A DNA stretch of 64,000 nt from Deltaproteobacteria bacterium. GTDB lineage: Bacteria > SAR324 > JACQKK01. Position 1 is the first letter of the stretch. Each line of letters begins with the position of its first letter. The notes under the pieces are model-generated. The model made no database searches and was not told the DNA's origin. It saw nothing but the letters and a program-made list of their open reading frames with translations. Below, piece by piece: positions 1 through 64,000 of the stretch. The position numbers and the translations under genes were made by a program. The stretch covers positions 9,939-73,938 of the forward strand of contig JAOUEW010000008.1 of assembly GCA_029858505.1 (NCBI GenBank). The letters are read 5' to 3'.

Positions 1-1
1 G

Positions 2-730
2 GCCAGCGGCAAGGGCGGGGTGGGGAAATCCACCGTGGCGGTGAACCTGGCGGTGGCCCTGGCCGCCCAGGGGCACAAAGTAGGGTTGTTCGACACCGAT
101 ATCTACGGCCCCAGCGTGCCCATCATGACGGGCCTGAGGGAAGCCCGCCCCCAGGTGGAGGGAAACCAGATCATCCCCCTGCAAAAATTCGGGGTGGATA
201 TTCTCTCGTTGGGCAACTTGGTGGATGAGTCGGCGGCGGCCATCTGGCGGGGCCCCATGGTGCATCAGGTGCTGGAACAATTGCTGCGAGACACCCGCTG
301 GCCCGGCGGCGATTACATGATTTTAGACCTGCCCCCCGGCACGGGAGACGTGCAGATCACCCTGGCCCAACTGTGCGAGGTCACCGGGGCGGTGATTGTC
401 TCCACCCCCCAAGACGTGGCCCTGCTGGATGCCATCCGGGCCGTGGCCATGTTTGAAAAAGTAGAAATTCCGGTGATTGGCCTGGTGGAAAACATGAGCG
501 CCTTCCACTGCCCCCACTGCAACAAAGAAACCCCCATCTTCGACACCGGCACCATCGAAAAAGCCGCCCACCAGCGAAACGTGGCCTTTTTGGGGCACAT
601 CCCCATCGAGCTGGACATCCGGCTGGGCGGCGACAAGGGCCAGCCCGTGGCTTTGCGCCCGGCCAGCCCCGCTGGCAAGGCCTTCCACGCGGTGGCCAAT
701 GCCCTGATGGCGCAGATTCAAGAAGGCTGA
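2..730 (+). CDS. apbC: Fe-S cluster carrier ATPase Mrp/ApbC (NBP35 family). 5' end truncated by the window edge.
   Basis: Reading frame is open from nt 2. It encodes the P-loop ASGKGGVGKSTVAVNLA, the CPHC motif and an Mrp-like C-terminus. Confidence 0.85.
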   Translation, partial: ASGKGGVGKSTVAVNLAVALAAQGHKVGLFDTDIYGPSVPIMTGLREARPQVEGNQIIPLQKFGVDILSLGNLVDESAAAIWRGPMVHQVLEQLLRDTRWPGGDYMILDLPPGTGDVQITLAQLCEVTGAVIVSTPQDVALLDAIRAVAMFEKVEIPVIGLVENMSAFHCPHCNKETPIFDTGTIEKAAHQRNVAFLGHIPIELDIRLGGDKGQPVALRPASPAGKAFHAVANALMAQIQEG

Positions 731-776
731 GGGATTCTCCCGCCCTGTTTTCTACCCCCCGTATTTACGAAGCCTC

Positions 777-1277
777 TTAGGCTTCTACATCGGGGGGGTG
801 GAAGGTCATCACCGGGATTGGAGACACCCGCACCAGTTTTTCGGTGGTGGAACCCATCAGCAGACGGGTCAACCCGGTCCAGCCATGGGTGGAAAGCACC
901 AACAAGTGGGCATCCCACGCCTGGATCTCCTCCAAAATCTGATCCAACACCCGCCCTTGGCGCACCCGAACCTCGGCGCCGGGGGCTCCTTTGTGGGCAA
1001 TGGCCTCCAAATGCTGAACGCTTTCCAGGCTGGCTTTTTCCACCAAGCCCCCTGGCAGGGCGTCTGGCGGAGAAACCAGGGCCGGGGCAGATTCAAACAT
1101 GCCCAACTGCCCGTAAAGGTCGTAGGGAGTCAGCTCGACCACGTGCAGCAGCCGCAACTGGGCCCCCAATTTTTTAGCCAAATGAACCGCCAGGGGCAGC
1201 ACCGCCTGGGCGTTGGCAGAAAAATCCACCGCCACCAAAATCCGTTGAATCGGTTGAATTTGCTGAACCATAGGCAC
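777..1277 (-). CDS. Universal stress protein (UspA family).
   Basis: 166 aa. RILVAVDFS...LLHVVE N-terminus and GSTTEKLVRVSPIPVMTF C-terminus are typical of UspA. Confidence 0.7.
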   Translation of the reverse strand: MPMVQQIQPIQRILVAVDFSANAQAVLPLAVHLAKKLGAQLRLLHVVELTPYDLYGQLGMFESAPALVSPPDALPGGLVEKASLESVQHLEAIAHKGAPGAEVRVRQGRVLDQILEEIQAWDAHLLVLSTHGWTGLTRLLMGSTTEKLVRVSPIPVMTFHPPDVEA

Positions 1278-1357
1278 CTCCTGGAAGGGATTGCCCCTCT
1301 GATTCTAATTATACTAGGATCAGGGGGCGCTTCCCACTGGAAACTCACCTCGAAAGC

Positions 1358-2041
1358 ATGATCCCCATGAAAAACAAGCGGTCGTATGAAATCAACGAAT
1401 TGCGTAAAGAGGAATCCTGGCGGCTGTTTCGCATCATGGGAGAGTTCGTGGAAGGGTTTGACTTGCTGCCACGGTTTTCTCCCGCCGCCACGGTGTTTGG
1501 CTCGGCCCGGGTGAAACCAGGAGAGCCCTCTTATCAACAGGCCCAAGACCTGGGGGCGCTGTTGGTAAGCAAAGGCTACGCGGTGTACACCGGGGGCGGG
1601 CCAGGCATCATGGAGGCCGCCAACCGGGGGGCCAAAGAGGCGGGAGGGGTTTCGATTGGGCTGAATATTGAGCTGCCTCACGAACAAGTTCCCAACCCCT
1701 ACACCACCCACAGCGTCAGCTTCCGCTATTTCTTTATCCGCAAGGTGATGCTGGTTAAATACTCCGCCGCGTTCTTTCTGTTCCCCGGGGGGTTTGGCAC
1801 TTTGGATGAGTTGTTTGAAACCCTTACCCTGGTGCAAACCCACAAAATTCGCCCCCTTCCCCTGGTGCTGATCGGCCGGGAGTTTTGGAGCGGCATGCTG
1901 AAATGGATGGACGCGGGCCCCCTGGGCCAGGGATATCTCAGCCCGGAGGACATGAAATTGCTGTACCTGACCGACGACATCGAAGAAGCCGTGGCCCTGC
2001 TGGAAGGCCACCAGACCAACGGGGAGCACTCTCCCCCCTAA
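1358..2041 (+). CDS. LOG family protein (TIGR00730, cytokinin riboside 5'-monophosphate phosphoribohydrolase-like).
   Basis: Motifs GGGPGIMEAANRGA, PGGFGTLDELFE and KIRPLPLVLIGREFW. Confidence 0.8.
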   Translation: MIPMKNKRSYEINELRKEESWRLFRIMGEFVEGFDLLPRFSPAATVFGSARVKPGEPSYQQAQDLGALLVSKGYAVYTGGGPGIMEAANRGAKEAGGVSIGLNIELPHEQVPNPYTTHSVSFRYFFIRKVMLVKYSAAFFLFPGGFGTLDELFETLTLVQTHKIRPLPLVLIGREFWSGMLKWMDAGPLGQGYLSPEDMKLLYLTDDIEEAVALLEGHQTNGEHSPP

Positions 2042-2107
2042 GCCTGCCGCCTGACACCCATGGGGCCCAATTCATGGTAAAATAATTCTGGGCAACAGGA
2101 ATAGAAC

Positions 2108-2629
2108 ATGAGCCATGAGAACGAGTCTCCGCAGTTCACCCCCACCCGAGGCAGCCCGATGAAAGAGAACTACTGGTTCTACGAACGCGGCGAGGGCGAC
2201 CCCGATCCGCGGCCCCTGACGCTGAAATCTTTGATGACCCCCAGCCCGGCCACCCTCTTGGTGAGCCAGTTGGTGCGCGACGCCATGGATCTCATGACCA
2301 AAAAGAACATTCACCACATTCCGGTGCTGGGCAAAGACGGCCGCCTAGCCGGGGTGGTTACCCGCCACGACCTGCTGGCGAAGATTCTGCACGGGCACAC
2401 CCTGACGGGCGACGAGCAATACCATGCCACCCTGGACACCATGCTGCCCCTGGAGCAGGTGATGACCCCCCGGCCCCACGTGCTGGCACCCGATGACCCG
2501 GTGGCCAAAGGGGTGGCCCTGTTTTTAACCCACGGCGTGCACTGCGTGCCGGTGATGGATGGGTCATCCTTGGTGGGGATTGTCACCGAAAAAGACATCT
2601 TCCGGCTGATGGAACACATGGTGTCCTAA
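2108..2629 (+). CDS. CBS-pair domain protein.
   Basis: Two CBS-like modules: HHIPVLGKDGRLAGVVTRHDLL and HCVPVMDGSSLVGIVTEKDIFRL. Confidence 0.7.
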   Translation: MSHENESPQFTPTRGSPMKENYWFYERGEGDPDPRPLTLKSLMTPSPATLLVSQLVRDAMDLMTKKNIHHIPVLGKDGRLAGVVTRHDLLAKILHGHTLTGDEQYHATLDTMLPLEQVMTPRPHVLAPDDPVAKGVALFLTHGVHCVPVMDGSSLVGIVTEKDIFRLMEHMVS

Positions 2630-2638
2630 ACCCTCGCC

Positions 2639-3427
2639 ATGGCCCATCCAAAACAAAAGACCCCCCGGAAAGCCCCCAAGCCCGGCCCCATGATCTTCTT
2701 GGCCGGGGTGACCAAGCGTTTTGGCAAAAAAACCGTGTTGGACGGTATTGACCTGCGCGTGGACCCCAACACCATCCACGCCGTCATTGGGGGGTCGGGT
2801 CACGGAAAATCCACCATTCTCAAATTGATTCTGGGGTTTCTAACCCCCGACGAGGGGGACGTGCTGGTGGCGGGGAACTCCATTTTGGGGCTGGACGACA
2901 TGGCCCGGCTGGAGGTGCTGAAAACCATCGGGGTGTCCTTCCAGCATTCGGCCCTGTTCGACTCCATGAGCGTGTATGAAAACGTGGCCTTTCCCCTGCG
3001 GGAGCACACCCTTTTATCTGAAGAAGACATTGCCCAGCGGGTGGCCGAAACCCTGACCCGTCTGGGGCTGCCCGGCATTGAAGACAAAATGCCAGCCGAG
3101 CTTTCGGGCGGGATGAAAAAGCGGGTGGGGGTGGCCCGCGCGGTGATGCTTCAACCCAAAATCATGCTGTTCGACGAGCCCGAAACCGGGCTGGATCCCA
3201 TCACCACCACCTCCATCGGCAACCTCATCCAAGAAATGCGCGATGACTTCGGCATTACCTGCTTGGTCATTTCCCACAACCTGGAAAACACCATGCGCAT
3301 TTCGGACCGGGTGAGCATGCTGTACAAAGGGCACATCATTGCCGAAGGCACCCCCGCCCAACTGCGGGATCACGATCACCCGGTGGTGCGGCAGTTTCTC
3401 ACCGGCTCTTCCGAGGGGCCCTTCTGA
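2639..3427 (+). CDS. ABC transporter ATP-binding protein (MlaF/Ttg2A-like).
   Basis: Walker A GGSGHGKST, ABC signature LSGGMKKRV and Walker B MLFDEPETGLD. Confidence 0.85.
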   Translation: MAHPKQKTPRKAPKPGPMIFLAGVTKRFGKKTVLDGIDLRVDPNTIHAVIGGSGHGKSTILKLILGFLTPDEGDVLVAGNSILGLDDMARLEVLKTIGVSFQHSALFDSMSVYENVAFPLREHTLLSEEDIAQRVAETLTRLGLPGIEDKMPAELSGGMKKRVGVARAVMLQPKIMLFDEPETGLDPITTTSIGNLIQEMRDDFGITCLVISHNLENTMRISDRVSMLYKGHIIAEGTPAQLRDHDHPVVRQFLTGSSEGPF

Positions 3428-4041
3428 TGGAATCTTTGGAGTGGGTGCGGCAAGCGGCGGCCCTTCCCCCTGGGTGGTTTTACTTGGCCCTGGTGCTGTC
3501 TGGGGTGGTTGAAAACTTGGTGCCCATGCTCCCCGGAGACATGGCCACCGTGGCGGGGGGCTACCTGGCGGCCCGGGGCACCGTGACCTGGCCCCTGGCC
3601 TTTTTGGCCTCGGCCGCTGGCAACTGGTTTGGTTTTTTGTTGGTGTTTGGGGCGGGGCGCTGGCTGGGCCACAGCCGGCTGCACGCCATGCTGCAAGGGT
3701 GGTTCCCCCACCGCGAACTGGAACGGGCCGAAGGTTGGTTTGCCCGCTGGGGGTACGGGATCATTCTGGTCAATCGGTTTCTGGCGGGCACCCGGGCGGT
3801 GGTCTCGTTGTTTGCCGGGGTAGCGGAACTGCCCTGGCGGCCCGTGGCGGTGTTGTCGCTGGTCAGCTCTCTGGCCTGGACCGGGCTGTTAACCCTGCTG
3901 GGCATGCAAATTCAAGAACGCTGGGAGGATCTGCTGCCCCTGTTGGATGCCTATAACCGGTTGATGGTGGCCCTGGTGACCCTGGCTCTGCTGGGGGGGT
4001 GGGGTTGGCTGGCTTGGCGCAAGCGGCAAAGCCCTGGCTAG
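3427..4041 (+). CDS. DedA family (SNARE-associated) membrane protein.
   Basis: VENLVPMLPGD...GYGIILVNRFLAGTR is the DedA core. Start overlaps the upstream stop (ATGA). Confidence 0.7.
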   Translation: MESLEWVRQAAALPPGWFYLALVLSGVVENLVPMLPGDMATVAGGYLAARGTVTWPLAFLASAAGNWFGFLLVFGAGRWLGHSRLHAMLQGWFPHRELERAEGWFARWGYGIILVNRFLAGTRAVVSLFAGVAELPWRPVAVLSLVSSLAWTGLLTLLGMQIQERWEDLLPLLDAYNRLMVALVTLALLGGWGWLAWRKRQSPG

Positions 4042-4679
4042 GCGCCTTCCGGAAACACCACTTCCATGGAATAAATCCGCTCCACGGCAATGGGCTCTAA
4101 AGAAATCACCTGGGCGGTGCGCCCCTCGGCGTTGGACTTGAACAGATGAAGAGAGCGCCCCCTGGGAGAGTCGAGATACAGCCGCACCAAGGGAGAGCCT
4201 TTTTTGCTCACGTGGTTCAGTACCCGTGGAATGCGGGTGTTGTAGTGGGGGTCGTCTCTGTCGGACAAGAACACCGCCCGCATGCCGGACCAAGTGTGGG
4301 GAAAGGGATCCCGCGGCTCCAAATAACCGCAAGCCTGAATGTGCAGCCAGTTCGACAGGGTCGTGGTGTGCTCCAGCCTCCCCGGCCCGGCATAGGGCTC
4401 CCAAAAGGGCAGGTAGGCGTCGGGGATATCGCGCTTCACAATAGCCCGCTTCCCCAAGGTGGGTGAAGAAGACTCCTCAATCGATCCTTGAAGGGGCATC
4501 TGATAGGTCATAATGGGATTTTGTTGGGCATTCTCTCCGGTCAAAGCGGCGGAAAATCCAACGGAGAGCATAAGGGAAATATACCCGAAAAACCGCCCGG
4601 AAAAAAGAGGAAAGTCGAACCCTCTCTTTCCCTTGAGAATTCCACCGGAATTCCTGGCTTTCCCCAACAGAATCCTCAA
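4038..4679 (-). CDS. Hypothetical protein, possibly exported. True start is uncertain; an internal Met at 4571 precedes a hydrophobic signal-like segment.
   Basis: Long ORF with no recognisable family. N-terminal hydrophobic stretch MLSVGFSAALTG. Confidence 0.35.
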   Translation of the reverse strand: MRILLGKARNSGGILKGKRGFDFPLFSGRFFGYISLMLSVGFSAALTGENAQQNPIMTYQMPLQGSIEESSSPTLGKRAIVKRDIPDAYLPFWEPYAGPGRLEHTTTLSNWLHIQACGYLEPRDPFPHTWSGMRAVFLSDRDDPHYNTRIPRVLNHVSKKGSPLVRLYLDSPRGRSLHLFKSNAEGRTAQVISLEPIAVERIYSMEVVFPEGA

Positions 4680-4790
4680 CCCAACTGGGGTCAGGTGTTT
4701 TTTTCACGATGGTCTGATAACTTGGAATCAAACATCACGGTTTTCGGAAGAACCTTCTCGTATCCCCGTTTTATTTCCTTGAGAGCAACC

Positions 4791-6053
4791 ATGAATGCTT
4801 TTCGAATGGGTAAACTGGTGGCGCTAACCCTGGGGTTGACCTTGGGGGTGGTGTTCATTTCCCCGGTGCTGGGGCAAGAGTCCGCCCCGGTGGCAGTGGT
4901 GGAAGCCGAAGGCGTGGCCACGAACCATCCGGGCAACGCCGGGCTGTCTCACGACGAAGCCCTGGAAGCCGCCCTGCGGGCCGCGGTAGAAAAAGCCAGC
5001 GGAACTTTCATCCAAACCGAATCGGAAATGCGAGAGTTCCAACTGGTGAGGGATGAAGTGCTGACCCGCACCGAAGGATACATTCGATCTCACACGGTGT
5101 TGTCGGAGGGTCCCGATGGAGACCTGTACCGCCTGCGGGTCAAAGCCGAAGTGGTGCGAGAGCCCTTCTTAAAGTCCATGGATCAATCCCTTTCCACCCT
5201 GTACCGCCGGGTGGGCATGCCCAGCGTCATGGTGGTCATCCATGAATCCACCGCCGAGGGGCCGAGCCGCCTCAGCACCCCCAACGTGTCCGAAACCGCA
5301 ATCCGCCAGACCCTGATGCAGAATGGATTCAAGTTCATCGACTTCCGCACCTCGGGGGGCGGCCCCCTGCTGGCCCGCCTGACCCCCGGCCAAGAGCTAG
5401 ACCGAGAGGCCGTGATGGACGTGGGCCGCAAAGCGGGCGTGGCTCTGGTGATCATTGGCACCGCCCAGGCCCAAGAGCCCCAACCCCTGGGAAATGGAAA
5501 AATCTTCAGCGCCCTGGCCGTGGTGACTCTCGATGCCATCCGCACCGACACCGGGCAGGCCATTGCCTCGGCCAATGCTTCTCAAACCATGGCCCATCCC
5601 ATCTCCAGCCAAGCCGCCCTGGGGGCCCTGAAAAAATCCACCGCCAAGGCCCTGGACCCTCTGATGGCTCAGGTATCGTACGCCTGGGTGCAAGAGAACA
5701 ACCAGGGCAAGGTGGTGGAAGTGAAAGTGAACAATATCTCTTATCCCCGGCTGGTTGAGCTACAGAAACGGATGGGGGCGGGTATGTCAGGAGTGCGGCA
5801 GGTTCGTCAGCGCTCCTTCCGCCAAAAAACCGCCCTGCTGGAAGTCACCGCCACGGCCACCCCCCAAAAACTGGCGGAACAAATTTTGGCCGTTGCCCCG
5901 GAAGAATGGGATGTGGAAGTGGAGGAAACCTCGGCCCAGCGGGTGACCCTGCGCCTGCCCGATGTCGTGGCCCCCCTCAAACCCCCACCGCCAGCTTCAT
6001 CGCTTCAAACCCCCGAGTCTTCGGATTCGGAGGAAAGCCCGGAAACCCGGTAA
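4791..6053 (+). CDS. Hypothetical secreted protein with a Pro/Ser/Glu-rich C-terminal tail.
   Basis: Start chosen at MNAFRMGKLVALTLGLTLGVVFISPVLG (signal peptide). The ORF-track 5' extension from 4488 overlaps the upstream minus-strand gene. No family recognised. Confidence 0.55.
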   Translation: MNAFRMGKLVALTLGLTLGVVFISPVLGQESAPVAVVEAEGVATNHPGNAGLSHDEALEAALRAAVEKASGTFIQTESEMREFQLVRDEVLTRTEGYIRSHTVLSEGPDGDLYRLRVKAEVVREPFLKSMDQSLSTLYRRVGMPSVMVVIHESTAEGPSRLSTPNVSETAIRQTLMQNGFKFIDFRTSGGGPLLARLTPGQELDREAVMDVGRKAGVALVIIGTAQAQEPQPLGNGKIFSALAVVTLDAIRTDTGQAIASANASQTMAHPISSQAALGALKKSTAKALDPLMAQVSYAWVQENNQGKVVEVKVNNISYPRLVELQKRMGAGMSGVRQVRQRSFRQKTALLEVTATATPQKLAEQILAVAPEEWDVEVEETSAQRVTLRLPDVVAPLKPPPPASSLQTPESSDSEESPETR

Positions 6054-6811
6054 TGGTTCCGGGTTCTCCATTGGCCGAGTCCTTTCAGCACATTCCCCAC
6101 AATTTGGCGCGGGTTCGGGAAGACATGGCCGAAGCCGCCCGCCGGGCTGGCCGACCCCCCCACGACATCACCCTGGTGGCGGTAAGCAAAACCCACCCGG
6201 CCCAGGCCGTGCTGGCCGCCTGGCAGGCGGGCCAGCGGGTGTTTGGCGAAAACCGCGTGCAGGAAGCCCTAGAAAAACAAACCGCCCTGGCGGGCAACGT
6301 TCCAGACCTGGAATGGCACTTGGTGGGGCACCTGCAGTCTAACAAAGCCCGGCTGGTGCCTGGGCGGTTTGCCCTGCTCCATTCCCTCGATTCTGCCAAA
6401 CTGGCCCAGGCGTTAAATCGGCAAACTGAAAATATCCCCCCACAGAACAACCCGGGTATTCCGGCTAAACGCTTGCGGGTGTTATTGCAGGTGAATACGG
6501 GGGGAGAAGACACCAAGTCTGGCGCGCGCAGCCTGGAGGATTTGAAAGCCCTGGCCGCGGCCGCAGCGGAATGCCCAGGGCTGGACGTGCGGGGGTTGAT
6601 GACCCTGCCCCCGCCAGATTTGGGCGAGGCCCCCACCCGCAAGTTGTTTGCCCAGGTGCGGGAGGCCTGCGAGCTCATCCGTGGAGAGTTTGGGTTAACC
6701 GAATGCCGGGAACTTTCCATGGGCATGAGTCACGACTTTGCCTGGGCCATTCAAGAGGGATCCACCCTCATCCGGGTGGGCACGGCCATTTTTGGCCACC
6801 GAGAAGGTTGA
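6053..6811 (+). CDS. YggS-family pyridoxal phosphate homeostasis protein (alanine racemase N-terminal fold).
   Basis: ITLVAVSKTHPAQAV...GENRVQE...WHLVGHLQSNK motifs. ATG overlaps the upstream stop. Confidence 0.8.
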   Translation: MVPGSPLAESFQHIPHNLARVREDMAEAARRAGRPPHDITLVAVSKTHPAQAVLAAWQAGQRVFGENRVQEALEKQTALAGNVPDLEWHLVGHLQSNKARLVPGRFALLHSLDSAKLAQALNRQTENIPPQNNPGIPAKRLRVLLQVNTGGEDTKSGARSLEDLKALAAAAAECPGLDVRGLMTLPPPDLGEAPTRKLFAQVREACELIRGEFGLTECRELSMGMSHDFAWAIQEGSTLIRVGTAIFGHREG

Positions 6812-6840
6812 TTGCGCTTGAGGATTCTTCTCCATTCCCC

Positions 6841-7332
6841 TCATTGCAACATCTCATTTTCTGTTCTTGGTGGCAGGGAAAACTTTCCATAAAGTTTCAC
6901 GGATGCCAGCAGCACCAAGGTGCTGACAATCGTAAAAACCGGCCCCAAAAACAGCACCCAGAAGGCGACCCGCGCGTCATTGATCAATGCGGCAAACAAT
7001 CTTTGTTGCTCCGGTGTTTGCTCCTCCGGGGAAAAAATCTCATCTCCGTTCAAGTCAAATTGGTACAACCGATATTCGATGTATCCGTAATACAATTGGT
7101 AAATCACCATCATGACCCCATAGGCCAAAGCCGCGTGGATGAGCAACAGTTCCAGAATATTGTTTTTGTTCGTCCAGGGTGTTTTTTTCCAGATCAAGAC
7201 AGATACGGCCATGACGGAAAAAGAATAGACCGTCAAAATGACGCTAAGTTTGAAGGTTACCCCTGCCCACAAAGAGAAGAGCAAAAACTGCCAAAACAAG
7301 TGTTTGTTGATCAGGCTTGAACGTACCTTCAT
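6841..7332 (-). CDS. Hypothetical integral membrane protein, AT-rich gene with an EF-hand-like loop.
   Basis: About four TM helices. DLNGDEIFSPEE matches the Dx(N)xDxxxxxxE calcium-loop pattern. Local GC is clearly lower than the flanks. Confidence 0.5.
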   Translation of the reverse strand: MKVRSSLINKHLFWQFLLFSLWAGVTFKLSVILTVYSFSVMAVSVLIWKKTPWTNKNNILELLLIHAALAYGVMMVIYQLYYGYIEYRLYQFDLNGDEIFSPEEQTPEQQRLFAALINDARVAFWVLFLGPVFTIVSTLVLLASVKLYGKFSLPPRTENEMLQ

Positions 7333-7340
7333 AAGTTGTT

Positions 7341-8534
7341 TTATTTCCCCGGCTCATCCGGCTCAGCCCAGGCTTCTTCCAGGGGGCCGCCCCGTTTTTT
7401 TTCTCTTCCCTTAAAGTGAAACACTTCTTTTTCCCGCAGGCGTTTCACCTGCTCTCGGGAGAGAAACGTGTTCAGGGCGGTGCGCCCCTCGGCATCTACC
7501 CCCCGGATATGCACATGATGGCGCCAGCCGCCGTCTTCGGTGGCGTTGGCCTCCAGCACTTCGGCAATGACCACCGTGGGTTTGTTGTGAATGGTCAGCA
7601 TCATCCGCACCAAGCCTTTTTCCTCTAACTTTTCTTTGCAGAGAAACGAGGCCCCCCCGAACGATAGGTCAATTACCCGGCCCTTGGATTCTTCTGGCAG
7701 ACCGGCGGGTGGTTCTTGACCCTGGGGATTCTTGCGCCGAGAGATTTCCTCAGGGGGCAGGTAATGGAAGGTGATGGGGAGGTTCACCGACAGGCGGTAC
7801 TTGGCCCGGCGGGCTTCGGTGTTGCGAAAAGCGTGGGCCGCCCGAAACATGCGCATCCCCCCAGCCTCCACCACCTCCAGAGTAATGGGGAACAACACTT
7901 CGCCGTCCCGCTCGCGCCAAAAAATCAATTGCACGTCGGGGTTTTGGGTCAGCACCCACTGAATTTCCGGGTCTTCCGGAATGTTCAACAGCAGGTGGTC
8001 GGCGGTGGTGCTCATGATGGAGCAATACACATCCAGGCGCTCTTGCTCCACCGAGGTCACCACCCGCACCGGCAGGTCCCGCATCAGTTGGCGGGTGTGG
8101 GTTAGCTCCATGCTGGGGTTCATCACCGTCATCCGCAGCGCCCGGCGCAGGTTATCCAACTCAACGTCTCGGCCCGGGTGGTCGGCCCGCCAACGGTCCC
8201 AGGCGTTCTCAAATTCTTCCGAAGATTGCAAAAGCTGAAAGTCTTTGCGGACATTGGCGTAACGATGGAGTTCCGCCAGCAATTCCTGGTGGCGGGGGGT
8301 CATGTTTTGCAGCCCCGACAATTTGTAATAGGTGTTTCGTTCAGACTGGGCCAGCAGCCGCCGGTAACGCCACCATTGCACGGTCATGAACGCCAGCACC
8401 ACCGCCCCAATCACCATGAACACAAAGATCAGCCAGCCCACTTCTTGGGGGCTGGGAACGGGAAACCGCAGCCAAGACAGGTCGTCTAGGGTGTACTTGG
8501 GGGGTTCCAGGCTGGGGGGGGCGTCGGGGGTCAT
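7341..8534 (-). CDS. PilZ domain-containing membrane protein (c-di-GMP receptor-like).
   Basis: C-terminal RVIDLSFGGASF...VRMMLTI PilZ motif and one N-terminal TM helix. Start placed at MTPDAPPS; the track's longer 5' extension is Cys/Arg-rich and unlikely to be coding. Confidence 0.6.
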   Translation of the reverse strand: MTPDAPPSLEPPKYTLDDLSWLRFPVPSPQEVGWLIFVFMVIGAVVLAFMTVQWWRYRRLLAQSERNTYYKLSGLQNMTPRHQELLAELHRYANVRKDFQLLQSSEEFENAWDRWRADHPGRDVELDNLRRALRMTVMNPSMELTHTRQLMRDLPVRVVTSVEQERLDVYCSIMSTTADHLLLNIPEDPEIQWVLTQNPDVQLIFWRERDGEVLFPITLEVVEAGGMRMFRAAHAFRNTEARRAKYRLSVNLPITFHYLPPEEISRRKNPQGQEPPAGLPEESKGRVIDLSFGGASFLCKEKLEEKGLVRMMLTIHNKPTVVIAEVLEANATEDGGWRHHVHIRGVDAEGRTALNTFLSREQVKRLREKEVFHFKGREKKRGGPLEEAWAEPDEPGK

Positions 8535-8639
8535 GGTCACCAAAGGAAAGAGATACCTTGCCAGATCACAACATCGTGGATCGTTTGTACACGCTCTGCA
8601 TCGTTGATTGGATGGGGGGGCATCCCAACAGCACCCCTC

Positions 8640-8800
8640 CCTGGCGGCTTCGCCGCCTGTCCCTCCCCTTCGTGGAGGGACTTTACCCGAAACCATCGGC
8701 TATTCGATTCATCCGTGCGGATGGTGAAACCGGGCAAAAGATAATACGACATCCGCGGGCTTCGATTCATTTTCCTTCCACGAAGGGGAGGGGTGCCGTT
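8640..8800. repeat. Single copy of the ~125-bp structured repeat family, flanked by inverted hairpin arms.
   Basis: GAAACCATCGGCTATTCGATTCATCCGTGCGGATGG...GCGGGCTTCGATTC is homologous to the units at 31157, 33803 and 36305. The flanks GTCCCTCCCCTTCGTGGAGGGAC and CCACGAAGGGGAGGGG are reverse complements of each other. Confidence 0.6.
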
Positions 8801-8933
8801 GGGAAGCCCCCCCAAAGCCGAAGGAAATCACGAGGAACAAGTGATATCCTTCCCAGAGCCCCTAACCTATACCACAACACCAGAAGCGCAACATTGTAGC
8901 TGTGGATGATATCATATTTCGTGAGCAATCGGG

Positions 8934-9851
8934 ATGAAAGCAAATATGGGAGCATCTGCCATGGGTGCGCGCGGTTGGAGCCTGCTGCTGTTGGGAGTTC
9001 TGGGGGGGCTGGCGCTGGCCAGCCAAACCGCCCCCAGCGCGGAACCGGCCAATTACATACGCCTAGCCACCACCACCAGCGTGGAGGACACCGGGCTGAC
9101 CCTGGCCATCACCCAGGTATTTCAGGCCAGCACGGGCCTGGAGGTGCGGGTGGTGGCCGGGGGAACCGGCCGCACCCTGGCCCTGGGAGCGGCGGGAGAA
9201 GTGGACGTGGTGCTGGCCCACGACCCCGCCCAGGAAATGGAAGCCGTGGCCAAGGGCGGGTTGATCGAACGCCAACCGCTGATGTGGAACTATTTCGTGC
9301 TGTTGGGGCCGCCCCAGGACCCGGCCGGGGCCGGGCAAGCCCCCAACCTAGTCGAGGGCTTCCGCCGGGTGGCCAGGGCCGGAGAACAAGGGCGGGCGGT
9401 GTTTGTGTCTCGGGGAGATCAGTCGGGCACCCATGGCAAAGAACAGGAACTGTGGCGGCTGGCGGGGGTTTCGGCCGAGGGGCGTCCCTGGCTGAAGGCC
9501 ACGGGGCAAGGCATGGGCCCCACCCTCAAAATCGCCGATGAACTGGGGGGCTATGTGTTGTCGGTGGATGCCAACGTCCGCACCTTTCGGGGGAAGAGCC
9601 GCTTGGTTCCGCTGACCCGCCCAGACAAACGCATGATCAACCGGTATTCGGTGCTGCTGGCCAACCCGGCCCACCACCCCCACATGAACCAAAGCGGGGC
9701 CCGCTGCCTAGTGGAATGGCTGCTGGGGCCCCGGGGGCAAGCCGTGATTGCCGGGTTTGGGCAGCCAGACCACCCGGGCCTGTTCATGCCCGTGGGGCGG
9801 GCTTCCCCGCAGAAACCCCCACGGAAGACTGGGCATTGCCAGAGCCAGTAA
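8934..9851 (+). CDS. Periplasmic substrate-binding protein, probably tungstate/molybdate-type (TupA/WtpA-like PBP).
   Basis: Signal peptide, then RLATTTSVEDTGL...VLAHDPAQEM...GDQSGTH as in TupA-like binding proteins. No permease or ATPase partner is adjacent. Confidence 0.5.
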   Translation: MKANMGASAMGARGWSLLLLGVLGGLALASQTAPSAEPANYIRLATTTSVEDTGLTLAITQVFQASTGLEVRVVAGGTGRTLALGAAGEVDVVLAHDPAQEMEAVAKGGLIERQPLMWNYFVLLGPPQDPAGAGQAPNLVEGFRRVARAGEQGRAVFVSRGDQSGTHGKEQELWRLAGVSAEGRPWLKATGQGMGPTLKIADELGGYVLSVDANVRTFRGKSRLVPLTRPDKRMINRYSVLLANPAHHPHMNQSGARCLVEWLLGPRGQAVIAGFGQPDHPGLFMPVGRASPQKPPRKTGHCQSQ

Positions 9852-11207
9852 TCAACCCGCGGGTTCCTCCGCCGCTGGCTTGTCTTCAAAGGCCGAGGGC
9901 ATCAGGTTAAACGGCAGAATCTTAATGACCACCGGCAGAATCAACCCGCCCCCCGGCAGGGCAAAAATGGCCAAGGCCGGAATGGTTTTCAAAATATCGG
10001 CAATTTGCTCCTGAACCTTCTTTTTTTCATCAGGGGTCAGGGGGGTCTTGGTGGATTTCACCAGCAGAGCCGACAGTTCTTTGGTTTCGTTGATTTCCGT
10101 CACCAAGCGGTCCACGTTTTTCCGCACGGCGATGGCGGCCTTTTCCTTAAAGCGCTCTCCCACGTTCAGCAGATGGAACCGTTTTTTGAAGAACTGGAGT
10201 TTGTCTCCCTGGGCCAGCAAAAAGCTTTCCAGGGCAATGCGGCTTTGGGCCAGCTCGTCTTCCCACAGCCCCAGCCGCTCCACCACCCGGGAAAGCATGG
10301 CTTCCTCTTCTTCAGAAATAGAGCGGTCCAGCAGGGTCATCATCAGCACCACCTCCAGCAGATACCGGCGGATCACCCAAGGCATGTCGGGAATGTGGAT
10401 ATTCTCCAACGCCAAACCGTTTTCCATCTTCAGCCGAAACTCCAGCAGTTTTTCCTTGGAAAAGTGCGAGGTGCGGAAGAATTGGTCGATAATGCGTTTT
10501 TCCTCCGGCTCCACCACGGCGTTGGTGAAGGCCGCCATGATAATCAAGTTCAGCAGGGCTTCTCGCTGGGCGCCAATGCTTTGGTATACCTTGTCAATCA
10601 ACCCCTGGTTCAGTTCTTCACCCATCAGCACCAGCCGCTGCAGGCGCACGCAGGCCTGCAGGTCCACAAACATGAAGTTGTTGAAAAAGATTTGGTAGCT
10701 GAGATCCTTCCCCCCAGACACCCGGTAAATAAAATTTTGCTCAAAGCGGGTCAGTTCGTCGGGGGGGCCGAACATTTTGTGCTTCAATCGGGTGATGAAC
10801 CCGTCTTTGGGTTTGTAGATTTCTGGGGCCTTAAGGTAATAATGGCTCACCACATCGGTGGCCACCTGCAGGTAATCGGGATTGTAGTCGGGCATCCCAT
10901 CGGTCTGATAGATGTGATCCGTCACCAGCACGGCAAAGGTGGCATCCAGCAGGGTCAGCATCATCCGGTCCAGCACATCGTGATATTGGCTTTCCGGAAA
11001 CACCACGTCGGTAAAGGGGAGCTTCACCGGCGCCCCGTACACCAGCCCGGTGGGCTGCAAAAAATAATACACCGCCTGGTCCACCTCGTTGTGTACGCCA
11101 GAATCCTCCACCACCTTCACCCCCAGGGTGGGCAGCTTGGCGGGAAAGGGGTTTTTCCGCCGAAAAGCCAGGTATTGTGTAAACCAACCGTGTTTGCTGA
11201 ATTTCAT
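9852..11207 (-). CDS. LETM1-like domain protein.
   Basis: C-terminal IPALAIFALPGGGLILPVVIKILPFNLMPSAFE matches the LETM1 PFxxLLPVAxKLFPNMLPSTF signature. Start set at MKFSKHGW to avoid overlap with the folC start. Confidence 0.5.
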   Translation of the reverse strand: MKFSKHGWFTQYLAFRRKNPFPAKLPTLGVKVVEDSGVHNEVDQAVYYFLQPTGLVYGAPVKLPFTDVVFPESQYHDVLDRMMLTLLDATFAVLVTDHIYQTDGMPDYNPDYLQVATDVVSHYYLKAPEIYKPKDGFITRLKHKMFGPPDELTRFEQNFIYRVSGGKDLSYQIFFNNFMFVDLQACVRLQRLVLMGEELNQGLIDKVYQSIGAQREALLNLIIMAAFTNAVVEPEEKRIIDQFFRTSHFSKEKLLEFRLKMENGLALENIHIPDMPWVIRRYLLEVVLMMTLLDRSISEEEEAMLSRVVERLGLWEDELAQSRIALESFLLAQGDKLQFFKKRFHLLNVGERFKEKAAIAVRKNVDRLVTEINETKELSALLVKSTKTPLTPDEKKKVQEQIADILKTIPALAIFALPGGGLILPVVIKILPFNLMPSAFEDKPAAEEPAG

Positions 11208-11345
11208 GAATAAGTGTTCCCAAGTGGCAGGTGATTCCCCCCAGGGAAAACAGCGTTTGGAGACTTTGATTAGTATCCTAATTTGGCCCTGGGATTCAAG
11301 TTTTTTCCTCCCCCCGCCTTTTGGGCCGGGCAGCCGGGATAGGCC

Positions 11346-12761
11346 ATGAAACAAGACGCGTATCTATTCTGGCTGAACCGGCTGGAGAACCATGCCCAAT
11401 ACCGTCAGGTTCCCCATGGGGCGGACCAGGGGCGGCTGGCCCCCCTGGCCGCCTTGCTCCAGGCCCTGGAAAACCCCCACCAAGCCTTGCGGGTGGTGCA
11501 CTTGGCGGGAACCAACGGCAAAACCACCACCGCCCACCTGATTGCCCGGCTCTTGGCCAGGGAAACCGGCGGAGAACGGGTGGGGCTATATACCTCCCCC
11601 CACTTGGTCGACATCCGGGAACGCATCCAAATTCAGGGTAGGATGATCTCTCGCCGGGACTTTGTGGCGGCTTCTCGGGCGGTGTGGGGGGCGGCGGAAG
11701 AACTGGGCCTGCTGGGGGGAGAATCTTCTTCCCCCCGGCTAAGTTGGTTTGACCTGGTGACCGCCATGGGGCTGTGGCACTTTCGGCGGCGGGGAGCCGC
11801 CTGGGCCGTGCTGGAAACCGGCCTGGGGGGGCTGGCCGATGCCACCAACCTGGCCCCCAAAACCCTGTGCGTCCTCACCCCCATGGGGCTGGATCATGCC
11901 GCCGTGCTGGGGAACACCCTAGGGGCTATTGCCTGGCAGAAGGCGGGCATATTGGCGCCGGGGGTGCCGGTGGTGCTGGGCCCCCAGCCCCCAGAAGCCC
12001 AGCAGGTGGTGCAAGACCGGGCCGCCGCCCTGGGTTGCCCCATCATCCCCTGGGACCGGGTGAGCCTAGAGAAAACCGTGCCCCAACCCGCAAACCCCCA
12101 GCCGGTCCATCGCCAAAGCCAGCGGCTGAACATCACGGCCCGCTGGCCGGGGGGGGCCACCGCCAGCCGTTGGATTGAATCCGAGGGCTGGAATGAACCC
12201 TTCCGCTTGGCGGCCGCCACGGCCCTGTCTGCCGCGGAAGAACTGTTGGCCCCCCCCCGCAAGCCCCAGTCCCGGCTGGCCGCCGTGCTGGGCGGAGCCC
12301 TGCCCGGCCGTCAGACTTTTTTACCCCATTTGCGCCTAGCCAACGGGCACACCCTGCCCTGGCTGATGGTGGACGGCGGCCATAACCCCCCGGCCTTGGA
12401 AGCCCTAGCCCGGCGGCTGGAACACCGCCGGGGCTACACCCTGGTGTGGGGCATGTTGACCGACAAGTTGATCCCCGAAACAGAGCCGCCCCTGGCCCGG
12501 CTGATGGCGGGGGCCCGCCGGGTGCTGGCGGTTCCCCCGCCGGGGCCCCGCTCCCCGGCCCCTGGGGTGCTGGGGGAGATCACCCGCCGGTTGGCCCCGG
12601 CCAACCAGCCCGACCCCCTACCCCAGGAATTCCCCCGGCTGGAGGAGGCCCTGGCCCAGGCCCTGGCCGCTGGAGACCCGGTGGTGGTGGCGGGGTCCCT
12701 GTGGCTGGCGGGGGAGGCGTGGGCTTGGTTACAGAGCAACCAACGGCAAAAACCCGGTTGA
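11346..12761 (+). CDS. folC: Bifunctional folylpolyglutamate synthase / dihydrofolate synthase.
   Basis: Mur-ligase P-loop VVHLAGTNGKTTTAHL and overall FolC architecture (471 aa). Confidence 0.8.
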   Translation: MKQDAYLFWLNRLENHAQYRQVPHGADQGRLAPLAALLQALENPHQALRVVHLAGTNGKTTTAHLIARLLARETGGERVGLYTSPHLVDIRERIQIQGRMISRRDFVAASRAVWGAAEELGLLGGESSSPRLSWFDLVTAMGLWHFRRRGAAWAVLETGLGGLADATNLAPKTLCVLTPMGLDHAAVLGNTLGAIAWQKAGILAPGVPVVLGPQPPEAQQVVQDRAAALGCPIIPWDRVSLEKTVPQPANPQPVHRQSQRLNITARWPGGATASRWIESEGWNEPFRLAAATALSAAEELLAPPRKPQSRLAAVLGGALPGRQTFLPHLRLANGHTLPWLMVDGGHNPPALEALARRLEHRRGYTLVWGMLTDKLIPETEPPLARLMAGARRVLAVPPPGPRSPAPGVLGEITRRLAPANQPDPLPQEFPRLEEALAQALAAGDPVVVAGSLWLAGEAWAWLQSNQRQKPG

Positions 12762-12781
12762 TGAAGAAATCTCAGGATATC

Positions 12782-12816
12782 GGGGGGAGACACGGGGGAG
12801 ACACGGGGGAGATCCG
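12782..12816. repeat. Short tandem repeat (GGGGGAGACAC)x~3 in the folC-pirin intergenic region.
   Basis: Direct reading: ggggggagacacgggggagacacgggggagatccg, followed by an AT-rich gaataag/gaatagg repeat stretch. Confidence 0.6.
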
Positions 12817-12936
12817 ATTGATCAACGTTGATATAAAGATAGGGTGGAATAAGAAGAATAAGAATCGGTGAGAATAGGAGAATAGGGTCGTCAACGTATA
12901 AATGATGTATCCTGGAAGGTATAGACAGAGACCTTT

Positions 12937-12977
12937 GCATAACCCGGGTTTTTGCCGTGAACGGGGGGCATGGGGAG
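12937..12977 (+). promoter_or_regulatory. Copy 1 of the conserved upstream motif TGCATAACCSGGGTTTTTGCCGTGAA, about 70 bp upstream of pirin.
   Basis: Near-identical to 19406-19446 (+) and to the reverse complement of 43740-43760. All three are co-oriented with the downstream gene. Confidence 0.5.
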
Positions 12978-13031
12978 CGAGGCCCCCCAATAAACTCAGC
13001 CCCCCTGCCCCATCATTTCCGGAGACCCCCC

Positions 13032-13910
13032 ATGACCACCATCCGCCCAGTCACCGCCGTGGTGACCGCCATCCAAACCATGGAGGGGGCCGGGTTCCCC
13101 GTGCGCAGGCCCTTTCCCACCCCCTCCATGATTCAGTTTGATCCCTTTCTGCTGCTGGACCACATGGGGCCAGTGACTTGGCCCCCCGGCCAAGCCCAGG
13201 GCGCCCCGGACCACCCCCACCGGGGGTTCGAAACGGTGACCTATATGTTGCAAGGCAGCATGGAGCACCGGGATTCCATGGGCAACGTGGCCCGCATGGG
13301 GCCGGGAGACGTGCAGTGGATGACCGCCGGGGCTGGCGTGGTCCACGCCGAAATGCCTCCGCCAGCCTTTTTGCAAGCGGGAGGGGTGATGGAGGGCTTT
13401 CAAATTTGGGTGAACTTGCCCGCCCGGGAAAAAATGAGGCCTCCCCGCTATCAGGGCATCGCCCGGGACCTGCTGCCCCAGGCAGAAAATCCACAGGGGG
13501 TATCGGTGCGGGTGATTGCCGGAGAAGCCTTTGGGGTGAAGGCCGCCATTCACACCCACACCCCCATTCAACTGGTGCATGTGACGGTGCCCCCCGGCGG
13601 AGAGGGCCGCATTGAAACCGCCAGCGGCCACAACGTCATGATCTATGGGTTTTCCGGCGGGGTGCTGGCGGGGGAGGAACGGGTTGCCGTGGGGGAAGGA
13701 CAGATGGCCGTGTTTGGGCCGGGCGATGCCATCACGTTTGCCCTGCCTGCCAGTGCCCCGGCTTCAACCCATTTTTTGCTGCTGGCGGGAGAACCCATTC
13801 GGGAACCCCTGGCCCGCTGGGGGCCCTTCGTGATGAACACCGAACAGGAAATCATCCAGGCCTTCGAAGACTTCCAAAGCGGCAGAATGGGCCAAATTCA
13901 GGCCGAATAG
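13032..13910 (+). CDS. Pirin family protein.
   Basis: HPHRGFETVTYMLQGSMEHRDSMGN...VQWMTAGAGVVHAE cupin/pirin motifs. Confidence 0.85.
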   Translation: MTTIRPVTAVVTAIQTMEGAGFPVRRPFPTPSMIQFDPFLLLDHMGPVTWPPGQAQGAPDHPHRGFETVTYMLQGSMEHRDSMGNVARMGPGDVQWMTAGAGVVHAEMPPPAFLQAGGVMEGFQIWVNLPAREKMRPPRYQGIARDLLPQAENPQGVSVRVIAGEAFGVKAAIHTHTPIQLVHVTVPPGGEGRIETASGHNVMIYGFSGGVLAGEERVAVGEGQMAVFGPGDAITFALPASAPASTHFLLLAGEPIREPLARWGPFVMNTEQEIIQAFEDFQSGRMGQIQAE

Positions 13911-13912
13911 CC

Positions 13913-14926
13913 TTACATGCCGATGTCTAAAAAGTCGGCCAGTTCCTCGGCTACCCCGCGCTTCAGGGTCACGCTGTGCTGCTGCAGTTTGTCTAAAGGC
14001 ACACTGGCGTGCACCATCAGGTGGTCCGCGTAAAAACGATAGGTGCGGGCCATGGCCCAGGGGCGCCCCAGTTGCAAAGTCAGGATAACAATCGCGAAGT
14101 TCCCCAAAACAAGCCATAAATATGCCCCCCCCTTGCCGGTAAACTGAAAGGGGGCACCCTCTAGCCGCAGACGGCTGAAGCGGTAGCGGGTCAGGTTCAT
14201 CACCATCCAGGGGCGAAATACCCCCAGGGTCAGCAGGGTCAGCAGGGCGTTCCAGGTATACAACCGGTAATAATCCATCCCCCCGGCGTCGGTGGTGAAG
14301 CGCAGGTTCCCCAGCCGGATGCGGCTCCATAAGTATTGATGCATCCGGATGGACACCATGGGGAAATACAACCCCAGCGAGAGAATCACCAGCAGCATGT
14401 CCAGGTACATCCGCCTTACAAAGGCTGAAAACTCTCCCTCACAGGCAAAGTGAATCTGCCGCCAGCTTAGGCGGCTCAACCGGAACCGATAGGCCGCCAG
14501 AATTACCCAAGGCAGCACCAGAAAAAAAGCCGCCATCACGCTGAACTGATAAATGAGCTGAATTTGAATTTCCCACAGATGACTGGTCTGACCCATGGCC
14601 ATCAACCCAATGGCCAACACCGTGATCAGCAGCCGGCCTTTCAGCAGTTCAATGCCCCGCCCGTGAAAATCGAAGGGGGTGTCTAACACCCGAGAATTGT
14701 GGGCCAGCATTTTGTACCAGCGCACCTTGGCCCAGGGAGAATACAACCCCAGGGTCAACAGGGTAAGCAGCGCGTTGGCCAGAAACAATCCAAACAGTGT
14801 TTTGCCGCTACCGGTAAAATATCCCCGCACCCAGGGACCAGCTGGGGCCTCCGCAGGCTGAACCCATGGCGAAGCCGCGGGTGTGGGCGGGGAAGACAAG
14901 GGAGAAGTTGGGGATATCGTTTCCAT
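13913..14926 (-). CDS. DUF898 (YjgN-like) inner membrane protein.
   Basis: Repeated LLTLLTLGLYSPWAKVRWYK / LLTLLTLGVFRPW modules typical of DUF898. Start set at METISP. Confidence 0.6.
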   Translation of the reverse strand: METISPTSPLSSPPTPAASPWVQPAEAPAGPWVRGYFTGSGKTLFGLFLANALLTLLTLGLYSPWAKVRWYKMLAHNSRVLDTPFDFHGRGIELLKGRLLITVLAIGLMAMGQTSHLWEIQIQLIYQFSVMAAFFLVLPWVILAAYRFRLSRLSWRQIHFACEGEFSAFVRRMYLDMLLVILSLGLYFPMVSIRMHQYLWSRIRLGNLRFTTDAGGMDYYRLYTWNALLTLLTLGVFRPWMVMNLTRYRFSRLRLEGAPFQFTGKGGAYLWLVLGNFAIVILTLQLGRPWAMARTYRFYADHLMVHASVPLDKLQQHSVTLKRGVAEELADFLDIGM

Positions 14927-15141
14927 AGTGTGTTGTTGTCGCTTATTTCCCAGCCGAATGCAAATGCTCGTTCTTTTTTCTGTGTTGCTTTGAGATTTCT
15001 GCATATCTTTACTATCACATGTCCGTGTGCGATCTCTTCTCCCGCGGGAAACTCTTCTCCGGCCCTTGCCTGGCCCCGGCTGGGGCGGTAGGTTGAAACA
15101 CGGGGGCACCGCCAGACACGATCATACGCCAGGAAGGCGCC

Positions 15142-17046
15142 ATGGGAACCATTCACCTGCTGGCCGACAACGTCATCAACCACATTGCCGCCGGTGAGGT
15201 GGTGGAACGCCCCGCCAGCGTGGTGAAAGAACTGCTGGAAAACGCCCTCGACGCCGGGGCCGACCGCATCACCGTGCTGTTGGAAGACGGCGGGCGGGAG
15301 TCCATCGTGGTGCTGGACAACGGCCGGGGCATGGACCCTGCCGACGCCCGGCTGGCCTGCACCCGCCACGCCACCAGCAAAATCTCTACCCCCGCCGACC
15401 TGGAGAAAGTGGCCACCCTGGGCTTTCGGGGAGAGGCCCTGGCCTCCATCGCCGCGGTATCTCGCTTCGAACTGCTCACTTGCGCCGATGAATCTCAGGG
15501 GGGCACCCGGATCAACATGGAAGGCGGCCGGGAGGTTTCTGTGGCCCCCCAGGGGTTTGCCCAAGGCACCCGGGTCACCGTTCGAGAGTTGTTTTTCAAC
15601 ACCCCGGCCCGTCGTAAGTTTTTACGGGTCGCCGCCACCGAACTACAGGCCGCCCAAAACCTAACCGCCACCCTGGCCCTGGCCCACACCACCGTGCATT
15701 TCACCCTGACCCACCATGGCCGGGTGCTGTATGACCTAACCCCCTGCGCCACCCTGGCCGAGCGGGCCTTCCAGGTGTTCGGCGGAGAGTTTGCCGAAGG
15801 CATGCTGCCCCTAGACGTGATCACCCCCCAACTGCGCATGGAGGGGGTGGTGTCGCTGCCCTCCCAGGCCAAATCCAGCCGCCGCTGGCAATATCTTTAC
15901 ATCAACCACCGCCCGGTGAAAAACGCCGGGCTGAACCACGCGGTGTACCAGGCCTACCGCACCCTGCTGATGAAGGACCGCCACCCGGCCTATATTCTCA
16001 AACTGTTCGTGGAGCCAGCGGAGGTAGACGTGAACGTTCACCCGGCCAAAACCGAGGTGCGCCTGCGCAACCCTCAATTGCTTCACACCTTGCTGGCCGA
16101 CAGGTTGCACCAAGTGTTGATGGACGGCGCCCGGCAGCGGGCCTTTGGCGAGAGTGATCCGGGGATTTCCCGCAGGCCCCCCCCGCCCCGGCCCAGCCAC
16201 CAAGCCCCGGCGGGCAGCCAGTTGGAGTTGACCCTGAAAGCCGCCCAGGAGCGGGTGGGCGAAAGCGCCCCAACGTCTTTCACTTCTCCCTCTGACCCTC
16301 ATCTCTCTAACCCAAACCCCATCAGCCCCAACCCCTCTCGCCTCCCAACCTCTCCCGCCCTGGCTTCTATTGCTGGGCCTGCGGGTTCTGACCCCCATCC
16401 CCTCACCGGAGAGGCCTTTCACTTTCAGCCCCTGCACCCCGCCCCGGCGGCAGAGGCACCCATGGGCGGGGGGCTGCGCCTGCTGGGCCAGCACGACCAA
16501 ACCTACCTGCTGGTGGCCAGGGGAGAAGATTTGCTGGTGGTGGACCAACACGCCGCCCACGAACGGGTGCTGTTCGAGGCCTATCGCACCCAGTACTACC
16601 AAGGCCGCCTGCAAAGCCAAACCTTCCTGGTGCCCCCCACCCTGGAACTGTCTCCGGCCAACAGCCTGCTGTTGGAACAATACCTGCCCCAATGGGAACG
16701 GCTGGGGTTTCAGCTGGAGCCCTTTGGGGGAACCACCTTTTTGGTGCGGGCAGTGCCCGCCCTGCTGGCCCGGGGAGATATCTCCGCCCTGGTGCTGGAT
16801 GTGCTGGACGACTTGGCCCTGTTTGGCAAAAGCGGCCGGGTAGAGGAAGTCATCAACGATATTTTGGAGCGGGTGGCCTGCCACGCCGCCGTGCGGGCCG
16901 GGCAGTCTTTGGCCAAGGAAGAAATGGAAAGCTTGGTGGCCCGGCTGGAGGGCCTGGACATGAACCTGTACTGCCCCCATGGCCGACCCGTGTGGGTGGA
17001 AATCTCCCAGCGGGAATTGGAGAAACGCTTCAAGCGAATCGTGTAA
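15142..17046 (+). CDS. mutL: DNA mismatch repair protein MutL.
   Basis: N-terminal GHKL ATPase (AAGEVVERPASVVKELLENALDAGA...LDNGRGM) and a C-terminal dimerisation domain. Confidence 0.9.
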   Translation: MGTIHLLADNVINHIAAGEVVERPASVVKELLENALDAGADRITVLLEDGGRESIVVLDNGRGMDPADARLACTRHATSKISTPADLEKVATLGFRGEALASIAAVSRFELLTCADESQGGTRINMEGGREVSVAPQGFAQGTRVTVRELFFNTPARRKFLRVAATELQAAQNLTATLALAHTTVHFTLTHHGRVLYDLTPCATLAERAFQVFGGEFAEGMLPLDVITPQLRMEGVVSLPSQAKSSRRWQYLYINHRPVKNAGLNHAVYQAYRTLLMKDRHPAYILKLFVEPAEVDVNVHPAKTEVRLRNPQLLHTLLADRLHQVLMDGARQRAFGESDPGISRRPPPPRPSHQAPAGSQLELTLKAAQERVGESAPTSFTSPSDPHLSNPNPISPNPSRLPTSPALASIAGPAGSDPHPLTGEAFHFQPLHPAPAAEAPMGGGLRLLGQHDQTYLLVARGEDLLVVDQHAAHERVLFEAYRTQYYQGRLQSQTFLVPPTLELSPANSLLLEQYLPQWERLGFQLEPFGGTTFLVRAVPALLARGDISALVLDVLDDLALFGKSGRVEEVINDILERVACHAAVRAGQSLAKEEMESLVARLEGLDMNLYCPHGRPVWVEISQRELEKRFKRIV

Positions 17047-17102
17047 ACCGACTCCCTCTATCACCTTGAATATTCAAAAAAATAGGACTAGGGTTGCGGT
17101 AG

Positions 17103-18683
17103 ATGGTCCGACCAGGAGGTCTCATGGACATTGCTCAGAACACCACCCTGCCTGTTTCCAAGGGTGATTCCACCCGAACCGCCCGTTTGATCTCCCGTGT
17201 TCTTGCCCCCCTCGATCGCCTCTTTCAACGCTGTTACGACTCTCCCTACAATCCGCTGTATCTGTCTGGGGCCCTGACCCTGTTCTTTCTGCTGCTGGTG
17301 CTGGTCACCGGCGCCTACCTGCTGATTTTCTATCGGGCGGGTTCTCCCTACGAGTCCATGGCGGCCATCCAAGAGCAAGTCTGGGGCGGCCGCTGGATCC
17401 GCGCCCTGCACCGCTATGCGTCAGACGCCGCCGTGGTGACGGCGGTGCTGCACATGCTGCGCATGTTTGCCCAGGGGCGCAGCTGGGGGCCCCGGGCCCT
17501 GGGGTGGATCACCGGGGTGGGCATGCTGGCCCTGCTGTGGGGTGTGGGGTGGACCGGCTATGTGCTGGTGTGGGACCAACACGGGTTGATCCTGGCCAAC
17601 CGGGGGGCCCGCATGCTAGACGCTCTTCCCCTGTTCTCCGAGCCCATCTCCCGCATGTTTGCCACCGGCCAGGTGGTGTATCACTTTTTTTTCTTCAACC
17701 TGTTTTTGCACATGGCCATTCCGCTGGTGATGGGGGCCCTGCTGTGGATGCACGTGATGCGGCTGGCCCGGTCGGTTCTGTTTCCTTCTCGGGGGTTGAT
17801 GTGGGGGTCGGGGCTGCTGCTTACCGGATTGTCTGTGGTTTGGCCAGCCCCCTTGGAAGGCCCCGCCGATGCCTTGTCCTCTGGCGGGCGGGTGGCGGTG
17901 GATGGGTTCTATACGTTTTGGCTGGGGTGGAATCTTTCCGGCGGGGCCCTGTGGTTGTTTTGGCTGGCCCTGTTGGGGGGGTTGACCGCCGTTCCCTGGC
18001 TGTTCCGGCCGGGCCTTTTGGCCCGCCCCAGGCCCGCCGTGGTGGATGAAGCCCATTGCGAGGGCTGCACCCAGTGCTATCAAGACTGCCCCTACGAGGC
18101 CATTCAAATGGTCGCGGTGGAAGGCCGAGAAAAACCGGTGGCCCGGGTGGACCCCGCCGTGTGCGTGGGCTGCGGCATCTGTTCCGGGTCGTGCAAGCCC
18201 ATGGTGATTGGCCCCCCAGAGCGGCGGGGCGGCCACCAAATTCGCCAAGCCCGGGCCCTTACCCAGGCCCACCCCCAAACCGTGGTGTGCCTGGCCTGCG
18301 ACAAAACCCTGGGGCGAAACCCCACCCTGCCCGTTGGCGTAACGTTATGGACCATCTCTTGCGGTGGAGAGATTCACGCCGACACGGTGGACGCCCTGTT
18401 GCGGCATGGGGCGGCGGGGGTGATGGTGGTGTCGTGCCCGCCAGAAAACTGCCAAAGCCGAGAGGGTGCCCGCTGGCTGGCGGCCCGCTGGGCGGGAGAA
18501 CGAGACATGCCCCTGCGGGCGAGGGTGGACCGCCGCCGCACCGCCTGGGTGACCCTGGAACCGGGAGACACCAAAACGCTGGCCAGGCTGGCCGCTCAGT
18601 TTCTAGACCGCCTGAACGAACCCGGCCTGCTGCCGGTCCGTGAGGAATCGGGCATCACGCCCACAGGAGAAACCCTGACGTGA
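17103..18683 (+). CDS. Fusion protein: cytochrome b (two-haem four-helix core) + 2x[4Fe-4S] ferredoxin + MvhD/FlpD-like domain.
   Basis: Cytochrome b signature RALHRYASDAAVVTAVLHMLRMF...GYVLVWDQ plus a His pair in helix D (HMAIPLVMGALLWMH). Ferredoxin motifs CEGCTQCYQDCP and CVGCGICSGSCKP. C-terminal VVCLACD...ISCGGE...VVSCPPENCQ resembles the hydrogenase iron-sulfur (delta) subunit. Confidence 0.65.
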   Translation: MVRPGGLMDIAQNTTLPVSKGDSTRTARLISRVLAPLDRLFQRCYDSPYNPLYLSGALTLFFLLLVLVTGAYLLIFYRAGSPYESMAAIQEQVWGGRWIRALHRYASDAAVVTAVLHMLRMFAQGRSWGPRALGWITGVGMLALLWGVGWTGYVLVWDQHGLILANRGARMLDALPLFSEPISRMFATGQVVYHFFFFNLFLHMAIPLVMGALLWMHVMRLARSVLFPSRGLMWGSGLLLTGLSVVWPAPLEGPADALSSGGRVAVDGFYTFWLGWNLSGGALWLFWLALLGGLTAVPWLFRPGLLARPRPAVVDEAHCEGCTQCYQDCPYEAIQMVAVEGREKPVARVDPAVCVGCGICSGSCKPMVIGPPERRGGHQIRQARALTQAHPQTVVCLACDKTLGRNPTLPVGVTLWTISCGGEIHADTVDALLRHGAAGVMVVSCPPENCQSREGARWLAARWAGERDMPLRARVDRRRTAWVTLEPGDTKTLARLAAQFLDRLNEPGLLPVREESGITPTGETLT

Positions 18684-19264
18684 AACGGGAACCGATCCAA
18701 GGACAGGCCGGGAAAATCTTGCTGGGGGGGCTGCTGGGATTGGGGCTGGCCATCGCCACGGCTTGGCTGTCGGCCTGGCCCGTGCAAATGGGCGACGACA
18801 CGCCCCGCCTGCGGGTGGCCTTCCGGTCGGCCCACCGCCAAACCCGGCTGTGCCGCCCCCCCACCACGGCGGAACTGGCCGGGGTGCCCGCCCACATGCG
18901 GCGGAAGGAACTCTGCCAAGCCTGGGAAATTCCCTATCGGCTGCGGATAGCGGTGGATGAACAGACCCTGGCCGATCATGAATTGAAGGGCGGCGGCATG
19001 CGGGGCGACCGGCCGGTATTTGTGGAGGAGGAATTCCCCCTGGTGCCGGGGGTGCACCGGGTGGCGGTGGCGTTTACCCCCCAGCCCCCAGAGCTTCCCG
19101 CCGAGGCCGCCGGGTGGCGCCCCGCGGACCGGGAACGATTTGTGGCGGAAGGCCGCCAAGCCCCCGCCTGGACAATCCACCGGCCGATCACCTTTACGCC
19201 AGGGCGGGTGGTGATGCTGTCGCTGGGCCAGCCCAGTGAATTTATTGTCACCGGCGAACAGTAA
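18680..19264 (+). CDS. Hypothetical membrane-anchored protein, translationally coupled to the cytochrome b fusion.
   Basis: GTG start overlaps the upstream stop. N-terminal TM helix. No family recognised. Confidence 0.45.
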   Translation: MKREPIQGQAGKILLGGLLGLGLAIATAWLSAWPVQMGDDTPRLRVAFRSAHRQTRLCRPPTTAELAGVPAHMRRKELCQAWEIPYRLRIAVDEQTLADHELKGGGMRGDRPVFVEEEFPLVPGVHRVAVAFTPQPPELPAEAAGWRPADRERFVAEGRQAPAWTIHRPITFTPGRVVMLSLGQPSEFIVTGEQ

Positions 19265-19405
19265 TTTGGATTGCCGCCTGAAAGGCGGCGGGGAGGGGTA
19301 TTTCAAAGAGAGATCATACGGCAGCATGAATGGAGCCTGAACAAACAAAACCATGGTTTCACCCATGATCTGGGACAACCCCCAGAAAGAAAATAGGAGA
19401 CATCT

Positions 19406-19479
19406 GCATAACCAGGGTTTTTGCCGTGAAAAGGGGGAATGGGAGATGGGAAAAAATAGGTTATGCAGAGGTCTCTATA
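19406..19479 (+). promoter_or_regulatory. Copy 2 of the conserved upstream motif, embedded in an inverted-repeat structure about 170 bp upstream of the oxidase operon.
   Basis: TGCATAACCAGGGTTTTTGCCGTGAAAAGGGGGAATGGGAG. Arms CTGCATAACC / GGTTATGCAG flank the core. The distal arm GGTTATGCAGAGGTCTCTATA is the reverse complement of TATAGA(CA)GAGACCTtTGCATAACC at copy 1. Confidence 0.5.
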
Positions 19480-19605
19480 TGAGAACGAGGAGAAAATAAA
19501 TTGAAACGGGTTGAACACCCACGGAACGAACCGGAACAGGGTTCCCCGGATCGTCCGCCATGAACTGGAACCCCGCCATCAGCCACGCTGAGAAAGGAAC
19601 GTGTT

Positions 19606-19770
19606 ATGGCCAATAAATCCAACCCATCTGGAGGGCAGCCCCCCCTGGGCCAGCGGTTGTTCGACAGCCCCTTCCTGCTGCTGGCCGCGGGCCTGGTCAT
19701 CATGCTGGTGTTCTATACCGCCTGGGGAATCATCGAATTGGTCACCATGCCCCAGGCCTTGCTCCCCTAA
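19606..19770 (+). CDS. Small (54 aa) membrane protein immediately upstream of coxB; possible oxidase-associated subunit. Below the ORF-track length cut-off.
   Basis: ATG with RBS-like GAAAGGAAC 8 bp upstream. Encodes MANKSNPSGGQPPLGQRLFDSPFLLLAAGLVIMLVFYTAWGIIELVTMPQALLP with one TM helix. Ends 25 bp before coxB. Confidence 0.45.
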   Translation: MANKSNPSGGQPPLGQRLFDSPFLLLAAGLVIMLVFYTAWGIIELVTMPQALLP

Positions 19771-19794
19771 CCCCTTATCCATCAGGAGAACCCC

Positions 19795-20370
19795 ATGCAC
19801 AGTGGAATCGTCTCTCCCCAGGGCGTTTGGTGGAAACCCGCGGCCAAGCCGGAACGGCGGTGGGTTCTCATCTCTCTCGTCTGGTGTTTAATTCTGTTCG
19901 CCATGATGCCCCTGTGGCACTGGAAAGGCGGCCAAAACCCTTCCGGCATCCGGGGGCGCGTGGATCCCGCGGTGTTTAGCGAGCGGGTCGAGCGCTTCAA
20001 CAAACAGTATCAGGTGGGCGAAGACAACGGCATTCCGGTGGTGCAACCGCCGCCGGGCAGCCATGCCTACTTGATGGGAAGCCAGTTCCAGTGGAGCAGC
20101 GTGCTCAAACTGGAAAAAGGCGCCAAGTACATCCTGCATTTGTCTTCTCAAGACGTGAACCACGGCTTCAGCCTGTACCCGGTGAACCTGAACTTTCAGG
20201 TGGTGCCGGGCTACGATTATGGGTTGGAGATTGTGCCGAACCAAGCGGGAGAATACCGCATCGTTTGCAACGAGTTCTGCGGCATTGGCCATCACACCAT
20301 GATTGGCAAGGTGATTGTGGTGGAACCCGGCCAAGGACATGAACCCCAACCGAAAGGAGGCGCGAAATGA
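19795..20370 (+). CDS. coxB: Cytochrome c oxidase subunit II, short ba3-type (single TM plus CuA cupredoxin).
   Basis: CuA ligand pattern H...CNEFCGIGHHTM. About 190 aa with no cytochrome c domain. Confidence 0.8.
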   Translation: MHSGIVSPQGVWWKPAAKPERRWVLISLVWCLILFAMMPLWHWKGGQNPSGIRGRVDPAVFSERVERFNKQYQVGEDNGIPVVQPPPGSHAYLMGSQFQWSSVLKLEKGAKYILHLSSQDVNHGFSLYPVNLNFQVVPGYDYGLEIVPNQAGEYRIVCNEFCGIGHHTMIGKVIVVEPGQGHEPQPKGGAK

Positions 20371-22082
20371 GCAGCCCAACCCAATTTCGCACCTGCGGGG
20401 TCACCGGTCTGAAGGTGGACCGCAACGCGGAGAACCTGCTGAAGATCAACGCGGTGGTGGCGGTGGTGATGTTCACCATCGGGGTGGTGGCGGCCCTGAT
20501 GATTGTGCTGACCCGTTGGCAGGCCGTGCATTTGCTGCCCGCCGATTGGTATTACCGCCTGTTAACGGCCCATGGGCTGAACATGCTGATCTTCTTTATT
20601 ATCTTTTTTGAAATGGCCATTTTGTATTTTGCTGGACCCATTCTGCTGAACGCCCGGCTGCCAGCGCCCAAGGTGGGGTGGCTGGCCTTTGGGCTGATGG
20701 TGGCGGGGGCTGGCTTGGTGGAATGGATGGTGTTCGCCGGCCGGGCCGATGTCACCTTTACCTCCTACCCGCCCCTGCGGGCCGACCCCCTTTACTACCT
20801 GGGGATCATCCTGTTCGCCGTGGGCGCGCTGGTGGTGGTGATGTTGTTCTTCGCCACGCTGGTGGTGGCCAAAAGGGAAAAAACCTACCAGGGATCGGTT
20901 CCCCTGGTGACCTTCGGGGCCATTGCCGCGGCCATCATCGCGGTGATCACCCTGCTGCACGGGGCCATGGTGTTCATCCCCACCTTACTGTGGTCCATGG
21001 GGCTGATCCCCATGGATGCCGAATTCTACCGGCTGGTCTTCTGGGGCCTGGGTCACTCTTCCCAGCAGATCAACGTGGCGGCCATGGTGGCCATTTGGTA
21101 CTTCTTGGCGGCCATGACCATGGGCGGCGTGGTGCTGAACGAAAAAATCAGCCGCATCGCCTTTGTGTTCTATGTGCTGTTTATCTCCATGGCTTCGGCC
21201 CACCACCTGCTGGTGGACCCCGGGTTTTCACCGGCGTGGAAGGTGTGGAACACCAGCTACTTTATGTACATGGCGGTGCTGGCCAGCATGATTCACGGCT
21301 TCACCGTTCCGGCTGGGATGGAACTGGGGATGCGCCTGCGGGGCTTTAACAAAGGCCGCTTTGAATGGCTAACCCGGGCCCCTTGGGGCGATCCTGGTTT
21401 TTCGGGGATGATCCTGTCGTTGTTCATCTTCGGCTTTCTGGGCGGCATCACCGGGGTGGCCATCGGCACCGAGCAAATCAACATTATTGCCCACAACACC
21501 ATGCGGATTCCGGGGCACTTCCACGCCACGGTGGTGGGGGGCACGGCTTTGGCGTTCATGGCCGTCACCTACTACGTCATTCCCCTCATCTTCCGCAAGG
21601 AAGTGGCCCTGTGGCCCTTGGCCAAGATTCAGCCCTACCTGTTCGGGGGTGGAATCACCATCATGTCGGTGGGCATGATTCTGCAAGGCTTCTTTGGGGT
21701 GCCCCGCCGCCATTGGGACATCTCCGGAGCCGACAGCCCCTTCCCCGCCAGCTACCCGCCGGTGGTGGATGTGCTGCAAGCGGTCATGGCCTTGGGCGGC
21801 GTCATCGCCTTTTTGGGCGGCCTGATTTTCGTTTTGGTTGCCGTGCTGTCGGTGTTCTTTGGCAAGCCCTTGACGGACCAGGCCGTGAAAAACGGCACGG
21901 CCAAGGTGCCCCAGGGGGTGCTGCGGCTGCCGCCTCAAGCGCACGATGAAGCCAAAGCCTTGAAGGCCCACGAGGAAGGAACCCCCGGAACGGTCATTCT
22001 GGTCACGGTGTTCTTCCTGTGTTTCGTGCTGTATTACCTGACCAACTGGCAAACCCTGTCGAAACTGTGGCAGGTGGGTTAA
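20367..22082 (+). CDS. coxA: Haem-copper oxidase subunit I, B-family (ba3-like).
   Basis: 571 aa, 12 or more TM helices, His ligands in the HHL... and GHFHA contexts. Start overlaps the coxB stop. Confidence 0.75.
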   Translation: MSSPTQFRTCGVTGLKVDRNAENLLKINAVVAVVMFTIGVVAALMIVLTRWQAVHLLPADWYYRLLTAHGLNMLIFFIIFFEMAILYFAGPILLNARLPAPKVGWLAFGLMVAGAGLVEWMVFAGRADVTFTSYPPLRADPLYYLGIILFAVGALVVVMLFFATLVVAKREKTYQGSVPLVTFGAIAAAIIAVITLLHGAMVFIPTLLWSMGLIPMDAEFYRLVFWGLGHSSQQINVAAMVAIWYFLAAMTMGGVVLNEKISRIAFVFYVLFISMASAHHLLVDPGFSPAWKVWNTSYFMYMAVLASMIHGFTVPAGMELGMRLRGFNKGRFEWLTRAPWGDPGFSGMILSLFIFGFLGGITGVAIGTEQINIIAHNTMRIPGHFHATVVGGTALAFMAVTYYVIPLIFRKEVALWPLAKIQPYLFGGGITIMSVGMILQGFFGVPRRHWDISGADSPFPASYPPVVDVLQAVMALGGVIAFLGGLIFVLVAVLSVFFGKPLTDQAVKNGTAKVPQGVLRLPPQAHDEAKALKAHEEGTPGTVILVTVFFLCFVLYYLTNWQTLSKLWQVG

Positions 22083-22112
22083 CCCATCGCTTTCTTTTCT
22101 TGCTTTCTTTTT

Positions 22113-22151
22113 CCGCCGGAGGGCCTTGCCAGCCCCCGGCGGTTTTTTTTT
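22113..22151 (+). terminator. Rho-independent terminator after coxA.
   Basis: CCGCCGGAGGGCcttgccaGCCCCCGGCGG hairpin immediately followed by T9. Confidence 0.75.
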
Positions 22152-22182
22152 GTAGGCCCCTGGGGTAGATTGAAAGGCAAGA

Positions 22183-23217
22183 TTGCTTCACCCCATCGAG
22201 ATTCCTTTTCTCTTTTTCCGGAGCCGCCCCTTGACTCGTTCTCTGCCCCCGTTGTGGTTTTACCTGTTGGTAATGGCCTTGTTCGCGGCGCTGGCCAGCC
22301 CCGCCCAGGCGGCCCCCACCGGCAGCGTGACCGGACGGCTGACCGGTGACGCCGACCAGGGCTCCATGGCCGGCAAAACCGTGGTGCTGCTGCAAATGCG
22401 CATTGGCCCCCAGGGTCAACCCCAGCCGGTGGGCCCCCCAGACCGCACACAAACCGGCCCCGACGGCGGTTTTGTGTTTGAGAACGTGCAGATTCAGGTA
22501 GGCACGGTGTTTCAGGTGGGCAGCCGCACCCGGGGCGGAGAACTCACCGCCACCCGCCCCTTTACCTTTCCTCCTCGCGGGGGGCGGATCACCATGAACC
22601 TGCATTTGGCCGAGCGCAAAGCACCGGTGGATGCCGAAAGCCCGCCGGTGTGGTTTCAACGGGTGATCGTGGCGGTGGAAGCCAGGAGCGGCCAGGCCGC
22701 CGTGACCGAAGTCATTCACCTGGTGAACAACACGGGCAAACTGGCCTTTGGGCCGGAACATCCCCTGCGGATTCCCATTGCCCCCGGCACCGACACCCTG
22801 GAACCGGCCGAAGGTTTGGATGAGAGCAACTTGAGAAAAGAGGGCCAAGAAGCCGTCATCACCCGCTATATGCCCGCGGGGCGGACGGTGATGATTTTTG
22901 CCTACATCACCAACACCCCCCTGGGCTCTCTCAACTTGGACCGCCGCTACCCCTACCCCGTAGAGGATTTCGCCATCTATTCCCCCGCCCAAGACAAACT
23001 GATCATTGACGGCACCGGGTTGCTGCCCAGGGCTCCGGAAAACATTCAAAATACCTTGTTTCAAGTGTGGGGCCGCGCCAATATTCTAGCCGACACCGAG
23101 ATCAGCGCCAGCGTGCAGGGGTTGCAGCCTAGCCAATGGATGTTCGGCTTGCCGGCCCTGCTGTTCTTGCTGGTCATGGGTGGGTTGGTGTTCCGCTACC
23201 TGCGGCAAACCAAGTAG
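22183..23217 (+). CDS. Hypothetical exported protein: N-terminal CarboxypepD_reg-like beta domain and a C-terminal TM anchor.
   Basis: Signal peptide ending ASPAQA. GSVTGRLTGDADQGSMAGKTVVLLQ...TGPDGGFVFENV module. C-terminal hydrophobic helix WMFGLPALLFLLVMGGLVF. Confidence 0.5.
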   Translation: MLHPIEIPFLFFRSRPLTRSLPPLWFYLLVMALFAALASPAQAAPTGSVTGRLTGDADQGSMAGKTVVLLQMRIGPQGQPQPVGPPDRTQTGPDGGFVFENVQIQVGTVFQVGSRTRGGELTATRPFTFPPRGGRITMNLHLAERKAPVDAESPPVWFQRVIVAVEARSGQAAVTEVIHLVNNTGKLAFGPEHPLRIPIAPGTDTLEPAEGLDESNLRKEGQEAVITRYMPAGRTVMIFAYITNTPLGSLNLDRRYPYPVEDFAIYSPAQDKLIIDGTGLLPRAPENIQNTLFQVWGRANILADTEISASVQGLQPSQWMFGLPALLFLLVMGGLVFRYLRQTK

Positions 23218-23403
23218 GGAATTCCAGCATCCCCCTCAACCGTTCCGTTGATTCCGCCGGACGGAAGCCATCCCGTCACTTATCGGCTTCAAACCATCCC
23301 CCCCTCCCTGATTGGGGAGGGGGCAGGGGGGAGAGGTGTTGATGGGGGGTGTTGTTGGGAGAGATGTGAAAAATAAAGGTTAAGCAAATGTCTCCGGGAA
23401 CGG

Positions 23404-24453
23404 TTACTCCACCCAGGTGATTTGACCCTTCAGGGCTTCCACGTTGGCCGGGCGGTATTCCGGATCGGCGGCCATTTTTTGTTTCACGCTCACGTGCAGG
23501 TTGGGGGAGCGGGCCGGGTTCAGGCGGCCGTCTTCCAGCACCCCAATTTCCCGAGGCTTTTGGGTCCAACCCGCGGGCAGCACCCGGTGGGGGTAAATAT
23601 CGGCGGCGGGGTTGGGGTGAATCTGTTGGAAAGCGTTGTCTTTAAAGGTCAGCCCCAGGGCCTGGGCTTTCTTCATCATATACGCCAGCGATAGGTCCGA
23701 CAGCCCCTCCTGGGGCACGCCCCCGCCCACGTCCTCGTGGCCGCCGGGGAACCACACTTCTTCCACCTTGTCTTGGCGGTTCATCTGGGTGGGGGTTAAA
23801 ATTTCCCGGTTCTCATCCACCGCCACCAGGTGCAGGGCCTGCTTAATGTTGGGGGCCACCGTGAGGTTTTTGAACAGGTTGATCTTTTGAAAGGGGCCGT
23901 TTGGAATGCCAAAGGCTGCCATGGTCTCCCAAACGCCCACCAATTCAATGTCCACCGGACGAAACCCGCCCCGGTTTTCAAAGGCCACCACCTCGCCCCG
24001 CATGTTTTTCACAATGCGAATGGCTTCGGGAATGCCCCGCTGATGAATTTTCTGGGCCAGCATCCGGGCGATGGCCGCCCCCCGGGAAAACCCAAACAGA
24101 AAAATGCGGTCGCCGGGGCGGTAGTTCGTCACCAACACCACATAGGCTTGGTCGCGCAGCAAGTCGGCGCTGGCGCCGTCTCCTCCCAGGGGGGGGCCGC
24201 CCACAGAGGCCTCGGCCGGGGCCCCAACCCCTGGAAAATAGCGGGCGAACTGCCGGGAAGAATCGGCCAGCAGGCCGTAGAGTTTCAACACGTTGCTGGC
24301 CGAGCCGTTGTTTTTTTCATCTCCGGCGGGCAGGTTCCAGGTGCCATCCACGCACAGAACAAAATTCCGCGGGGATTCCTGCATTTGCCCTAAGTTGGGG
24401 TAATAGGTGTACTCGTGGCGCATGGTGTGGGTAGGAATAAGGGTGTAAGCCAA
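23404..24453 (-). CDS. DUF2235 alpha/beta hydrolase (same family as T6SS Tle1-type phospholipase effectors).
   Basis: FVLCVDGTWN near the N-terminus and a GFSRGAA nucleophile elbow are typical of DUF2235. Confidence 0.65.
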   Translation of the reverse strand: MAYTLIPTHTMRHEYTYYPNLGQMQESPRNFVLCVDGTWNLPAGDEKNNGSASNVLKLYGLLADSSRQFARYFPGVGAPAEASVGGPPLGGDGASADLLRDQAYVVLVTNYRPGDRIFLFGFSRGAAIARMLAQKIHQRGIPEAIRIVKNMRGEVVAFENRGGFRPVDIELVGVWETMAAFGIPNGPFQKINLFKNLTVAPNIKQALHLVAVDENREILTPTQMNRQDKVEEVWFPGGHEDVGGGVPQEGLSDLSLAYMMKKAQALGLTFKDNAFQQIHPNPAADIYPHRVLPAGWTQKPREIGVLEDGRLNPARSPNLHVSVKQKMAADPEYRPANVEALKGQITWVE

Positions 24454-24486
24454 GGAAAGAGTGTGGGCGGAATATAACGCAGCCTA

Positions 24487-25839
24487 TTATCCTCCAATTC
24501 CCTTCCCGCTGACAAATGCCTGAAGGAACGCCGCCTTGGTCTGGGTTTCCCGGTATTCCTCCTGGGGGTCGGACAACAACGTGATGCCCGCCCCCACCGG
24601 CAGTTGAAACCGCCACCTGGGGGGGGTGCTTAGCCCGGAAAACTGGGGAGTGGAATTTTCTGGTATGAGGGTCAAAGTGCGGATGGCCAGGTTGAACACC
24701 GCCCCCCCGCCGGGCAAAAAACACCCCACCGCTCCGGTATAGGCCTCCCGGGGGTGCGCCTCCAGCCGAGCAATCCTTTCTACCGCCGCCCCCTTGGGGC
24801 AGCCCGTGACCGAGCCCCCTGGCAGCAGGGCCAGCAGGGCCCGTGCTGGCCCAATGCCCGCCGCCAGCCGCCCGGTCACCCGGGTAGAGGCATGCCACAG
24901 GGTGGGCAGGGGCCGCACCTGGCGGGGCTGCACCGCCACGCTGCCGGTTTGGCAAACCCGCCCCAGGTCGTTGCGCAGCAAATCGGTGACCATGTTTAGT
25001 TCGGCCTGTTCCTTGGGGCTGTGTTCCAGCGCTTGGGCCAATTGCTGGTCTTCCTCTGGGGTGGCGCCACGGGGGCGGGTGCCCTTGATGGGGGTGGTGC
25101 TAACCGTTTGCTGTTCCACCGAGAGAAAGTGTTCTGGAGAAAGAGAGAGCACCTGAAACCGCCCCCCCTCCCGCCGGGGGCCCTCCAGGTAAGCGCAATA
25201 CCCGCCGGGCCGCTCCGCCGCCAGCCAGGCGAACAGCGGGCGGGGGGCGGTGTCGCTCCACCCCGAAATCCAGCGGGCCAAGTTGACCTGGTAGACTTCC
25301 CCGTCCCGAATCTGCTCTTGAATCCAGCGAATTTGTTGTGGGTAGTCTTCCTCTGGGGGCGGCGGGTGCGGGTGCAGCCGTGGCGGAAGAGACGCCCCAG
25401 GGGGCAGGGATAGAATCCGGATGAGAGCGGACATCTCTTCGTCAGAAGCCGCCGCGCCCTGCCATTGGGGCTGCCCTTCGTTCCATTCCAGCCAACTGGG
25501 GAAGGCCATCAGGTGCACCCAGGGCAGCCCGTTGCCGGGGGCTTGATGTTCTGCCAAGCCATGTTTTCCAAAACTGTGGCATCCCCCCTCGTACGACACC
25601 ATTCCCCCCACCAGCCGCCCCAAGCCCGTGTGGTGCTCCACAAACCGCACCATCTCTTCTGGGTGAAACTCCCCGGCAAACCGGGTAAACCGTTCCACTG
25701 GGTTCCAGGCCAGGCGGGGGGTCCAGGCGTCCTCCCCAGCGCCCCACAACATCAGGGGGTCGGCCTGCGGCGGCAGGGCCGCCCACACCCGCCAGGGATC
25801 GGCGAACAAAGAGGGCAAAAAAGAGGAGGAGCGAGACAT
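24487..25839 (-). CDS. Chorismate-binding enzyme: aminodeoxychorismate synthase component I or anthranilate synthase component I.
   Basis: C-terminal SPEHFL...TTPIKGTRPRG...NMVTDLLRNDLGRV...GGSVTGCPKGAAVERIARLE...YTGAVGCF motifs of the TrpE/PabB family. Confidence 0.7.
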   Translation of the reverse strand: MSRSSSFLPSLFADPWRVWAALPPQADPLMLWGAGEDAWTPRLAWNPVERFTRFAGEFHPEEMVRFVEHHTGLGRLVGGMVSYEGGCHSFGKHGLAEHQAPGNGLPWVHLMAFPSWLEWNEGQPQWQGAAASDEEMSALIRILSLPPGASLPPRLHPHPPPPEEDYPQQIRWIQEQIRDGEVYQVNLARWISGWSDTAPRPLFAWLAAERPGGYCAYLEGPRREGGRFQVLSLSPEHFLSVEQQTVSTTPIKGTRPRGATPEEDQQLAQALEHSPKEQAELNMVTDLLRNDLGRVCQTGSVAVQPRQVRPLPTLWHASTRVTGRLAAGIGPARALLALLPGGSVTGCPKGAAVERIARLEAHPREAYTGAVGCFLPGGGAVFNLAIRTLTLIPENSTPQFSGLSTPPRWRFQLPVGAGITLLSDPQEEYRETQTKAAFLQAFVSGKGIGG

Positions 25840-25877
25840 GGCAAACTTTCAGCCAAACGGCCTGGGAAACACGGGAA

Positions 25878-26405
25878 TCAGGGGGCGTCGATCAACCCCA
25901 GGGCAGCAAGCCCCTGGCGATAAGCATCGCGCTTGAAGGGCACCACTTCTTCCGGCGCTTGGGCCACGTACACCCAGCGGTAATCATCAAACTCTGGGGG
26001 GTGGTGCTGAAAATGAATGGCCGTGACGGGCACTTTCAGCCGTACTAAAAACCAATACTGAGATTGACCCGTGAAGCGGGCCAAGGCGGGCTTGCCCTCG
26101 GTCAACCGCCGCAGCACATCGGGGGGGTAAAGGTAGGGGATGGGCTGGGGGGTTTGCTTCACCACTTCCACTTCGTCGGTGCCAATCTCTTCTTTCAGTT
26201 CGCGCAGCAAGGCTTGCAGGGGGGTTTCGCCCGGGTCCATGCCCCCTTGAGGAAACTGCCAGCGATATTCTCCCAGGCCGTCTCCCACCCGGCGGAACAT
26301 CAGCACCTCGTTCCCGCCTTCGCTGGCCACCACGGCCAGCACCGCCGGGCGCAAATGGGGGTTGTCTGCCTGGAGAGTCACGGACTGGGGGGTTGGGTTA
26401 GTCAT
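25878..26405 (-). CDS. NUDIX hydrolase (RppH/NudH-like).
   Basis: Nudix box GGMDPGETPLQALLRELKEEIG. Confidence 0.8.
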   Translation of the reverse strand: MTNPTPQSVTLQADNPHLRPAVLAVVASEGGNEVLMFRRVGDGLGEYRWQFPQGGMDPGETPLQALLRELKEEIGTDEVEVVKQTPQPIPYLYPPDVLRRLTEGKPALARFTGQSQYWFLVRLKVPVTAIHFQHHPPEFDDYRWVYVAQAPEEVVPFKRDAYRQGLAALGLIDAP

Positions 26406-27522
26406 CGGGGTATCTGCTTTTAATGGCCACCACGTGGTCTATATTGCCCAAGAATTGTTCCACCAAGGTGGGGTCAAAATGGGTTCCCGCCATTTTACGC
26501 ATCATGCTCACCGCCTCGTACCACGAGAAAGCGTCTTTGTACACGCGGCGGTTGGTGAGAGCGTCGAACACATCGCATATGGCCGTGATGCGGGCCTCGA
26601 GGGGGATGTTTTCCCCCTTCAATCCTTTGGGATAGCCCGTGCCGTCCCATTTTTCGTGGTGGTGCAGGGCCACCATCGCGGCCATTTCCAACAGGGGCAC
26701 CTGGGACCCCCGCAAAATTTGATAGCCGATGTCCACGTGAGTTTTCATCAATTCATATTCCGCCGGGGTGAGTTTTTCCGGCTTGTGCAGCACGTCGTCG
26801 GGAATGCCGATTTTCCCAATGTCGTGCAGGGCGGAAGCGGGGCGGATCATCCGCTGGGACGGCTCGTCCATGCCAGCCAGTTCAGCCAAGTATTGAGAGT
26901 AATGACTCATCCGCTGCACGTGGCGGTGGGTTTCGTTGTCGCGGAATTCGGCCACCCGCATCAGGCGGTTCACGATTTCCTCCTGAGCATATACCAAGTT
27001 CTGCTGGGTGTTTTTCAGAGTCACCAGGGTGGTACGCAGGTCTTCCGTCCGTTCCTGAATATCCAGTTCCAGGTTCACGCGTGCTTGGCGCTGGGCCATT
27101 TCCAACTGCCTTCGGCGCAGGGCGTTCGTCACGTTGATGATGAGCTCGATGGTCTTGAAGGGTTTGATTAAGTACCCATAGGCCCCTAAGGCCAGCACCT
27201 TGTCCGAGTTTTCCCGCTGATCGGAGGCGGTGACCATGATGGTGGCCATGTCGGGGAAGACTTTCAGGGTGCGTTCAATCAGTTCCAGGCCGCTCAACCC
27301 CGGCATGTTGATGTCGCACAGCATCAAGTCAAACGTATGCTCGCTTAACTGGGCCAGGGCATCCAAGGCATTCACCGCCTCAACGGGGGCAAAGCCCTCC
27401 CGACGCAAAATATCGCAGATCATTTTGCGCACCAGCCGGTCGTCATCCACCACCAGTGTCCGCACCGATTGGGGCGGCGCCAAAGGCGCTTCGGCGGGGG
27501 GCTGGGGGTTCGGTGGTTCCAT
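26398..27522 (-). CDS. Response regulator with an HD-GYP phosphodiesterase domain.
   Basis: Receiver LVVDDDRLVRKMICDIL...CDINMPGLSG, then HDIGKIGIPDDVL...HHHEKWDGTGYPKGL (HD-GYP). Confidence 0.85.
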   Translation of the reverse strand: MEPPNPQPPAEAPLAPPQSVRTLVVDDDRLVRKMICDILRREGFAPVEAVNALDALAQLSEHTFDLMLCDINMPGLSGLELIERTLKVFPDMATIMVTASDQRENSDKVLALGAYGYLIKPFKTIELIINVTNALRRRQLEMAQRQARVNLELDIQERTEDLRTTLVTLKNTQQNLVYAQEEIVNRLMRVAEFRDNETHRHVQRMSHYSQYLAELAGMDEPSQRMIRPASALHDIGKIGIPDDVLHKPEKLTPAEYELMKTHVDIGYQILRGSQVPLLEMAAMVALHHHEKWDGTGYPKGLKGENIPLEARITAICDVFDALTNRRVYKDAFSWYEAVSMMRKMAGTHFDPTLVEQFLGNIDHVVAIKSRYPDD

Positions 27523-27617
27523 GGGTCTTTGCTTAGGGGGGTCAATATTTAGGGGATAAAAAATAGAGGAAAATTTTTAGGCAAACGGTTTGAACAAACC
27601 TTTTGAAAATACCGAGA

Positions 27618-28316
27618 TCAGCGCCCCAGCACCGTGTTCAACACACGGGGGTCGGCCAAGTTGGCAAACAAATGACCCGGTTGGTGGGCGGCCAAGTCTT
27701 CCAGAGAATACCGCCCCGTGGCCACCGCCACGGCGGTCCAACCCAGGGGCCGACAACAGGCAATGTCTGCCGGGGTATCCCCCACCACCACCACCGACCG
27801 GCCGGGAAACACCGTTCCCCACTCCAAGCGGGCGGCCTCCAGGGCCAGGGGGGGCAGGTCCATCCGGCTTTCGTGGTATTGCCCAAAGGCCCCCAGGGCA
27901 AATTCTTCTTCCAGCCCGGCGGCTGATAATTTTAGGCGGGAAGATTCCTCGCAGTTGCCGGTGAGCAGCCCCACCAGCACACCCTCCATCGCGTTCAGCC
28001 GACGCAACAGGTCTTTCACCCCAGGATGAACCGTGATGTGCTCCGCCGACATGCGCTGGGGCAGCAAAAAAAAATAAGCCTCCCACAGGGCCTCTAGCCG
28101 GGGAGGAACCGCCTCTCTGGGCAAACCAGCCGCCGCGGCAAAGTCATACACAATGGCCAGTTCGGTTTTCCCGTCCATCAGGCGGCCATCGTTGGGCGGG
28201 CGCACGCCGTAAACCTCGGTAAAAGCGTCTTCCAGGGCTTTCACCGCCCGCCCGTTGGTGTCGAGCAGAGTGCCATCGATGTCGAACAACACCATCCGGT
28301 GAAAGGTATGATCCAT
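27618..28316 (-). CDS. HAD-superfamily hydrolase (phosphoglycolate phosphatase-like).
   Basis: Motif I MVLFDIDGTLLDT. Start set at MDHTFHR. Confidence 0.7.
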   Translation of the reverse strand: MDHTFHRMVLFDIDGTLLDTNGRAVKALEDAFTEVYGVRPPNDGRLMDGKTELAIVYDFAAAAGLPREAVPPRLEALWEAYFFLLPQRMSAEHITVHPGVKDLLRRLNAMEGVLVGLLTGNCEESSRLKLSAAGLEEEFALGAFGQYHESRMDLPPLALEAARLEWGTVFPGRSVVVVGDTPADIACCRPLGWTAVAVATGRYSLEDLAAHQPGHLFANLADPRVLNTVLGR

Positions 28317-28563
28317 GGGTGATGATTCGCGTTCAGCCTGAAAATAAAGCCGTTTTTTCACCGCCAGTGCGGCCCCGGAAAGAGGGCCCAAAACCGCCGG
28401 TGAAAGAATATTGGATCCGGTTGATGAACCAAAGTTTACCCCAGGCGCCCCCTGGGGGCAAAAATATTTTTACGGAATTTCTTTTCCATCCGGGGGATTT
28501 TTTTCTAAAATAGGTACCATGGTATAAGAGATTCATTCACCCTTTTTCGTTTGGAATGGCCCC

Positions 28564-29934
28564 ATGGATGTCACCAGTGAAATGCTGAACAAATACAACG
28601 TATCGGCCCCCCGGTACACGTCCTATCCCGCCATTCCCTTTTGGAAGCCCGCCGACGGCACCCAGGCCGCGGCTTGGATTGCCGCCATGGAACCCGCCCG
28701 GCAAACCTCTTTGTCTTTGTACACCCACATTCCCTTTTGCAAAACCCGCTGTTACTACTGCGGCTGTTTCGTGGTGATTTCTCCCCACGAAGAGATTGCC
28801 CAGCCCTACGCCGATGCCCTGGAAAAAGAAATGGAACTGGCGGCGGGGCAAATGAAACACCGCTGGCCGGTGGCCCAGTATCACCTGGGGGGCGGCACCC
28901 CCAATTACCTAAACATTGCCCGAATGGAACGCTTGGTGGCCAAAGCCCGGGCGTTGTTTCCCTTTCAAGACGATGCCGAGATGAGCATTGAGGTTGACCC
29001 CCGCACCCTGAACAAAAATTATCTGGAACGGGTAAGGGCCCTGGGGTTCAACCGGCTGAGCCTGGGGGTTCAAGACTTCGACCCCGAAGTGATGGAAACG
29101 GTGAACCGGGTGCAGCCTTACGACATGGTGGCTGGCGTGGTGGAGCAGGCCCGCAAACTGGGCTTTTTATCGGTCAACTTTGATTTGATCTACGGGCTGC
29201 CCAAGCAAACCACCGCCACCTTTCAAAAAACCATGGCCCAGGTAAAAACCTTGGGCCCGGACCGGGTGGCGCTGTACCACTACGCCCACCTGCCCGACTC
29301 TCATCCCTATCACCGCCGGTTCGACCCAGCGGACCTGCCCGGCAGCCAAGAAAAGATGGATATTTTTCTGCAGGCCAGGGAGCGGTTTTTGTCGTGGGGT
29401 TATCAACCCATTGGGTTGGACCACTTTGCCAAGCCCGATGATGACCTGTCGGTGTCCTTCCGCAACCGCTCTATGCGGCGGAACTTTATGGGCTACACCA
29501 CCAAAGCCGGAACCGACATGCTGGCCTTTGGCATCAGCGCCATCAGCGATTTCAACCATGCCTTCTGGCAAAACGAAAAAAAGCTGCCCCATTATTACAA
29601 AGCCCTGGAAAAAGGCGAGCTGCCCGTGATTCGCGGATTGGAGCTGAGCGGAGACGACCGCCTGCGCCGCCAGGTCATCCAAAACCTGTTCTGCCAGGGG
29701 GGGGTAAATTTTGGGCAGATGGAGCAGGCCTACCAGATTCCGTTCCAAAGCCACTTTGCCGGAGAACTGGAAGCCCTGGCCCCCCTGCAAGACGATGGCT
29801 TGGTGACCCTTTCTCCAGAGGGCATCACCGTCACCGATCAGGGGCAGTTGTTCCTGCGGAACATCGCCATGACCTTCGACGCTTACCTGCGAAAAGGCAG
29901 CAAACCCCCGGTGCAGTTCTCTCGCACGGCATAA
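28564..29934 (+). CDS. hemN: Oxygen-independent coproporphyrinogen III oxidase (radical SAM).
   Basis: YTHIPFCKTRCYYCGC radical-SAM cluster motif. About 456 aa with an HemN C-terminal domain. Confidence 0.85.
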   Translation: MDVTSEMLNKYNVSAPRYTSYPAIPFWKPADGTQAAAWIAAMEPARQTSLSLYTHIPFCKTRCYYCGCFVVISPHEEIAQPYADALEKEMELAAGQMKHRWPVAQYHLGGGTPNYLNIARMERLVAKARALFPFQDDAEMSIEVDPRTLNKNYLERVRALGFNRLSLGVQDFDPEVMETVNRVQPYDMVAGVVEQARKLGFLSVNFDLIYGLPKQTTATFQKTMAQVKTLGPDRVALYHYAHLPDSHPYHRRFDPADLPGSQEKMDIFLQARERFLSWGYQPIGLDHFAKPDDDLSVSFRNRSMRRNFMGYTTKAGTDMLAFGISAISDFNHAFWQNEKKLPHYYKALEKGELPVIRGLELSGDDRLRRQVIQNLFCQGGVNFGQMEQAYQIPFQSHFAGELEALAPLQDDGLVTLSPEGITVTDQGQLFLRNIAMTFDAYLRKGSKPPVQFSRTA

Positions 29935-29982
29935 CGGGCGCCCCACAACCGGGATGGACAACCTCACCCCCAGAGAACCCCC

Positions 29983-31134
29983 ATGGCTGCGTCTCCCACC
30001 GATCAGGCCGAACGGATTTTGGCCGGAAAAAACAAAGAAACCATCCAGCGCCTGATGCAGGGGGTAATGCCCGTGCTGCAAGAAACCTGGGGAAACCCCG
30101 GGCGCTTTCAAGAAAAAGCCGTGGAGGCCCTGGACAAAGCCGCTCCCAGCTTGCTTTCCGAGATGGAAGCCGTGACCCTGTCTGGCCCCCTGGCCCAAAG
30201 CGTGTATCACCTGCTCGATGTCCACTTTCGCGCGGCATCGTCCACCCCAGAATTAAACGCCCTGCAAGTGAAGCTGGGAGCCAGCATGGTGTCTCCCTTC
30301 CGCCAGGGATGCCTGTGGCTGGCGGTGAAACTGCGCCAAGCCCAGTTGGTGTACCTGTCGGGGGAAGGCAAGGGCGCCCTAACCCGGCTGGCGGCGGGGC
30401 TGCAAAAAAACCTGGACAACCTGCCCCCTGAGTTGCGGGGCCTGGAACCCACCACCCTGGCTCGTCTGGAGTCGAAGCTGGCCGACGTCACCCTGCAGAT
30501 TTTGGGTCAGGCGTTGGGGCGGTTCTCGGCGGCCACCCTGGCTGGCCGCCTGCTGGAAATGGCCCGCGGCCAAGCCCGCATAGCTCCAGCGGCGGGGGCC
30601 GCGGAAGCCACGGCACCATCGGGGTACGGGGCCCTGCTGGCCCGCCTGGGCGACGCGGTGGTGAAGGCCGAAACCGCCCAGGCCCAATTCCGGTTTTCTC
30701 ACCTGGATGAAAACGGCCGGAAAACCCTGGCCAACAAAATGCGGCAGGCCATGGGTCAACAGCTTCCCCCCCTGCTGGCCCTGGCGCCGGAAGGATTCGA
30801 AACATTTTGCCGGGGAGTAGAAGCCGTGGTGTTCCCCTACCCCGAACAGGTGGAGTTTATCCGGGGGTTTTTGAAAACCCTGTATACCACCGCCAAGCAG
30901 GCCGCTTGGTTCAACGATTGCCCCACCCAAGCCAGCATCGTTCAGCAATACCGAAAACTGGCCGAAACCAAAACCATCAACCCCCTGACCCTGGCCCTGG
31001 CCAGAACCTTCGCCACCCACTCCCTGGCGGGCGGCGGGTTGACCCAGGCCTCCCTAGACGTGTTCTCCCTGGACCTGGTGGGGGAATTCCATTGGCCCCG
31101 CACGGTCGAAGACCTGCTGGCCCAATCGGCGTAA
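29983..31134 (+). CDS. Hypothetical protein (383 aa, helical). First gene of a three-gene cluster of unknown function.
   Basis: Intact ORF with good codon periodicity. No recognisable family. Confidence 0.45.
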   Translation: MAASPTDQAERILAGKNKETIQRLMQGVMPVLQETWGNPGRFQEKAVEALDKAAPSLLSEMEAVTLSGPLAQSVYHLLDVHFRAASSTPELNALQVKLGASMVSPFRQGCLWLAVKLRQAQLVYLSGEGKGALTRLAAGLQKNLDNLPPELRGLEPTTLARLESKLADVTLQILGQALGRFSAATLAGRLLEMARGQARIAPAAGAAEATAPSGYGALLARLGDAVVKAETAQAQFRFSHLDENGRKTLANKMRQAMGQQLPPLLALAPEGFETFCRGVEAVVFPYPEQVEFIRGFLKTLYTTAKQAAWFNDCPTQASIVQQYRKLAETKTINPLTLALARTFATHSLAGGGLTQASLDVFSLDLVGEFHWPRTVEDLLAQSA

Positions 31135-31156
31135 ATCTTCACCCCCCAATCCTTTT

Positions 31157-31376
31157 CTCGAAGCCATCGGCTATTCTCTACAACCGTTCGGTGGATGAAG
31201 ATTGAACGGATGCAAGCGCATAGCATCGCGGCTTCGAGTGATTCCCAAAAGCACCTCTCCCCTGCCCCCTGGCGGGGGCATCCCCTCCCCAATCAGGGAG
31301 GGGAAAGACTCGAAGCCATCGGCTATTCTCTACAACCGTTTGGTTGGTGAAAACTGAACGGATGCAAGCGCATCAC
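31157..31376. repeat. Two copies of the ~125-bp structured repeat family between the first and second genes of the unknown cluster.
   Basis: CTCGAAGCCATCGGCTATTCTCTACAACCGTTCGG...GCGGCTTCGAG (31157-31238) and a second head CTCGAAGCCATCGGCTATTCTCTACAACCGTTTGG at 31309-31376. A GC hairpin GCCCCCTGGCGGGGGC lies between them. Confidence 0.65.
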
Positions 31377-31501
31377 CCACCGGAGGGGAGTATTGGGTGC
31401 GGATGGGATGCCGCAAATAAAAATACACTTGATCTTGGAAAAACAATTGAATTAAGGTGAGGTGTCCACTGTCGCACTCCTGATCACCCCTCCCCCCCAA
31501 G

Positions 31502-32326
31502 GTGCCCATGCCCCCTGAATCTGGAACTGGCCAAGCGGCCACCATTTTACAAACCTTGTCGGATTTTATCGGCATAGAAGCCGGAAAACTCATTGAGGTC
31601 GGCGAGGTACTGGTGGCGGTAGGCTTACTGGTCATGACCCTGATGGAGCTGGTGAAAAACATGTTTCACCTGCGGTTGTTTTTTCACCGCTGGCAGGTGC
31701 GGCGCTGGCTGAACGCCCGGCCCAACCCCCGAGCCTACGAGCAGTTGATTCTGCTGGCCACGGGCTCCGCCCCCGGATCGTCTCCTGGCCTGTTGGGGCG
31801 GATGTCTGGTTTGCTGCTGGGAGACTTCCACCCCGGCGATGCCCTGTTTGACCAACCCACCACCAAAATGATGGGCCAGATCCAAGCGGCGGCCAACCAG
31901 GCCCTGGACTTCCCCCATTTGTTCCCCCATGTGTATGGCGTGTTGGCGGCGGCCTCCCCCGGCACCCTAAGCCCAGAGGGTGAAACTTGGCTGGCCTATG
32001 CCCAATCTCTCCAGGGCAAATCCACCAAAGGGAAAACACCGGTGTCGCTGGAGCAGGCCCTGCAAGCCAAAACCCAGGTGACCAAACTGGCCGCCCGCAA
32101 ACTAGACGCCCTGCAAAACAAAATAGACACCCTGTGGGCCCAACTGAACCAGCGGGTTTCGGTGGTCTCCGGTGCCCTGTTGATTGGCTACGCCCTGTCG
32201 AACGGAGCCGGGCGTGAAACGATGAGCGGATGGACCATCGCGGGCCTGGCGGTGATGGGCGGCATGATCTCTCCCTTTGCCAAAGACGTGGTGTCGGCGC
32301 TGGCGGGCCTGAAAAAGAGGGGCTGA
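31502..32326 (+). CDS. Hypothetical membrane protein (274 aa). Second gene of the cluster.
   Basis: ORF with N- and C-terminal hydrophobic helices. No family recognised. Confidence 0.45.
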   Translation: MPMPPESGTGQAATILQTLSDFIGIEAGKLIEVGEVLVAVGLLVMTLMELVKNMFHLRLFFHRWQVRRWLNARPNPRAYEQLILLATGSAPGSSPGLLGRMSGLLLGDFHPGDALFDQPTTKMMGQIQAAANQALDFPHLFPHVYGVLAAASPGTLSPEGETWLAYAQSLQGKSTKGKTPVSLEQALQAKTQVTKLAARKLDALQNKIDTLWAQLNQRVSVVSGALLIGYALSNGAGRETMSGWTIAGLAVMGGMISPFAKDVVSALAGLKKRG

Positions 32327-32329
32327 CCC

Positions 32330-33313
32330 ATGGACACCCAACCCTGGCTGGAATTGAGCTTTCGGCAATCCCCCGTGGGGGGAGACACCCAAGAAGCCCA
32401 CGGCGATATTACCGCCCTGGGCGAAGCCCTGGCCGGAGACCCCGCCCTTGGCGTGGTGTTTCTGGTGCATGGGTTTAACGTAACCCAGGCAGAGGGGCGA
32501 GAGGCTTATCGGGGGATGAACTTGGCCCAGGGGGCCCTGGCCCCCGGCCGCGACAACACCCCCCTGGCGTCGGGGCGGCAGGTGGTGCAGGTGTTTTGGG
32601 CCGGAGACCTGGACGCCCCGGAACTGGCGCGGCCCGCCTTTTATCCCTTTGCCATTGGCCGGGCCAGAGAAACAGGCCGGTTGTTCGCGGCCTTCCTGAG
32701 CAGCCTGGGGGCCCACCGCCCGGCGGACCAACCGCTGTCGGTCGAATTCATCGGCCATTCCATGGGCTGCCGGGTCATTCTGGAAACCCTGAAAAACCTG
32801 CCCGTGAAAGATCGGCTGTGGATTCACCGCGTGTTGTACTTGGCGGCGGCGGTGCCCACCCATAAGTTAGAAACCGGTAAGCAGGGAGACCTGCGCCCCA
32901 CCTGGCTGCAATGGAGCCAGGGAGAGATTCCCTGGCACAGCCTGCATTCTTGGGATGACCTGGTGCTGACCTATGCCTTTCCCCTGGGGCAAAGCCTAGG
33001 GGGGCCGGGAGAAGGCGTGCTGCCCACCGCCTTGGGCCGAAACCATTGCTGGATTCCCCTGCCCTACTTTCAGCAAACCCGCATCGCCCACGCCGGGCAT
33101 TCTGACTATTGGGGGAACCAACTGCAAAACCCCGGCGGGTGCTCCAAAGAAGAAACCCAGGCCAACAAAGATGCCGCCTGGGCCATCAACCAATACATGG
33201 GTTTTACCCAGGGCGGCCCCCGAGAATCCGCAGCCCGAGAAACCGCCGCTCGGGCGGTGATGGAAGCTCAGTCTGCCGGGCTGGAGCGGACCACCCCCCA
33301 AGTGGATTTATAA
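32330..33313 (+). CDS. Alpha/beta hydrolase of unknown function (DUF900-like serine hydrolase). Third gene of the cluster.
   Basis: VVFLVHGFN...FIGHSMGCRV nucleophile elbow (GxSxG). Start is 4 bp after the upstream stop. Confidence 0.55.
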   Translation: MDTQPWLELSFRQSPVGGDTQEAHGDITALGEALAGDPALGVVFLVHGFNVTQAEGREAYRGMNLAQGALAPGRDNTPLASGRQVVQVFWAGDLDAPELARPAFYPFAIGRARETGRLFAAFLSSLGAHRPADQPLSVEFIGHSMGCRVILETLKNLPVKDRLWIHRVLYLAAAVPTHKLETGKQGDLRPTWLQWSQGEIPWHSLHSWDDLVLTYAFPLGQSLGGPGEGVLPTALGRNHCWIPLPYFQQTRIAHAGHSDYWGNQLQNPGGCSKEETQANKDAAWAINQYMGFTQGGPRESAARETAARAVMEAQSAGLERTTPQVDL

Positions 33314-33453
33314 TCTTCAACACGATCAAACCGTTAGCCCATGGGGCCCATTTGTGGTTTGTAAACCCCGCCAGGAGAGGATAGAGTGGAGGTAACCTTC
33401 ACTGGGCAGTTCTTGATCTTCTGCCCCTGCGTCGCCCGAATCCCCCGCTTCCC

Positions 33454-33792
33454 ATGACCAAACGAGAACGCACTTACTACCGCGTGACCTTCACCAATGA
33501 AGTCGGTGAAGAAGAAGAAATCATCCAGGTCACGGCCCGGTACGTGTCGCCCTCCGACATGTACGGGCTGGTGGAAATCTCTGGCTTTGTGTTCCCCGAA
33601 GGGGGCCTGCTGCACAACCCCCAAACCGAACGGATCCGCAAAGAATTCGCCGACATCAAGCGCACCTGGCTGCCCTACCACGCCATTTTGCGCATTGACG
33701 AGGTGAGCGATGCCTCTGCGGCGGACCTGCGGGTGGTCCCCATGGACGGCACCCGTAAATCCCCCGAAAAAGTTCCCTCCAAAAACAGTTAG
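33454..33792 (+). CDS. Small conserved hypothetical protein (112 aa).
   Basis: Clean ORF, acidic N-terminus. No confident family assignment. Confidence 0.4.
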   Translation: MTKRERTYYRVTFTNEVGEEEEIIQVTARYVSPSDMYGLVEISGFVFPEGGLLHNPQTERIRKEFADIKRTWLPYHAILRIDEVSDASAADLRVVPMDGTRKSPEKVPSKNS

Positions 33793-33802
33793 GGGCCCTT
33801 TA

Positions 33803-34325
33803 CTCGAATCCACCGGCTATTTCATTCGGCCGTTCGGATGGGTCGGGTGAACGGAAACAAGCAACGCCCTAACGCCATTGAACTCCCCCTCTCTTCGGGA
33901 GAGGGGGGCGGGGGGTGAGGTCCAATGGCTCGAATCCACCGGCTATTCTATTCTCCTGTTCGGATGGGTCGGGCGAACGGAAACAAGCAACGCCCTAACG
34001 CCTTTGAACTCCCCCTCTCTTCGGGAGAGGGGGGCGGGGGGTGAGGTCCAATGGCTCGAATCCACCGGCTATTCTATTCTCCCGTTCGGATGGGTCGGGC
34101 GAACGGAAACAAGCAACGCCCTAACGCCTTTGAACTCCCCCTCTCTTCGGGAGAGGGGGGCGGGGGGTGAGGTCCAATGGCTCGAATCCACCGGCTATTC
34201 TATTCTCCCGTTCGGATGGGTTGGGCGAACGGAAACAAGCAACGCCCTAACGCCATTGAACTCCCCCTCTCTTCGGGAGAGGGGGGCGGGGGGTGAGGTC
34301 CAATGGCTCGAATCCACCGGCTTCG
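33803..34325. repeat. Tandem array of about 4.2 copies of a 126-bp unit of the structured repeat family.
   Basis: Unit starts at 33803, 33929, 34055, 34181 and 34307, exactly 126 bp apart and over 97% identical. Each unit carries the CCGTTCGGATGGGTCGGGCGAACGG hairpin and the CCCCCTCTCTTCGGGAGAGGGGG UUCG-loop hairpin. Confidence 0.85.
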
Positions 34326-34375
34326 AGAATCAAGAGGTGATTGAAGAATAAACGGGGAGAGAAAAACCGAACCCT

Positions 34376-34876
34376 TTACCAGCGGTATTCAACCCGAGAC
34401 CCAGGCCGCAACCCCAACCGTTCGGCCTGCCCGGCAGCCAGTTCCAGCACAAAGTTGGCCTCGGCGTCTGGGGCATAGGTGGGCAAATCACCATCGGGGG
34501 TGCCGGGGGGCTGGAACGGCACCCTGGAAGCCACGTACACCACCTGATTGTTATGCAACCACACGATATCAATGGAAAACACCATTCGCTTCATCCAAAA
34601 CCCATAGCGCCCAGGGCTGGCATACACAAACAACATGCCTTCGTTGGGCCCCAGCCCTTTCCGCCCCCCCAACCCCATGGCCCGCAGGGCGTCGGAGTCG
34701 GCGATGTCTACCCGAATCTCCTTGCCCCCCGCCACCACGACGGCCTGATTCATGCCTTGGTTCTTGGCCCCCCTGGCGGGGGTCCCCTGTAGAACCGAGA
34801 TGCTTAGGGCCAGCACCAGCAGGCCTTTCCCTAACCATGAGAAGCGCACATGTTGATTGGCGGACTTCAAACGCAT
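34376..34876 (-). CDS. DUF192 (COG1430) secreted protein.
   Basis: GMLFVYASPGRYGFWMKRMVFSIDIVWL core motif. Start set at MRLKS with a signal peptide. Confidence 0.65.
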   Translation of the reverse strand: MRLKSANQHVRFSWLGKGLLVLALSISVLQGTPARGAKNQGMNQAVVVAGGKEIRVDIADSDALRAMGLGGRKGLGPNEGMLFVYASPGRYGFWMKRMVFSIDIVWLHNNQVVYVASRVPFQPPGTPDGDLPTYAPDAEANFVLELAAGQAERLGLRPGSRVEYRW

Positions 34877-34983
34877 AGCGGAACCTGGAGAGAATGGGAT
34901 GGGGAAGGCTGATCTTTCGGTATGATAAGATGGACAAGACGGATAAGACCGAATGTGTTGCATGGCAACCGTAACCCGTACCG

Positions 34984-35502
34984 TTAGGCCATGGCGGCCA
35001 CCTTGGCCAGCCGTTTTTTCACCATATCCCGCCGTAGGGGAGGAAGATAGTCAATGAACAATTTTCCCTCCAGGTGATCCACCTCGTGCTGCAGGCACAC
35101 CGCCTCCAGACCCTCCAAGGTTTCCCGGCGGTGTTCCCCCTCCACCGTTTGGTATTCCACCGTTACCCGGCGGGAGCGCTTTACGTCGGCCCGAAATTCG
35201 GGAACGCTGAGGCAGCCTTCTTCCCCCACCCATTCGCCTTCTTGTTCCGTCAGGCGGGGGTTCACCCACACCCTGGGCTTCCGCAGGGCGGGGTCATCGT
35301 CTCCAGCGAAAATGTCGGTCACCACCAACCGGATGGAGCGCCCCACCTGGGGGGCCGCCAAGCCCATGCCCTCATTTTGATACATGGCGGCGGTCATCTG
35401 CCGGGCCAGCTCGGCCAAGGCGGCATCGAAGGTTTCCACCGGATCGGCTTTTCGCCGCAGGAAGGGATCGGGGAAGGTCAGAATGGTAAAGGGGGAAGAC
35501 AT
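34984..35502 (-). CDS. def: Peptide deformylase.
   Basis: GMGLAAPQVG, EGCLSVPEF and HEVDHLEG motifs. Confidence 0.9.
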   Translation of the reverse strand: MSSPFTILTFPDPFLRRKADPVETFDAALAELARQMTAAMYQNEGMGLAAPQVGRSIRLVVTDIFAGDDDPALRKPRVWVNPRLTEQEGEWVGEEGCLSVPEFRADVKRSRRVTVEYQTVEGEHRRETLEGLEAVCLQHEVDHLEGKLFIDYLPPLRRDMVKKRLAKVAAMA

Positions 35503-35799
35503 AAGTAAAACAAGCTCCTAAGAACAATCTTCCGTAAACCGTCTGGGTAAAACCATCGCCCAGTGAGCGCGGGGTGGATGGGTTATATTTTAACGCCAGA
35601 ATGCGCCCCGATCAATGGGATGGTAACTTGGTCACAGTGTAACCTCTGGGGGGATACTATCCTAAGATTGTCTGGATGATCGTTGTCCGTGAAAACCAGG
35701 GCTATGCCCCCGGCAAGTCAACGGCACAAAACAACTGAATAACGGAACCTTTCGCGAAATCTTCCGTTACAACCACAAGATCAATTGGAGGAACAGCCC

Positions 35800-36150
35800 A
35801 TGAGTTTGGTCATGGAATTAACCGATGAAACGTTTGTGAAAGAAGTGGTCGAAGCCGGGGTGCCGGTGATGGTGGATTTCTGGGCCCCCTGGTGCGGGCC
35901 TTGCCGGGCCGTGGCCCCCACCATGGAGGAAGTGGCCAGCGAGTTTCAGGGCCGGGCCAAGGTGGTAAAAGTCAATGTGGATGAAAACCAGGGCGTGTCT
36001 GGGGCCATGAACATTCGCTCCATTCCCACCGTGGCGGTGTTTGTGGGCAACACGGTGGTGGATATGCGGATGGGGGCCCTGCCCAAACCCCATTATCAGC
36101 AGATGTTGAACAATGCCTTGGCTGGCCAGGGAACTTCTCCCACAGCCTAA
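35800..36150 (+). CDS. trxA: Thioredoxin.
   Basis: WAPWCGPCR active site. Confidence 0.9.
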   Translation: MSLVMELTDETFVKEVVEAGVPVMVDFWAPWCGPCRAVAPTMEEVASEFQGRAKVVKVNVDENQGVSGAMNIRSIPTVAVFVGNTVVDMRMGALPKPHYQQMLNNALAGQGTSPTA

Positions 36151-36304
36151 CGTTATACCATAGAACGAGACGCCGTGGGTTCCGGTCGCAGCCCCCCCCT
36201 CCCCAGCGACCGGAGCCCCGGCGTTCCTCGTTTTTTCCCCATCGGATTCTTTCCCTTCCTTTTTTATCCCCTTTATTCTCATTTCTTCTTCCGCCGTCCC
36301 GATA

Positions 36305-36745
36305 CTCGAAGCCAGCGGTTATTCTGTTCATCCGTTAAAGCACCCCTCCCTGGCACCTTCGGTGCCTGTCCCTCCCCATCGTGGAGGGACAATACGGCTT
36401 AGGCCGAGGGGTGGAGATAGAATCCGTTTGGATGAGGAGACCGGAAGGAAGCAAGCGATTAACTTTTCGGCTTCGCTTTATTTCCCCTCCACGAAGGGGA
36501 GGGGATGTCCGCACAGCGGGCAGGGGAGGGGTGCTTTACGAGAGGGGCAGTGCTCGAAGCCAGCGGTTATTTTCTTCAACCGTTCAGTTGGTGAAAACTG
36601 AGCGGAAACAAGCAACGCCCAAACGCCATTGAGCTCCCCCTCTCTTCGGGAGAGGGGGCGGGGGGTGAGGTCCAAATACTCGAAGCCATCGGTTATTTTC
36701 TTCAACCGTTCGAATTGAGAAGACAGGAGGGCGGAAATACACCCC
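36305..36745. repeat. Cluster of three units of the structured repeat family (one expanded unit with nested inverted repeats, one full unit, one partial).
   Basis: Unit heads CTCGAAGCCAGCGGTTATT at 36305 and 36553, and CTCGAAGCCATCGGTTATT at 36678. The 36553-36677 unit is about 85% identical to the 33803 array unit. 36340-36534 contains nested palindromes GCACCCCTCCCTG...CAGGGGAGGGGTGC and GTCCCTCCCC...GGGGAGGGGATGTCC. Confidence 0.8.
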
Positions 36746-36765
36746 CCGATTGCGAACTGCCCCCC

Positions 36766-38694
36766 TTAGGGGGCGGGCTGAGGGGGCTGAGACGAGGCAG
36801 GTTCAGTAGGTGGAGCTGGGGCGGGAGCTTCCAGCATGGGCGCCGCAGTGGTGCCGGGGATATCCACAAACGGGATGTTTTGACGGAACAACACGCCTTC
36901 TTCCGGCGGGCGGCTGCCCTCGAATAAAACCGGGTCACTGGCGGTGAGGTACAAGATGAGGGTTTTTCGGGCTTTCTCCTGGTTGTTCATCCGCCGATAC
37001 ACCCGGCTGAGCCGCTCTAAAAACACCGTGCGGTAATGGTTGTTTTTTTCCAGCCCGGCTTCGAGCAGATCCCGGGCCAGCACCCAGTTGCCGCTTTCTT
37101 CGGCCACCCGGCTGGCCCCCTCAATCAACCCATAGTTTCGGGGATACAACGCCAGCCCCCGGTTGAACACCGCTTCGGCCTGCTTCAGGTTTCCCTCCAT
37201 TTGATACAGGTTCCCCACGGCCCGGTGAAAGGCCCCCAGGCCTTCTCCCCGGGTAAGGTAGGGGGTGAGCATTTGCAGCGCCTTGCGGGTGTTTCCCAGG
37301 CGGCCTTCCGCGGTACCGGCCAGATACACCGCCTCCCAGGGGGGGTCTTTCATGGCCAGCAGGGGTTTCGCCCCCTCCAGCGCGGCATTGTAATCGCCTT
37401 GAATGTAGGCCAGCCTGGCCCGGGCAAACAAGATGGCCGTTCCATGGTCGGGCAGCCCATCCAACACTTGTTTGGCTTCCGCAAAGCGGCCGGTCAGGGT
37501 GAGCCACTCCCCCTTCACCAGCAATCCCCGAAAATCGGTGGGGTTCAATTTCAAGTATTCTTCAATCCGCAGCCGTGCCTCCTCCAGTTTTCGCTCGGCC
37601 ATCAGCCGCTGAATTTTCAGCAGCTTGATCTGCGGATTTTCCGGATTGATTTTTTCCGCGGCGTTCAACAGGGTTTGCGCTTGGTCGGTTTCCTCTGCCC
37701 GGAACAGCAGCACGGCTTTCCAATACAGGGCTTCCTGTTGGTTGGGCTCAATATCTAGCAGGGTATTCAGCGATTCCATGGCCTGGGGGTGTTCCCCCCG
37801 GGAGATGGCCCCCCTGGCCAGGGCCAACAACACCCCCGGATGGGAAGGTTGGTGGCGGGCCAGCCCAGCCAGCAACTGGTCGGCTTGTTGAATTTCTCCT
37901 TTGCTCCGCAAGATCTCCACCCGCACCAATTGATCTTCGGTTTCCAAACCATCTTTTTGGCGCAATTGGCCCATCACCTTCAGGGCGTCGTCCCATTCCT
38001 GTCGCTGGTAATGAATATCCAGTTGCTCACGCAGCAAATCCGGGTCTCCCGGCCACTGGCGAAGGTCATCGCTGATCACCAGGGAAGCCACCGAAAAGTT
38101 ACCGCTGGCCTTCAAGATGCGAATTTTCAGCACCCGGGCATCGTGATCGTTGGGAGACACCCCCAGGGCGGCTTCCACCTCTCGGCGGGCCTCGGCCTGG
38201 CGGCCCAAGGCAAACAGCATGCGGGCATACTGAAACCGGCCTTCGAAATAACGTGGATCCCGCGCGGTGATTTTGGCTAAGATTTCCAACCCGCGGTCGG
38301 TTTGGTTCACCAGTTCATGGGTCATGGCCAGTTTCACGCTGGCCGACAGCAGGTCGGGGTCTATTTGGCTGGCTTGGTTGTAGGCCATCAGGGCGGGGAA
38401 ATACTTCTTTTGCCCCAGGTTGGCATCCCCCAGGGTCACTAAAATTTGGGCGTCGTAGGGATTCAACTTGGCAGCCTGGGCCGCGTAGGGCTCGGCTTCG
38501 GCGGGTTTGTTTTCTTTCACCAGCACCTGGGCCAACTCATGCAGCAATTCGGCATCCTCCGGCTGGCTCTCAACTTGTTTCCGGAGTTCCAACTCTCTCT
38601 GGGCCAGCTGGGTGGATAGTTCTTTGGCGCGCCAGGGGTTCAGCACCGACAGGTCGGAACAGCCGGAGAGGACGATCAACACGCCCGCCAACAT
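36766..38694 (-). CDS. Tetratricopeptide-repeat lipoprotein.
   Basis: Multiple TPR units across the full length. Start chosen at MLAGVLIVLSGC (lipobox); the ORF-track 5' extension is Arg/Gly-rich and overlaps the upstream gene. Confidence 0.65.
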   Translation of the reverse strand: MLAGVLIVLSGCSDLSVLNPWRAKELSTQLAQRELELRKQVESQPEDAELLHELAQVLVKENKPAEAEPYAAQAAKLNPYDAQILVTLGDANLGQKKYFPALMAYNQASQIDPDLLSASVKLAMTHELVNQTDRGLEILAKITARDPRYFEGRFQYARMLFALGRQAEARREVEAALGVSPNDHDARVLKIRILKASGNFSVASLVISDDLRQWPGDPDLLREQLDIHYQRQEWDDALKVMGQLRQKDGLETEDQLVRVEILRSKGEIQQADQLLAGLARHQPSHPGVLLALARGAISRGEHPQAMESLNTLLDIEPNQQEALYWKAVLLFRAEETDQAQTLLNAAEKINPENPQIKLLKIQRLMAERKLEEARLRIEEYLKLNPTDFRGLLVKGEWLTLTGRFAEAKQVLDGLPDHGTAILFARARLAYIQGDYNAALEGAKPLLAMKDPPWEAVYLAGTAEGRLGNTRKALQMLTPYLTRGEGLGAFHRAVGNLYQMEGNLKQAEAVFNRGLALYPRNYGLIEGASRVAEESGNWVLARDLLEAGLEKNNHYRTVFLERLSRVYRRMNNQEKARKTLILYLTASDPVLFEGSRPPEEGVLFRQNIPFVDIPGTTAAPMLEAPAPAPPTEPASSQPPQPAP

Positions 38695-38714
38695 TCCGGC
38701 CAATCCCTTTCCCG

Positions 38715-39548
38715 TTATTGCCGAGCGGCTTCTGCCGGCTGCACCTGAACCACGGGAGACAGCGGCCCCTCTCCGCCGAATTGATCCACCAGCCGCAGGG
38801 CATACTCCACCCGTGGGGAGGGCTTGGTCGGATCGGGTGTGGGGATGGCATCGGTCCAATGGTAGATATCCAAAGGTTTGGGGTTCAGGGGGGCCAAAGG
38901 CCAGGGGTTACCCTCGATTCGACGGTAAAGATTGGCCCTGAAATAGCGGACCTGGGTCTCCCGGGTTTCTGCTGGGTGATAGGAACGCAAAACTTGTTCC
39001 CTTCGGGGCTGCCAAGACAAAAGAAGGTTCCTCCGCCCCGTGGATTCCCGGGAGGAACCATTGGAAGGTGATTCCCAGGCCCAAGATACCGAGTGGGCTG
39101 GGATTTGGTTGAGCCGACCCAGGGGCAATTTAGCGGAAGGGTCTGATATTCCGGATGAATACCTCACAGAAATCTGAAATTCCCACTTTCCCGGCGTGGG
39201 GCGCATTCTGTACAGGGTAAACAGGCGGTCAAACTCCGCTTGCACCTGGTCGGACCCTTCCGGCAGAAAAGCCTGTTCCGTATTGGGAGAACAGGTCTCA
39301 CAATCCACCGGATACACATCTATCCGCAGCCAGTACCCCATCACCTCTCCCCATTGGCCGCGCAAATCGGCAGAGGGACGGATCCAACTGATCAGGGCGT
39401 AATCTTCCCGCTGCTGAATCCGCACCCCGGTGAGGGGGGGAATTCGCCGCAAGTCGGGGTGGGGGGGGGTTTTATACCCACAACCGGCAGGGACCAACAA
39501 ACACCCCGCCACCACCCACCACGACCACATCCTCCGTTTTCCTTTCAT
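38715..39548 (-). CDS. Hypothetical lipoprotein.
   Basis: Start set at MKGKRRMWSWWVVAGCLLVPAGC (signal plus lipobox). No family recognised. Confidence 0.45.
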   Translation of the reverse strand: MKGKRRMWSWWVVAGCLLVPAGCGYKTPPHPDLRRIPPLTGVRIQQREDYALISWIRPSADLRGQWGEVMGYWLRIDVYPVDCETCSPNTEQAFLPEGSDQVQAEFDRLFTLYRMRPTPGKWEFQISVRYSSGISDPSAKLPLGRLNQIPAHSVSWAWESPSNGSSRESTGRRNLLLSWQPRREQVLRSYHPAETRETQVRYFRANLYRRIEGNPWPLAPLNPKPLDIYHWTDAIPTPDPTKPSPRVEYALRLVDQFGGEGPLSPVVQVQPAEAARQ

Positions 39549-39595
39549 ATTACCAAGACCTTTGGATTTCCGGCAAATATCCGGGGGTGGGGAAA

Positions 39596-40387
39596 TTAGG
39601 AGGGTTGAGGAGAAGACAGGCCCCCGCCCAGACCACTGCCTTGGTGCTCTCGCAGGGGCTGCTGAAAGTGAATGTGCACCCGGTACATGCCGATTTCTCC
39701 CGGCACCCGTTCGGTTTTCATCACCGTGCCCTTGGTGGGCTGATACAATCCCGTTCCATCGGGCTTGGGAAATTGCAGCACCAACGTGGTTCCCAGGCCA
39801 TAGTTCAGGTTGGAGCGAACGACGCATTTTTGAGACGATACTTCCTCGCACTCCCCCCGGGAAGCGTTGCGGTCGTGAATCAGGGCCACTGGCATCCGGG
39901 TTTCAAACGAACGAGAGGATTCCAGGGCGATTTTAAAACTATCGGCCCCGGAAATTTGCTTGCGTACTTCCACGGCTTCTTGCACTTTTTCTAAAAACTG
40001 CCCCGCCGAGAAGGGCTTACCCAAAAACACATCGGCCATGGCGTCGAGGGCTTGGTTGGCGGCTTGGGGGGTGTTGTCTTGAGAAGTGAGCAAAAAAGCC
40101 GGTTGAAATTTGATGTCCTTGTCGCTCCGAATCCGGGTGAGGATGTCGATCCCACCCATTTCGGGGAGCAGGTTCGAGCAGATAACCACCTGAAAGTTTT
40201 TATCTTTTTTCCATGCCTGCCAGGTTTCCGCCCCATTCTCTTGGGTGGTGATTTTATAGGCCCCGGCGTCTTTCAAGGCTTTGGTCATCATGCCCAGCAG
40301 GGCTGTGTTTTGCTCGGCCACCAGGTAATGAAACCGGCGCAGTTCATCGCTGAGGGTGGGTTGATCGGCCATGAGAAGGGCTTCCAA
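39596..40387 (-). CDS. Response-regulator receiver fused to a C-terminal PilZ domain.
   Basis: Receiver-like N-terminus (VVICSNLLPEMGGIDIL...FLLTSQ). PilZ-like C-terminus (CVVRSNLNYGLGTTLVLQF...GMYRVHIHF). Confidence 0.6.
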   Translation of the reverse strand: MEALLMADQPTLSDELRRFHYLVAEQNTALLGMMTKALKDAGAYKITTQENGAETWQAWKKDKNFQVVICSNLLPEMGGIDILTRIRSDKDIKFQPAFLLTSQDNTPQAANQALDAMADVFLGKPFSAGQFLEKVQEAVEVRKQISGADSFKIALESSRSFETRMPVALIHDRNASRGECEEVSSQKCVVRSNLNYGLGTTLVLQFPKPDGTGLYQPTKGTVMKTERVPGEIGMYRVHIHFQQPLREHQGSGLGGGLSSPQPS

Positions 40388-40551
40388 AAAGGCGGGGTTT
40401 CTTCGGGTTAAGGGTCAAACTTTTTTTATGTTAGCGGGTTATCGAGAAAAACGGAACCGTGTAGGATGGCCCCATGGCCTTTCCCCAGGCAGGAATGGTA
40501 AGAACAAGAAACTGTGGGAACAGGGTCCCCATTTCAGGAAGGAGAAAGCAG

Positions 40552-41034
40552 ATGACACGGTCAGGAAGACGAATTCAGGGCCTTGGGCAGCGCATCCTTT
40601 GGGGGCTGATCTTCGCCGGAGCGCTGGGGGGGCTCCCGGCCCAGGCCACCCCCAACCGTTACGAGGTGCAGGCCCTGGAGGAAGAATCCATGAAATCCTT
40701 CCGCCGCATTTTAACCATGTGGCAGGAAGAATCGTTTTTTGAGTTGTATGACGAAGGGTGGGCCGACAGCAAAAAACGAATTACCCGCGAAGACTTTGCC
40801 CAGCGGATGGTGGGGCAGAATTGGGTACCCGTGGGGCGGCCCGACCCTCGGTTTCTGAAGGCCGATTTCCGCTTTCGCACCATGGTGTACATTCGCGCCA
40901 AGCTGACTTTTCAAAACAAGGCCAACAAAAAAAACCTAACCCGCGACCTGAACATGCTGCTGTTAAAAGAAGCCGATGGCCGCTGGAAGGTGGACCTGGT
41001 GGAACTGGTGCGGATTCCCTACGGCGGGGCCTAA
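40552..41034 (+). CDS. Hypothetical secreted protein.
   Basis: Signal peptide ending PAQATP. No family recognised. Confidence 0.4.
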   Translation: MTRSGRRIQGLGQRILWGLIFAGALGGLPAQATPNRYEVQALEEESMKSFRRILTMWQEESFFELYDEGWADSKKRITREDFAQRMVGQNWVPVGRPDPRFLKADFRFRTMVYIRAKLTFQNKANKKNLTRDLNMLLLKEADGRWKVDLVELVRIPYGGA

Positions 41035-41044
41035 CCCCGGAAGA

Positions 41045-41638
41045 TCACCAAACCTTGGGCAGCAGCCGTTTTAACCCCTGGGTATGGGTTTTCCAGGCAG
41101 TGTCTTCCCCCCAGCGGGCCTCCTCGGCCCTGATCTGCCACAGCACTGCCCCCCCCACCAAGCCCCCCCCCACCGCCAAGGACCACCAGCCCCCGGTCAA
41201 CAATTCCACCGCCAGCACTTCCCCCAGCACCGCGGCGTATTCTGGATGGCGGAGAAACCGGTAGGGCCCCTGGGTGACTGGGGGGAGCGACAGGTTTTTC
41301 GGGGCATGGGGGGCTTTTGGCCCTGGGTTGACAGGCCATTGCTCCAGAGAAGCCTGGGCCCAGCCCCGCAGAGCCAGGGTGCCCCCCCACAGCCCCAACC
41401 CCACCACCATGGCCCACCCCCCAACGTGGGGGCGGTTCATTCCGTATTCTCCCAGCGCAAGGCCAGCCCACACCAGGGTGGCCCCATAGGGGGCCCAACC
41501 TCCGGAAGAATGCTCGGAGGGTTCGAGGCGGGCGGGGGCCCCGCGCCAGCGGCGCAGCTCCCACAGGCTCCTGAAGCCAATGGCCACCGGAACCAAGTAG
41601 GGAAGAGACAGCAGCCGGATGATGCTTTCAGGGATCAT
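41045..41638 (-). CDS. Isoprenylcysteine carboxyl methyltransferase / PEMT-family membrane methyltransferase.
   Basis: RFLRHPEYAAVLGEVLAVELLTG C-terminal motif plus multiple TM helices. Confidence 0.6.
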   Translation of the reverse strand: MIPESIIRLLSLPYLVPVAIGFRSLWELRRWRGAPARLEPSEHSSGGWAPYGATLVWAGLALGEYGMNRPHVGGWAMVVGLGLWGGTLALRGWAQASLEQWPVNPGPKAPHAPKNLSLPPVTQGPYRFLRHPEYAAVLGEVLAVELLTGGWWSLAVGGGLVGGAVLWQIRAEEARWGEDTAWKTHTQGLKRLLPKVW

Positions 41639-41749
41639 GAAGAACGGAAGGATGTGAAGAGTGTGGGGGAGCGTATGGGGGGAAGACTTTCGTCTAACTT
41701 CTATTTTCCCCTCCCCCCCGACCATACCGGAAGGAACTGTTGAACAGAC

Positions 41750-43639
41750 CTAAAACTGAGAGAGTTCCTGGGGAGATTTCAGGTCAATACTGGCCTGCTC
41801 TCTCAGATGAAAAAACAGTTTCTCCCGGAAATAACTTTCCCACTCGGCGTACATACGAGAGCGGATCTCGTTTTTTCGCTCTTGTTCTTTTTCCGGGTTG
41901 GCGATGAACCGCCGCTTCAGCAGCAGCAGGTAAATATCCGCGCCGGAACCGCTGACTTGAACAGGCTGGCTGTCTCGCAACCGGAAAGCGGCGGAACGAA
42001 ACGCCGGGTTGTTGCCCACTTTGGGGATGGGAGCCCCCGCCGTGACGGTGGTGGTTTCTACCCGAGCGCCCATGGAGCGGGCCAGTTGGGCCAATTCTTG
42101 GGGGGTTTTGATCCGGCCAGCCTGGGCCTGAGCGGCTTGGCGGGTTTTGTCTTGCCGGGCCCGCTCCAAGGCCCGCTGGGTGACCTGGTCCCGCACCTCA
42201 TCCAGGGGGCGCACATGGGCCGGTTCCACCGCGGTCACCCGGTAAATCACATGGCCCATCACTGGGTTGCGGCGCCACAGGCCCCCGGCCCCCGGCTTTT
42301 GCCCACGAGCCATGGAAAACAATTCTCCCGCCGACCCCAGCCCCGGCAGCAGAGAAGCCCCGTTGAACGAGGGGGTTTCGGCCAGGGGCCGACCAGCCGC
42401 ATGGGCCGCGGCCTCAATGCCCTTGTCGGCGGCCAGGGCGTTCAGCCGATCCAATTCGGTTTCCAGTTTGCGCTCGGCCCGCATGTCCAACAGTTTGCGC
42501 TCAATGCCCGCTTTGGCTTGGGCAAAGGGGGTCACGCTGCCGGCTTTCACCGCGGTGGCTTTGATAATATGGAAACCAAACGGCGAGGTGACCACGTCGC
42601 TGATTTCCCCCGGTTTCAGGGCAAAGGCGGCCGCTTCAAACGGCCCCACCATTTGGCCATGACCAAAAAAGCCCAGGTCTCCCCCCTGGCCGCGGCTGCT
42701 GTCTTGGGAGTATTTTTTCGCCAACTGCGCGAAATCGGCCCCTTTGCGGGCTTCCTCCCGAATGGCCTTGGCCTGCTTCAATAACTTCTCCCGTTCGGCG
42801 GGGGGGGTGTCTTTGTTCACCTTGAGCAGAATGTGACTGGCCCGCACCTTTCCAGGGGTAGAAAACTCCTGAAGGTTCCGCTCGTAATAATGCTGGGCGG
42901 CTTTTTCGGGCAGGGTGGTTTGGGCCCGCACCTGGTCTAGGGTCAGGGTAAAGTAACGCACCCGCATGGTTTCCGGCACGGAATACATGCTTTGGCTGAC
43001 CTCGTATTCCTGCTTGATGTCGGCCTCGCTCACGGTTGCGTCTTTCACCTGAGCCGGGTCCAGGCGCACAAACTCCACCTCCACGGTTTGGAACTCTTCC
43101 TGGTAGCGGCGGTCCACTTCGGCTTGGCCCACAAATATTCCCAGGGTGGCGTTTTGGTGAAATTTCTTGGTGAGCTGCTCTTCACGGATACTGGCTTCGT
43201 ACTGCCCCGGAAGCAGGCCGTTTCGGCTGAGCAGGTTTGTATAGGCAGAATAATCGAAGCGGTTTCCCGACTGGAAGCCGGGATTGGTGCGAATGACGGT
43301 TTCTACCTCGTAATCGGTCACCAGCATTCCCCGCTTTTTGGCGGCCTCCAGCACCAGCAGCCGCTCAATCATTTCATCCAACACCCGGCGGGCAAGATTG
43401 GTCTGACGGGCGATTTGCTCGGTTTGGGGGCCAAACTGACCCCGCATATCGTTCAGTCGATATTGGTAGGCCCGTTCAAAATCTCGCTTAAGAATTTCTT
43501 CCCCATCCACCTTGGCCAAAACGGTTTTGCTGGCCTCAAACGAGCCCACGCCAAAGGAGATCACGAAGGTAATGACGATAAACCCCAACAGGGTCTTGAT
43601 GATCCACGATTGAGAGTGGTTGCGGATGGTGGTGAGCAT
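41750..43639 (-). CDS. ppiD: Periplasmic chaperone / peptidyl-prolyl isomerase PpiD.
   Basis: N-terminal TM anchor, SurA-like N domain and a parvulin domain (ASHILLK...GGDLGFF...GFHIIK). Confidence 0.8.
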   Translation of the reverse strand: MLTTIRNHSQSWIIKTLLGFIVITFVISFGVGSFEASKTVLAKVDGEEILKRDFERAYQYRLNDMRGQFGPQTEQIARQTNLARRVLDEMIERLLVLEAAKKRGMLVTDYEVETVIRTNPGFQSGNRFDYSAYTNLLSRNGLLPGQYEASIREEQLTKKFHQNATLGIFVGQAEVDRRYQEEFQTVEVEFVRLDPAQVKDATVSEADIKQEYEVSQSMYSVPETMRVRYFTLTLDQVRAQTTLPEKAAQHYYERNLQEFSTPGKVRASHILLKVNKDTPPAEREKLLKQAKAIREEARKGADFAQLAKKYSQDSSRGQGGDLGFFGHGQMVGPFEAAAFALKPGEISDVVTSPFGFHIIKATAVKAGSVTPFAQAKAGIERKLLDMRAERKLETELDRLNALAADKGIEAAAHAAGRPLAETPSFNGASLLPGLGSAGELFSMARGQKPGAGGLWRRNPVMGHVIYRVTAVEPAHVRPLDEVRDQVTQRALERARQDKTRQAAQAQAGRIKTPQELAQLARSMGARVETTTVTAGAPIPKVGNNPAFRSAAFRLRDSQPVQVSGSGADIYLLLLKRRFIANPEKEQERKNEIRSRMYAEWESYFREKLFFHLREQASIDLKSPQELSQF

Positions 43640-43739
43640 GGGAGCCTAACTCTGGCATAAAGGTGAACGAAGCTGGGGAATAAGAAATACCCCCTACTTT
43701 ACGGTCTGGGTGCCTATGGGGTCAATATGCGGGGTGAAG

Positions 43740-43760
43740 TTCACGGCAAAAACCCTGGTG
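43740..43760 (-). promoter_or_regulatory. Copy 3 of the conserved upstream motif, on the minus strand about 90 bp upstream of ppiD.
   Basis: Reverse complement reads ATCACCAGGGTTTTTGCCGTGAA, matching copies at 12941 and 19410. Confidence 0.5.
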
Positions 43761-43890
43761 ATGCGGCGGTTGGTGAGGCCGAAGTCTCGAAATAAACCCG
43801 GCCATGACAAGACCATAGGGGGATAACATCAGGATATCGGATAGATGGGTCTCAGGATGGCGCCCAGGGGGGGGATCCCAAGAATTTCCG

Positions 43891-44541
43891 TTAGATTCCG
43901 TGGGGCGCTTGGCCTGGTTGGGTGGCCGAGGCGTATCGGTTCATGTAGTCTTGGGCGGTTTGCTCAATGGGAAGAGACAAAGCCGCCGCCACCAGCTTGA
44001 CAAACCCCCGCACGTACACCGATGCCGGAAGGCTGGAAAACGATTCGGCCTCCAGATAGCTCAGATAAGTTTTCCGGATTTTGGTTTGGCTGGCCAGTTC
44101 ATCCAGGCTGATGCCCGCCAGCAGCCGGGCGGCTTTCAGGGCCGAGCCATCGAAAGGTTTGGTGCCCGCGATATAGGGCTGCAAGGCGTTTTTCCCCATG
44201 GGAGGAAGATCATCCTCTTGGGAAGAAACCGATTGGATGGAGGGTTTGTCTGGAGATGCCGGGGTTTTGGTTTTTCGTTTGGTGGTGGAGGTCTGCTCTT
44301 CACTTTGCAGTTGCTGGTCATAGGCTTGGCGCAGGTTCAAGTTGAACAGCGTATTGTAAGCCTTTTGCGTCAGCGTTAAAATCTCCCTGTTTTCCTCGTC
44401 GGAAAACAGGGAATAGGTGGCCAGAGAGTTGGACTCGAAAGTTTGCTTGCTCATTTCGAAGGCTTTGCGGATTTGCTCCGGCGTGGCCTCTCTGGGGATA
44501 CCGAGGATTTCGTAATAATTTTGTTGATGCAAAGGTTTCAT
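43891..44541 (-). CDS. J-domain (DnaJ-like) protein with a C-terminal XRE/RodZ-like helix-turn-helix.
   Basis: YYEILGIPREATPEQIRKAF J-domain N-terminus, Ser/Thr/Pro linker, and a C-terminal LLAGISLDELASQTKIRKTYLSYLE HTH. Confidence 0.55.
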   Translation of the reverse strand: MKPLHQQNYYEILGIPREATPEQIRKAFEMSKQTFESNSLATYSLFSDEENREILTLTQKAYNTLFNLNLRQAYDQQLQSEEQTSTTKRKTKTPASPDKPSIQSVSSQEDDLPPMGKNALQPYIAGTKPFDGSALKAARLLAGISLDELASQTKIRKTYLSYLEAESFSSLPASVYVRGFVKLVAAALSLPIEQTAQDYMNRYASATQPGQAPHGI

Positions 44542-44662
44542 GGTATTTTCATTCCCCCACCCAAAATCAGGTTTCCCCGGCCAGTAGGGTCCGGGGGGCC
44601 GGGTTGGGGATTGGTCTGAGTATAAAAATGTTTTTGGTGTAGAGATAGGTATACCCGAAAAG

Positions 44663-45583
44663 TCACTCGGGTTTCAACTGTTGATTGGACAAAAGATTAA
44701 AGGCGATGGTTTCAAAACTACGGAAGAGTTTTCCTCCCCCCATGGCGGCCAAAGGCTGGCGGGTGCGGATGGAGCGCCACACTTGGTCGTCGTTTTCCAG
44801 ATAACCCACAAAATCCACTTCCAGCCCGAAGTATTTCTGACAGGCCGCCTGCATGGCAAACCCAATCCGGATATCGGCCAGGGAGCGCACCTGATTCAGC
44901 ACAATCCGGGGGCGAAACTGCTTCAGAGAGTCTCGCAACATTTGGCCGGTGGTGGGATCCATTTTCACCACCTGTTCCACCAGTTCCGCCGGGGTGCGAA
45001 TGCCCGCGTCGTTGCGCCGGTCGGAGGCTTTCTCCACCAGGTCCCGCACCGCCGGGTCCGAGGCCAGCACGATCAAACGGCGATAGAGGGCGCTTTTGAT
45101 GAAGCGATAGGCGTTTTCCACCGAGGTCGGCTCGGGCATAACGACCATCACGCCTTTGTCGGCCACCAGAAAAAAATCGAGGGTGTTGTGGCCGGTGCCC
45201 GCCCCCAGGTCCAGTAGCACCACTTCCACATCCACCTCTTGCAGGGCTTTCAATAGTCGCATTTTTTGGGTGTGCTTGGGGTTGGCAATCCCCAAAATGT
45301 CTTGCCCGCCGCTGATCAGCCAAACGTTTTCAAAGGGCGTGCGGATGATGGTGTCTTGGATGGGACGGTTGTGGTGAATGAAATCCGAAAGGTTGGCTTC
45401 GGGGGCGGGAATGCCCAGGCAGGTGTGCAAATTGGCCCCCCCCAGGTCGGCATCCACCAGCAGCACCTTGCGGCCCTTGCGGCCCAGCACCAGGGCCACA
45501 TTGGTGGCCAAGAAGCTTTTACCCACGCCGCCCTTGCCGCTGCCGAAGGCGAAGATTTCTTTGTGATCGAAGAGCTGTCCCAC
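44663..45583 (-). CDS. MinD/ParA-family P-loop ATPase (FlhG/MinD-like).
   Basis: Deviant Walker A GSGKGGVGKSF and a LLVDADLGGANL region. Confidence 0.7.
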   Translation of the reverse strand: MGQLFDHKEIFAFGSGKGGVGKSFLATNVALVLGRKGRKVLLVDADLGGANLHTCLGIPAPEANLSDFIHHNRPIQDTIIRTPFENVWLISGGQDILGIANPKHTQKMRLLKALQEVDVEVVLLDLGAGTGHNTLDFFLVADKGVMVVMPEPTSVENAYRFIKSALYRRLIVLASDPAVRDLVEKASDRRNDAGIRTPAELVEQVVKMDPTTGQMLRDSLKQFRPRIVLNQVRSLADIRIGFAMQAACQKYFGLEVDFVGYLENDDQVWRSIRTRQPLAAMGGGKLFRSFETIAFNLLSNQQLKPE

Positions 45584-45767
45584 GGGTTTCCTTTCCCTTT
45601 GGCCCTTCTGGGCCTATTTCCCTTTGGCCCTTGCGGGCCCTTTGGCTCCCATCCTTCTGCCCCACAAAACCAGGGAAACGGAAGGGTTGTGGCCGATCTA
45701 CCGGCCCAATGCCCAAACAGAAAGCCTATTGAGGCATCCGTTTCAAAGCAAGGACCGGGCCACTGGG

Positions 45768-46910
45768 TTACCGGGCACGCAAAAACAGCCATCCTCCCAG
45801 ACCCGTAAACAAAAAATTGGCCATCCAGGCTCCCAGAAAGGGGGTCAACGTCCCCCCCCGGCCCAACATCTGGAACACCTCGTTCGACACCCAAAAGCAC
45901 AGCCCGATCACAATGGCGATCAGCAACTCACCAGAACCCCGGGCGAATCGCACATGGCCCTGAGACAAACAAACGGCGATCCACACCATCAGGAACATGG
46001 CGTACAGGGCCGCGGGGATGCCATACCAAGCCAACAAGGCGTTGGTCACGTTTCGGCCTTCCTGGGCCAGCCGTTGAATTTCCCCATACAGGTCTAAAAA
46101 CGGGGTGTGGGCCAGGTCCAGGTCCATCGGCCGAAACACCTGAGGAAAGGCCTCTGGGGGAACCCACTGGTTGTCTTGGCTTTCCATCACCCACAGGGTC
46201 CCTTCGGCCCGCTGTTGGGAAATACGCTGGAACCGCCACCCCTCCCCGTCCCGAACGCCCCGTTGAATGGCGGCCAGGACCGAAATTTTCCCGGTCAGGG
46301 GGTCGGTTTGATACATTTGGATTCCCCCCAGGCTGCCGTTGGGCATGTCCATCCGGCTGAAATAATATAACCGGTTCCCGTGAATGCGCCATTTCTGGCG
46401 CTCTGCCGAGGCCTCGGTCAGGCTGGCGTTTTCCGGGTTAAGCCACGGCCGGAAATAACTTTTATTCACGTAAGAAAACGCCGCGATGGGAACCATCAGA
46501 ACCATCAACGGAATCATCATCCGCAGCGGGCTAAAGCCGGCGCTTTTCATGGCCACCAGTTCCGAGGTGCGCCCAAAGCCGGTGAAGGTAAACAGGGCCG
46601 CCAGCAAAATGCCCATGGGCAGCATCAGGTCCAGGGTATCGGGCAGGGTTTGCAGGGTTTTTTCCAGGAACCCCCGCACCCCGGCCCAGCCGTTGAACAC
46701 TTTGTCTACTTCGCCCAAAAACGTGCTGATCACCACCAGAGTGATTAAAAAAGCCACCACCAGGAACAGATTCTTCAAAAAAGCCCGGCTGACATAGCGG
46801 GAAAGAGCATCGGTGGGAAGGTGAATCCCCCAGGCACTGCCGCCCGAAGCCCTGTTTCTCCAGGGGGCACCAGGGTTTAACCGTTTCAACAGCAGCATAA
46901 CAGGGTTCAT
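45768..46910 (-). CDS. LptF/LptG-family LPS export permease (YjgP/YjgQ).
   Basis: 380 aa with six TM helices, a periplasmic beta-jellyroll insert, and an LptFG-like N-terminus (FLKNLFLVVAFLITLV). Confidence 0.7.
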   Translation of the reverse strand: MNPVMLLLKRLNPGAPWRNRASGGSAWGIHLPTDALSRYVSRAFLKNLFLVVAFLITLVVISTFLGEVDKVFNGWAGVRGFLEKTLQTLPDTLDLMLPMGILLAALFTFTGFGRTSELVAMKSAGFSPLRMMIPLMVLMVPIAAFSYVNKSYFRPWLNPENASLTEASAERQKWRIHGNRLYYFSRMDMPNGSLGGIQMYQTDPLTGKISVLAAIQRGVRDGEGWRFQRISQQRAEGTLWVMESQDNQWVPPEAFPQVFRPMDLDLAHTPFLDLYGEIQRLAQEGRNVTNALLAWYGIPAALYAMFLMVWIAVCLSQGHVRFARGSGELLIAIVIGLCFWVSNEVFQMLGRGGTLTPFLGAWMANFLFTGLGGWLFLRAR

Positions 46911-47067
46911 GGCCGGGGCTCGAATTCCTCTGGCAGAAAACGGGCGGATTCTGATACATTGTGAAGATGATCCGCCTTGTTATTTCTATCGTATCGTTTT
47001 ATCAAAGAAGAGTACAAAAGAGTACAAAGCGGTACCCGTCGGTGGCGCCCATGGAGGAAGGAAAAAC

Positions 47068-49602
47068 ATGCCAAAATCTATTCTGATTCTGGAGGAAAAC
47101 TCGGTTGTTCACGGGCTGATTGCCTCCTCCCTCGACGTGGAAGGGGTCACCCTGCATCACGAGTTTGATCCGGCCCGCTTCTTGGAAAAAGTGAAAGAAG
47201 TCCGCCCGGACCTCATCCTGATCAGCAATGAGGAACACCAACAGGGTTACCCCGTGTGCCGCCACCTGGGTGCCGATAAAGCATTTTCAGCCATACCATT
47301 GATTCTGCTGGCCAATTCCAGAGATTTTTTAGAGCCCCAAACCCTGAAAGACCTGCGCATTTCTGGGGTGATTCGCAAGCCCTTCGAGGCGGGAGACATT
47401 CAGCAGCAGGTGAGCAAGCACCTGGATTTGAACGATTTCATGGAATCCTCCTTCGAATTCCGCCGCTCTGGGGCCACTGGAGAGGACACCCCCCATCCCT
47501 TGTCGGGGGTGAAGGTGCTGGATTCGGATGTGTTGGGGTTGCTCCAAGATGACCCCGAAATCCCTGAAGAAGAAGCCATTCCAGACGTAAACTTTAACCA
47601 GGACCTGGAAACCGAGGGTTGGGGTGCCCAGGCGGCAGCCCCGGCGGCCCAGCCCACCCGACCGTTTGCCCCACAGGCCCCTGCTCCGAACGCGTTTCAA
47701 CCCCAAGTTGAGACCCAACAAGATTTTTCGGTGGATTCCTTCCAGGAAGAACCCTACCCGACAGAGACCTTCCCATCAGAGGACTTCCAGCCGGAAGAAA
47801 TCACCGAGTTGGGCGGCCAGGATATTCTATCGGCCCCCCAGCCCGGCCGAGGGGGCATGGCCCCGGCCTTCATGGAACAGCCCCTGAGAACAACCCCCCA
47901 GCCCCCTGCCGTGGAACCGGAGAGGGTGGAAGTGGAAATTCACGCCGAAGAAATCGATTTTCAGCGGATGAGCGCTTCGCTGCAAAGCGGAATTACCTTG
48001 TTTGAGGAAACCCCGGCCCCGCCCTCCCGCTCCTTCACGACCCCCGAGCCCTCTCGCCCGGCTGGCAAGCCAGCAAGCCAGTTTACTTCCCAGCCGGCCC
48101 CCCAGCCCGAACCCATGGTGGAGGCCTCGTCTTTCGACAGTTGGAACGCCGGGGAAGAATTTGACGCCCCTGCCCAGCCTGTGGCTCAACCCGCAGCCAA
48201 ACCCGTTGCCCAACCGGCCCCCCAGCCTGAGCCAGGGATGGAGCCCCTCGACAGTTGGAGCTCCGAGGAAGACTTTGCGGCCCCCTCCCTGGATGCCGAT
48301 GAAACCGGGTTTGAAACCGATCTGTCCTCGGCGGAAGAAGAAGAACTGCCCGACGCGGTCCGCCGGATGACCGAAATGAACTCGCCCCTGTCCATGACCC
48401 CAGAGGAACGGGCTACGATGGTGGAGGGCATGGCCCAAGAGGAAGGGGTGACCTTCGATTCTTCCGATGCCGAACTGTCTTCCATGGCCGACGACATGCG
48501 CAGCGTGGAGCTGGGCCAGCCCGAACCCTCGGCCTTCGAGGCCGCCCTGCCGACCCAAAACATTCCCCGGCGGGCGCCCGAACCAGAGTTTTTCACCACC
48601 CCGGATACCTTCAACGCAAACCCGGCAGACACCGCCAAACCTGTCCAAACCGGCCCGGATACCTGGGAATCTCCCTACCTGGAAAGCCCGCTGGAATACA
48701 GCATCGAGGAAGAATCCCTGACGGCGGACCCCTTTACCCCAGCGGCGCCCGCCCCGCGGGAAACACCCGACTTCCAGTTTGATGACGGCATGACCTATGA
48801 CACCGGAGAATCTTCCGTGCCCCCGGCCAGCAGCGGCCTGGATGCCTTTGAGGCCGAAACCATGGAGGGGCTGGACAGCATGACCCGCTCCTTTGAAGAA
48901 AAGCATTCCACCGAAACCCCCATGGAGTTCACGCCAGAAATTCATCACGAGAGCCCAGGATGGGAATTCGATGGAGCGGCCCCAGAACCCGTCAAAGAAG
49001 AGCCCCTGGCCCTGGATGGATTTTCACGGTCCACCAGCCCCGCCTCGGGAGGGTTAGAAGACCTGGAGGGCGTTCCCTCGTTTGACGAGCAAGAATTTTC
49101 CTTCGACGGGGGTGGGTCCTCTGCCGGAGGCTGGGATTCTTCTCCCCAGGGCGGTGAAAGCGATGGCTTTGATGACGCCCTGAGTATGCTGCGGGAAGAA
49201 ATTTACGCCCACCCGGAAGGCGAGCGGCTGGATGACCTGCTGACCCACGAGGCCGTGCAAGAAGCCGCCGCCAAGTTGGAAATGCCTTCGTTCTCTTCCC
49301 ACTCCACCTACATTCGGGCCATGGGGGTTTCGGTGCTCCCCGCCCAAGGAGACGTAGCCCCCCAAGAGGATGGATTAGACCAAGGCATGTTTGAAACCGA
49401 TTGGGCCAACCCCCCCACCAGATTTCAGCCCCCCGCCGGAGACCTGGACGGCCCCCACGCCTACCTGGACGAAGCCAGCATGGCCAAGCTGAACACTGTG
49501 CTAGACGAGGTGATTTCCACCTCGGTGCGCAGGGCGCTGGAAGAAGAAGTGCCCAAGATGATTCAAAAAGCCAGGCAGGATAAAGGACGGCATGGAGCTT
49601 GA
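47068..49602 (+). CDS. Response-regulator receiver fused to a long acidic, Pro/Glu/Asp-rich disordered region with internal repeats.
   Basis: Receiver ILILEENSVVHGLIASSL...DLILISNEE...IPLILLAN (phospho-acceptor Asp context retained). About 700 aa of low-complexity sequence with duplicated QPAPQPEP...DSW..EE(F/D)..AP blocks. Confidence 0.6.
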   Translation: MPKSILILEENSVVHGLIASSLDVEGVTLHHEFDPARFLEKVKEVRPDLILISNEEHQQGYPVCRHLGADKAFSAIPLILLANSRDFLEPQTLKDLRISGVIRKPFEAGDIQQQVSKHLDLNDFMESSFEFRRSGATGEDTPHPLSGVKVLDSDVLGLLQDDPEIPEEEAIPDVNFNQDLETEGWGAQAAAPAAQPTRPFAPQAPAPNAFQPQVETQQDFSVDSFQEEPYPTETFPSEDFQPEEITELGGQDILSAPQPGRGGMAPAFMEQPLRTTPQPPAVEPERVEVEIHAEEIDFQRMSASLQSGITLFEETPAPPSRSFTTPEPSRPAGKPASQFTSQPAPQPEPMVEASSFDSWNAGEEFDAPAQPVAQPAAKPVAQPAPQPEPGMEPLDSWSSEEDFAAPSLDADETGFETDLSSAEEEELPDAVRRMTEMNSPLSMTPEERATMVEGMAQEEGVTFDSSDAELSSMADDMRSVELGQPEPSAFEAALPTQNIPRRAPEPEFFTTPDTFNANPADTAKPVQTGPDTWESPYLESPLEYSIEEESLTADPFTPAAPAPRETPDFQFDDGMTYDTGESSVPPASSGLDAFEAETMEGLDSMTRSFEEKHSTETPMEFTPEIHHESPGWEFDGAAPEPVKEEPLALDGFSRSTSPASGGLEDLEGVPSFDEQEFSFDGGGSSAGGWDSSPQGGESDGFDDALSMLREEIYAHPEGERLDDLLTHEAVQEAAAKLEMPSFSSHSTYIRAMGVSVLPAQGDVAPQEDGLDQGMFETDWANPPTRFQPPAGDLDGPHAYLDEASMAKLNTVLDEVISTSVRRALEEEVPKMIQKARQDKGRHGA

Positions 49603-52246
49603 CCGTTATTCCCCCGCCCTGCTGGAGGAAAAGTGGTACCGTTACTGGACGGATCGGGGGTTGTTTCAACCCTCCATGGATAAGAACCGCCCGCCCTTCT
49701 GCATCGTCATTCCCCCGCCCAACGTCACCGGCTCCCTGCACATGGGCCACGCCTGGGACAACACCCTCCAGGATTTGTTGATCCGCTGGGAGCGGATGCG
49801 CGGCAAAAACACCCTGTGGGTCCCCGGCACCGACCACGCTGGCATTGCCACCCAATGGATGGTGGAAAAAATGCTGCGGAAAGACGGCAAAACCAAGGAA
49901 GGCCTGGGGCGGGAGGCATTTCTCAAAACCACCCACGCCTTCGCCGAAGAATCGAAGCGAACCATTACCGGCCAGCTGCGGCGGCTGGGGGTTTCGTGCG
50001 ACTGGAGCCGGGAACGGTTTACCCTGGACGAAGGCCTGACCCGGGCGGTTCGGCGGGAATTCGTGGAACTGCACCGCCGGGGGCTGGTGCGCCGCGACAA
50101 ACGCCTGGTGAACTGGTGCCCCCGCTGCCTCACCGCCCTGTCAGACTTGGAGGTGAACCACGAGGAAAAAGAAGGGGGCATGTGGCACATTCGCTACCCC
50201 CTGGCCCAAGGCGGGGGGCACATCGTGGTGGCCACCACCCGCCCGGAAACCCTGCTGGGAGACACCGCCGTGGCGGTGCACCCAGAAGATGAACGCTACA
50301 AGGACCTGGTGGGCAAAATGGTGAACCTGCCCCTCACGGGGCGGGCCATTCCCATCGTGGCCGATGACTACTGCGACCCCTCGTTTGGCTCTGGCGCGGT
50401 GAAGGTGACCCCAGGCCACGACCCCAACGACTTTGCCATCGGCCAGCGGCACAACCTGCCCATCCTCACCGTGATGAACGACGACGCCACCCTCAACGAC
50501 CTGGCGCCAGAAGCCTATCGGGGGATGGACCGGTTCAAGGCCCGCCAGCAAATGGTGGAGGACCTGGCCGCCCAGGGGCTGCTGGAAGGCCACAAAAAAC
50601 ACGTGCACATGGTGGGGGGGTGCAGCCGCTGCCACACCGTGGTGGAACCCCGGGTGTCGCTGCAGTGGTTCGTGAGCATGGAGGCCATGGCCCGCCGGGC
50701 GGTGGAAGCCGTGCGCTCGAAGCAGATAGAACTGCTGCCAGACTATCAGGAAAAGATTTTCTACGAGTGGATGAACAACATCCAAGACTGGTGCGTGTCT
50801 CGCCAGTTGTGGTGGGGCCACCGCATTCCGGTGTGGTACTGCAGCGCTTGCGGAACGGAACACGTGTCGGAGCAAGACTTGGCCGCCTGCCCGGCCTGCG
50901 GCGGGGGGCTAACCCAGGACCCCGACGTGCTGGACACCTGGTTCTCCTCGGGATTGTGGCCGTTTTCGGTGATGGGCTGGCCGGAGAACACCCCAGAGCT
51001 GAAGACCTTTTACCCCACTTCGGTGTTGGTCACCGGGTATGATATTCTGTTCTTCTGGGTGGCCCGCATGGCCATGCTGGGGCTGACCTTCATGGATGAG
51101 GTCCCTTTCCGCCAGGTATTTTTGCACGGCTTGCTGCGCGACAAAAACGGCGAGAAAATGTCGAAGACCAAGGGGAACGGCATTGACCCCCTGGAGGTGA
51201 TTGACCAGCACGGCGCCGACGCCCTGCGCTTTACCCTGGCCGCCCAAACCGTGATGGGCAAAGATATGTCGCTGTCGGAAGCGGCCATTGTGGGCTACCG
51301 GAACTTCATCAACAAAATCTGGAACGCCACCCGCTTTTACCTGGGCCACCAGGAACGCCTGGGGCCGCCCCCAGCCTGGCAGGGCCGGGCCCTGGGGCCC
51401 TTCGATCAGTGGATTCTCTCCCGGGCCGACCTGGCCGCGGGCGAGGCCAACCGCCACATGGAGGCCCGCCGCTTCAACGAAGCGGCCAAGGCCTTGTATC
51501 AGTTTGTGTGGGGCGAACTGTGCGATTGGTATGTGGAAACCGCCAAGCCTTCGCTCACCGGCGGCGATGCCCAGCGGGCCCTCACCACCCTGGGGGTTCT
51601 GCGGAGCGTGCTGGACCAGGCCCTGCGCCTGCTGCACCCCTTCATGCCTTTTGTCACCGAAGAACTGTGGCAGGCCCTGCGGGGAGACGCCCAGGAAAAC
51701 GAACGGCAGGGCCTGAGCGTGATGGTGCAGCCCTACCCCCAAGGAGGGGAGTACGCGGCCCCGGCGGAGCAGGTGGCCCGGGCCGGAGGGGTGATTGCCG
51801 TGGTGGAAGCCCTGCGGGCCATCCGAGGGGAATACAACGTGCCCCCCAAGCACAAAATCGAAGCGGTGCTGGTGACCACCCGGGACGACCTAAAATTGGC
51901 GGTGGAGGGCGAGGGCGACATGCTGCGCTTCTTGGCGGGGGTGGCCCGGCTCGACATCGCCCCGGCCCAGGCCGAACGCAAAGGGTACAGTTCCGCCGTG
52001 GGGGAAGGATTCGAGGTGCTGGTGTCGCTGGCGGGGCTGGTAGACACCGCCGCGGAACGCGCCCGGATGGGCAAAGAAATGGGGCGGCTGAAAGAAAAAG
52101 CGGAGATGCTGGCCGCCAAGCTGGACAACCCAGCCTTCCGCGACAAAGCCCCCCCGGCGGTCATTGAAAAAAACCGGGCAGAACTGGCCAGCCTGGAAGA
52201 ACAAATGGCCGCCCTGGCCAACAGCCTAGAGGCCCTGCCAGGATAG
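49592..52246 (+). CDS. valS: Valine--tRNA ligase.
   Basis: Class I HIGH (PPPNVTGSLHMGHA) and KMSKS (EKMSKTKGN) motifs, plus a C-terminal coiled coil. 884 aa. Confidence 0.95.
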   Translation: MELDRYSPALLEEKWYRYWTDRGLFQPSMDKNRPPFCIVIPPPNVTGSLHMGHAWDNTLQDLLIRWERMRGKNTLWVPGTDHAGIATQWMVEKMLRKDGKTKEGLGREAFLKTTHAFAEESKRTITGQLRRLGVSCDWSRERFTLDEGLTRAVRREFVELHRRGLVRRDKRLVNWCPRCLTALSDLEVNHEEKEGGMWHIRYPLAQGGGHIVVATTRPETLLGDTAVAVHPEDERYKDLVGKMVNLPLTGRAIPIVADDYCDPSFGSGAVKVTPGHDPNDFAIGQRHNLPILTVMNDDATLNDLAPEAYRGMDRFKARQQMVEDLAAQGLLEGHKKHVHMVGGCSRCHTVVEPRVSLQWFVSMEAMARRAVEAVRSKQIELLPDYQEKIFYEWMNNIQDWCVSRQLWWGHRIPVWYCSACGTEHVSEQDLAACPACGGGLTQDPDVLDTWFSSGLWPFSVMGWPENTPELKTFYPTSVLVTGYDILFFWVARMAMLGLTFMDEVPFRQVFLHGLLRDKNGEKMSKTKGNGIDPLEVIDQHGADALRFTLAAQTVMGKDMSLSEAAIVGYRNFINKIWNATRFYLGHQERLGPPPAWQGRALGPFDQWILSRADLAAGEANRHMEARRFNEAAKALYQFVWGELCDWYVETAKPSLTGGDAQRALTTLGVLRSVLDQALRLLHPFMPFVTEELWQALRGDAQENERQGLSVMVQPYPQGGEYAAPAEQVARAGGVIAVVEALRAIRGEYNVPPKHKIEAVLVTTRDDLKLAVEGEGDMLRFLAGVARLDIAPAQAERKGYSSAVGEGFEVLVSLAGLVDTAAERARMGKEMGRLKEKAEMLAAKLDNPAFRDKAPPAVIEKNRAELASLEEQMAALANSLEALPG

Positions 52247-52465
52247 CCCCAGCGCGAAGCAGAACGGGGAACGCACGCAACCCGCGCGAAATTCCTGACG
52301 AACACCTGATTTTACCGAAGGCCATTTTAGTAAGCCAAGGGGCATCAAAGACCACAGCCCCCGAAGTTTTTCATCCATGGAGACCGAATCTGCCCTGGCT
52401 TCAACATGCCTTGGGTGTTCAACATCACGACGTCAACCGACGTATTCTTTTGAGCGAAAACCACC

Positions 52466-54052
52466 ATGACCCACAAAATTCTCATCACTGGCGCCCTGGA
52501 CCCCCTGGCCCTGGAAATCTTCTCCAAGGCCAAAGACGTGAGCGTGGACTACAAGCCCGACATTCCCTACGCCGAGGTGCTGAAGATCATCGGCGACTAC
52601 CACGCCCACGTCAGCCGGTCGGAAACCGACGTGACGGCGGAGATGATTGACAAGGGGGTGAACCTGAAGGTCATCGCCCGGGCGGCGGTGGGCATTGGCA
52701 ACATTGCCGTGGAGCACGCCACCGAGAAGGGCATTCTGGTGATCAACACCCCAGGCAAAAACACCAACTCGGCGGCAGAGCTGGCCTGGGCCCTGCTGCT
52801 GGCCGCCATGCGCAAGGTGGTGAGCGCCCACCTGAACGTGGCCGGGGGCGGCTGGAACCGCCACAAGTTCACCGGCAGCGAACTGATGGGCCGCACCATC
52901 GGCATCATCGGCCTGGGCAACGTGGGGCACCGGGTGGCCCGCTTTGCCAACGGGTTCGACATGAAAGTGCTGGCCTACGACCCCTACATTGCCGATGAGG
53001 TGTTTGAGTCTCACCAGGCCCAGAAAGTGGACCTGGCCACCCTGCTGGCCCAGTCGGACGTGGTGAGCCTGCACGTGCCCAAGACCAAAGAGACCACCAA
53101 CATGATTTCCGCCAAGGAAATTGCCCTGATGAAAGACGGGGCCGTGCTGCTGAACACCGCCCGGGGCGGGGTGGTGAACGAAAAAGCCCTGGTGGAAGCC
53201 CTGACCGCTGGCAAACTTTCCGCCGCGGGCATTGATACCTTCGACGTGGAGCCCCCCAAAGACAACCCCCTGGCCAAACTGGACAACGTGGTGCTCACCC
53301 CCCACATTGGGGCCTCGACCCTGGAAGCCCAGCTGCGCATCGCCGAGTCGATTTCCACCCAAACCATCCGCGCCCTGCGGGGCGAAGTGGTGGATTACCC
53401 GGTGAACATGCCCCGCATGAAGTCCATGATGACCCCCCTGGCCAAATACTACACGGTGCTGGCGGAAAAACTGGGGGTCATCGCCTGCCAGTCGTTAACC
53501 TTCAACCCCCGGCAAATCAGCCTGCTGTACCGGGGGGCCCTAAAGCGCGATGAAGGCGAACTGGTGCGCATGGCCTTCCTCAAGGGCTTCTTAACCATCT
53601 CGGCGGGGGCCAACATTACATTCGTGAATGCCGACAAAACCGCGGCCCAGCGGGGCATTCAGGTGCAAGAAGACGCCGACCCCGGATTCGCCGATTATCA
53701 CTCGGCGGTCAAGGTGGTCATTACCGACAACGAGCACACCTTTACCATCGGCGGGGTGGTGTTTGGCGAGAACAACTACCGGCTGAGCCTGATCAACAAC
53801 TTCGCCTTCGAGGTGGTGCCGGAAGGCCACATGCTCACCATGGTCAACCGGGACCGCCCGGGGGTCATCGGCAAGGTGGGCACCCTGCTGGCCGAAGGCG
53901 AGGTAAACATCTCTCAGTTTGAACTGGCCCGCAACCGCCCCGGCGGAGAGGCCATGAGCGTCATCCGGGTAGACTCCCCCGTGCCCGAAGCGGTCATCGC
54001 CAAAATTCGGGAACTTCCCTTTGTGCTGTCGGTGGTTCCCATCACGGTGTAG
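52466..54052 (+). CDS. serA: D-3-phosphoglycerate dehydrogenase (long form with ASB and ACT domains).
   Basis: NAD-binding GIIGLGNVGHRVA, catalytic His/Glu region, 528 aa. Confidence 0.9.
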   Translation: MTHKILITGALDPLALEIFSKAKDVSVDYKPDIPYAEVLKIIGDYHAHVSRSETDVTAEMIDKGVNLKVIARAAVGIGNIAVEHATEKGILVINTPGKNTNSAAELAWALLLAAMRKVVSAHLNVAGGGWNRHKFTGSELMGRTIGIIGLGNVGHRVARFANGFDMKVLAYDPYIADEVFESHQAQKVDLATLLAQSDVVSLHVPKTKETTNMISAKEIALMKDGAVLLNTARGGVVNEKALVEALTAGKLSAAGIDTFDVEPPKDNPLAKLDNVVLTPHIGASTLEAQLRIAESISTQTIRALRGEVVDYPVNMPRMKSMMTPLAKYYTVLAEKLGVIACQSLTFNPRQISLLYRGALKRDEGELVRMAFLKGFLTISAGANITFVNADKTAAQRGIQVQEDADPGFADYHSAVKVVITDNEHTFTIGGVVFGENNYRLSLINNFAFEVVPEGHMLTMVNRDRPGVIGKVGTLLAEGEVNISQFELARNRPGGEAMSVIRVDSPVPEAVIAKIRELPFVLSVVPITV

Positions 54053-54054
54053 CC

Positions 54055-54267
54055 ATGCCCCAAGACCTGGGCAAAACCCTGATCGTTGTGGGGCTGGGGC
54101 TGGCGGCCCTGGGGGTATTGTTCACCCTGGGAAAAAGCCTGGGTTTGGGCCGCCTGCCAGGGGATTTCCTCCTCAAGCGAGAGAACGTCACCCTTTATTT
54201 TCCCCTGGCCACCAGCGTGTTGCTGTCGGTGGGGCTTTCCCTGGTGTTTTGGCTGTTCCGCCGGTAA
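54055..54267 (+). CDS. DUF2905 small membrane protein.
   Basis: 70 aa, two TM helices, LPGDFLLKREN motif. Confidence 0.55.
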   Translation: MPQDLGKTLIVVGLGLAALGVLFTLGKSLGLGRLPGDFLLKRENVTLYFPLATSVLLSVGLSLVFWLFRR

Positions 54268-54461
54268 GTCCACAATTCCCGCCCTATTTGTTCTATTCTT
54301 TTTATATATATTGCCCTGTCTCTTGCCCCCTTTTTTCCGTTGTCTTCCAATCAAATCAACCCCCTCTTTGTTCTACGGATCCTTTTTTCTGGGATTGTCG
54401 TATATTGAAACAGTGCGTTCTTTTTTGGAGCATCTCCTGAGCATCCCGATCCCAGGTTCCC

Positions 54462-55931
54462 ATGACCGCTGCCCCCCCGGAAAACGAATCTGCCCCCACT
54501 TCCCCCCCGCCCTACAACGTACTGCTGTGCATCGCCGACCCCCGGATGCGTCAATTGCTGGCGTTTAGCTTCCGACGGAGTCAATTGCACGTGGTGGAAA
54601 CCTCCACCGCCCAAGAGGTGCTGGCCCAAAGCAAACAGATGAACTCCTACGCCGCGGTGTGCGTATGCGACCTTCCCCCCCAGGGGATGGACGGAGTGGC
54701 CTTTCTGCGGGCCATGCAAAAAGCCTCAGTCTATCATCCCGTGGTGATGATCACCGAGGATGTGTCTCCGGCGGAATTGATCCGGCTGGAAAAAGCCGAT
54801 GTGTACCGGGTGATCAAGCGAGACGTGGGGCTGGAAGACCTGCGCATGACGGTGCGAAACGCCATGGTGTTCTCTCATCTGCAGATCCGGGTAGAGCAGA
54901 TGGAGCAGGAGCATCAAGGCATCATCCCCGACATGATTGGCAGCAGCGCGGCCATTGTAAAGGTGCGAAAACTGGTGAACAAAGCCCTGAACCGGGATAT
55001 TACCGTTTTGCTGGAGGGAGAAAGCGGCACGGGAAAGGAACTGGTGGCCCGGGCCATTCACACCCAATCCAACCGCAAGGAGCACAAATTCGTGGCCATC
55101 AACTGCGCGGCCATCAACCCCACCCTGCTCGACAGCCAGCTGTTCGGCCACGAGCGGGGAGCCTTCACCGGCGCCATCAACCGCCAGGTGGGCCGGTTTC
55201 AAGAGGCCGACGGCGGAACGTTGTTCTTGGATGAAGTGGGGGATTTAAGCATGGAGCTTCAGGCCAAACTGCTGCGGGTCATCCAAACCCGGGTGGTGGC
55301 CCCCCTGGGTGGAAAGGAAACCAAGGTCGACGTGCGGCTGGTCTCGGCCACCAACGTGGATTTGCAGGCCGCCGTGCGCGCCGGGCGGTTCCGCCAAGAT
55401 TTATACTACCGGCTGGCCGGGTACCCTATTCCTCTTCCCCCCCTGCGTTCTCGGGGAGACGACGTGATCACTCTGGCTCGGTTCTTCTTGCAGCAGTTTG
55501 CCAAAAAGGAAAACAAAAAAATCCAGGGCATCAAGCCCGACGTGGAGAAAGCCCTGTTAAAACACAACTGGCCGGGGAACGTGCGGGAGCTGGAAAACAT
55601 GATCTTCCGCGCGGTGGTGATTTGCGAGGACAAAAAACTGTCCATGGAGGATTTCCCCGCCCTGCTGGGGGAAGACCTGCGGGAAAGCGCTCCTTTTCCG
55701 GCCCCGCCTGCCTGGGCTCCGCCAGCGCAGGCCGTGCCGGTGGCTGCCGCCCCTTCTTTTGGAACTCCAGAGCCTCCCGCCGGGCCGCAGTCGCTGGCCA
55801 ACCTGGAGGCCCATGCCATTCGCCACGCGGTGGAACAAGCCCGGGGAAACCTGAGTCTGGCCAGCCGGACCCTGGGCATCAGCCGGGCCACCTTGTATCG
55901 CAAGGTCGAACGCTACGGGCTGAAAATGTAA
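54462..55931 (+). CDS. Sigma-54-dependent transcriptional activator (NtrC family: receiver + AAA+ + Fis HTH).
   Basis: GESGTGKE Walker A, GAFTGA sigma-54 contact loop, and a C-terminal HTH (LASRTLGISRATLYRK). Confidence 0.9.
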   Translation: MTAAPPENESAPTSPPPYNVLLCIADPRMRQLLAFSFRRSQLHVVETSTAQEVLAQSKQMNSYAAVCVCDLPPQGMDGVAFLRAMQKASVYHPVVMITEDVSPAELIRLEKADVYRVIKRDVGLEDLRMTVRNAMVFSHLQIRVEQMEQEHQGIIPDMIGSSAAIVKVRKLVNKALNRDITVLLEGESGTGKELVARAIHTQSNRKEHKFVAINCAAINPTLLDSQLFGHERGAFTGAINRQVGRFQEADGGTLFLDEVGDLSMELQAKLLRVIQTRVVAPLGGKETKVDVRLVSATNVDLQAAVRAGRFRQDLYYRLAGYPIPLPPLRSRGDDVITLARFFLQQFAKKENKKIQGIKPDVEKALLKHNWPGNVRELENMIFRAVVICEDKKLSMEDFPALLGEDLRESAPFPAPPAWAPPAQAVPVAAAPSFGTPEPPAGPQSLANLEAHAIRHAVEQARGNLSLASRTLGISRATLYRKVERYGLKM

Positions 55932-56058
55932 GCTGGTCTTTTTTTCTTTTCCTCCCGTTTATGGTAGAGATTGACCAGACAAGAAAACGCCAAGAAACGA
56001 AAGCATCGCGCACAGAGAACACAGGCACTGAATCGTTCACCCCTTCCAGGGAATACCC

Positions 56059-57342
56059 ATGACCGACAAAGCAAAGCTAGACGTAGGCGGTAAAACCGTG
56101 GAACTCCCCCTGGTGGTGGGATCGGAAAAAGAGGTGGGAATTGATATTTCCGCCCTGCGCCAAGCCACCGGCGCTATTACCCTTGATTATGGCTACGGCA
56201 ACACGGGTTCTTGCGAAAGCGCCATTACTTTTCTCGATGGCGAGGAAGGCATTCTGCGCTATCGGGGTTATCCCATCGAGGACTTGGCCGAAAAATCGTC
56301 CTTTTTAGAGGTCAGCTACCTGCTGATCTACGGTGAACTGCCCACCCCCCAGCAGATGAAAGACTTCAACCGCAACATCGCCCGCCATTCCCTGCTGCAC
56401 GAAGACATGAAAAATATTTTTCAGGCCTTCCCGCCCGACGCCCACCCCATGGCCATCCTGGGGTCGGTGGTGTGCGCCCTGTCTACCTATTATCAGCACG
56501 GCGATGAAACCCATGAGGAAGGGCTGAATCAGTCGATTTACCGGCTGATGGGCAAGCTGCCCACCATTGCTTCCTTTGCCTATAAAAAATCCATCGGCCA
56601 GCCCTACATTTACCCCCGCACCGACCTGGATTATTGCACCAACTTTTTCCACCAAATGTTCGCCGTGCCCACCGAGCCCTACCCGGTGCATCCCGACATC
56701 GCCCGGGCGCTGGACGTTTTGTTGATTTTGCACGCCGACCACGAGCAAAACTGCTCCACCTCCACGGTGCGGTTGGTGGGCTCTAGCCAGGCCAACCTGT
56801 TCGCCTCCATCTCGGCGGGAATTTCAGCCCTGTGGGGGCCCCTGCACGGCGGGGCCAACCAAGCCGTGCTGGAAATGCTGGAGGCCATCAAGGCCGGCGG
56901 GGGAGACGTGAAGAAATACGTGGCCATGGCCAAAGACAAAAACTCCTCGTTTCGGCTGATGGGCTTTGGCCACCGGGTTTACAAAAACTTCGACCCCCGG
57001 GCCAAAATCATCAAAGCCCATGCCGACCGGGTACTGAGCCTGCTGGGGATGGACGACCCTTTGATCCACATTGCCCACGAGCTAGAGGAAGCCGCCCTGA
57101 AGGACGACTACTTCATTCAGCGCAAGTTGTATCCCAACGTGGATTTTTACAGCGGCATCATCTACCGGGCCTTGGGCATTCCCCAAAACATGTTCACGGT
57201 GATGTTCGCCATTGGGCGGCTGCCGGGCTGGATAGCCCATTGGAAGGAAATGAACCGCTCCGACAAAAACCGCATTGGCCGCCCCCGGCAAATTTACACC
57301 GGCAGCACCAAGCGGGAATACAACCCCATACACAAGCGGTAG
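56059..57342 (+). CDS. gltA: Citrate synthase (type II).
   Basis: GFGHRVYK and HADHEQN catalytic motifs. 427 aa. Confidence 0.9.
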   Translation: MTDKAKLDVGGKTVELPLVVGSEKEVGIDISALRQATGAITLDYGYGNTGSCESAITFLDGEEGILRYRGYPIEDLAEKSSFLEVSYLLIYGELPTPQQMKDFNRNIARHSLLHEDMKNIFQAFPPDAHPMAILGSVVCALSTYYQHGDETHEEGLNQSIYRLMGKLPTIASFAYKKSIGQPYIYPRTDLDYCTNFFHQMFAVPTEPYPVHPDIARALDVLLILHADHEQNCSTSTVRLVGSSQANLFASISAGISALWGPLHGGANQAVLEMLEAIKAGGGDVKKYVAMAKDKNSSFRLMGFGHRVYKNFDPRAKIIKAHADRVLSLLGMDDPLIHIAHELEEAALKDDYFIQRKLYPNVDFYSGIIYRALGIPQNMFTVMFAIGRLPGWIAHWKEMNRSDKNRIGRPRQIYTGSTKREYNPIHKR

Positions 57343-57361
57343 CGCGTGGCGTGGAAAATAA

Positions 57362-57399
57362 GACTGGGGGGTGAACCCCCCAGTCGCCTGTTTTTTCTT
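57362..57399 (+). terminator. Rho-independent terminator after gltA.
   Basis: GACTGGGGGGtgaaCCCCCCAGTC hairpin followed by a T-rich run (CCTGTTTTTTCTT). Confidence 0.65.
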
Positions 57400-58066
57400 A
57401 CCCCTCCAGAATTTCCACCAGGGTTCCCACTTCCACCAGGTCGAACAACTCGGCCACGGCTTGGTTGGCCATCCGCACGCAGCCGATGGAGCGGGGCTGG
57501 CCCAGCCAGCCTTCTTCCCGGGTGCCGTGGATGTAAATGTAGCGGTCGTGGGTGTCCACCTCTCCCCCCTGGTTTTTCCCCGGCTCTAACCCCCCCAGCC
57601 ACAAAATGCGGGTGGTGATGGCGTCCTCCCCCGCTGCCGGCTGGCCTTCCAGCGGCAAAACCACCTGTCCGGTTTCTTTGCGGCCTTTGAACACCGCCCC
57701 CAGGGGGGCGCCTGCCCCGATTTTTTCTTCCACCCGGTGACTGCCCATGGGGGTTTGGTGAGAGCCCCGCTGGCAGCCTAACCCCCGGGCGCTGGTGGAC
57801 ACTGGCCAGGTTCGTTCGATCTTCCCTTCCCGCACCAGCCACAGTTCCTGCCGGGGGGGGCAAACCACCAGCACGGGCTGCCGGAAGCTCAACCCATGGG
57901 GTGCCAAGCGGGCCAGGGCGGCGGCCAGGGCCTGGGCGACGAAAGCGGCAGATTCAGTGGAAGAAGCATTGCTCATGGCAAATGGGCGGCGTGTGCGTTC
58001 AAGGAGGAGTGAGACCCGTTTTGGGGCTTTCCCAGTCATTTTCACCCGGCCCACCCCCAGGAGCAA
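57398..58066 (-). CDS. L,D-transpeptidase family protein (YkuD domain).
   Basis: YIYIHGT...GCVRMAN catalytic His/Cys motif. The exact start is uncertain. Confidence 0.65.
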   Translation of the reverse strand: MLLGVGRVKMTGKAPKRVSLLLERTRRPFAMSNASSTESAAFVAQALAAALARLAPHGLSFRQPVLVVCPPRQELWLVREGKIERTWPVSTSARGLGCQRGSHQTPMGSHRVEEKIGAGAPLGAVFKGRKETGQVVLPLEGQPAAGEDAITTRILWLGGLEPGKNQGGEVDTHDRYIYIHGTREEGWLGQPRSIGCVRMANQAVAELFDLVEVGTLVEILEG

Positions 58067-58214
58067 GGAAAACGGAGAACCAAAGAGGGATTTGTTTGGC
58101 CGTATTTGGCTGGCATGCCAAAAGTTCCTGGCAGCCTGGGCTGTCCAAATGAGTCCGCCAGAAAGCAGAAGTGGAAGGTTTTGTTTTCCTTTTATTCCAG
58201 ATATTATGAGGAAA

Positions 58215-58228
58215 TATGACCGGTCATA
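58215..58228. promoter_or_regulatory. Perfect 14-bp palindrome TATGACCGGTCATA in an AT-rich region upstream of the cNMP-kinase/adenylate cyclase operon.
   Basis: Direct reading. Lies about 90-140 bp upstream of the candidate starts, in an AT-rich stretch. Confidence 0.35.
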
Positions 58229-58318
58229 AAATATATCTTTTTAGGTTATACTCCCCCCAGAAAAGCTACGGGAAGACGAACGATTTTTAGGGGGCTGTGA
58301 AACGGGCCATTCCAAAGG

Positions 58319-60058
58319 GTGATAGATCACAAGATTGGGCTTGGGCTGAAAGGAATTGCGATGGAAAAACCCGGAAACATTCAGCTACAAGAGGAAGTGG
58401 GCGTTTTGGAGGAATTGCGCACCCTGGTTCCCTTTGCCCCGTTTACCCCGGATGAGCGTCGGTTTTTATCTGTCTATTGCAGCCTGAAATCGGCGGGAGA
58501 AGGGGAAGTCTTGATCCGGGAGGGGGACCCCTCCGACAACCGGGCTTATTTTCTGCTGTCTGGCGAAGTGTCTGTGTACGTGAACGAGAAGTTTATTTTG
58601 TCGTTGGGGAGGAAGGGAGACATTTTTGGGGAAATGAGTTTGGTCAGTGCGGAGCCCCGGTCGGCCACGGTGCGGGCCACCCGCCCCTGCCGCCTGATGG
58701 TGGTTACCTCGCCCCTCACCTTTCACGGGGCCGAGGAAGAATCTCTGCTGTCGTACCGCCTGCGTTATTACTTTACCCGGATGTTCAGCAACATCATGGC
58801 CGAAAAACTGCGCACCACCTCGGACCGGGCCAAGATGTACGAGGAGGCCATCGCCCAAAGCCGCCAGGCCGAAGCCCATTCCGCCAGCCTGGAAGAAACC
58901 GTTGCCCATAACCTGGAGCAGATCCGGCTGTACTCTCACCTGGTCGAAAGCGCCAACGATGCCATTTTGCTGCTGAATCTGGACCGGCGGGTGCGGGACG
59001 CTAACCAATCGTTGCATGCCCGGTTTGGGCTAGACACTGGCCAAGTGGTGATGCGCTCGATCAAAGAGGTGCTGCTGCTGCCACCGGGAATGAATTGGGA
59101 TGACGTGTTTGCCCAGGCCGACACCGCGGGTTGGAGCGGGGAAGTGGAAGTAGGAACCGACCGCCATCCCGCCGGGTGCTCCATCTCTTTGGTGGCCGAC
59201 ACCCAGGGCAACCGCATGGCCTACTCGGTGATTCTGCACGACATTCGCGCCCGCAAAGAATATGAAGCCCGTATTCTTCACCAGCAGGCAGAGTTGGAAA
59301 AATCCTACAAGGAATTGCAGGTGATGGACCGGTTGAAAACCCAGTTTCTCACCCTGGTGTCTCACGAGCTGCGCACCCCCATCTCCATCGTGATGGGATC
59401 GCTGGAGGTGTTGGCCATGCCGGGCGACATGGACCCGGCCGATGAAGAGTCCTTTCTGCAGTCTTCCTTGGGGGGTATCCAGCGGCTGGCGTCGCTGGTG
59501 GACCGGGTGATGATGTTCTCGAAACTGGAAAGTGGAGAAATGCCCTTCGACCTGGAGGAAGGCGTGCTGCCCGACCTGGTGCGGGCCCAAATCAACGCCT
59601 GCCAAAAACAGGCCGAAGAACACCATGTGCGGTTGGTTTACCAGGGGCCAGAAAGCTTGCCCCCCTGCGCCTTCGACCACAAAATGATGGCCATGGCTCT
59701 GGACCAGGTGCTGCACAACGCGGTGAAATTCTCCCCCAAGGGAGAGGTGACCGTAAGCCTGGAACAAACACCGGAAGAAACATTGATCCGGGTGCGGGAT
59801 ACGGGTAAAGGTATAGAGATTGACCGCCCCGAACGACTGTTGAACAAGTTTGAACATATGGCCTCCACCCGCGACAAATCCGAAGGCATTGGGCTGGGCC
59901 TGCCGCTTACCCATCTCATTGTCCGGGGGCATCAAGGGTCATTGGATATCACCTCCCAACCTGGCCAAGGAACCGCCGTGACCTTTCACCTGCCCTGTCT
60001 TTCGGCGGCAGACGCCAAAGGCGAAGCCGCGTTCCCATTCCACCGGAAGAACACCTAA
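58319..60058 (+). CDS. Sensor histidine kinase with an N-terminal cyclic-nucleotide-binding (cNMP) domain.
   Basis: cNMP-binding motif GDIFGEMSL...RSATVRA, PAS-like middle region, H-box LVSHELRTP, HATPase N/G boxes. Start may instead be M15 at 58361. Confidence 0.8.
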   Translation: MIDHKIGLGLKGIAMEKPGNIQLQEEVGVLEELRTLVPFAPFTPDERRFLSVYCSLKSAGEGEVLIREGDPSDNRAYFLLSGEVSVYVNEKFILSLGRKGDIFGEMSLVSAEPRSATVRATRPCRLMVVTSPLTFHGAEEESLLSYRLRYYFTRMFSNIMAEKLRTTSDRAKMYEEAIAQSRQAEAHSASLEETVAHNLEQIRLYSHLVESANDAILLLNLDRRVRDANQSLHARFGLDTGQVVMRSIKEVLLLPPGMNWDDVFAQADTAGWSGEVEVGTDRHPAGCSISLVADTQGNRMAYSVILHDIRARKEYEARILHQQAELEKSYKELQVMDRLKTQFLTLVSHELRTPISIVMGSLEVLAMPGDMDPADEESFLQSSLGGIQRLASLVDRVMMFSKLESGEMPFDLEEGVLPDLVRAQINACQKQAEEHHVRLVYQGPESLPPCAFDHKMMAMALDQVLHNAVKFSPKGEVTVSLEQTPEETLIRVRDTGKGIEIDRPERLLNKFEHMASTRDKSEGIGLGLPLTHLIVRGHQGSLDITSQPGQGTAVTFHLPCLSAADAKGEAAFPFHRKNT

Positions 60059-60061
60059 CCC

Positions 60062-62905
60062 ATGAGCAATGGAAAACAACCTGGGGGATCGGACGACCGA
60101 GCGAGAGGAAAAACCCATGGTGGAACGGGCCTGGCCGCGTTGTTTGCCGCCCCCATGGATCTTCCCACGGATTGGACCCAGCTGTTGCGGGCGGGGTATG
60201 ACCAGGGTACGGCCTTTTTCGAGCGCTTCAACAACAACCGGCTGGAACTGGCCTTTAAGGCGTTCGATGAAGAAATGAAGAAGGCCTTGTTCGAGGTGTT
60301 GTTCCTGTTGCACGTCAATGACCCTCGAATGGCCCAATGGAAATTCACGGCCACCCGCCGAGTATCAGAAAACGGAATTTTACGGGAAAAACAGGTGCAA
60401 GAAACCGCCGACCTGTATGTGGACGGCGCCCCCCACGGCCTGGAAGGGATTGAAGCGCTCTCTCCGTTGTTCCGCAAAGAGTTTGAAGAATACACCCGCA
60501 AAGTCTTCGAAATCCCCATCAACCCCCTGTCTTCCTACGGATTCAACCCGGTGGTCAGCGTTCACTCGCTGGGTTCAATTGGCACGGTGGGGCATAAATC
60601 GAAAGCCTCCGACCTGGACCTGCAGGTGCAGTTTGAGTTGGAACCCTTTTTGTTCGACACCTCGGATTGGAGCGACAACACCTTTGTGGATGCCCTGCAG
60701 CGAGAAACCTTGGCCCGGGCCAACCGCATTCGTGCCGCCGACCAACTGCCCCCCGATGCCATGAAGGACCCCAAGTTTCGCCAAGACCTGATGGCCCGGG
60801 CAGGGCAAGACATGCGCAAAGGGTTCCCCACGCTGTACAAATATCTTGTCGCCAAAGAGGGCGACTACTCCCGCGACTTGGCCGGGGCCAAGGGGGGCCC
60901 GCTGCGCAATCAGCTGCTGATGGAAATCATGATGCTGATGAAGCGGGCGGGACGCATGGCCCAGCCCGAGGTCTACAAAAAGCGAGAAACTTCCTTCCGC
61001 GAGAGAATCGGGAAGATTCAAGAATACATCATGGCCAAGTTTCCCGCGGCCGAGATTTATTTGTTTACCTGCAACAACGACGACTACCGGCGCGGCTACC
61101 ATGGAACCACCCTGGAGTCGAAAGAGGCTTCGGGATCGGCTTATGAGTTGATTTTGAATTACGAGACCCTGATGCCGGGAATCCAACTGACCCCCATGAT
61201 TCCCCTGCATTTTGTCGTGCCCAAACCCATGAACGATGAGCCCGCCCGCTATGACCGGGTGGTGGATTACATCCGGTTCAACCTGCTGGATATTTACCAG
61301 CCCGTGCGCAAACGGCTGGTGAACCTGGGCCCCACCCCCGACATGACCCTGGACTACATGGGCGCCCACGGCGGGGCGGTATATTGGGAGGCCTTCAAGG
61401 CGTCCTCTGGCAACCTGCCCAAGGCCACCTTGAACCTGTTCCGCATTGAAATGCTGCTGAACAAGGCCTTTCTGAAAACCATCATTCAATTGATCAAAGA
61501 GCCCAAACTGCTGCACGCCTTTGCCGCCCCCAAGCCGGAAGACCCCGGTAAACAGATCGAGCAAATGGTGGCCGGGAAAATTGGCCTGCCCGCCTGGGCG
61601 GTGATTGAAATGGAAGCCCTGTTCCCAGGCCTAACCTTCGACCCCTGGTGGCTGCGCTACAAAGCCCTCAAGATTGGCTTTGGGGAAGAAAAGGGCGTGC
61701 CTGGGCTGGACAAAGAAGAGCGCGGACGGATTTCGTCGGTGATTGACTTGGCGTTTGCCCTCCATGTCCGCCTGTCCGACGTATTCACCAAACCCGGAGA
61801 CACCCGGCCCCTGGATTCGTTCCGGGAAAAAGTTCTGCTGGAATTCCTCAAACGGGCGTTTCCACCCGTATCCGAACGGCGAACCTATCTGGAACATTTG
61901 TTTATCGGCGAAGTGCGCTCGGTGAATCAGTTTGAAATGGAGCTGCGCGACTTGTTCAAACGCAGTCTGGCCCGGGCCAACAAGCGGCTGGAAGACATGA
62001 ACGTGGCGGGGATGGGCAACAAAAAAGAGTTCGAAATTTGGTTTCACTATTATCAAGAAAACTTCGAGCCCGCCGCCAACGTGGTGCAGCGCACCATCAT
62101 GAACCACTTGAAAACCCCCCGGGGCCGGCTGCAAGTGGGCTATGTCCCCAAAGAAGGATGGTTCTTTAAGTCTCTGCAAAAACAGTCTGGGGTGGGAAAG
62201 CGCTTCGACACGTTTGGAACCCTGGATCACCTGCCCGATGAGGTGATGCTGCTGGAAAAGTCTCCGTTTCTTTCGGGGCTGGCCCACTGCATCATCAACG
62301 GTTACTACGGCATTTTGAACAAGGGTACCCTGAAAGAAAGCCGAACCCAACTGGAGTTCGACGCCCGCCACATGGACATGGGCAACAAAACCGATAACGA
62401 ATACGCCTTCATCCGCCCCGACAGCGTGGAACGAATTGTCGACAAAATCCTGCGGCACTTTCCCTTTCAACCCTATCACTACATGGACTGCATTCGGCTG
62501 AAACGTAAAATTACCGAAGTCATGGTGTTTTACAACCTGGTGCATTACGGGAGGGTCAGCATTTTATACAGAGACAACCTGCGCACCTGGTATGCCGATG
62601 AATTCGACCACCCCGACATTTACGGCCAGGCCCAAAAGCTCGTCCACAGCAGGCAGGCCTCCATGGCCGCCAAGCCGCTGCATATGACCCTCTCCAAGTT
62701 TTTTAAGTCGAAGGGAATTGCCCTGGACGATGTGGCGCTGGATGTGTGGGTGAACCCCCACAGCATCGAAATAGAGGGAGGCCTAGCCCAGATGGGCCAA
62801 AAAGAAGCCGCGCTGGGGCGTGACTTCCTCAATATTTTAATGCAGATTCACGGGCCCAAACCGGTACCCGGAGCCCCCAAGCCGGTCCAGCCGCCCCCAT
62901 CGTAA
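60062..62905 (+). CDS. cyaA: Class I (enterobacterial CyaA-type) adenylate cyclase.
   Basis: Nucleotidyltransferase motif SLGSIGTVGHKSKASDLDLQV parallels E. coli CyaA (MGSTSSVGQSCSSDLDIWV). 947 aa, about 4 bp downstream of the kinase. Confidence 0.65.
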   Translation: MSNGKQPGGSDDRARGKTHGGTGLAALFAAPMDLPTDWTQLLRAGYDQGTAFFERFNNNRLELAFKAFDEEMKKALFEVLFLLHVNDPRMAQWKFTATRRVSENGILREKQVQETADLYVDGAPHGLEGIEALSPLFRKEFEEYTRKVFEIPINPLSSYGFNPVVSVHSLGSIGTVGHKSKASDLDLQVQFELEPFLFDTSDWSDNTFVDALQRETLARANRIRAADQLPPDAMKDPKFRQDLMARAGQDMRKGFPTLYKYLVAKEGDYSRDLAGAKGGPLRNQLLMEIMMLMKRAGRMAQPEVYKKRETSFRERIGKIQEYIMAKFPAAEIYLFTCNNDDYRRGYHGTTLESKEASGSAYELILNYETLMPGIQLTPMIPLHFVVPKPMNDEPARYDRVVDYIRFNLLDIYQPVRKRLVNLGPTPDMTLDYMGAHGGAVYWEAFKASSGNLPKATLNLFRIEMLLNKAFLKTIIQLIKEPKLLHAFAAPKPEDPGKQIEQMVAGKIGLPAWAVIEMEALFPGLTFDPWWLRYKALKIGFGEEKGVPGLDKEERGRISSVIDLAFALHVRLSDVFTKPGDTRPLDSFREKVLLEFLKRAFPPVSERRTYLEHLFIGEVRSVNQFEMELRDLFKRSLARANKRLEDMNVAGMGNKKEFEIWFHYYQENFEPAANVVQRTIMNHLKTPRGRLQVGYVPKEGWFFKSLQKQSGVGKRFDTFGTLDHLPDEVMLLEKSPFLSGLAHCIINGYYGILNKGTLKESRTQLEFDARHMDMGNKTDNEYAFIRPDSVERIVDKILRHFPFQPYHYMDCIRLKRKITEVMVFYNLVHYGRVSILYRDNLRTWYADEFDHPDIYGQAQKLVHSRQASMAAKPLHMTLSKFFKSKGIALDDVALDVWVNPHSIEIEGGLAQMGQKEAALGRDFLNILMQIHGPKPVPGAPKPVQPPPS

Positions 62906-63003
62906 GAATCACTGAAGGGTTGGCCAACGTAGAGCACCCCGTGCGGCGGTGAATGTTCCGCCCCACCGTTTCACCACCCACTGAACTCTTGTCCAAGGCA
63001 CCC

Positions 63004-63432
63004 ATGGACAGCCTCATCGCCCTGCTGCTGTTTATTCTGGTGTTGGCTTTTTCCGCTCACCGGCTCACCCGCCCGGCCCCCACCACCCGTGTTTTGCTGG
63101 AAGACAAGGTGGCCCATATCCATGGGCAAGAGGGAGACATGCGTGAAAAAGTGAAAGCCGTGGTGGAAGCAATCCCCCCGGGCCGGGTGCTGCCGCTGGC
63201 GGTGGTGGGGGAACTGGCGGGGGAGAAAGATACGTTTAAGGTTATTCGGGTCATGCGCCAGCTGGCGGCAGACCCGGCGGTGCCTTGGTGGCGGGTGGTA
63301 AAGGGCACGGCTGGCAGTGGCCACATGGCCGCCTATGCCGATCCGGCCCGGCAAGAGGCACTGCTGGCGCAAGAGGGGGTGACGGTGGAGGGGGGTGCTG
63401 TGGCGTTGGATGTTTTTCGTTGGGAGGTTTAG
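63004..63432 (+). CDS. MGMT-family / alkyltransferase-like DNA-binding protein with an N-terminal TM helix.
   Basis: AAYADPARQEALLAQEG...VPWWRVV resembles the Ogt/ATL C-terminal domain, but the active-site Cys is not evident. Confidence 0.45.
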   Translation: MDSLIALLLFILVLAFSAHRLTRPAPTTRVLLEDKVAHIHGQEGDMREKVKAVVEAIPPGRVLPLAVVGELAGEKDTFKVIRVMRQLAADPAVPWWRVVKGTAGSGHMAAYADPARQEALLAQEGVTVEGGAVALDVFRWEV

Positions 63433-63668
63433 GCAAAGTATTTCGATCTACTAGCGCTGTCGGTTTAATCTTTTTCAGCTTGATCTTTTCTCTCTGCTCT
63501 CTTTGCGCTCGGTTCCCGGTCTCTTCTCTTTTATTCTTTTTTCCTGCGGCTTCTTTCTGGTTCTTACTGCTGCTTATAAAATGTATCTCCCCCCTTTTTC
63601 TTGCTCTCGCTCTTATTCTGGCTTCGCCCCCCCTTTCACGACAACCCCTGGTCGCTCAGAGGTCTCTT

Positions 63669-63738
63669 CTTTCTGGCGGCCTGTCTAGCGGGCTGGGCCC
63701 GCCTTTCTTTCTGGCGGCCTGTCTAGCGGGCTGGGCCC
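63669..63738. repeat. 35-bp direct repeat x2, each carrying a GCGGGCtggGCCCGC hairpin, at the end of a ~300-bp polypyrimidine (CT-rich) tract.
   Basis: CTTTCTGGCGGCCTGTCTAGCGGGCTGGGCCCGCC occurs twice back-to-back. Positions 63430-63700 are about 80% C+T on the plus strand. Confidence 0.6.
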
Positions 63739-63789
63739 GCCCAAGAACGCAGCACTGGAATCTCGTGGGGGATGGAGAAAATCCGCGGC

Positions 63790-64000
63790 CTATTCCTGAA
63801 CCACGGGGGGCAGGCCGGGAATGGTCTCGTCAAAGTCTGGCGGAGGCAGTTCCGGCAGGGTGTTCTCTTGGGGCTGGGGTGCTACTCTAGCGCCGCCCTT
63901 CAGCACAAAGTGAGACATCAGGTCTTTCAGCATTTGCACTTGGCCCTGGAGTTCCTGGGCCGCAGACGCGCTTTCCTCGGCGGTGGCCGCGTTTTGGTGG
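63790..64000 (-). CDS. Methyl-accepting chemotaxis protein, C-terminal end only (continues beyond the window).
   Basis: Reverse-strand translation gives ...AEESASAAQELQGQVQMLKDLMSHFVLKGG...*, the canonical end of the MCP signalling domain. Stop codon at 63790-63792. Confidence 0.6.
   Translation of the reverse strand, partial: HQNAATAEESASAAQELQGQVQMLKDLMSHFVLKGGARVAPQPQENTLPELPPPDFDETIPGLPPVVQE

Follow-up and report, generated by a model that had tools for sequence, protein, structure and literature searches.

Three open reading frames lie close together on the forward strand at positions 29983-33313 of the window (the whole 64,000-nucleotide stretch of DNA that was analysed), and they raise the question of whether they form one system and, if so, what that system might do. 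They had been described in a first-pass annotation as a three-gene cluster of helical protein, membrane protein and DUF900 serine hydrolase, bracketed by repeat elements. The three same-strand reading frames themselves were borne out. The features of the locus, all on the + strand, are as follows.

29983-31134, +: p1, open reading frame of 383 aa; conserved hypothetical protein, a neighbour outside the module
31157-31376, +: structured repeat, two copies, between p1 and p2; outside the module
31508-32326, +: p2, open reading frame of 272 aa from ATG; partner protein of the module (an alternative in-frame GTG start at 31502, +, gives 274 aa)
32311-32332, +: p2/p3 junction, with aagagggg, the TGA stop, a 3-nt spacer and the ATG of p3
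32330-33313, +: p3, open reading frame of 327 aa; DUF900-like alpha/beta hydrolase
33803-34322, +: tandem array, 126 bp x 4.1 with 97% matches, 3' of a DUF1820 gene; outside the module
8686; 31157 and 31309; 33803-34181; 36305-36679, +: sites of a 21-nt repeat head motif

Extent of the unit

Searches of Pfam, NCBIfam, the PADLOC system models and PDB sequences gave no match for either p1 or p2, in agreement with the earlier remark that the first two genes show no recognisable similarity; a PADLOC mad1 hit of p1 was at chance level only (E 0.016). The p1 protein (29% Ala+Leu) is not an orphan, since a full HMMER scan gave 25 homologues, mostly full-length and with 23-38% identity, where a word-indexed search had returned p1 alone. 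The homologues were found in three other genomic contexts, adjoining lpxC, or aspS/Usp/GT9/kdtA, and neither p2 nor p3 lay beside them in any of these three distinct contexts. Conversely, none of 32 p2/p3 loci carried a p1 homologue. Since p1 never co-occurs with p2/p3 elsewhere and the trio was not found in other genomes, the "three-gene cluster" is no real unit, and p1 drops out as an accessory of the system, its homologues being located in unrelated neighbourhoods. Direct comparison showed no relation of p1 to p2 (hhalign probability 0.2%) or to the SEC-C protein that lies upstream of the pair in Syntrophales.

The gap of 367 nt between p1 and p2 consists of strongly structured repeat DNA (z-score of the intergenic RNA fold, -3.6). 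Four intergenic sites together hold 10 occurrences of the 21-nt head motif of the repeats, always on the + strand, with 0 expected by chance. The repeats were thus correctly placed at 31157-31376 and 33803-34322 but do not act as brackets of a cluster: they are a dispersed intergenic family that is not specific to the p2-p3 locus. An Rfam scan of 29500-37000 returned sub-threshold matches only. The p2-p3 pair has no relation to p1, the DUF1820 gene or the repeats beyond lying next to them. No sigma-70 consensus was found upstream of p2 in a promoter scan; on direct reading, the only plausible promoter region for p2 is an AT-rich stretch at about 31417-31455. The composition gave no signal of horizontal acquisition in the window genome, GC3 being uniform at 0.73-0.75 in all five window genes.

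Conservation of the p2-p3 pair

What is left as the real unit is the pair p2-p3, an operon of two genes that stands on its own, occurs in very different bacteria and has members that co-evolve. Scored only where the fetched DNA permitted, which left about 17 non-redundant contexts, p3 lay directly downstream of p2 in 26 of 26 loci fetched via p2, and p2 directly upstream of p3 in 4 of 4 loci fetched via p3, with the same strand and order across taxa in all scorable loci. The adjacency extends to Gallionellaceae and Sulfuricaulis, and, in the genomes of Rhodoferax and Streptomyces isolates, to distant p3 relatives (A2 profile E 1e-34 and 4e-20). A divergent version of the pair, which keeps only the C-terminal P-I-AKD motif, is carried by a conjugative plasmid of Sinorhizobium. 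Pairwise identities of p2 and p3 are correlated at r=0.94, or 0.88 when near-identical pairs are left out, and in a Mantel test 0 of 2000 permutations reached the observed correlation. At the junction the sequence TGAcccATG gives a spacing of 3 nt and not the 4 bp first reported. A Shine-Dalgarno-like aagagggg lies within the 3' end of p2, and the arrangement fits translational coupling, judging from the sequence; in homologous pairs the two genes overlap by up to 13 nt or lie up to 23 nt apart. A scan of 185,579 species representatives found only 7 loci, which is a lower bound as exact peptide patterns were needed. Metagenome contigs and MAGs supplied most of the loci. Some taxon labels may be binning errors, such as Bacteroidota for locus L005, which is doubtful because its p2 shares 82% identity with that of Sulfuricaulis.

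The genes around the pair show no conservation, and most are of ordinary kinds. Of roughly 18 non-redundant contexts, about 5-6 have neighbours suggestive of mobile elements or defence, and the rest are housekeeping. The Rhodoferax pair is accompanied by AlpA, DUF3987, YagK_YfjJ_C and FRG, the Streptomyces pair by a PycTM gene and a nearby transposase, and the Syntrophales pairs by HipAB and a DUF4011/DUF3320 helicase. Ordinary chromosomal contexts are those of the window, Burkholderiales, Sulfurifustaceae, Gallionellaceae, Sulfuricaulis and locus L013, and the neighbours in the main clade include OmpA, thioredoxins, a pilin, transporters and two-component systems. No secretion-system genes adjoin the pair in the Pfam-annotated neighbourhoods, the sole secretion-related item being, at locus L015, a TrwB/TraG-type coupling ATPase close to the pair, and no conserved linkage of the pair to a lipid-synthesis gene was found.

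Predicted properties of p3 and p2

Conserved positions of the two proteins, those of p3 taken from an alignment of 59 sequences (58 homologues were found), are listed here.

32468-32473, +: p3 residues 47-48, putative oxyanion His-Gly; invariant
32759-32761, +: p3 Ser144, predicted nucleophile in GHSMGC; in at least 90% of the 59 sequences
32957-32959, +: p3 Asp210, predicted triad member; invariant in the 59 sequences
33098-33100, +: p3 His257 in AGHSDYW, predicted triad member; invariant in the 59 sequences
p3 from about residue 291: Arg-containing C-terminal tail, no predicted secondary structure, pLDDT 65-78
31598-31654, +: p2 residues 31-49, hydrophobic helix 1
31850-31915, +: p2 motif DQPTxKMMGQIQAAANxALDFP, conserved columns
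32096-32152, +: p2 motif RKLDAxQNxIxxxWAxLNQ, conserved columns
32258-32311, +: p2 motif GGMxxPFAKDVVSALxGL, conserved columns

The GHSMGC nucleophile elbow reported earlier was recovered at p3 residues 142-147 (nt 32753-32770). The assignment to DUF900 (PF05990) stands at the family level, with 57 of the 59 p3 relatives matching at E<=0.01 (best 7.6e-14), but not for the window copy, which scores 16.2 bits (E 0.0076, residues 135-162 only, around the nucleophile elbow) against a gathering threshold of 20.5. DUF726 was the second Pfam model among the relatives (32/59), and a weak Tle3 match (E 0.006) was given by one of the 59. The AlphaFold2 model of p3 (pLDDT 89.9, pTM 0.87) has an alpha/beta hydrolase fold, and Foldseek returned 90 PDB matches at E<=0.001, the best 50 of the 90 being almost all alpha/beta hydrolases; SE_1780, Bacillus LipA, PGAP1 and hornet PLA1 are among them. 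By its conserved residues and modelled fold, p3 is predicted to be a member of the alpha/beta hydrolase superfamily with a Ser144-Asp210-His257 triad and an HG oxyanion motif, and lipase or esterase activity is plausible. The RedJ and TesA thioesterases are likewise among the fold matches, and the chemistry can also be that of a thioesterase or peptidase, as in other alpha/beta hydrolases with a Ser-Asp-His triad. No signal peptide and no trafficking or delivery domain was found in p3, the N-terminus MDTQPWLELSFRQSPVGGD carrying no hydrophobic signal on direct reading. Together with the lack of a secretion system adjoining the pair, this argues against the secreted effector that had been suggested.

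No Pfam domain was found in any of the at least 203 proteins of the p2 family; 13 of 59 p2 relatives matched Pfam '8xMP' at 13-15 bits, below its cut-off of 30. The AlphaFold2 model is all-helical (pLDDT 87, pTM 0.77) and had no Foldseek match in the PDB (best E 0.29, TM-score 0.15) or BFVD, and a profile search against PDB sequences also found nothing. On the Kyte-Doolittle scale p2 has one clear hydrophobic helix (2.0 for residues 31-49), followed by a K/H/R-rich segment seen on direct reading, and two borderline C-terminal helices (1.5). The two borderline helices do not reach the hydropathy usually required of a transmembrane segment and contain conserved K/D residues, so that p2 could cross the membrane just once or be embedded only in part. 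What stands of the proposed uncharacterised accessory system is a hydrolase with a membrane partner; p1 as an accessory and the repeats as brackets do not.

Possible roles of the pair

We favour, with a probability of roughly 0.6, the reading that in the p2-p3 operon p2 tethers the lipase-like p3 at the membrane. The p2 protein would be an inner-membrane protein whose N-terminus is outside and whose helical domain of ~160 residues and C-terminus are in the cytoplasm, a topology suggested because a cluster of basic residues directly follows helix 1. On the cytoplasmic side, p3 may dock onto p2 and be tethered and probably gated by it; p3 may then strip acyl chains from membrane lipid by phospholipase A or lysophospholipase-type chemistry. 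With p2 made first from the coupled message, a potentially self-damaging lipase would be kept controlled. Conditional membrane damage (defence or addiction) and routine lipid turnover are roughly equally likely as the role of the pair.

The function of DUF900 is officially unknown (PMC11878206); the family shares with p3 the alpha/beta hydrolase fold, the GHSxG elbow and the Ser-Asp-His triad. For the archaeal "cinquedea", 69% of whose homologues are assigned to DUF900 by Pfam, phospholipase A activity has been shown by experiment (bioRxiv 10.64898/2026.06.10.730825); it is similar to hornet PLA1, an enzyme that also appears among the p3 fold matches. However, cinquedea is secreted and encoded by a single gene, whereas p3 has no signal peptide and always comes with its p2 partner. 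The classical members of DUF900 come from rhizobia; for the reviewed one, R. meliloti Q92YA4, an N-terminal TM helix or lipoprotein signal is predicted. The best solved relatives of p3 by profile are the minimal lid-less lipases Bacillus subtilis LipA/EstA and Lip_vut1 (E about 1e-5 for LipA-type lipases, range 7.5e-6 to 1e-4), which are also among the top Foldseek matches (E about 1e-5, target-normalised TM-score 0.58-0.67) but only 14-16% identical to p3. LipA is a secreted protein of ~180 aa, in contrast to the 327 aa of p3 with its extra N-terminal beta-hairpin and Arg-containing C-terminal tail.

If the damage is conditional, the pair could be an undescribed conflict module or abortive-infection cassette in which p2 senses infection or a perturbed envelope and frees the tethered phospholipase on the inner leaflet, so that p3 attacks the cell's own membrane and the cell is killed or arrested. 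The autonomy of the cassette, its spread across phyla without conserved neighbours and the mobile or defence-like settings in Rhodoferax, Streptomyces, Syntrophales, L015 and Sinorhizobium speak for this, as does a validated defence pair of a hydrolase and a TM protein for which abortive infection was suggested (PMC9122126). This pair, Rst_Hydrolase-3Tm (Rousset et al. 2022), is likewise a two-gene cassette, but its hydrolase is HAD-like and so unlike p3 in fold, which makes it a loose analogy only, and it was rejected as a match. Neither p2 and p3 themselves nor any of 59 relatives of each matched the 5027 models of PADLOC-DB 2.0.0, among which is Rst_Hydrolase-3Tm; tblastn with p2 found no copies in 50,697 phage records and no matches in 72,556 plasmids, most contexts are ordinary chromosomal genes and the window has no anomaly of composition, so that we regard a defence role as unlikely. 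An addiction pair, with p3 as a cytoplasmic lipase toxin and p2 as its membrane-bound antidote, would agree with the upstream position of the protector, the tight coupling, the strict co-inheritance and the copies on plasmids or integrative elements; it appears improbable given that antitoxins are seldom as large or as highly conserved as p2, that no DNA-binding domain for autoregulation was found by Pfam in the 59 p2 relatives, and that most copies are in chromosomal, non-mobile contexts. Housekeeping turnover or repair, in which p2 presents or extracts a lipid that p3 deacylates during envelope maintenance, is a tentative possibility. The neighbours in the main clade are envelope and signalling genes of an ordinary kind, the window shows a native-like codon composition, and the lplT-aas operon of E. 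coli is a two-gene membrane-protein and enzyme operon for lipid repair; on the other hand, lipid-synthesis genes show no conserved linkage to the pair, the distribution is patchy even with the 7 loci taken as a lower bound, and divergent copies reside on mobile elements.

Lif, the membrane-anchored steric chaperone of the Pseudomonas/Burkholderia lipase LipA, resembles p2 in outline: both are helical, N-terminally anchored proteins encoded beside a lipase-type gene. That p2 serves p3 in this way is nevertheless very improbable, as there is no sequence or fold similarity between the systems, none of the 59 p2 relatives matched Pfam Lipase_chap, and p2 had no Foldseek match in the PDB, which presumably includes the lipase-foldase complex. 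The gene order is also opposite to that of lipA-lif, no signal peptide is present in p3, and the basic segment of p2 points to a cytoplasmic and not a periplasmic domain. Secretion systems are well known to deliver lipase effectors, and the same strand and close spacing in the window could have suggested a repeat-bracketed system of a secreted lipase effector, the helical p1 as accessory and a membrane partner. With p1 and p2/p3 always apart elsewhere, the 367 nt of repeat DNA in between, repeats at unrelated intergenic sites as well, and neither a delivery route in p3 nor adjoining secretion genes in the annotated neighbourhoods, this is hardly credible.

Among DUF900-type hydrolases, which are widespread, the analysis marks out one large branch whose constant companion is a particular membrane protein lacking structural matches, and p2 constitutes a new protein family of at least 203 members that merits a name of its own. 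The pair is carried by the culturable hosts Rhodoferax sp. GW822-FHT02A01, Streptomyces sp. NBC_01538 and Sinorhizobium fredii NXT3. As a conflict module, should it be one, it would be a lipase-based counterpart of transmembrane-effector defence systems that is missing from current defence catalogues. A conditional membrane-damaging system would represent a new effector logic in bacterial conflict biology, and a housekeeping function a new route of lipid turnover.

Layout of the locus and its neighbours

The first-pass annotation had read the open reading frames p1, p2 and p3 as one tightly spaced cluster, bracketed by repeats, of a helical protein, a membrane protein and a DUF900-type serine hydrolase. 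The features concerned are arranged in the window as follows.

Features of the locus
8686-8706, + strand: structured repeat, intergenic
29983-31134, + strand: p1, ORF of 383 aa
31157-31376, + strand: structured repeat, intergenic
31502-32326, + strand: p2, ORF; the NCBI start is the ATG at 31508, giving 272 aa (P0069)
32330-33313, + strand: p3, ORF of 327 aa
33454-33792, + strand: gene of a DUF1820 protein (71 bits), 140 nt 3' of p3
33803-34322, + strand: structured repeat, intergenic
36305-36700, + strand: structured repeat, intergenic

The three ORFs do share a strand. Tight spacing was borne out for p2 and p3, where reading of the sequence gives 3 nt between stop and start (TGAcccATG) and a Shine-Dalgarno-like aagagggg lies inside the 3' end of p2, ahead of the p3 start, but p1 and p2 are separated by a 367-nt spacer containing two copies of the structured repeat. 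Proteins identical to p1-p3 are on deposit under locus tags OEV94_10750 to OEV94_10760, from a MAG labelled "Deltaproteobacteria bacterium". The flanks are ordinary, with hemN, DUF1820 and DUF192 as well as peptide deformylase and thioredoxin (the last two read from ORF translations), and GC3 is uniform across five genes at 0.73-0.75.

A word-indexed search suggested that p1 was an orphan, which was overturned by an exhaustive HMMER scan that returned 25 homologues (23-38% identity, mostly full length, about 380-390 aa). No relative of p1 was found in Pfam or PDB, and sequence comparison found no relationship between p1 and p2. In three homologue contexts looked up, the p1 homologue either followed lpxC or stood between aspS and a Usp gene, with GT9 heptosyltransferase and KdtA next in line, and neither p2 nor p3 was near it in these genomes. 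Likewise, tblastn found no match to p1, hemN or the DUF1820 gene in 32 loci bearing p2/p3. The trio therefore co-occurred in no other genome covered, which is the outcome that the first-pass annotation had itself named as refuting a three-gene unit. Among about 25 representatives of the p1 family a P-Y-P motif (consensus FPYP) is invariant and E192/R195 are conserved. The genes adjoining p1 in other genomes (L033, L035, L037) include LPS genes (lpxC; GT9 heptosyltransferase and KdtA) and a Usp gene.

The repeats are modular and strongly structured, with the head CTCGAAKCCAYCGGCTATTCT followed by CCGTTCGG...GAACGG and G/C-rich hairpins; the site at 33803-34322, beyond the DUF1820 gene, holds 4.1 units of 126 bp. 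Since the 21-nt head motif occurs 10 times (0 expected by chance), scattered over four intergenic regions of the window, the repeat is a dispersed intergenic element and not a bracket specific to the p1-p3 region. A match to the Rfam whalefall-1 RNA at 36341-36392 (- strand), within the 36305-36700 cluster, was below threshold (26.8 bits vs gathering score 37, E 0.001).

Pairing of p2 and p3

The first three p3 homologues looked up each had, directly upstream, an unannotated gene for a protein of 252-257 aa, 40-42% identical to p2. The p2 family recovered with a profile of such upstream proteins has at least 203 members, each about 250 aa long and lacking any Pfam domain. Searching GTDB genomes and JGI metagenomes by p2 motifs gave 28 loci, and a p3 homologue lay immediately 3' of p2 in every locus having downstream DNA (26/26). 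The complete genomes of Rhodoferax and Streptomyces, where the p3 relatives are distant, show the pairing too, as do MAGs of Gallionellaceae and Sulfuricaulis; on a conjugative plasmid of Sinorhizobium fredii, the gene ahead of a 29%-identical hydrolase encodes a 223-aa protein in which P-I-AKD, at the C-terminus, is the only p2 motif left. The two genes overlap by up to 13 nt or stand up to 23 nt apart. Pairwise identities of p2 and p3 are correlated over 29 loci (r=0.94; 0.88 without near-identical pairs), a value reached by 0 of 2000 Mantel permutations, and no conserved neighbours were found around the pair besides the pair itself. In the loci that could be scored, the two genes are an obligate pair, and the pairing is robust.

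Two further observations concern individual loci. The p2 proteins of L005, an 8.7-kb contig of a Bacteroidota MAG, and L042 (Sulfuricaulis) are 82% identical across supposed phyla, which means either that the gene moved horizontally in recent times or that a short contig was binned wrongly. The Syntrophales pair is preceded, at a distance of about 230 nt and in the same orientation, by the gene of a 463-aa protein with a SEC-C motif and a faint Xre_MbcA_ParS_C match (L001 3613-5004; L004 3604-4995), which could be a third component confined to this lineage or just a case of shared synteny.

Predicted properties of the two proteins

The AlphaFold2 model of p3 is confident (pLDDT 89.9, pTM 0.87) and has the fold of an alpha/beta hydrolase. 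The GHSMGC elbow reported at first reading is present at residues 142-147; its Ser144 is found in at least 90% of 59 p3-family sequences, in which HG 47-48, Asp210 and His257 are invariant. The nearest Foldseek matches were SE_1780, Bacillus LipA-type minimal lipases, thioesterases, PGAP1 and hornet PLA1 (E 1e-6 to 1e-4, identity at most 17%), and the family profile matched LipA/EstA lipases (E about 1e-5), then pancreatic-lipase-related proteins, AcvB and hornet PLA1. The DUF900 assignment applies to the family, with matches in 57/59 relatives (DUF726 in 32/59), but the window copy scores below the Pfam threshold. No signal peptide was found in the p3 sequence, and the tail from about residue 291 contains Arg, has no predicted secondary structure and is modelled less confidently (pLDDT 65-78). 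By sequence and model, p3 is a predicted DUF900-like lipase-type hydrolase. The function of DUF900 is listed as unknown (PMC11878206); a 2026 preprint (bioRxiv 10.64898/2026.06.10.730825) describes an archaeal enzyme shown to be a bactericidal phospholipase A, and Pfam places 69% of that enzyme's homologues in DUF900.

The p2 model, confident as well (pLDDT 87, pTM 0.77), is all helical, with two very long helices at 7-53 and 181-232. Foldseek found no match to this fold in PDB (best E 0.29) or BFVD (best E 0.25), the p2 profile matched no PDB sequence, and no Pfam match was above threshold; p2 belongs to a family not described before, for which no relative was detected. Conservation is highest in the motifs DQPTxKMMGQIQAAANVALDFP, RKLDAxQN...WAxxNQ and GGMxAPFAKDVV. 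Family-averaged hydropathy reaches 2.0 at 31-49 and 1.5 at 216-234 and 241-259. Because a K/H/R-rich stretch directly follows helix 1, the positive-inside rule predicts an N-out topology with the helical domain of about 160 residues in the cytoplasm, probably on the same side of the membrane as p3. Weak matches to Pfam PF24838 ('8xMP, octameric membrane protein family'; 13-15 bits vs gathering score 30) occur in 13/59 p2 relatives (e.g. P0077, P0102, P0155) and span the long helix and the second hydrophobic helix (about 177-249); the window p2 gave no such match, and no literature on 8xMP was found.

Setting and possible role

Given these predictions, p2 would tether p3 at the membrane, and p3 would act as a lipid esterase gated by its partner, a reading to which we assign a probability of roughly 0.55-0.6. 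The neighbourhoods of the pair are heterogeneous. Many are ordinary chromosomal settings, as in the window, Burkholderiales, Sulfurifustaceae, Gallionellaceae, Sulfuricaulis and L013 (PmbA/TldD), and such loci are consistent with housekeeping lipid turnover, a role that we regard as possible though rather unlikely. Other settings have a mobile-element or defence flavour: the Rhodoferax pair is on an integrative element with AlpA, DUF3987, YagK_YfjJ_C and FRG, the Streptomyces pair has a PycTM gene and a transposase close by, the Syntrophales pair is near HipAB and a 1995-aa DUF4011/DUF3320 helicase, the L015 pair is close to a TrwB/TraG-like ATPase, and the Sinorhizobium pair is carried by its conjugative plasmid. 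These copies would fit defence or abortive infection, but none of 59 p2 and 59 p3 relatives matched any PADLOC model and p2 was not found in the phage and plasmid collections searched, which argues against a catalogued defence system; we consider this role slightly less probable than housekeeping. That the two genes form an addiction pair seems improbable.

In Streptomyces sp. NBC_01538 (L040), about 1.2 kb separates the p2-like gene from the PycTM gene upstream (5648-5977; the Pycsar transmembrane effector domain), and about 3 kb separates the hydrolase gene from an IS element downstream. Rst_Hydrolase-3Tm was rejected as the same system: the likeness is one of architecture, a two-gene hydrolase and transmembrane protein (PMC9122126), but the hydrolase is HAD-like there and DUF900-like here.

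Overall, the original observation was confirmed in part and its interpretation, an uncharacterised accessory system, partly supported. The region contains an uncharacterised, widely scattered two-gene module, p2-p3, beside the unrelated conserved hypothetical gene p1 and common intergenic repeats.

Follow-up and report, generated by a model that had tools for sequence, protein, structure and literature searches.

The repeat locus at 31157-31399 of the analysed stretch of DNA (64,000 nucleotides in full, hereafter the window) is best explained, with a probability of roughly 0.6, as one member of a palindromic DNA repeat family that is extragenic, non-coding and spread genome-wide, and that is built as a mosaic in the manner of BIMEs. 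The repeats have a defined modular anatomy, are located between genes, and are dispersed over many loci of what is most likely a single genome. The family is undescribed; the kind of element to which it belongs is itself ordinary.

Repeat blocks in the window and their modules

An all-against-all comparison, together with a covariance model (R1) built from 39 core units, identified five repeat blocks in the window (8614-8813, 23224-23361, 31157-31399, 33803-34327 and 36305-36756), in which R1 recognizes 13 core-type units, all on the + strand (Table 1). For the head motif CTCGAAKCCAYCGGCT, 11 occurrences were counted in the window, also exclusively on the + strand, versus 0.13 expected. All five blocks, as well as those present in the loci L104-L128 of a metagenome assembly described below, sit between ORFs.

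At the locus a complete core (31157-31238) is followed by an arm (31239-31308) and then by another core, the 3' end of which has decayed (31309-31399). The complete core is 82 nt long, starts with CTCGAAGCCATCGG and ends with GCGGCTTCGAG, the terminal sequences CTCGAAGCC and GGCTTCGAG being perfect 9-bp inverse complements. The preliminary description of this DNA had pointed out these inverted ends and had proposed that the entire unit can fold as one long stem-loop; it does so on both strands, with an RNA minimum free energy of -34.0 kcal/mol for the + strand and -34.7 kcal/mol for the - strand (z-scores of -4.26 and -4.77, respectively; none of 200 shuffled sequences folded as well). A second head is present at 31309, as had been stated, and the core which it opens is complete to approximately position 31383, after which the terminal TTCGAG is missing and the degenerate 3' terminal repeat runs into a decayed arm remnant (GGAGGGGAGTATTGGGTG). 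Arms homologous to that separating the two cores are present in L113 and L118. The tandem array which the same description had placed after position 33792 is recovered by TRF with a period of 126 nt (4.1 copies, 97% matches, 33803-34322), its start being located 11 nt past the stop codon of the DUF1820 gene (33454-33792).

Table 1 Features of the window, comprising the modules of the five repeat blocks and the genes located next to them. Bit scores refer to covariance model R1.
Feature	Position	Strand	Composition and model match
Solitary composite element	8614..8813	+	L arm 8614-8685, core 8686-8766, R arm 8767-8813; divergent intergenic region; 59.3 bits
Partial core and arm variant	23224..23361	+	core from P2 to tail at ~23237-23293, then arm variant (CCCCCCCTCCCTGATTGGGGAGGGGGCAGGGGGGAGAGGTG); 25.4 bits
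Complete 82-nt core	31157..31238	+	P1 CTCGAAGCC/GGCTTCGAG; inner hairpin P2 CCGTTCGG...TTGAACGG; 84.8 bits, E 2.5e-17
G/C-rich double-hairpin arm between two cores	31239..31308	+	TGATTCCCAAA-AGCACCTCTCCCCTG-[CCCCCTGGCGGGGG]-CATCCCCTCCCC-AATCA-GGGAGGGG-AAAGA
Second core	31309..31399	+	head and P2 intact; match at 31309-31390, 68.2 bits
Two-gene module (context, outside the repeat)	31508..33313	+	272-aa predicted membrane protein and 327-aa DUF900-type alpha/beta hydrolase
DUF1820 gene (context), directly upstream of the array	33454..33792	+	
Tandem array of four 126-nt units	33803..34306	+	core variant with AAGCAACGCCCTAACGCC replacing the tail, plus hairpin CCCCCTCTCTTCGGGAGAGGGGG; 4 matches
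Terminal mini-palindrome closing the array	34307..34327	+	21-nt head-tail fusion CTCGAATCCACCGGCTTCGAG; 21.7 bits (+), 17.6 bits (-)
Head-only core	36305..36336	+	truncated after CCGTT and joined to an arm; 25.1 bits; same junction in L110
Composite palindrome of ~200 nt	36339..36537	+	L-type arm 36339-36395, variant core B 36396-36475, R-type arm 36476-36535
Single 126-nt array-type unit	36553..36678	+	59.6 bits; 93% (family D3); 81-83% identical to the array units
Core with intact head and divergent 3' half	36679..36756	+	adjoins the 3' end of a TPR gene; 36.6 bits

Across the family the consensus core is CTCGAAKCCAYCGGYTATTCTNTTCANCCGTTCRG-loop-CYGGAMGGAAGCAAGCRCATNACNNNNCGGMTTCGAG, which comprises an outer helix, P1 (CTCGAAKCC/GGMTTCGAG), and an inner helix, P2 (CCGTTCRG/CYGGAMGG), and whose unpaired segments are strongly conserved. 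Successive cores are separated by G/C-rich double-hairpin arms, of which there are two types, designated L and R, facing each other. The L-type arm is located upstream of the core in the same sense and has the general sequence (TCCCAAC)AGCACCCCTCCCTG-[variable hairpin]-CTGTCCCTCCCC-loop-GGAGGGAC-AATR; the R-type arm is located downstream and represents approximately the inverse complement (TTATTT-CCCCTCC-ACGAA-GGGGAGGGG-ATGCC-[variable hairpin]-GGCAGGGGAGGGGTGYT). Together, arm, core and arm form a palindrome of approximately 200 nt with inverted arms of ~50-70 bp, and the folds calculated for single-stranded DNA reach z-scores of -7.6 (8614-8813) and -7.0 (36339-36537).

These modules are combined in several ways. 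Arrays of a core plus an arm, with a period of ~150 nt, occur in L104, L114, L118, L121, L124, L125 and L127. The 126-nt unit, in which the tail of the core is replaced by AAGCAACGCCC(T/A)AACGCC and the hairpin CCCCCTCTCTTCGGGAGAGGGGG, is found in the window both as the array (33803-34306) and at 36553, and furthermore in L111, L112, L114, L115, L119 and L128. In variant core B, located at 36396-36475 and in L109, L110, L113, L122 and L123, the 5' half complements the 3' half of the same unit. Recombined modules include head-only cores, tail-only cores and a 21-nt head-tail mini-unit. As for the variable hairpin, 27 arms carry 14 distinct sequences with at least six stems (GCGGC, GCACC, GTGCC, CCGCC, CCGTCC and CCTGC), always bracketed by CTG...CTG and with all base pairs being Watson-Crick except for two (one G.T and one A.C).

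Pairing in cores and arms, and the question of RNA

The units might represent structured non-coding RNA genes or cis-acting RNA elements specified by the + strand, with the array being a battery of sRNAs and the arms being relatives of the whalefall-1 RNA, an explanation which we hold to be improbable. The occurrence of 13 out of 13 window units on one strand fits such a role; given five independent blocks, however, this pattern has a p value of 0.06, and elsewhere in the genome both strands carry units, which may point either way relative to genes, while arms occur in both orientations within single elements. With respect to the flanking genes, the orientation is mixed, as units are located in approximately 10 convergent, 11 tandem and 4 divergent spacers (based on crude gene calls).

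The pairing within the core was also assessed. In the consensus P2, U.G and G.U pairs are confined to the sense strand, which is compatible with the folding of one strand, be it as RNA or as single-stranded DNA, and the strong conservation of the unpaired parts of the core is a further feature that an RNA could display. Against this, the core is devoid of covariation: its helices are 85.5% paired among the 39 copies, with pair 7-77 being broken in 23 of them, and the covariation value of 0.099 compares with a mean of 0.112 for shuffles, 472 out of 500 of which equal or exceed it, so that no compensatory signal is present. Because covariation is no higher than that obtained with shuffled partners, pairing of the core reflects shared ancestry and not compensatory evolution. 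In the arm, perfect and strand-symmetric pairing, used both ways, is as expected of a DNA palindrome, whereas in a folded RNA one would expect wobble pairs to be tolerated. Neither do the repeats carry signals of transcription, in that a consensus scan detected no sigma-70-like promoter within them (its one promoter-like site falls outside) and the 13 terminator-like sites of the region correspond to the background rate (9.4 ± 2.8 in shuffles).

A search against Rfam returned no family at the gathering threshold, and in E-value mode gave a sub-threshold match to whalefall-1 (RF01762) in addition to noise. The match involves the arm at 36341-36392 on the - strand and, at 26.8 bits (E 7.6e-4), would argue for an RNA; it is 10 bits under the gathering threshold of 37 bits, and although a near-identical arm in L110 gives the same match, most other arms only have E values above 0.1. 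Whalefall-1 is known only from 16 sequences of whale-fall metagenomes and was interpreted as an sRNA, its authors having rated it as RNA because of its covariation and a tetraloop (PMC2864571). What it shares with the arms is a succession of two adjacent hairpins, of which the first has a stem of the CUCCCC/GGGGAG type and is followed by an ACAG sequence, the second, variable hairpin and a tail, CAGRGGGAGG, which repeats the 3' arm of hairpin 1. The difference is that in the present family the motif, found in both orientations, is an inverted arm within a larger DNA palindrome.

Arms and whalefall-1 may conceivably be of the same kind, namely a scaffold of fixed sequence (CACCCCTCCCTG ... CTGTCCCTCCCC-loop-GGAGGGAC) around a hairpin whose stem varies between copies but never loses its perfect pairing and is enclosed by CTG...CTG, but we consider this a long shot. 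If it were true, whalefall-1 would be one arm of a mobile, mosaic DNA element; alternatively, this genome would contain approximately 100 hairpin substrates, of RNA or single-stranded DNA, for an undescribed hairpin-specific enzyme, the variable stem then being a segment for specificity or record-keeping. The arm scaffold with its hypervariable paired hairpin and its likeness to whalefall-1 is the most interesting loose end of the current work.

Assembly, host genome and possible mobility of the repeats

An independent ENA assembly (contig L140) contains an identical copy of the block 31151-31384, and another ENA contig (L144) contains one of the block 36294-36731; therefore, these blocks are not assembly artefacts. 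Units within an array are 94-99% identical, versus 76-89% between arrays, and because units of the same array are thus much more alike than those of different arrays, units have been amplified locally. The number of units in an array is not robust between assemblies: in L144 the sequence corresponding to window position 34323 is joined directly to that of 33944, which leaves one full unit and the mini-unit, versus four units and the mini-unit in the window, a difference that is either genuine or due to the collapse of short reads. Two Logan contigs (L001 and L145) both end within repeats, and L140 ends at 33719, which is 84 nt before the array.

It is these contig ends, along with the shortened array of L144, that lend some substance to the explanation that the repeats are artefactual or coding, i.e. 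that they result from an assembly chimera formed at a repeat or specify a repetitive protein (126 nt being equal to 42 codons). An ORF of 157 aa (33878-34351) indeed spans the array. Nevertheless, two blocks are identical in independent assemblies, the GC content of this ORF at the three codon positions is that of non-coding DNA (0.58/0.55/0.66 versus approximately 0.65/0.43/0.74 in genes), the 126-nt unit stands singly at 36553, and successive units in L112 are spaced by 239, 198, 237 and 209 nt, two of these distances not being multiples of three. Positional GC and the spacings in L112 rule out the reading of the array as a 42-codon protein repeat, the repeats lack coding capacity, and artefact and coding repeat taken together are very improbable. 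The repeats are, though, the places where short-read assemblies of the host organism break or collapse. As contigs end in or near repeats and an array is shortened, gene order and array length should not be trusted at these positions without long reads.

The distribution of the family was investigated by searching the JGI metagenome collection with a 31-nt degenerate pattern (CYCGAANCCANCGGYTATTNNNTNCNNCNGT), which retrieved 25 stretches, all from assembly Ga0224495 (contigs of 982, 646, 267 and 126 kb and smaller). R1 recognizes approximately 68 units in 218 kb of Ga0224495 loci (L104-L128), which, having been chosen for carrying repeats, together with the window add up to 282 kb or approximately 10% of the genome. 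No units were found by R1 in 68 kb of loci from relatives (L130-L139), and only three weak matches were obtained in 571 kb of unrelated genomes which had been pre-selected for a 19-nt head and served as negative controls (L002-L081). The 19-nt degenerate head is too loose as a pattern, giving more than 100 single chance matches among the species-representative genomes of GTDB. Plasmid and phage collections contained no blastn match to the repeats, and the sole match in a scan of viral contigs was a contig of the same assembly.

The Ga0224495 loci are most likely other parts of the genome to which the window belongs, a conclusion based on three observations. Proteins of the window are found on a JGI record (a contig of 91,380 bp) and also in an NCBI MAG named 'Deltaproteobacteria bacterium'; a contig identical to the window was derived from run SRR7132115, and this run and Ga0224495 share a hemN contig of another organism; and tetranucleotide correlations between the window and the Ga0224495 loci range from 0.89 to 0.99, being at least 0.94 for all loci except L119; for comparison, the value is 0.98 between one half of the window and the other and 0.2-0.7 for unrelated controls. 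The possibility that these loci represent a second species, with coding DNA unlike that of the window, was dropped in view of protein provenance and tetranucleotide correlation. So far as can be told, the family has been encountered in a single genome or population.

With regard to mobility, the elements could represent classical MITEs, i.e. deletion derivatives of a DDE-type IS with terminal inverted repeats recognised by a transposase and with target-site duplications, a possibility which we judge to be unlikely. They are small, non-coding, intergenic and multi-copy, their cores possess 9-bp terminal inverted repeats and the composites possess inverted arms of ~50-70 bp, and the head is preceded by TA in 19 of 45 cores, all of which conform to a MITE. 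However, the dinucleotides flanking the cores, being TA (19 of 45) or TG (12) upstream and TT (21) downstream, do not match each other and belong to conserved junctions (ACAATR-core-TTATTT). Flank statistics revealed no target-site duplication at cores and rule out the idea of a TA target duplication. In addition, cores are nearly always embedded in other modules of the family and rarely in unique DNA, and modules recombine freely, as evident from the head-only, tail-only and head-tail forms. Finally, no transposase is encoded in the window or beside the repeats examined: Pfam scans of 53 window ORFs found neither transposase nor integrase, the backbone of the window consisting of housekeeping and related genes (mutL, valS, gltA, serA, lptF/G, def, trx, hemN, cytochrome oxidase and regulators), and no transposase domain was found in seven repeat-adjacent ORFs of other loci. 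Nor does the window contain an autonomous IS whose termini match those of the units.

RAYT-associated palindromes are accompanied by a rayt (Y1/HUH transposase) gene which two inverted units flank, and they number more than 100 per genome; the present family has 13 and approximately 68 model matches in the 282 kb. A crude regular expression found no HUH-Y1 motif in the 282 kb, and Y1_Tnp was not found in 60 ORFs, this material covering approximately 10% of the genome. No enzyme able to move the units was thus encountered in the 282-kb motif scan and the ORFs scanned, and the units are putatively mobile.

A chromosomal integron-like cassette array, in which the units would be attC-type sites and the intervening genes would be cassettes, is extremely improbable. 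Imperfect palindromes of 82-126 nt are similar in size to attC sites of the VCR type, the units share one orientation in the window, and between them lie small groups of genes without known function. Yet attC sites end in R''/R' core sites (RYYYAAC...GTTRRRY), whereas the units end in CTCGAA/TTCGAG; the 53 ORFs of the 64-kb window include no tyrosine recombinase (intI); and units are arranged head to tail without an ORF between them, lie beside housekeeping genes (def, trx) and occur in both orientations elsewhere. The MITE assignment fails on target duplications, and the attC assignment on the end sequences and the missing integrase.

Flanked genes, related repeat systems and implications

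The preliminary description had held that the repeats bracket and punctuate a hypothetical three-gene cluster, consistent with an accessory, recombination-prone region, a view which is partly supported. Blocks are indeed located on both sides of 31508-33792 (31151-31399 and 33803-34327), with a third at 36305-36756, all within 5.6 kb, but the repeats are not specific to the cluster, as members of the family are also found beside def, trx and tupA-like genes and within dozens of further intergenic regions. The supposed cluster is in fact a two-gene module and a separate DUF1820 gene. The patchy distribution of the module agrees with an accessory region; its native codon usage, and the presence of repeats beside housekeeping genes as well, do not. 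The codon usage of the three genes is typical of the window (z-scores of -0.37, +0.72 and +0.84; GC3 of 0.735-0.738) and GC skew exhibits no local signal, which counts against recent acquisition.

The best non-self relative of the 327-aa hydrolase is 41% identical, and the taxa in which relatives occur are patchy. In two unrelated genomes the hydrolase gene is preceded by a homologue of the gene for the 272-aa protein, with overlapping stop and start codons (37-38% identity; E 2e-45 and 5e-40). The two-gene module recurs in distant bacteria at 34-38% identity and in unrelated gene neighbourhoods, so its distribution looks accessory. PADLOC returned no match for the flanked genes.

The nearest homologues of the DUF1820 gene (L130-L133; 62-63% identity) have other neighbours and no repeats. 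In L137 and L138, whose HemN is 57% identical, a TPR operon abuts the NUDIX-HAD-hemN group; compared with these loci the window has one inversion and approximately 6.8 kb of extra DNA (29983-36760), which is located between hemN and the TPR operon and holds all three blocks. The nearest named relatives are 'Deltaproteobacteria bacterium' and SAR324 MAGs with a HemN identity of 54-65%. In the nearest relatives available for comparison (57-65%) gene order is scrambled on all sides, and even in the best relative (65%) the neighbours of HemN differ on both sides. Since gene order in the relatives is different throughout, their lack of core repeats is uninformative with respect to presence or absence.

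By analogy, the architecture closest to that of the present family is that of the REP/BIME clusters, for which the taxa compared were Enterobacteria, Pseudomonas, Stenotrophomonas and Xanthomonas (PMC2817692, PMC3333891, PMC3116915). REP/BIME elements are extragenic, G/C-rich palindromes of two types and alternating orientation, with regular spacing by conserved linkers, clusters of variable length and palindromes that are kept by complementary changes (PMC2817692; PMC3333891). The present family likewise consists of extragenic, multi-copy, alternating G/C-rich palindromes of two types, with conserved linkers and clusters of variable length; pairing is kept despite sequence change, and doublets are found in both (cf. 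REPINs). Sequence similarity is nevertheless absent, and the GT(A/G)G head of REPs (PMC2817692) is missing here, the hairpins of the arms being preceded by CCTG/CTGT on one strand and by ACAG on the other, with no GTAG or GTGG. Moreover, the 'linker' of the present family is a conserved hairpin unit of 82 nt with one orientation along an array, each arm has two hairpins, one of which has a hypervariable stem, and the host, an uncultivated 'Deltaproteobacteria'/SAR324-like MAG, does not belong to the taxa for which REP/RAYT pairs have been described. In the absence of the GT(A/G)G head from the arms, the BIME parallel is therefore one of architecture and not of homology, membership of the RAYT-associated REPs is not supported, and the family may have arisen independently.

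Bacterial MITEs such as Correia/NEMIS, ERIC/IRU, RUP and BOX are comparable in being non-coding, intergenic and 100-200 nt in size, with inverted ends and long hairpins, and BOX in addition shares a modular build with a repeatable middle module (PMC3184786). The family described here differs from them in that it is without target-site duplication and has its modules shuffled in many combinations instead of forming one fixed element. In the NIMEs of Neisseria, dRS3 repeats alternate with RS elements, dRS3 being a 20-bp site used by phage integrases. NIMEs resemble the present family in that a short conserved repeat alternates with longer, interchangeable modules and is associated with rearrangement; the sequences are unrelated, though. 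As the MITE and attC assignments fail and membership of the RAYT-associated REPs is not supported, the repeats are filed as a new family of a known kind, namely mosaic extragenic palindromic repeats.

For such palindromic DNA repeats the following course may be envisaged. The units would be dispersed as DNA by a trans-acting function that acts on hairpin or cruciform DNA, which could be an enzyme, of the REP/RAYT type or another, whose gene lies elsewhere in the genome; alternatively, copies could have recombined with one another. Arrays would grow and shrink via unequal crossing-over or replication slippage. The stems of the arms may be kept perfectly paired either by the known mutational mechanism of quasi-palindrome (template-switch) correction or by selection for the hairpin or cruciform. 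Hairpins at the 3' ends of transcripts, rearrangement breakpoints and other such effects on adjacent genes would then be by-products and not a dedicated function of the locus.

While nothing in these repeats is surprising in kind, they mark spots that are prone to rearrangement in the genome of their host. The orphan Rfam motif whalefall-1 could possibly be re-read as part of a repeat element, and the family extends the BIME-like mosaic architecture to a poorly sampled lineage.

The tandem array and its length

The length of the array of 126-nt units in the window depends on the assembly, four units being present in the window (33803-34327) and one in the independent ENA assembly ERZ27296335 (contig L144, 5181-5546). 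The ENA contig L140 stops at 33719, short of the start of the array, and the Logan contigs L001 and L145 terminate within repeats. The array is spanned by a 157-aa ORF (33878-34351, +), which remains open because the 126-nt period is divisible by three; its positional GC is that of non-coding DNA, and a gene caller could therefore mis-annotate the array as a gene.

Repeats within and beyond the window

Two further repeats were observed. A second small intergenic repeat, GAGACATCTGCATAACCCGGGTTTTTGCCGTGAAAAGGGGGAATGGG, occurs in three copies (87-88% identical across ~47-57 nt), is not related to the core/arm family of palindromic repeats and had no match in Rfam. The 38-nt unit TTCTTTCTGGCGGCCTGTCTAGCGGGCTGGGCCCGCCT, close to the window end, forms a perfect tandem duplication (2.0 copies, 100% matches).

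The relative nearest in HemN sequence (65% identity) has no core repeats at its locus L134, where a single intergenic arm-like hairpin (AACCCCCTTCCCTTTGGGAAGGGGGCAGGGGG) was found. Weak matches to R1, the covariance model of the core units, were obtained at only three of 80 loci from unrelated genomes, all three from Acidobacteriaceae MAGs and probably representing one orthologous sequence that contains the head motif by chance.

A 126-nt-type unit is also located at the end of Ga0224495_10000439 (33.5 kb; L119 / L129), a contig from the metagenome assembly Ga0224495 which IMG/VR includes among its viral contigs (UViG 3300022208_000018). This contig could be a prophage or phage DNA that was mis-binned, since its tetranucleotide correlation with the window (r 0.89) is the lowest in the set.

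Coordinates of repeats, repeat-like sequences and the two-gene module
Feature	Locus	Positions	Score
Repeat GAGACATCTGCATAACCCGGGTTTTTGCCGTGAAAAGGGGGAATGGG	window	12928-12974	
Repeat GAGACATCTGCATAACCCGGGTTTTTGCCGTGAAAAGGGGGAATGGG	window	19397-19443	
Repeat GAGACATCTGCATAACCCGGGTTTTTGCCGTGAAAAGGGGGAATGGG	L122 (Ga0224495)	about 5031-5087	
Duplication of TTCTTTCTGGCGGCCTGTCTAGCGGGCTGGGCCCGCCT	window	63667-63741	
Hairpin AACCCCCTTCCCTTTGGGAAGGGGGCAGGGGG	L134	3221-3253	
Weak R1 match	L037	6606-6679	26-30 bits
Weak R1 match	L049	2845-2922	26-30 bits
Weak R1 match	L066	2041-2121	26-30 bits
Two-gene module	window	31508-33313	
Two-gene module	L141	3239-4954	
Two-gene module	L142	3234-4945	
Two-gene module	L143	528-2239	

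Genes and rearrangement around the repeat blocks

The NUDIX-HAD-hemN group is inverted relative to the TPR operon when the window (25878-39851) is compared with L137 (476-6170) and L138, loci of organisms whose HemN is 57% identical to that of the window, and the inversion junction in the window holds ~6.8 kb of DNA with three repeat blocks. Elsewhere, the repeat block at 23224-23361 is adjoined by a gene (23404-24453, -) whose product has the catalytic domain of a Tle1-like T6SS phospholipase (PF09994, E 2.5e-48); no other T6SS genes were seen in the window.

The first gene of the two-gene module encodes a predicted membrane protein of 250-270 aa without a Pfam family; its stop codon overlaps the start codon of the second gene, which encodes a DUF900-type alpha/beta hydrolase. 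No match for it was returned by PADLOC, and the L142 copy adjoins a SEC-C/Xre_MbcA_ParS_C gene and a DUF4011 helicase. The module is conserved, being found again in distant bacteria with unrelated gene neighbourhoods.

Follow-up and report, generated by a model that had tools for sequence, protein, structure and literature searches.

The 126-bp tandem array located between two convergent genes is probably (with a probability of about 70%) non-coding and made up of four tandem units, each a truncated member, referred to as A-type, of a lineage-specific family of mosaic intergenic repeats of the REP/REPIN/BIME or MITE kind. The array is part of a stretch of 64,000 nucleotides, which was analysed over its full length and is called the window below. 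In total, about 60 copies of the family were found in the window and in contigs of one JGI metagenome (Ga0224495). The family is lineage-specific and mosaic; although the family itself is new, the kind of system to which it belongs is already known. An earlier note on this DNA had proposed a structured RNA or a REP/BIME/MITE-like element instead of a protein. This proposal held: no conservation at the protein level was seen, and the unit is one member of a mosaic family of intergenic sequences with multiple copies.

Organisation of the array

Tandem Repeats Finder identified a single strong tandem array in the window (33803-34322, period 126, 4.1 copies, 97% matches, 0% indels, score 977), which fills the gap between the convergent genes for a DUF1820 protein (+) and a DUF192 protein (-) (Table 1). 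The units are arranged head-to-tail and five unit starts are spaced exactly 126 bp apart, as previously described. However, what begins at the fifth start is no truncated unit but a mini-palindrome of 21 nt at the 3' end of the array (CTCGAATCCACCGG joined to CTTCGAG, 34307-34327). Here the 5' arm of the head, represented by the initial 14 nt of the unit, is fused to the 3' arm of the family. A CRISPR array was rejected, because the units are contiguous and consist of repeat over all 126 bp, without spacers.

Compared pairwise, units 2-4 have 1-3 differences (97.6-99.2% identity), in agreement with the identity of more than 97% given in the earlier note for the whole array, but between unit 1 and these units there are 6-7 (94.4-95.2% identity). 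Likewise, the very recent amplification proposed there fits units 2-4, but not unit 1, which is 5% diverged. All differences between units are confined to unit positions 20-75, and the last 51 nt are the same in all four. Units 2-4 are nearer to the family consensus than unit 1. The longest run that the units have in common is 138 nt and no 141-mer is repeated within the array; units 1 and 4 share a stretch of 96 nt.

Hairpin 1, with the 7-bp stem CCGTTCG/CGAACGG that had been noticed before, is present in every unit. Hairpin 2 (CCCCCTCTCTTCGGGAGAGGGGG, 23 nt) has four copies in the array and a fifth at 36636, where none is expected from shuffled sequences. It had been described as a 10-bp stem with a UUCG tetraloop, but in its perfect register it has 9 Watson-Crick pairs and a 5-nt loop, UUCGG, and not the canonical cUUCGg. 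An alternative register has one extra U·G pair and a 3-nt loop. The array unit as a whole consists of the core of the family, a hairpin variant (CCCCCTCTC..GAGAGGGGG) and a variant 3' half-repeat (GGCGGGGGGTGAGGTC); the 5' half is missing and the unit has no terminal inverted repeats. In simple elements of the family, the heads are preceded by a 5' inverted repeat and a TTTA linker (consensus CACCCCTCCCTTTA), of which a degenerate remnant is found directly upstream of unit 1.

Table 1. Features of the array, its flanking genes and the other copies of the repeat family in the window
Feature	Position	Strand	Remarks
DUF1820 family protein gene MDH4122176.1, upstream	33454..33792	+	Pfam PF08850, E = 1e-19; stop codon 10 nt before array
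GGGCCCTTTA, degenerate remnant of family 5' inverted repeat and TTTA linker	33793..33802	+	From comparison upstream of heads
Unit 1	33803..33928	+	Most divergent unit; only unit in ENA assembly
Unit 2	33929..34054	+	
Unit 3	34055..34180	+	Reference unit: head 34055-34089; hairpin 1 34082-34106; linker; hairpin 2 34137-34159; G-rich tail 34160-34180, corresponding to variant 3' inverted repeat
Unit 4	34181..34306	+	
Terminal mini-core CTCGAATCCACCGGCTTCGAG	34307..34327	+	First 16 nt are the direct repeat bounding the 126-bp unit
Spurious 157-aa ORF	33878..34351	+	TTG start
DUF192 protein gene MDH4122177.1, downstream	34376..34876	-	Convergent
Five other intergenic sites	8613-8814, 23236-23343, 31157-31385, 36305-36539, 36553-36790	+	
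Composite between divergent genes	8613..8814	+	Outer palindrome extends to ~29 bp
5'-truncated core	23236..23343	+	Type-II tail CCCCCCCTCCC..GGGGAGGGGG, then CAGGGGGGAGAGGTG; between convergent genes
Two cores (31157-31238, 31309-31385)	31157..31385	+	5' hairpin module between them, variant inverted repeat CACCTCTCCCCTG; cluster begins 23 nt past stop codon of upstream gene
Truncated head adjoining composite	36305..36335	+	
Full composite, ~195 nt	36336..36539	+	Outer inverted repeat, four hairpin modules, variant head
Solitary array-type unit	36553..36678	+	80-84% identical to array units; next head exactly 126 nt downstream
Core copy with divergent hairpin tail	36679..36790	+	Extends ~25 nt into 3' end of TPR gene

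A family of mosaic intergenic repeats

With one unit as query, an nhmmer search of the window and 194 kb of related contigs returned 59 matches (E <= 0.01). Divergent copies had been reported at four or more other intergenic sites of the window; BLAST and nhmmer searches with one unit confirmed five, all on the + strand. A fuzzy search for the head found 10 heads in the window, again all on the + strand.

The head is a conserved, non-palindromic sequence of 35 nt (CTCGAAKCCAyCGGyTATTCT..CCGTTCGG) with 22 positions at least 90% conserved over 47 copies (mean column identity 62%). That the most conserved part is non-palindromic is atypical for REPs. The head has TCGAATCC in common with the T-arm consensus of tRNAs; in the window no tRNA was found by ARAGORN and there was no Rfam tRNA match. 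The complete core measures 82-95 nt (CTCGAAKCCAyCGGyTATTCTnTTCAnCCGTTCGG, loop, CyGGAnGG-AAGCAAGCrCATCAC-...CGGMTTCGAG; about 50 copies aligned), and its 3' arm, GGMTTCGAG, is complementary to the first 9 nt of the head. At the 3' side, the core is followed by pyrimidine/purine hairpins (CCCCTCC..GGAGGGG and variants) and then by a G-rich half-repeat. The full composite of ~195 nt has two further hairpins 5' of the core and forms a nested multi-hairpin palindrome within an outer inverted repeat of 12-17 bp (AACAGCACCCCTCCCTG...CAGGGGAGGGGTGCTGTT). Its consensus ends are AACAGCACCCC... and ...GGGGTGCTGTT. GC-rich hairpin modules recur throughout the family, and nearly all of the ~60 heads lie between ORFs.

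A metagenome-wide pattern scan yielded 21 further stretches, every one of them from Ga0224495. The G + C contents of the Ga0224495 contigs and the window were 60.0% and 59.8% (given in that order), and the contigs are probably from the same genome as the window. Taken as such, they provide no evidence of the breadth of the family. Among 185,579 GTDB species representatives, the 20-nt head pattern gave 66 single matches in unrelated taxa, close to the ~35 roughly estimated for chance, and no copy of the family was found there. Four cyanobacterial matches were rejected as relatives, because they are terminator hairpins of the ordinary type (AATAGCCGATGGCT...AGCCATCGGCTATT) and similar in nothing else, and a viral scan gave two matches with similarity limited to the 20-nt pattern.

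ValS and DUF1820 of the window were 100% identical to proteins of an NCBI MAG, its own record. The best match of ValS outside this record had 65% identity, and the nearest named relatives were SAR324 and 'Lambdaproteobacteria' MAGs. The family was absent from the relatives' loci selected by ValS matches (L091-L093, 61-65% identical) and by DUF1820 matches (L094-L097, 62-63% identical). In these loci the pairing of DUF1820 and DUF192 was not conserved either, so that no empty site could be defined, and none was found in relatives. A literature search with the run and metagenome identifiers and six element strings returned nothing relevant.

Secondary structure and covariation

The composite was predicted to adopt a five-branch fold with a minimum free energy of -113 kcal/mol (z = -8.8, versus z = -6.5 for the other strand). 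When 16 composites were aligned with MAFFT, 97.7% of the cells were paired and 10 pairs had changes on both sides. The covariation was 0.196, compared to a shuffle mean of 0.112 (none of 500 shuffles reached the observed value) and 0.03-0.07 for slid controls; it came mainly from hairpins A and A', plus one outer pair. G·U cells outnumbered A·C cells by 54 to 6, and by 26 to 6 when the count was restricted to minority states (binomial p = 5e-4), although strand-biased C-to-T mutation and the shared ancestry of the copies could have contributed to this excess in part. Since G·U is far above A·C, folding of one strand is indicated, which would be the strand with the C-rich arms 5'. Compared in this way, the composites showed hairpins that are maintained by compensatory change in the full element, with a G·U-tolerant signature of one strand.

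The claim of a structured element was therefore borne out by compensatory changes in the flanking hairpins of the full ~195-nt element, but not in the core or the array unit, where none were found. The terminal inverted repeat and inner hairpin of the core were 83% paired, with covariation not above that of shuffles. The single variable position of the terminal repeat (K in column 7 versus M in column 77) varied independently of its partner, and RNAalifold found essentially no consensus structure for 47 cores. Ten distinct A-type units were 98% paired with no double change and with hairpin 2 invariant, while all four one-sided changes in their stems gave G·U; as the hairpins hardly vary, the compensatory test on these units is uninformative. 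The stability of one array unit did not exceed that of shuffled sequence (z = -0.3); for the whole array, z was -2.5.

Genomic context and possible function as RNA

Of the 31 clusters, 22 (71%) were co-oriented with the upstream gene (p = 0.03). Nine of these 22 begin 11-23 nt past the upstream stop codon, or 0-10 nt past it when the 5' half-repeat is included. The commonest setting was a convergent gene pair. The other 9 clusters were antisense to the upstream gene, including a second array in locus L073, which is antisense to both neighbours over its entire length, and some copies sit 3' of intrinsic terminators. A replichore-locked orientation was rejected, as both orientations occur within single loci. 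In the array, neither promoter-like sites (by the sigma-70 consensus, the only one used) nor terminator-like sites were detected, and no canonical terminator was found between the convergent DUF1820 and DUF192 genes besides the array hairpins.

Part of these data would agree with the elements being functional structured RNAs, read from the + strand as 3'-UTR modules or stand-alone ncRNA modules. An array would then offer several copies of a hairpin, for instance for protection of the mRNA 3' end, convergent termination or titration of a protein. The compensatory changes and the excess of G·U over A·C in the composite argue for such a function, as do the co-orientation of 71% of the clusters, many of which begin just past a stop codon, the position of the hairpins where a canonical terminator is lacking, and the resemblance of one module to whalefall-1, a motif that its authors rated certainly an RNA (PMC2864571). 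Nevertheless, we consider it unlikely. The core and the array unit lack covariation, the z-scores of the single unit and the whole array are only -0.3 and -2.5, and the array is devoid of promoter-like and terminator-like sites. Moreover, 9 of the 31 clusters are antisense, with the L073 array antisense on both sides, some copies are located downstream of intrinsic terminators, the family was found in one genome only, and the match with whalefall-1 is sub-threshold and on the opposite strand.

That match was obtained with Rfam at relaxed thresholds. Apart from two tRNAs, no Rfam family scored as high as its gathering score, either in the window or in 136 kb of loci. The 5' module of the family (CCCTG-hairpin-CTGTCCCTCC..GGAGGGAC-AATAC) aligned end to end with the 56-nt whalefall-1 model (RF01762), scoring 26.8 bits in the window and 20.4-26.7 in five other copies, compared to a gathering score of 37. 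In the window the sub-threshold match is the 5' module of the composite (36341-36392, - strand). All matches were on the strand opposite to that favoured by the G·U pairs and none was in the array. Common to the module and whalefall-1 are a pair of hairpins, the linker bases GACAG and CAGGG, and an origin in uncultured bacteria; they differ in that the score is sub-threshold, the strand is the opposite one and the module is missing from the array unit. To its authors, whalefall-1 is known only from whale-fall metagenomes (Weinberg et al. 2010, PMC2864571). It is distinctly unlikely that the ~195-nt five-branch element with its 35-nt single-stranded head represents a new, strand-specific class of element, either an RNA module that controls the mRNA after the stop codon or an att-like cassette site, of which whalefall-1 would be one module read from the wrong strand.

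Tandem arrays of small-RNA genes, e.g. NsiR1 in Nostoc, consist of head-to-tail, hairpin-bearing intergenic units of ~100 nt. The present array has the same layout of hairpin-bearing units in an intergenic region, but its units have no promoter-like or terminator-like sites and the unit is derived from a dispersed repeat family.

Comparison with REPs, REPINs, BIMEs and MITEs

As a precedent for the array, the ordered tandem clusters of REPINs in Pseudomonas come closest. The largest ordered tandem cluster of Pseudomonas SBW25 contains four REPINs and one REP (PMC3116915), compared to four units and a mini-core here. Like REPINs, REPs and BIMEs, the family is extragenic, multi-copy and hairpin-forming, and the short imperfect palindromes, many copies and extragenic position (~60 heads, nearly all between ORFs) that characterise REPs were all found. 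In both systems, two conserved inverted sequences surround a variable spacer with pairing kept by compensatory change, and mosaic clusters, nested insertions and ordered tandem arrays of near-identical units occur. The long hairpin of the REPIN type is present in the composite, with its 12-17-bp outer inverted repeat (z = -8.8), whereas the array unit has only the 3' half (z = -0.3).

There were also clear differences. The full element has five branches and ~195 nt, in contrast to ~70-110 nt for REPINs, and the array unit, being without its 5' partner, is not itself a REPIN-like hairpin. The best-conserved part, the 35-nt non-palindromic head, has no counterpart in REPs. The modules are in direct orientation, whereas those of E. 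coli BIMEs alternate. The REP classes of E. coli and Pseudomonas have a conserved GTAG-type tetranucleotide 5' of the palindrome; a motif of this type is absent from the consensus ends of the family.

Bacterial MITEs, such as the Correia elements of Neisseria, ERIC, RUP and the cyanobacterial Nezha, are short, non-coding, lineage-restricted elements with terminal inverted repeats and long stem-loops, located in intergenic regions and often near gene ends. The family resembles them in all these respects. The terminal inverted repeats, small size and absence of coding capacity apply to the composite, whereas the array unit does not have the terminal inverted repeats. In contrast to MITEs, neither a target-site duplication nor a parent IS with matching ends was demonstrated here, and the copies are usually embedded in other copies.

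Number of units in public assemblies

Two of the three public assemblies fragment or collapse at the array locus. In the independent ENA assembly ERZ27296335, both flanks of the array are 100% identical to those in the window, but only one unit, equal to unit 1, and the terminal mini-core are present. A comparison of copy number, as advocated in the earlier note, thus gives four units versus one in two assemblies, with collapse being possible in the one-unit assembly. Taken at face value, this assembly would suggest that the four-copy array is an assembly artefact and that the true locus has a single unit.

This is very unlikely for several reasons. The one-unit path equals the path that would result from collapse of the assembly graph or from a crossover between units 1 and 4 through their shared 96 nt. 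In the right-hand alignment of ERZ27296335, all 6 mismatches are differences between unit 1 and unit 4. The assembly itself has a break 83 nt upstream of the array, with an overlap of 141 nt between its two contigs. Furthermore, the Logan unitigs of SRR7132115 stop at position 76 of unit 1 and restart at 34293. These breaks are the branch points of the unit-1/unit-4 paths and of the internal and terminal junction paths, and therefore require at least 2 tandem units in the SRR7132115 reads. Finally, all units can be told apart by variants of their own and all 141-mers are unique, the longest shared run being 138 nt.

Origin of the array

A second array of A-type units is located in L073 (5420-6421). 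It is more complex, with periods of 198, 237 and 435, and the A-type unit alternates with a 5' hairpin module. Tandem clusters have arisen at least twice. At three other loci (36553/36679 in the window, L075 7589/7462 and L070 11914/11788) the next head after an A-type body lies 126-127 nt downstream, which provides direct repeats 126 bp apart, a substrate for slippage or unequal exchange. The arrangement at 36553/36679 is likely to be the precursor arrangement of the array.

In the proposed mechanism, the elements of the family would be non-autonomous: folded as single-stranded DNA (or RNA), they would depend for their spread on a transposase with its gene at another place, as REPINs depend on RAYTs or MITEs on an IS. 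The 126-bp array would arise at its present site when the head repeats of 16-35 nt around an A-type body undergo slipped or unequal recombination, and later unequal exchange would keep the inner units 98-99% alike. As units 2-4 are nearer to the consensus than unit 1, they did not arise by a fresh duplication of unit 1; the pattern of differences fits homogenised inner units and a drifted edge unit. If the hairpins are transcribed together with the upstream gene, they would serve as 3'-end structures, either as decay barrier or as substitute for a terminator, as REPs do in E. coli. This putative role would be a side effect.

No transposase or RAYT was found in 258 kb by tblastn, using RayT, IS608 and IS200 queries, or by a scan for the HUH...Y..NP motif. 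The flanks of 20 composites had no target-site duplication in common; most composites adjoin other modules, which hides their boundaries.

As an alternative to in-place recombination, the head could be an att-like site for site-specific recombination, with 126-bp cassettes being added one at a time and arrays growing by integration. The head is indeed the best-conserved part, is non-palindromic and is found at every unit boundary, every A-type body has a head on both sides, unit 1 is not the source of units 2-4, and the heads that bracket the unit at 36553/36679 are 97% identical with rare variants in common. However, at L075 there are many differences between the bracketing heads, and no recombinase was found nearby. 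Unequal crossing-over together with divergence of the edge unit is a simpler explanation of the same facts, and we regard growth by integration as highly improbable.

The open reading frame across the array

The ORF of 157 aa that had been pointed out before is present, with a TTG start, and exists because the period of 126 bp is divisible by 3. The frame is open, but it did not become the annotation trap that was feared: the flanking genes have consecutive NCBI accessions (MDH4122176.1 and MDH4122177.1), which shows that the NCBI pipeline annotated no gene in the array. Protein homologues of the translated repeat had been named as a possible counterargument to a non-coding element; none were found among 5.8 billion proteins, and the ORF had no Pfam match. 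The chance that the array encodes a protein of 42-aa repeats, as the open frame spanning it might suggest, is practically nil, given the TTG start, the lack of a Pfam family, homologue or NCBI annotation, the dispersed copies lying nearly all outside ORFs, and the L073 array, in which the same DNA is open in another frame (ELPLSSGEG, versus NSPSLRERG in the window).

Implications

For annotation, the array and its relatives are to be masked as repeats and the 157-aa ORF is not to be regarded as a gene; for assembly, the locus is one at which short-read assemblies break. The orphan whalefall-1 motif may have found a genomic context in the family. Our understanding of elements of this type is unchanged, and the family would be of more interest only if the head were a recombination site or a protein-binding site. 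What has been documented is a REPIN/BIME-like mosaic family in a deep-branching, uncultured lineage related to SAR324, with evidence from the pairing patterns that its hairpins are selected on one strand.

Array copy number in a second assembly, and a related organism

The ENA assembly ERZ27296335 was assembled independently from the same population as the window. It contains one 126-bp array unit, versus four in the window, and both flanks are identical to those of the window. Exactly 141 nt are shared between the two contigs of this assembly (L098 and L100, see Table), in an overlap that lies 83 nt upstream of the array.

Metagenome Ga0224495 holds a second, related organism (L092, Ga0224495_10002070; GC 56%), whose ValS is 65% identical. 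The gene order LptF/G, large protein, ValS, SerA is common to this locus and the window; no copy of the repeat family was found in the 13.5 kb of L092.

Other repeats in the window

Two intergenic copies (87% identical) of a 47-nt repeat containing TGCATAACCnGGGTTTTTGCCGTGAA are unrelated to the hairpin family of the array; the second lies within a long inverted repeat, GAGACATCTGCATAACC...GGTTATGCAGAGGTCTC. The window also contains a perfect 38-bp tandem duplication (TTCTTTCTGGCGGCCTGTCTAGCGGGCTGGGCCCGCCT; 2.0 copies, 100%), a short tandem repeat of GGGGGAGACAC (2.7 copies, 100%), a 25-bp tandem repeat (1.9 copies, 91%) and, internal to an 897-aa ORF upstream of valS, a direct repeat (74% identity over about 80 nt).

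Table. Positions of the repeats, matches and contigs described
Feature	Sequence	Position	Strand
ENA contig L098	window	28330-33719	
ENA contig L100	window	33579-39502	
Variant head	window	36393-36440	
Variant head	L074	about 5367-5410	
Variant head	L081	about 3350-3395	-
whalefall-1, sub-threshold	window	36341-36392	-
whalefall-1, sub-threshold	L086	5921-5972, 6133-6184	
whalefall-1, sub-threshold	L073	5541-5594, 5978-6031, 6424-6477	
29-bp outer palindrome	window	8613-8641 with 8786-8814	
Head stretch with the octamer	window	33803-33816	
47-nt repeat	window	12928-12974, 19397-19443	
38-bp duplication	window	63667-63741	
GGGGGAGACAC repeat	window	12783-12812	
25-bp repeat	window	45592-45639	
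897-aa ORF	window	46909-49602	
Direct repeat in ORF	window	48089-48170, 48209-48284	

Modules of the composite element

The usual outer inverted repeat of the composite element is 17 bp; at 8.6 kb the outer palindrome is 29 bp (93% complementary), which suggests a further outer layer, GGGGGCATCCC...GGGAAGCCCCC. The same putative layer is also present 3' of several other family copies.

In the array and in all other heads (the conserved first 35 nt of the core), the octamer TCGAATCC equals the tRNA T-loop/T-stem consensus GGTTCGAATCC; neither ARAGORN nor Rfam gave a tRNA-like fold. Three composite elements carry CGGCTTAGGCCGAG..GGAGAATAGAA in place of the standard head. This variant appears to contain an inverted copy of the head segment TTCTATTCT plus a small new hairpin, CGGC-TTAG-GCCG.

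The two-hairpin 5' module of the family matched the orphan Rfam family whalefall-1 at 20-27 bits, below the gathering score of 37, in every case on the strand opposite to the family element. The whole 56-nt model was aligned, and linker bases are common to both.

Follow-up and report, generated by a model that had tools for sequence, protein, structure and literature searches.

A probable REPIN/BIME-like repeat cluster between trxA and a TPR gene in an uncultured bacterium

We analysed a stretch of 64,000 nucleotides (the window) in which trxA, on the forward strand, and a gene encoding a 642-aa TPR protein, on the minus strand, converge on a gap of 615 bp. The gap begins after the trxA stop (36150) and ends at the TPR stop codon (36766-36768). 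Its components, together with the related elements present elsewhere in the window, are listed in Table 1. Positions 36151-36304 consist of the intrinsic terminator of trxA, for which a terminator scan gave a stem at 36212-36227 followed by TCGTTTTTTC, and of a pyrimidine-rich spacer. The terminator stands between trxA and the repeats and is separate from the repeat family, so that a previous reading made from the sequence alone, according to which the gap was devoted entirely to repeated elements, was slightly overstated.

Beyond the spacer, the gap is occupied by modules that we call core, of which the head is part, and DH, a double hairpin, with some additional parts. The head CTCGAAGCCAGCGGTTATT was found exactly at 36305 and 36553, as the sequence-only reading had proposed; the third head begins at 36679 rather than 36678 and carries one mismatch. 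With up to three mismatches tolerated, the window contained nine head matches, every one on the + strand, whereas 100 shuffles produced none. Units at 31157 and 31309 start with this head, as do the four units making up the tandem array, and a degenerate copy is present at 8688. The other sites previously attributed to the family (8630-8800, with its degenerate head, 31157, 31309 and the array at 33803-34322) thus turned out to be real.

Table 1. Features of the trxA-TPR gap and related repeats elsewhere in the window (window positions).
Feature	Position	Strand	Basis or context
trxA intrinsic terminator, long GC-rich hairpin then TTTTTT	36168-36236	+	sequence reading and terminator scan
Core head fragment, 32 nt, CTCGAAGCCAGCGGTTATTCTGTTCATCCGTT, cut off after ATCCGTT	36305-36336	+	nhmmer row window/36305-36336
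Complete inverted doublet, ~197 nt: DH type a, 94-nt interior, inverted DH type b	36339-36535		DH spacing and subtypes
DH type a: AGCACCCCTCCCTG, hairpin 1 (GGCACC-TTC-GGTGCC), TGT, hairpin 2 (GTCCCTCC...GGAGGGAC)	36339-36390	+	
Linker X (AATACGGCTTAGGCCGAGGGGTGGAGATAGA), replacing the core head within the doublet	36391-36421	+	
Core 3' half (ATCCGTTTGGATG...GGAAGCAAGCG...TTTTCGGCTTCGCTTTATTTCC), tail GGCTTCG	36422-36484	+	nhmmer row window/36422-36457; tail consensus TTTCGGCTTCGAG.T..TTCC
DH type b, inverted	36485-36535	-	nhmmer row window/36535-36485; 94 nt from the type a DH
126-nt unit, core head plus A3 module; type as in the array 33803-34322	36553-36678	+	
Third unit, decayed; head/core discernible to ~36731	36679-36765	+	nhmmer row window/36679-36731
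Solitary doublet: DH type a, degenerate core, DH remnant without hairpin 1	8623-8800	+	divergent gap
Partial core plus module C (DH-like, without hairpin 1)	23236-23349	+	between convergent genes
Two core modules separated by a b-type DH (31250-31302)	31157-31371	+	first core complete, ends CTCGAAGCC...GGCTTCGAG
Tandem array, 4.1 copies of the 126-nt head plus A3 unit, 97% matches	33803-34322	+	between convergent genes

The first unit had been described as carrying an insertion of about 200 bp. We found instead a complete inverted doublet of 197 nt (36339-36535) lying beside a 32-nt head fragment, and the interrupted unit is not resumed past the doublet. The nested inverted repeats reported in this segment are genuine for GCACCCCTCCCTG at 36340, its partner CAGGGGAGGGGTGC at 36521 and GTCCCTCCCCATCGTGGAGGGAC at 36368, whereas the fourth arm had been misquoted and actually reads CCCCTCCACGAAGGGGAGGGGATGTCC at 36484. 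The doublet resembles the one at 8623-8800 (74-88% similarity). Moreover, the succession of head fragment, DH and X/linker that starts at 36305 is found with 92% identity over 138 nt in locus L127. Linker X itself is also present in L127, in L141 and three times in L121, where X-type interiors occur three times with no head fragment in front. This recurrence indicates that the first unit is a recurrent mosaic variant rather than a fresh insertion accompanied by target duplication.

In global alignments the middle unit (36553-36678) shares 80-83% identity with the four array units, slightly below the 85% claimed before, and 93% over the hairpin-bearing 67 nt at the 3' end. Its A3 hairpin, at about 36636-36658, reads CCCCTCTC-TTCGG-GAGAGGGG. 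The UUCG hairpin described for these units is not a canonical cUUCGg tetraloop, the best pairing register giving stems of 6-8 bp closed on TTC, TAC or TGC triloops or on a TTCGG loop. In the third unit, an A3-like G/C-rich palindrome was observed past about 36731 and reaches the TPR stop codon; the terminator scan detected a weak terminator-like site in this region, at 36747-36726 of the minus strand.

Two further samples, ENA ERZ27296335 and Logan SRR7132115, contain contigs that encode proteins identical to those of trxA and the TPR gene. The trxA-TPR cluster of the ENA contig (L116) is identical to that of the window, and its tandem array is collapsed to about one unit (1.1 copies vs 4.1 here), while the ends of the Logan short-read contigs (L117 and L155) fall within repeats. 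We saw neither insertion or excision polymorphism nor an empty site in this comparison, a result that speaks against a mobile element.

Scanning JGI metagenomes with the head pattern yielded 35 loci, 34 of which belong to one metagenome, Ga0224495 (3300022208), with contigs of up to 982 kb. The single locus found outside it (L135) matches the pattern alone, probably by chance. A scan of genome contigs with the loose pattern TCGAANCCANCGGNTATT was discarded as too degenerate, since it produced 115 single chance matches in unrelated taxa. In the protein database, too, Ga0224495 comes nearest to the window, although it is distant: the two ValRS proteins share 65% identity (71% for valS DNA) and are encoded in a syntenic block (HTH_25, ParA, LptF/G, a 906-aa protein, ValRS). 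The nearest named relatives, MAGs labelled SAR324 cluster or Candidatus Lambdaproteobacteria, share 61-62% identity with the ValRS of the window. DNA matches between Ga0224495 and the window were restricted to the repeats. Searching with blastn for a plasmid or phage origin gave no match, and the single IMG/VR match is a contig of the Ga0224495 metagenome itself. A replication-strand bias, which the uniform orientation of the window heads might have indicated, was rejected because both orientations are interspersed on the 982-kb contig of the relative. Both genomes also contain a second, unrelated family of MITE-like elements.

Profiles iterated with nhmmer over the window and the 35 loci, 343 kb in total, collected 104 copies of the core and 79 of the DH, all of the latter outside called genes. 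The core measures about 88 nt and has the consensus CTCGAA(G/T)CCAYCGGYTATTCT-ATTCA-NCCGTTCGG...AAGACTGGACGGAAGCAAGCGC-AT.AC.TTTCGGCTTCGAG. It is asymmetric save for its 9-bp ends (CTCGAAGCC/GGCTTCGAG), and its conservation concerns sequence, not pairing. A candidate core hairpin (CCGTTC...GAACGG), compensatory-looking in the copies of the window, was not kept in the 104 copies and was abandoned. The DH consensus is (TCCCAAC)AGCACCCCTCC(C)CTG, hairpin 1, TGT or ATC, then CCCTCCCC.TCG..GGAGGG(AC), with stems of 5-8 bp. Hairpin 2 is nearly invariant. The 36 distinct variants of hairpin 1 comprise 19 or more different stems; 228 of their pairs are Watson-Crick, one is A:C, and G:T is absent. Among the 25 a-type copies, five of the six pairs of hairpin 1 change on both sides, 99.3% of cells remain paired, and the covariation score was matched by none of 500 shuffles.

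The DH modules fall into two subtypes, a and b. Of 19 neighbouring pairs in +/- orientation, 17 have a spacing of 89-95 nt, and each of these 17 joins an a-type with a b-type copy; -/+ junctions measure 10-53 nt. The fixed spacing and the a/b pairing indicate that the basic composite consists of DHa, AATG, the core and an inverted DHb, for a total of about 197 nt. The core is also encountered alone, lacking DH arms. Additional modules (A3, which forms the 3' part of the 126-nt unit and bears its hairpin, the DH-like module C, which lacks hairpin 1, M4 and linker X) are assembled in many orders, and composition differs greatly from site to site. The proposal of a modular and composite family, comparable to BIME mosaics, is supported, the modules recurring in many combinations in a second genome as well. 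The sequence-only reading had also been staked on conservation of the hairpins; these are conserved across copies and in two genomes, so the reading holds in this respect.

Module consensuses of the window and Ga0224495 genomes are 82-85% identical (82% for the core). Mean pairwise identities were equivalent within and between genomes, being 0.73-0.77 vs 0.73 for the core and 0.80-0.82 vs 0.81 for the DH. Copies are about 25% diverged from one another, and thus give no sign of recent bursts, the local tandem array excepted. The equality of identities within and between genomes suggests either that the family is old or that it has been exchanged, and that it stays near a common consensus in both lineages. 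It would fit ongoing copying from masters that an enzyme can recognise, and equally selection acting site by site.

We then considered placement relative to genes, which were called with a crude codon-usage caller that reproduced the public gene calls at the trxA-TPR locus. Clusters occurred in 41% of convergent gaps (16 of 39), compared with 21 of 173 co-directional and 8% of divergent gaps (3 of 38; chi-square p = 1.7e-5); among the 24 convergent gaps of at least 50 bp, 16 carry one. They mostly start 10-60 nt past a stop codon. Spacers longer than about 80 nt often have a canonical terminator ahead of the cluster, as is the case for trxA. The flanking genes are ordinary housekeeping genes (among them MutS, Tgt, RsmA, hydrolases, DUF192 and a PilZ protein) and include no transposase. 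This placement after stops and in convergent gaps is consistent with the roles suggested earlier for the gap, namely transcriptional insulator, RNA stability element or recombination hotspot. However, with the trxA terminator located ahead of the repeats, the cluster is unlikely to stabilise the trxA mRNA.

We also looked for synteny breaks, as had been proposed for these loci. The two nearest TPR homologues (L153, 50% identity; L154, 38%) lie in the order response regulator, hypothetical protein, TPR and then a convergent NUDIX gene, and neither has repeats at the TPR 3' end. This TPR-NUDIX adjacency is broken in the window exactly at the cluster: the TPR gene adjoins the repeats followed by trxA, def and DUF192, not NUDIX, and the block NUDIX, RR-HD, HAD is inverted at 25881-28298. 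The intervening 8.4 kb contains three of the five clusters of the window. One breakpoint of the derived rearrangement therefore coincides with the trxA-TPR cluster in this single comparison over large evolutionary distances, as would be consistent with the repeats being substrates for recombination.

Several known systems offer points of comparison. REPINs are inverted REP doublets of fixed spacing (71 or 110 bp in P. fluorescens) that form hairpins and show compensatory changes, and their spacers are poorly conserved (Bertels and Rainey 2011, PMC3116915). The elements described here likewise comprise two inverted palindromic units at a fixed spacing (89-95 nt), can fold as a whole into one long hairpin, have stems with compensatory changes and occur as extragenic copies and as clusters of doublets. 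They differ in that the unit is a 52-nt double hairpin instead of a single REP of about 20 nt, in that the arms belong to distinct subtypes, a and b, and in that the spacer is a conserved, asymmetric core of 93 nt that is also found alone and in the 126-nt tandem units. This spacer, as conserved as the palindromes themselves, is an argument against a REPIN.

In E. coli, BIMEs are built of alternating unit types, Y and Z. BIMEs have been described as REPs in alternating orientation with a composite structure, located after genes and between convergent genes (PMC2817692). The present family resembles them in this location, in its alternating palindromic units joined by few conserved linker motifs, in its two alternating subtypes and in its tandem amplification. 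Its sequences are unrelated and its linkers are much longer. The E. coli IHF consensus WATCAANNNNTTR, which may not suit this organism, was absent from all copies and matched twice elsewhere in the window, so that IHF motifs of the kind known from BIME-1/RIP elements were not found.

As in REPs, the DH is a short, palindromic, extragenic stem-loop present in many copies (79 in 343 kb) and situated downstream of ORFs in unidirectional or convergent gaps. REP super-families are defined by an unpaired GTAG or CGTC tetranucleotide at the end of the stem-loop, a tag that sorts most REPs into two super-families (PMC3733652). Neither tetranucleotide is present at unit ends in the alignment of the 79 DH copies, the conserved flanks being AGCACCCCTCCCTG, TGT/ATC and AAT(G), and this absence is an argument against a REP. 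REPIN/RAYT systems include a cognate RAYT (Y1/HUH transposase) gene flanked by the repeats. Here a tblastn search with an approximate E. coli RAYT query gave no match at E < 1 in the 343 kb searched, which cover only part of each genome, and no transposase of another kind was found in them. ERIC/IRU, BOX and Correia elements are also modular intergenic repeats located in transcribed intergenic DNA; they are imperfect palindromes of 100-200 nt with modular or internally 'inserted' size variants. As usually described, they lack regular heterotypic double-hairpin arms, and they are not known to resemble the family reported here in sequence.

Taken together, the repeats clustered in the gap are probably palindromic, non-coding and non-autonomous elements akin to REPs, BIMEs and REPINs, selfish in nature and likely to have side effects on transcript 3' ends and on genome rearrangement. 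The family, present in an uncultured bacterium, is previously undescribed; the kind of element is familiar.

A first alternative is that the repeats are MITEs, that is, deletion derivatives of a DDE-type IS, mobilised by cut-and-paste via terminal inverted repeats. The core does have terminal inverted repeats, the doublet of about 200 nt has imperfect inverted arms of about 70 nt, the second, MITE-like family of both genomes offers a precedent, and the motif ATCCGTT lies on both sides of an 85-nt segment (36338-36422), where it can be read as a target duplication. We dropped the latter interpretation, as the arrangement is a recurrent variant that in L121 also occurs without the preceding head fragment. 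Consistent target-site duplications were not seen at element ends, and no IS or transposase with matching ends was detected in the 343 kb. In addition, strict a/b doublets, alternating arrays and compensatory hairpins are traits of REPINs and BIMEs rather than of MITEs. We thus regard a MITE origin as unlikely.

The covariation of hairpin 1 could also indicate structured RNAs, the DH and perhaps the core being RNA genes or cis-elements akin to the Rfam family whalefall-1 and selected for RNA function. Since clusters mostly start no more than 60 nt past a stop codon, most are probably transcribed. Folding was strong in the region 36296-36765 (z = -6.0 and -5.7 for the two strands, relative to shuffles) and stronger for the doublet 36339-36535 (z = -11.8 and -7.1 for the + and - strands, respectively). 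Doublets generally gave z values of -5 to -12 on both strands. Simple 126-nt units, which form one local hairpin only, scarcely exceeded shuffles in stability (z = -1 to -2.6). This folding of both strands alike is not what an RNA acting from one strand would call for. Nor is there a bias in orientation with respect to transcription, both orientations being present in co-directional gaps (14 vs 17 for the DH, 25 vs 16 for the core). The repeat region contained no promoter-like site, and the terminator scan assigned no terminator of their own to the units; at this locus the trxA terminator moreover precedes the repeats. Real RNA families normally contain some G:U pairs, and there are none among the 229 pairs of hairpin 1. 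Finally, the core is conserved in sequence and does not keep its putative hairpin. These observations point to palindromes maintained as DNA, or as single strands of either polarity, rather than as RNA of one strand, and make structured RNAs a very unlikely explanation.

Whalefall-1 (RF01762) is nevertheless the closest database entry. It matched the minus strand of the type a DH at 36341-36392 with 26.8 bits (E = 3.5e-5), below the gathering score of 37. Neither the window nor 105 kb of related loci, which hold about 45 DH copies, gave a whalefall-1 match at the gathering level. The window and 11 related loci gave none for any other Rfam family, and no ribozyme or riboswitch was found in the gap even at E <= 10. 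The minus strand of the DH presents the layout of whalefall-1, with a hairpin, CAG, a variable hairpin and a purine-rich tail, and both share GUCCCUCC...GGAGGGACAG. The seed coordinates place 12 of the 16 whalefall-1 sequences in six inverted pairs, whose members are separated by 33-57 nt and belong one to each of two sequence subtypes, in the manner of the a/b doublets. The differences are a second hairpin of 9 bp in whalefall-1 (5-8 bp here) and shorter whale-fall spacers that do not match the core. Whalefall-1 was rated as a likely RNA and proposed to be an sRNA gene, its function being unassigned (Weinberg et al. 2010, PMC2864571). The pairing of its seed sequences suggests that whalefall-1 may be the arm of a similar DNA repeat. 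One may go further, although only tentatively and with some doubt, and propose that the DH and whalefall-1 form one class of untagged, heterotypic inverted doublets around GTCCCTCC...GGAGGGACAG, moved by an enzyme distinct from the known GTAG-cutting RAYTs, with the 93-nt core as recognition site or cargo.

A last possibility is that the host uses the repeats, as domesticated sites for a nucleoid protein or gyrase or as bidirectional barriers to transcription, so that copy number would reflect selection at each site and not mobility. The similarity of the module consensuses (82-85%) between genomes whose valS DNA is 71% identical would fit this, as would within-genome copies no closer to one another than between-genome copies, an asymmetric 63-nt core conserved in sequence and the presence of clusters in two out of three convergent gaps that reach 50 bp. 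However, where conserved positions could be compared, none held a copy: the 9 kb of synteny around valS are free of repeats in both genomes, and L153 and L154 have none at the TPR 3' end. The composition of the clusters is highly variable between sites, the IHF consensus (that of E. coli, perhaps unsuited to this host) is absent, and the uneven distribution of REP families has been counted against a general essential role (PMC3733652). Host use therefore appears highly improbable. As for a coding role, which the 42 codons of the 126-nt unit and an ORF spanning the array could evoke, an in-frame TGA in the unit at 36553 and 1-nt indels among copies indicate that the unit is not coding.

On the REPIN/BIME-like interpretation, the replicating unit would most likely be the inverted doublet of about 197 nt, composed of DHa, the conserved asymmetric 93-nt core and an inverted DHb, which as single-stranded DNA or RNA would form one long hairpin. 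The core alone, the core head joined to A3, the DH-like module C and the tandem arrays look like derivatives produced by rearrangement, truncation or local duplication. As selfish DNA, the family would propagate and be retained, with mobilisation in trans by an enzyme absent from the 343 kb searched, by analogy a HUH/Y1 transposase of RAYT type that works on folded single strands. Copies would accumulate where they are least harmful, in promoter-free DNA after stop codons and especially between convergent genes. At the present locus, the TPR transcript appears to have no good terminator of its own, and the strong hairpins probably stop or stall it; they may shield 3' ends from exonucleases and separate the convergent transcripts of trxA and the TPR gene so that these do not overlap. 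The cluster would also mark a rearrangement breakpoint.

For the organism, a practical consequence is that the repeats break short-read assemblies. The clusters also provide a first genomic context for something like the orphan whalefall-1 motif. If the class proposed above exists, whalefall-1 would be a DNA-level, REPIN-like repeat and not an sRNA gene; recognising it as one arm of a mobile palindromic doublet would alter an Rfam annotation. The family does not overturn current understanding. It extends REPIN/BIME-like repeats to a lineage about which little is known, and its lack of a GTAG or CGTC tag, combined with an unusually conserved asymmetric spacer, makes it useful for examining how repeats of this kind are recognised and mobilised.

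The neighbourhood of the TPR gene was compared with that of its homologues. A block of NUDIX, response-regulator/HD and HAD genes directly adjoins the TPR gene in two relatives (the loci of its nearest homologues, L153 and L154); in the window this block is inverted and lies at 25881-28298, 8.4 kb from the TPR gene. Three of the five repeat clusters of the window fall in the intervening DNA, between 28.3 and 36.8 kb.

The tandem array in this interval has a unit of 126 bp, a length of precisely 42 codons, and is traversed by a 157-codon open frame. This frame was judged to be non-coding because other copies do not preserve it. The array itself comprises 4.1 units in the window (33803-34322), whereas about 1.1 units are found at positions 1-366 of an ENA contig that is 99.95% identical (L116), a difference that reflects either real copy-number variation or collapse by the assembler. 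A pyrimidine-rich tract with T/C runs, which separates the terminator of trxA from the head of the first repeat, falls outside every module defined.

A separate repeat family (GAGACMTYTGCATAACCMGGGTTTTTGCCGTGAAAAGGGGGAATGGGG...), unrelated to the palindromic one, is common to the window's genome and the related genome Ga0224495, with 86-94% identity. It looks like a small MITE, since its first 17 nt recur in inverted orientation about 60-110 nt downstream, both at window positions 19350-19610 and in locus L149. Each of its two copies in the window precedes a gene on the + strand.

Sequence features of the window outside the palindromic modules or overlapping them
Feature	Window position	Remarks
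Second repeat family, GAGACMTYTGCATAACCMGGGTTTTTGCCGTGAAAAGGGGGAATGGGG...	12921-13012; 19387-19476	Related loci L142, L144, L146, L149
Open frame, 157 codons	33878-34351	Through tandem array
Pyrimidine-rich tract, 65 nt	36240-36304	
Palindrome CCCCCC-TTA-GGGGG	36760-36773	Loop holds TPR stop codon
Perfect direct duplication, 38 bp	63667-63741	Two copies of TTCTTTCTGGCGGCCTGTCTAGCGGGCTGGGCCCGCC; near window end

In the related genome, a 33.5 kb contig (Ga0224495_10000439; L139 / L157) is entered as a viral genome in IMG/VR and carries, at its extreme end, a repeat unit composed of a head and the hairpin-bearing A3 module. The terminal position of this unit could indicate the edge of a prophage, or that the contig broke at a repeat.

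The TPR gene ends in a stop codon (36766-36768; TTA as read on the + strand) that lies in the loop of a palindrome, and this palindrome can be loosely aligned with the A3 hairpin in the third unit of the repeat cluster. As judged from this alignment, the last codons and the stop of the TPR gene may be supplied by the repeat.
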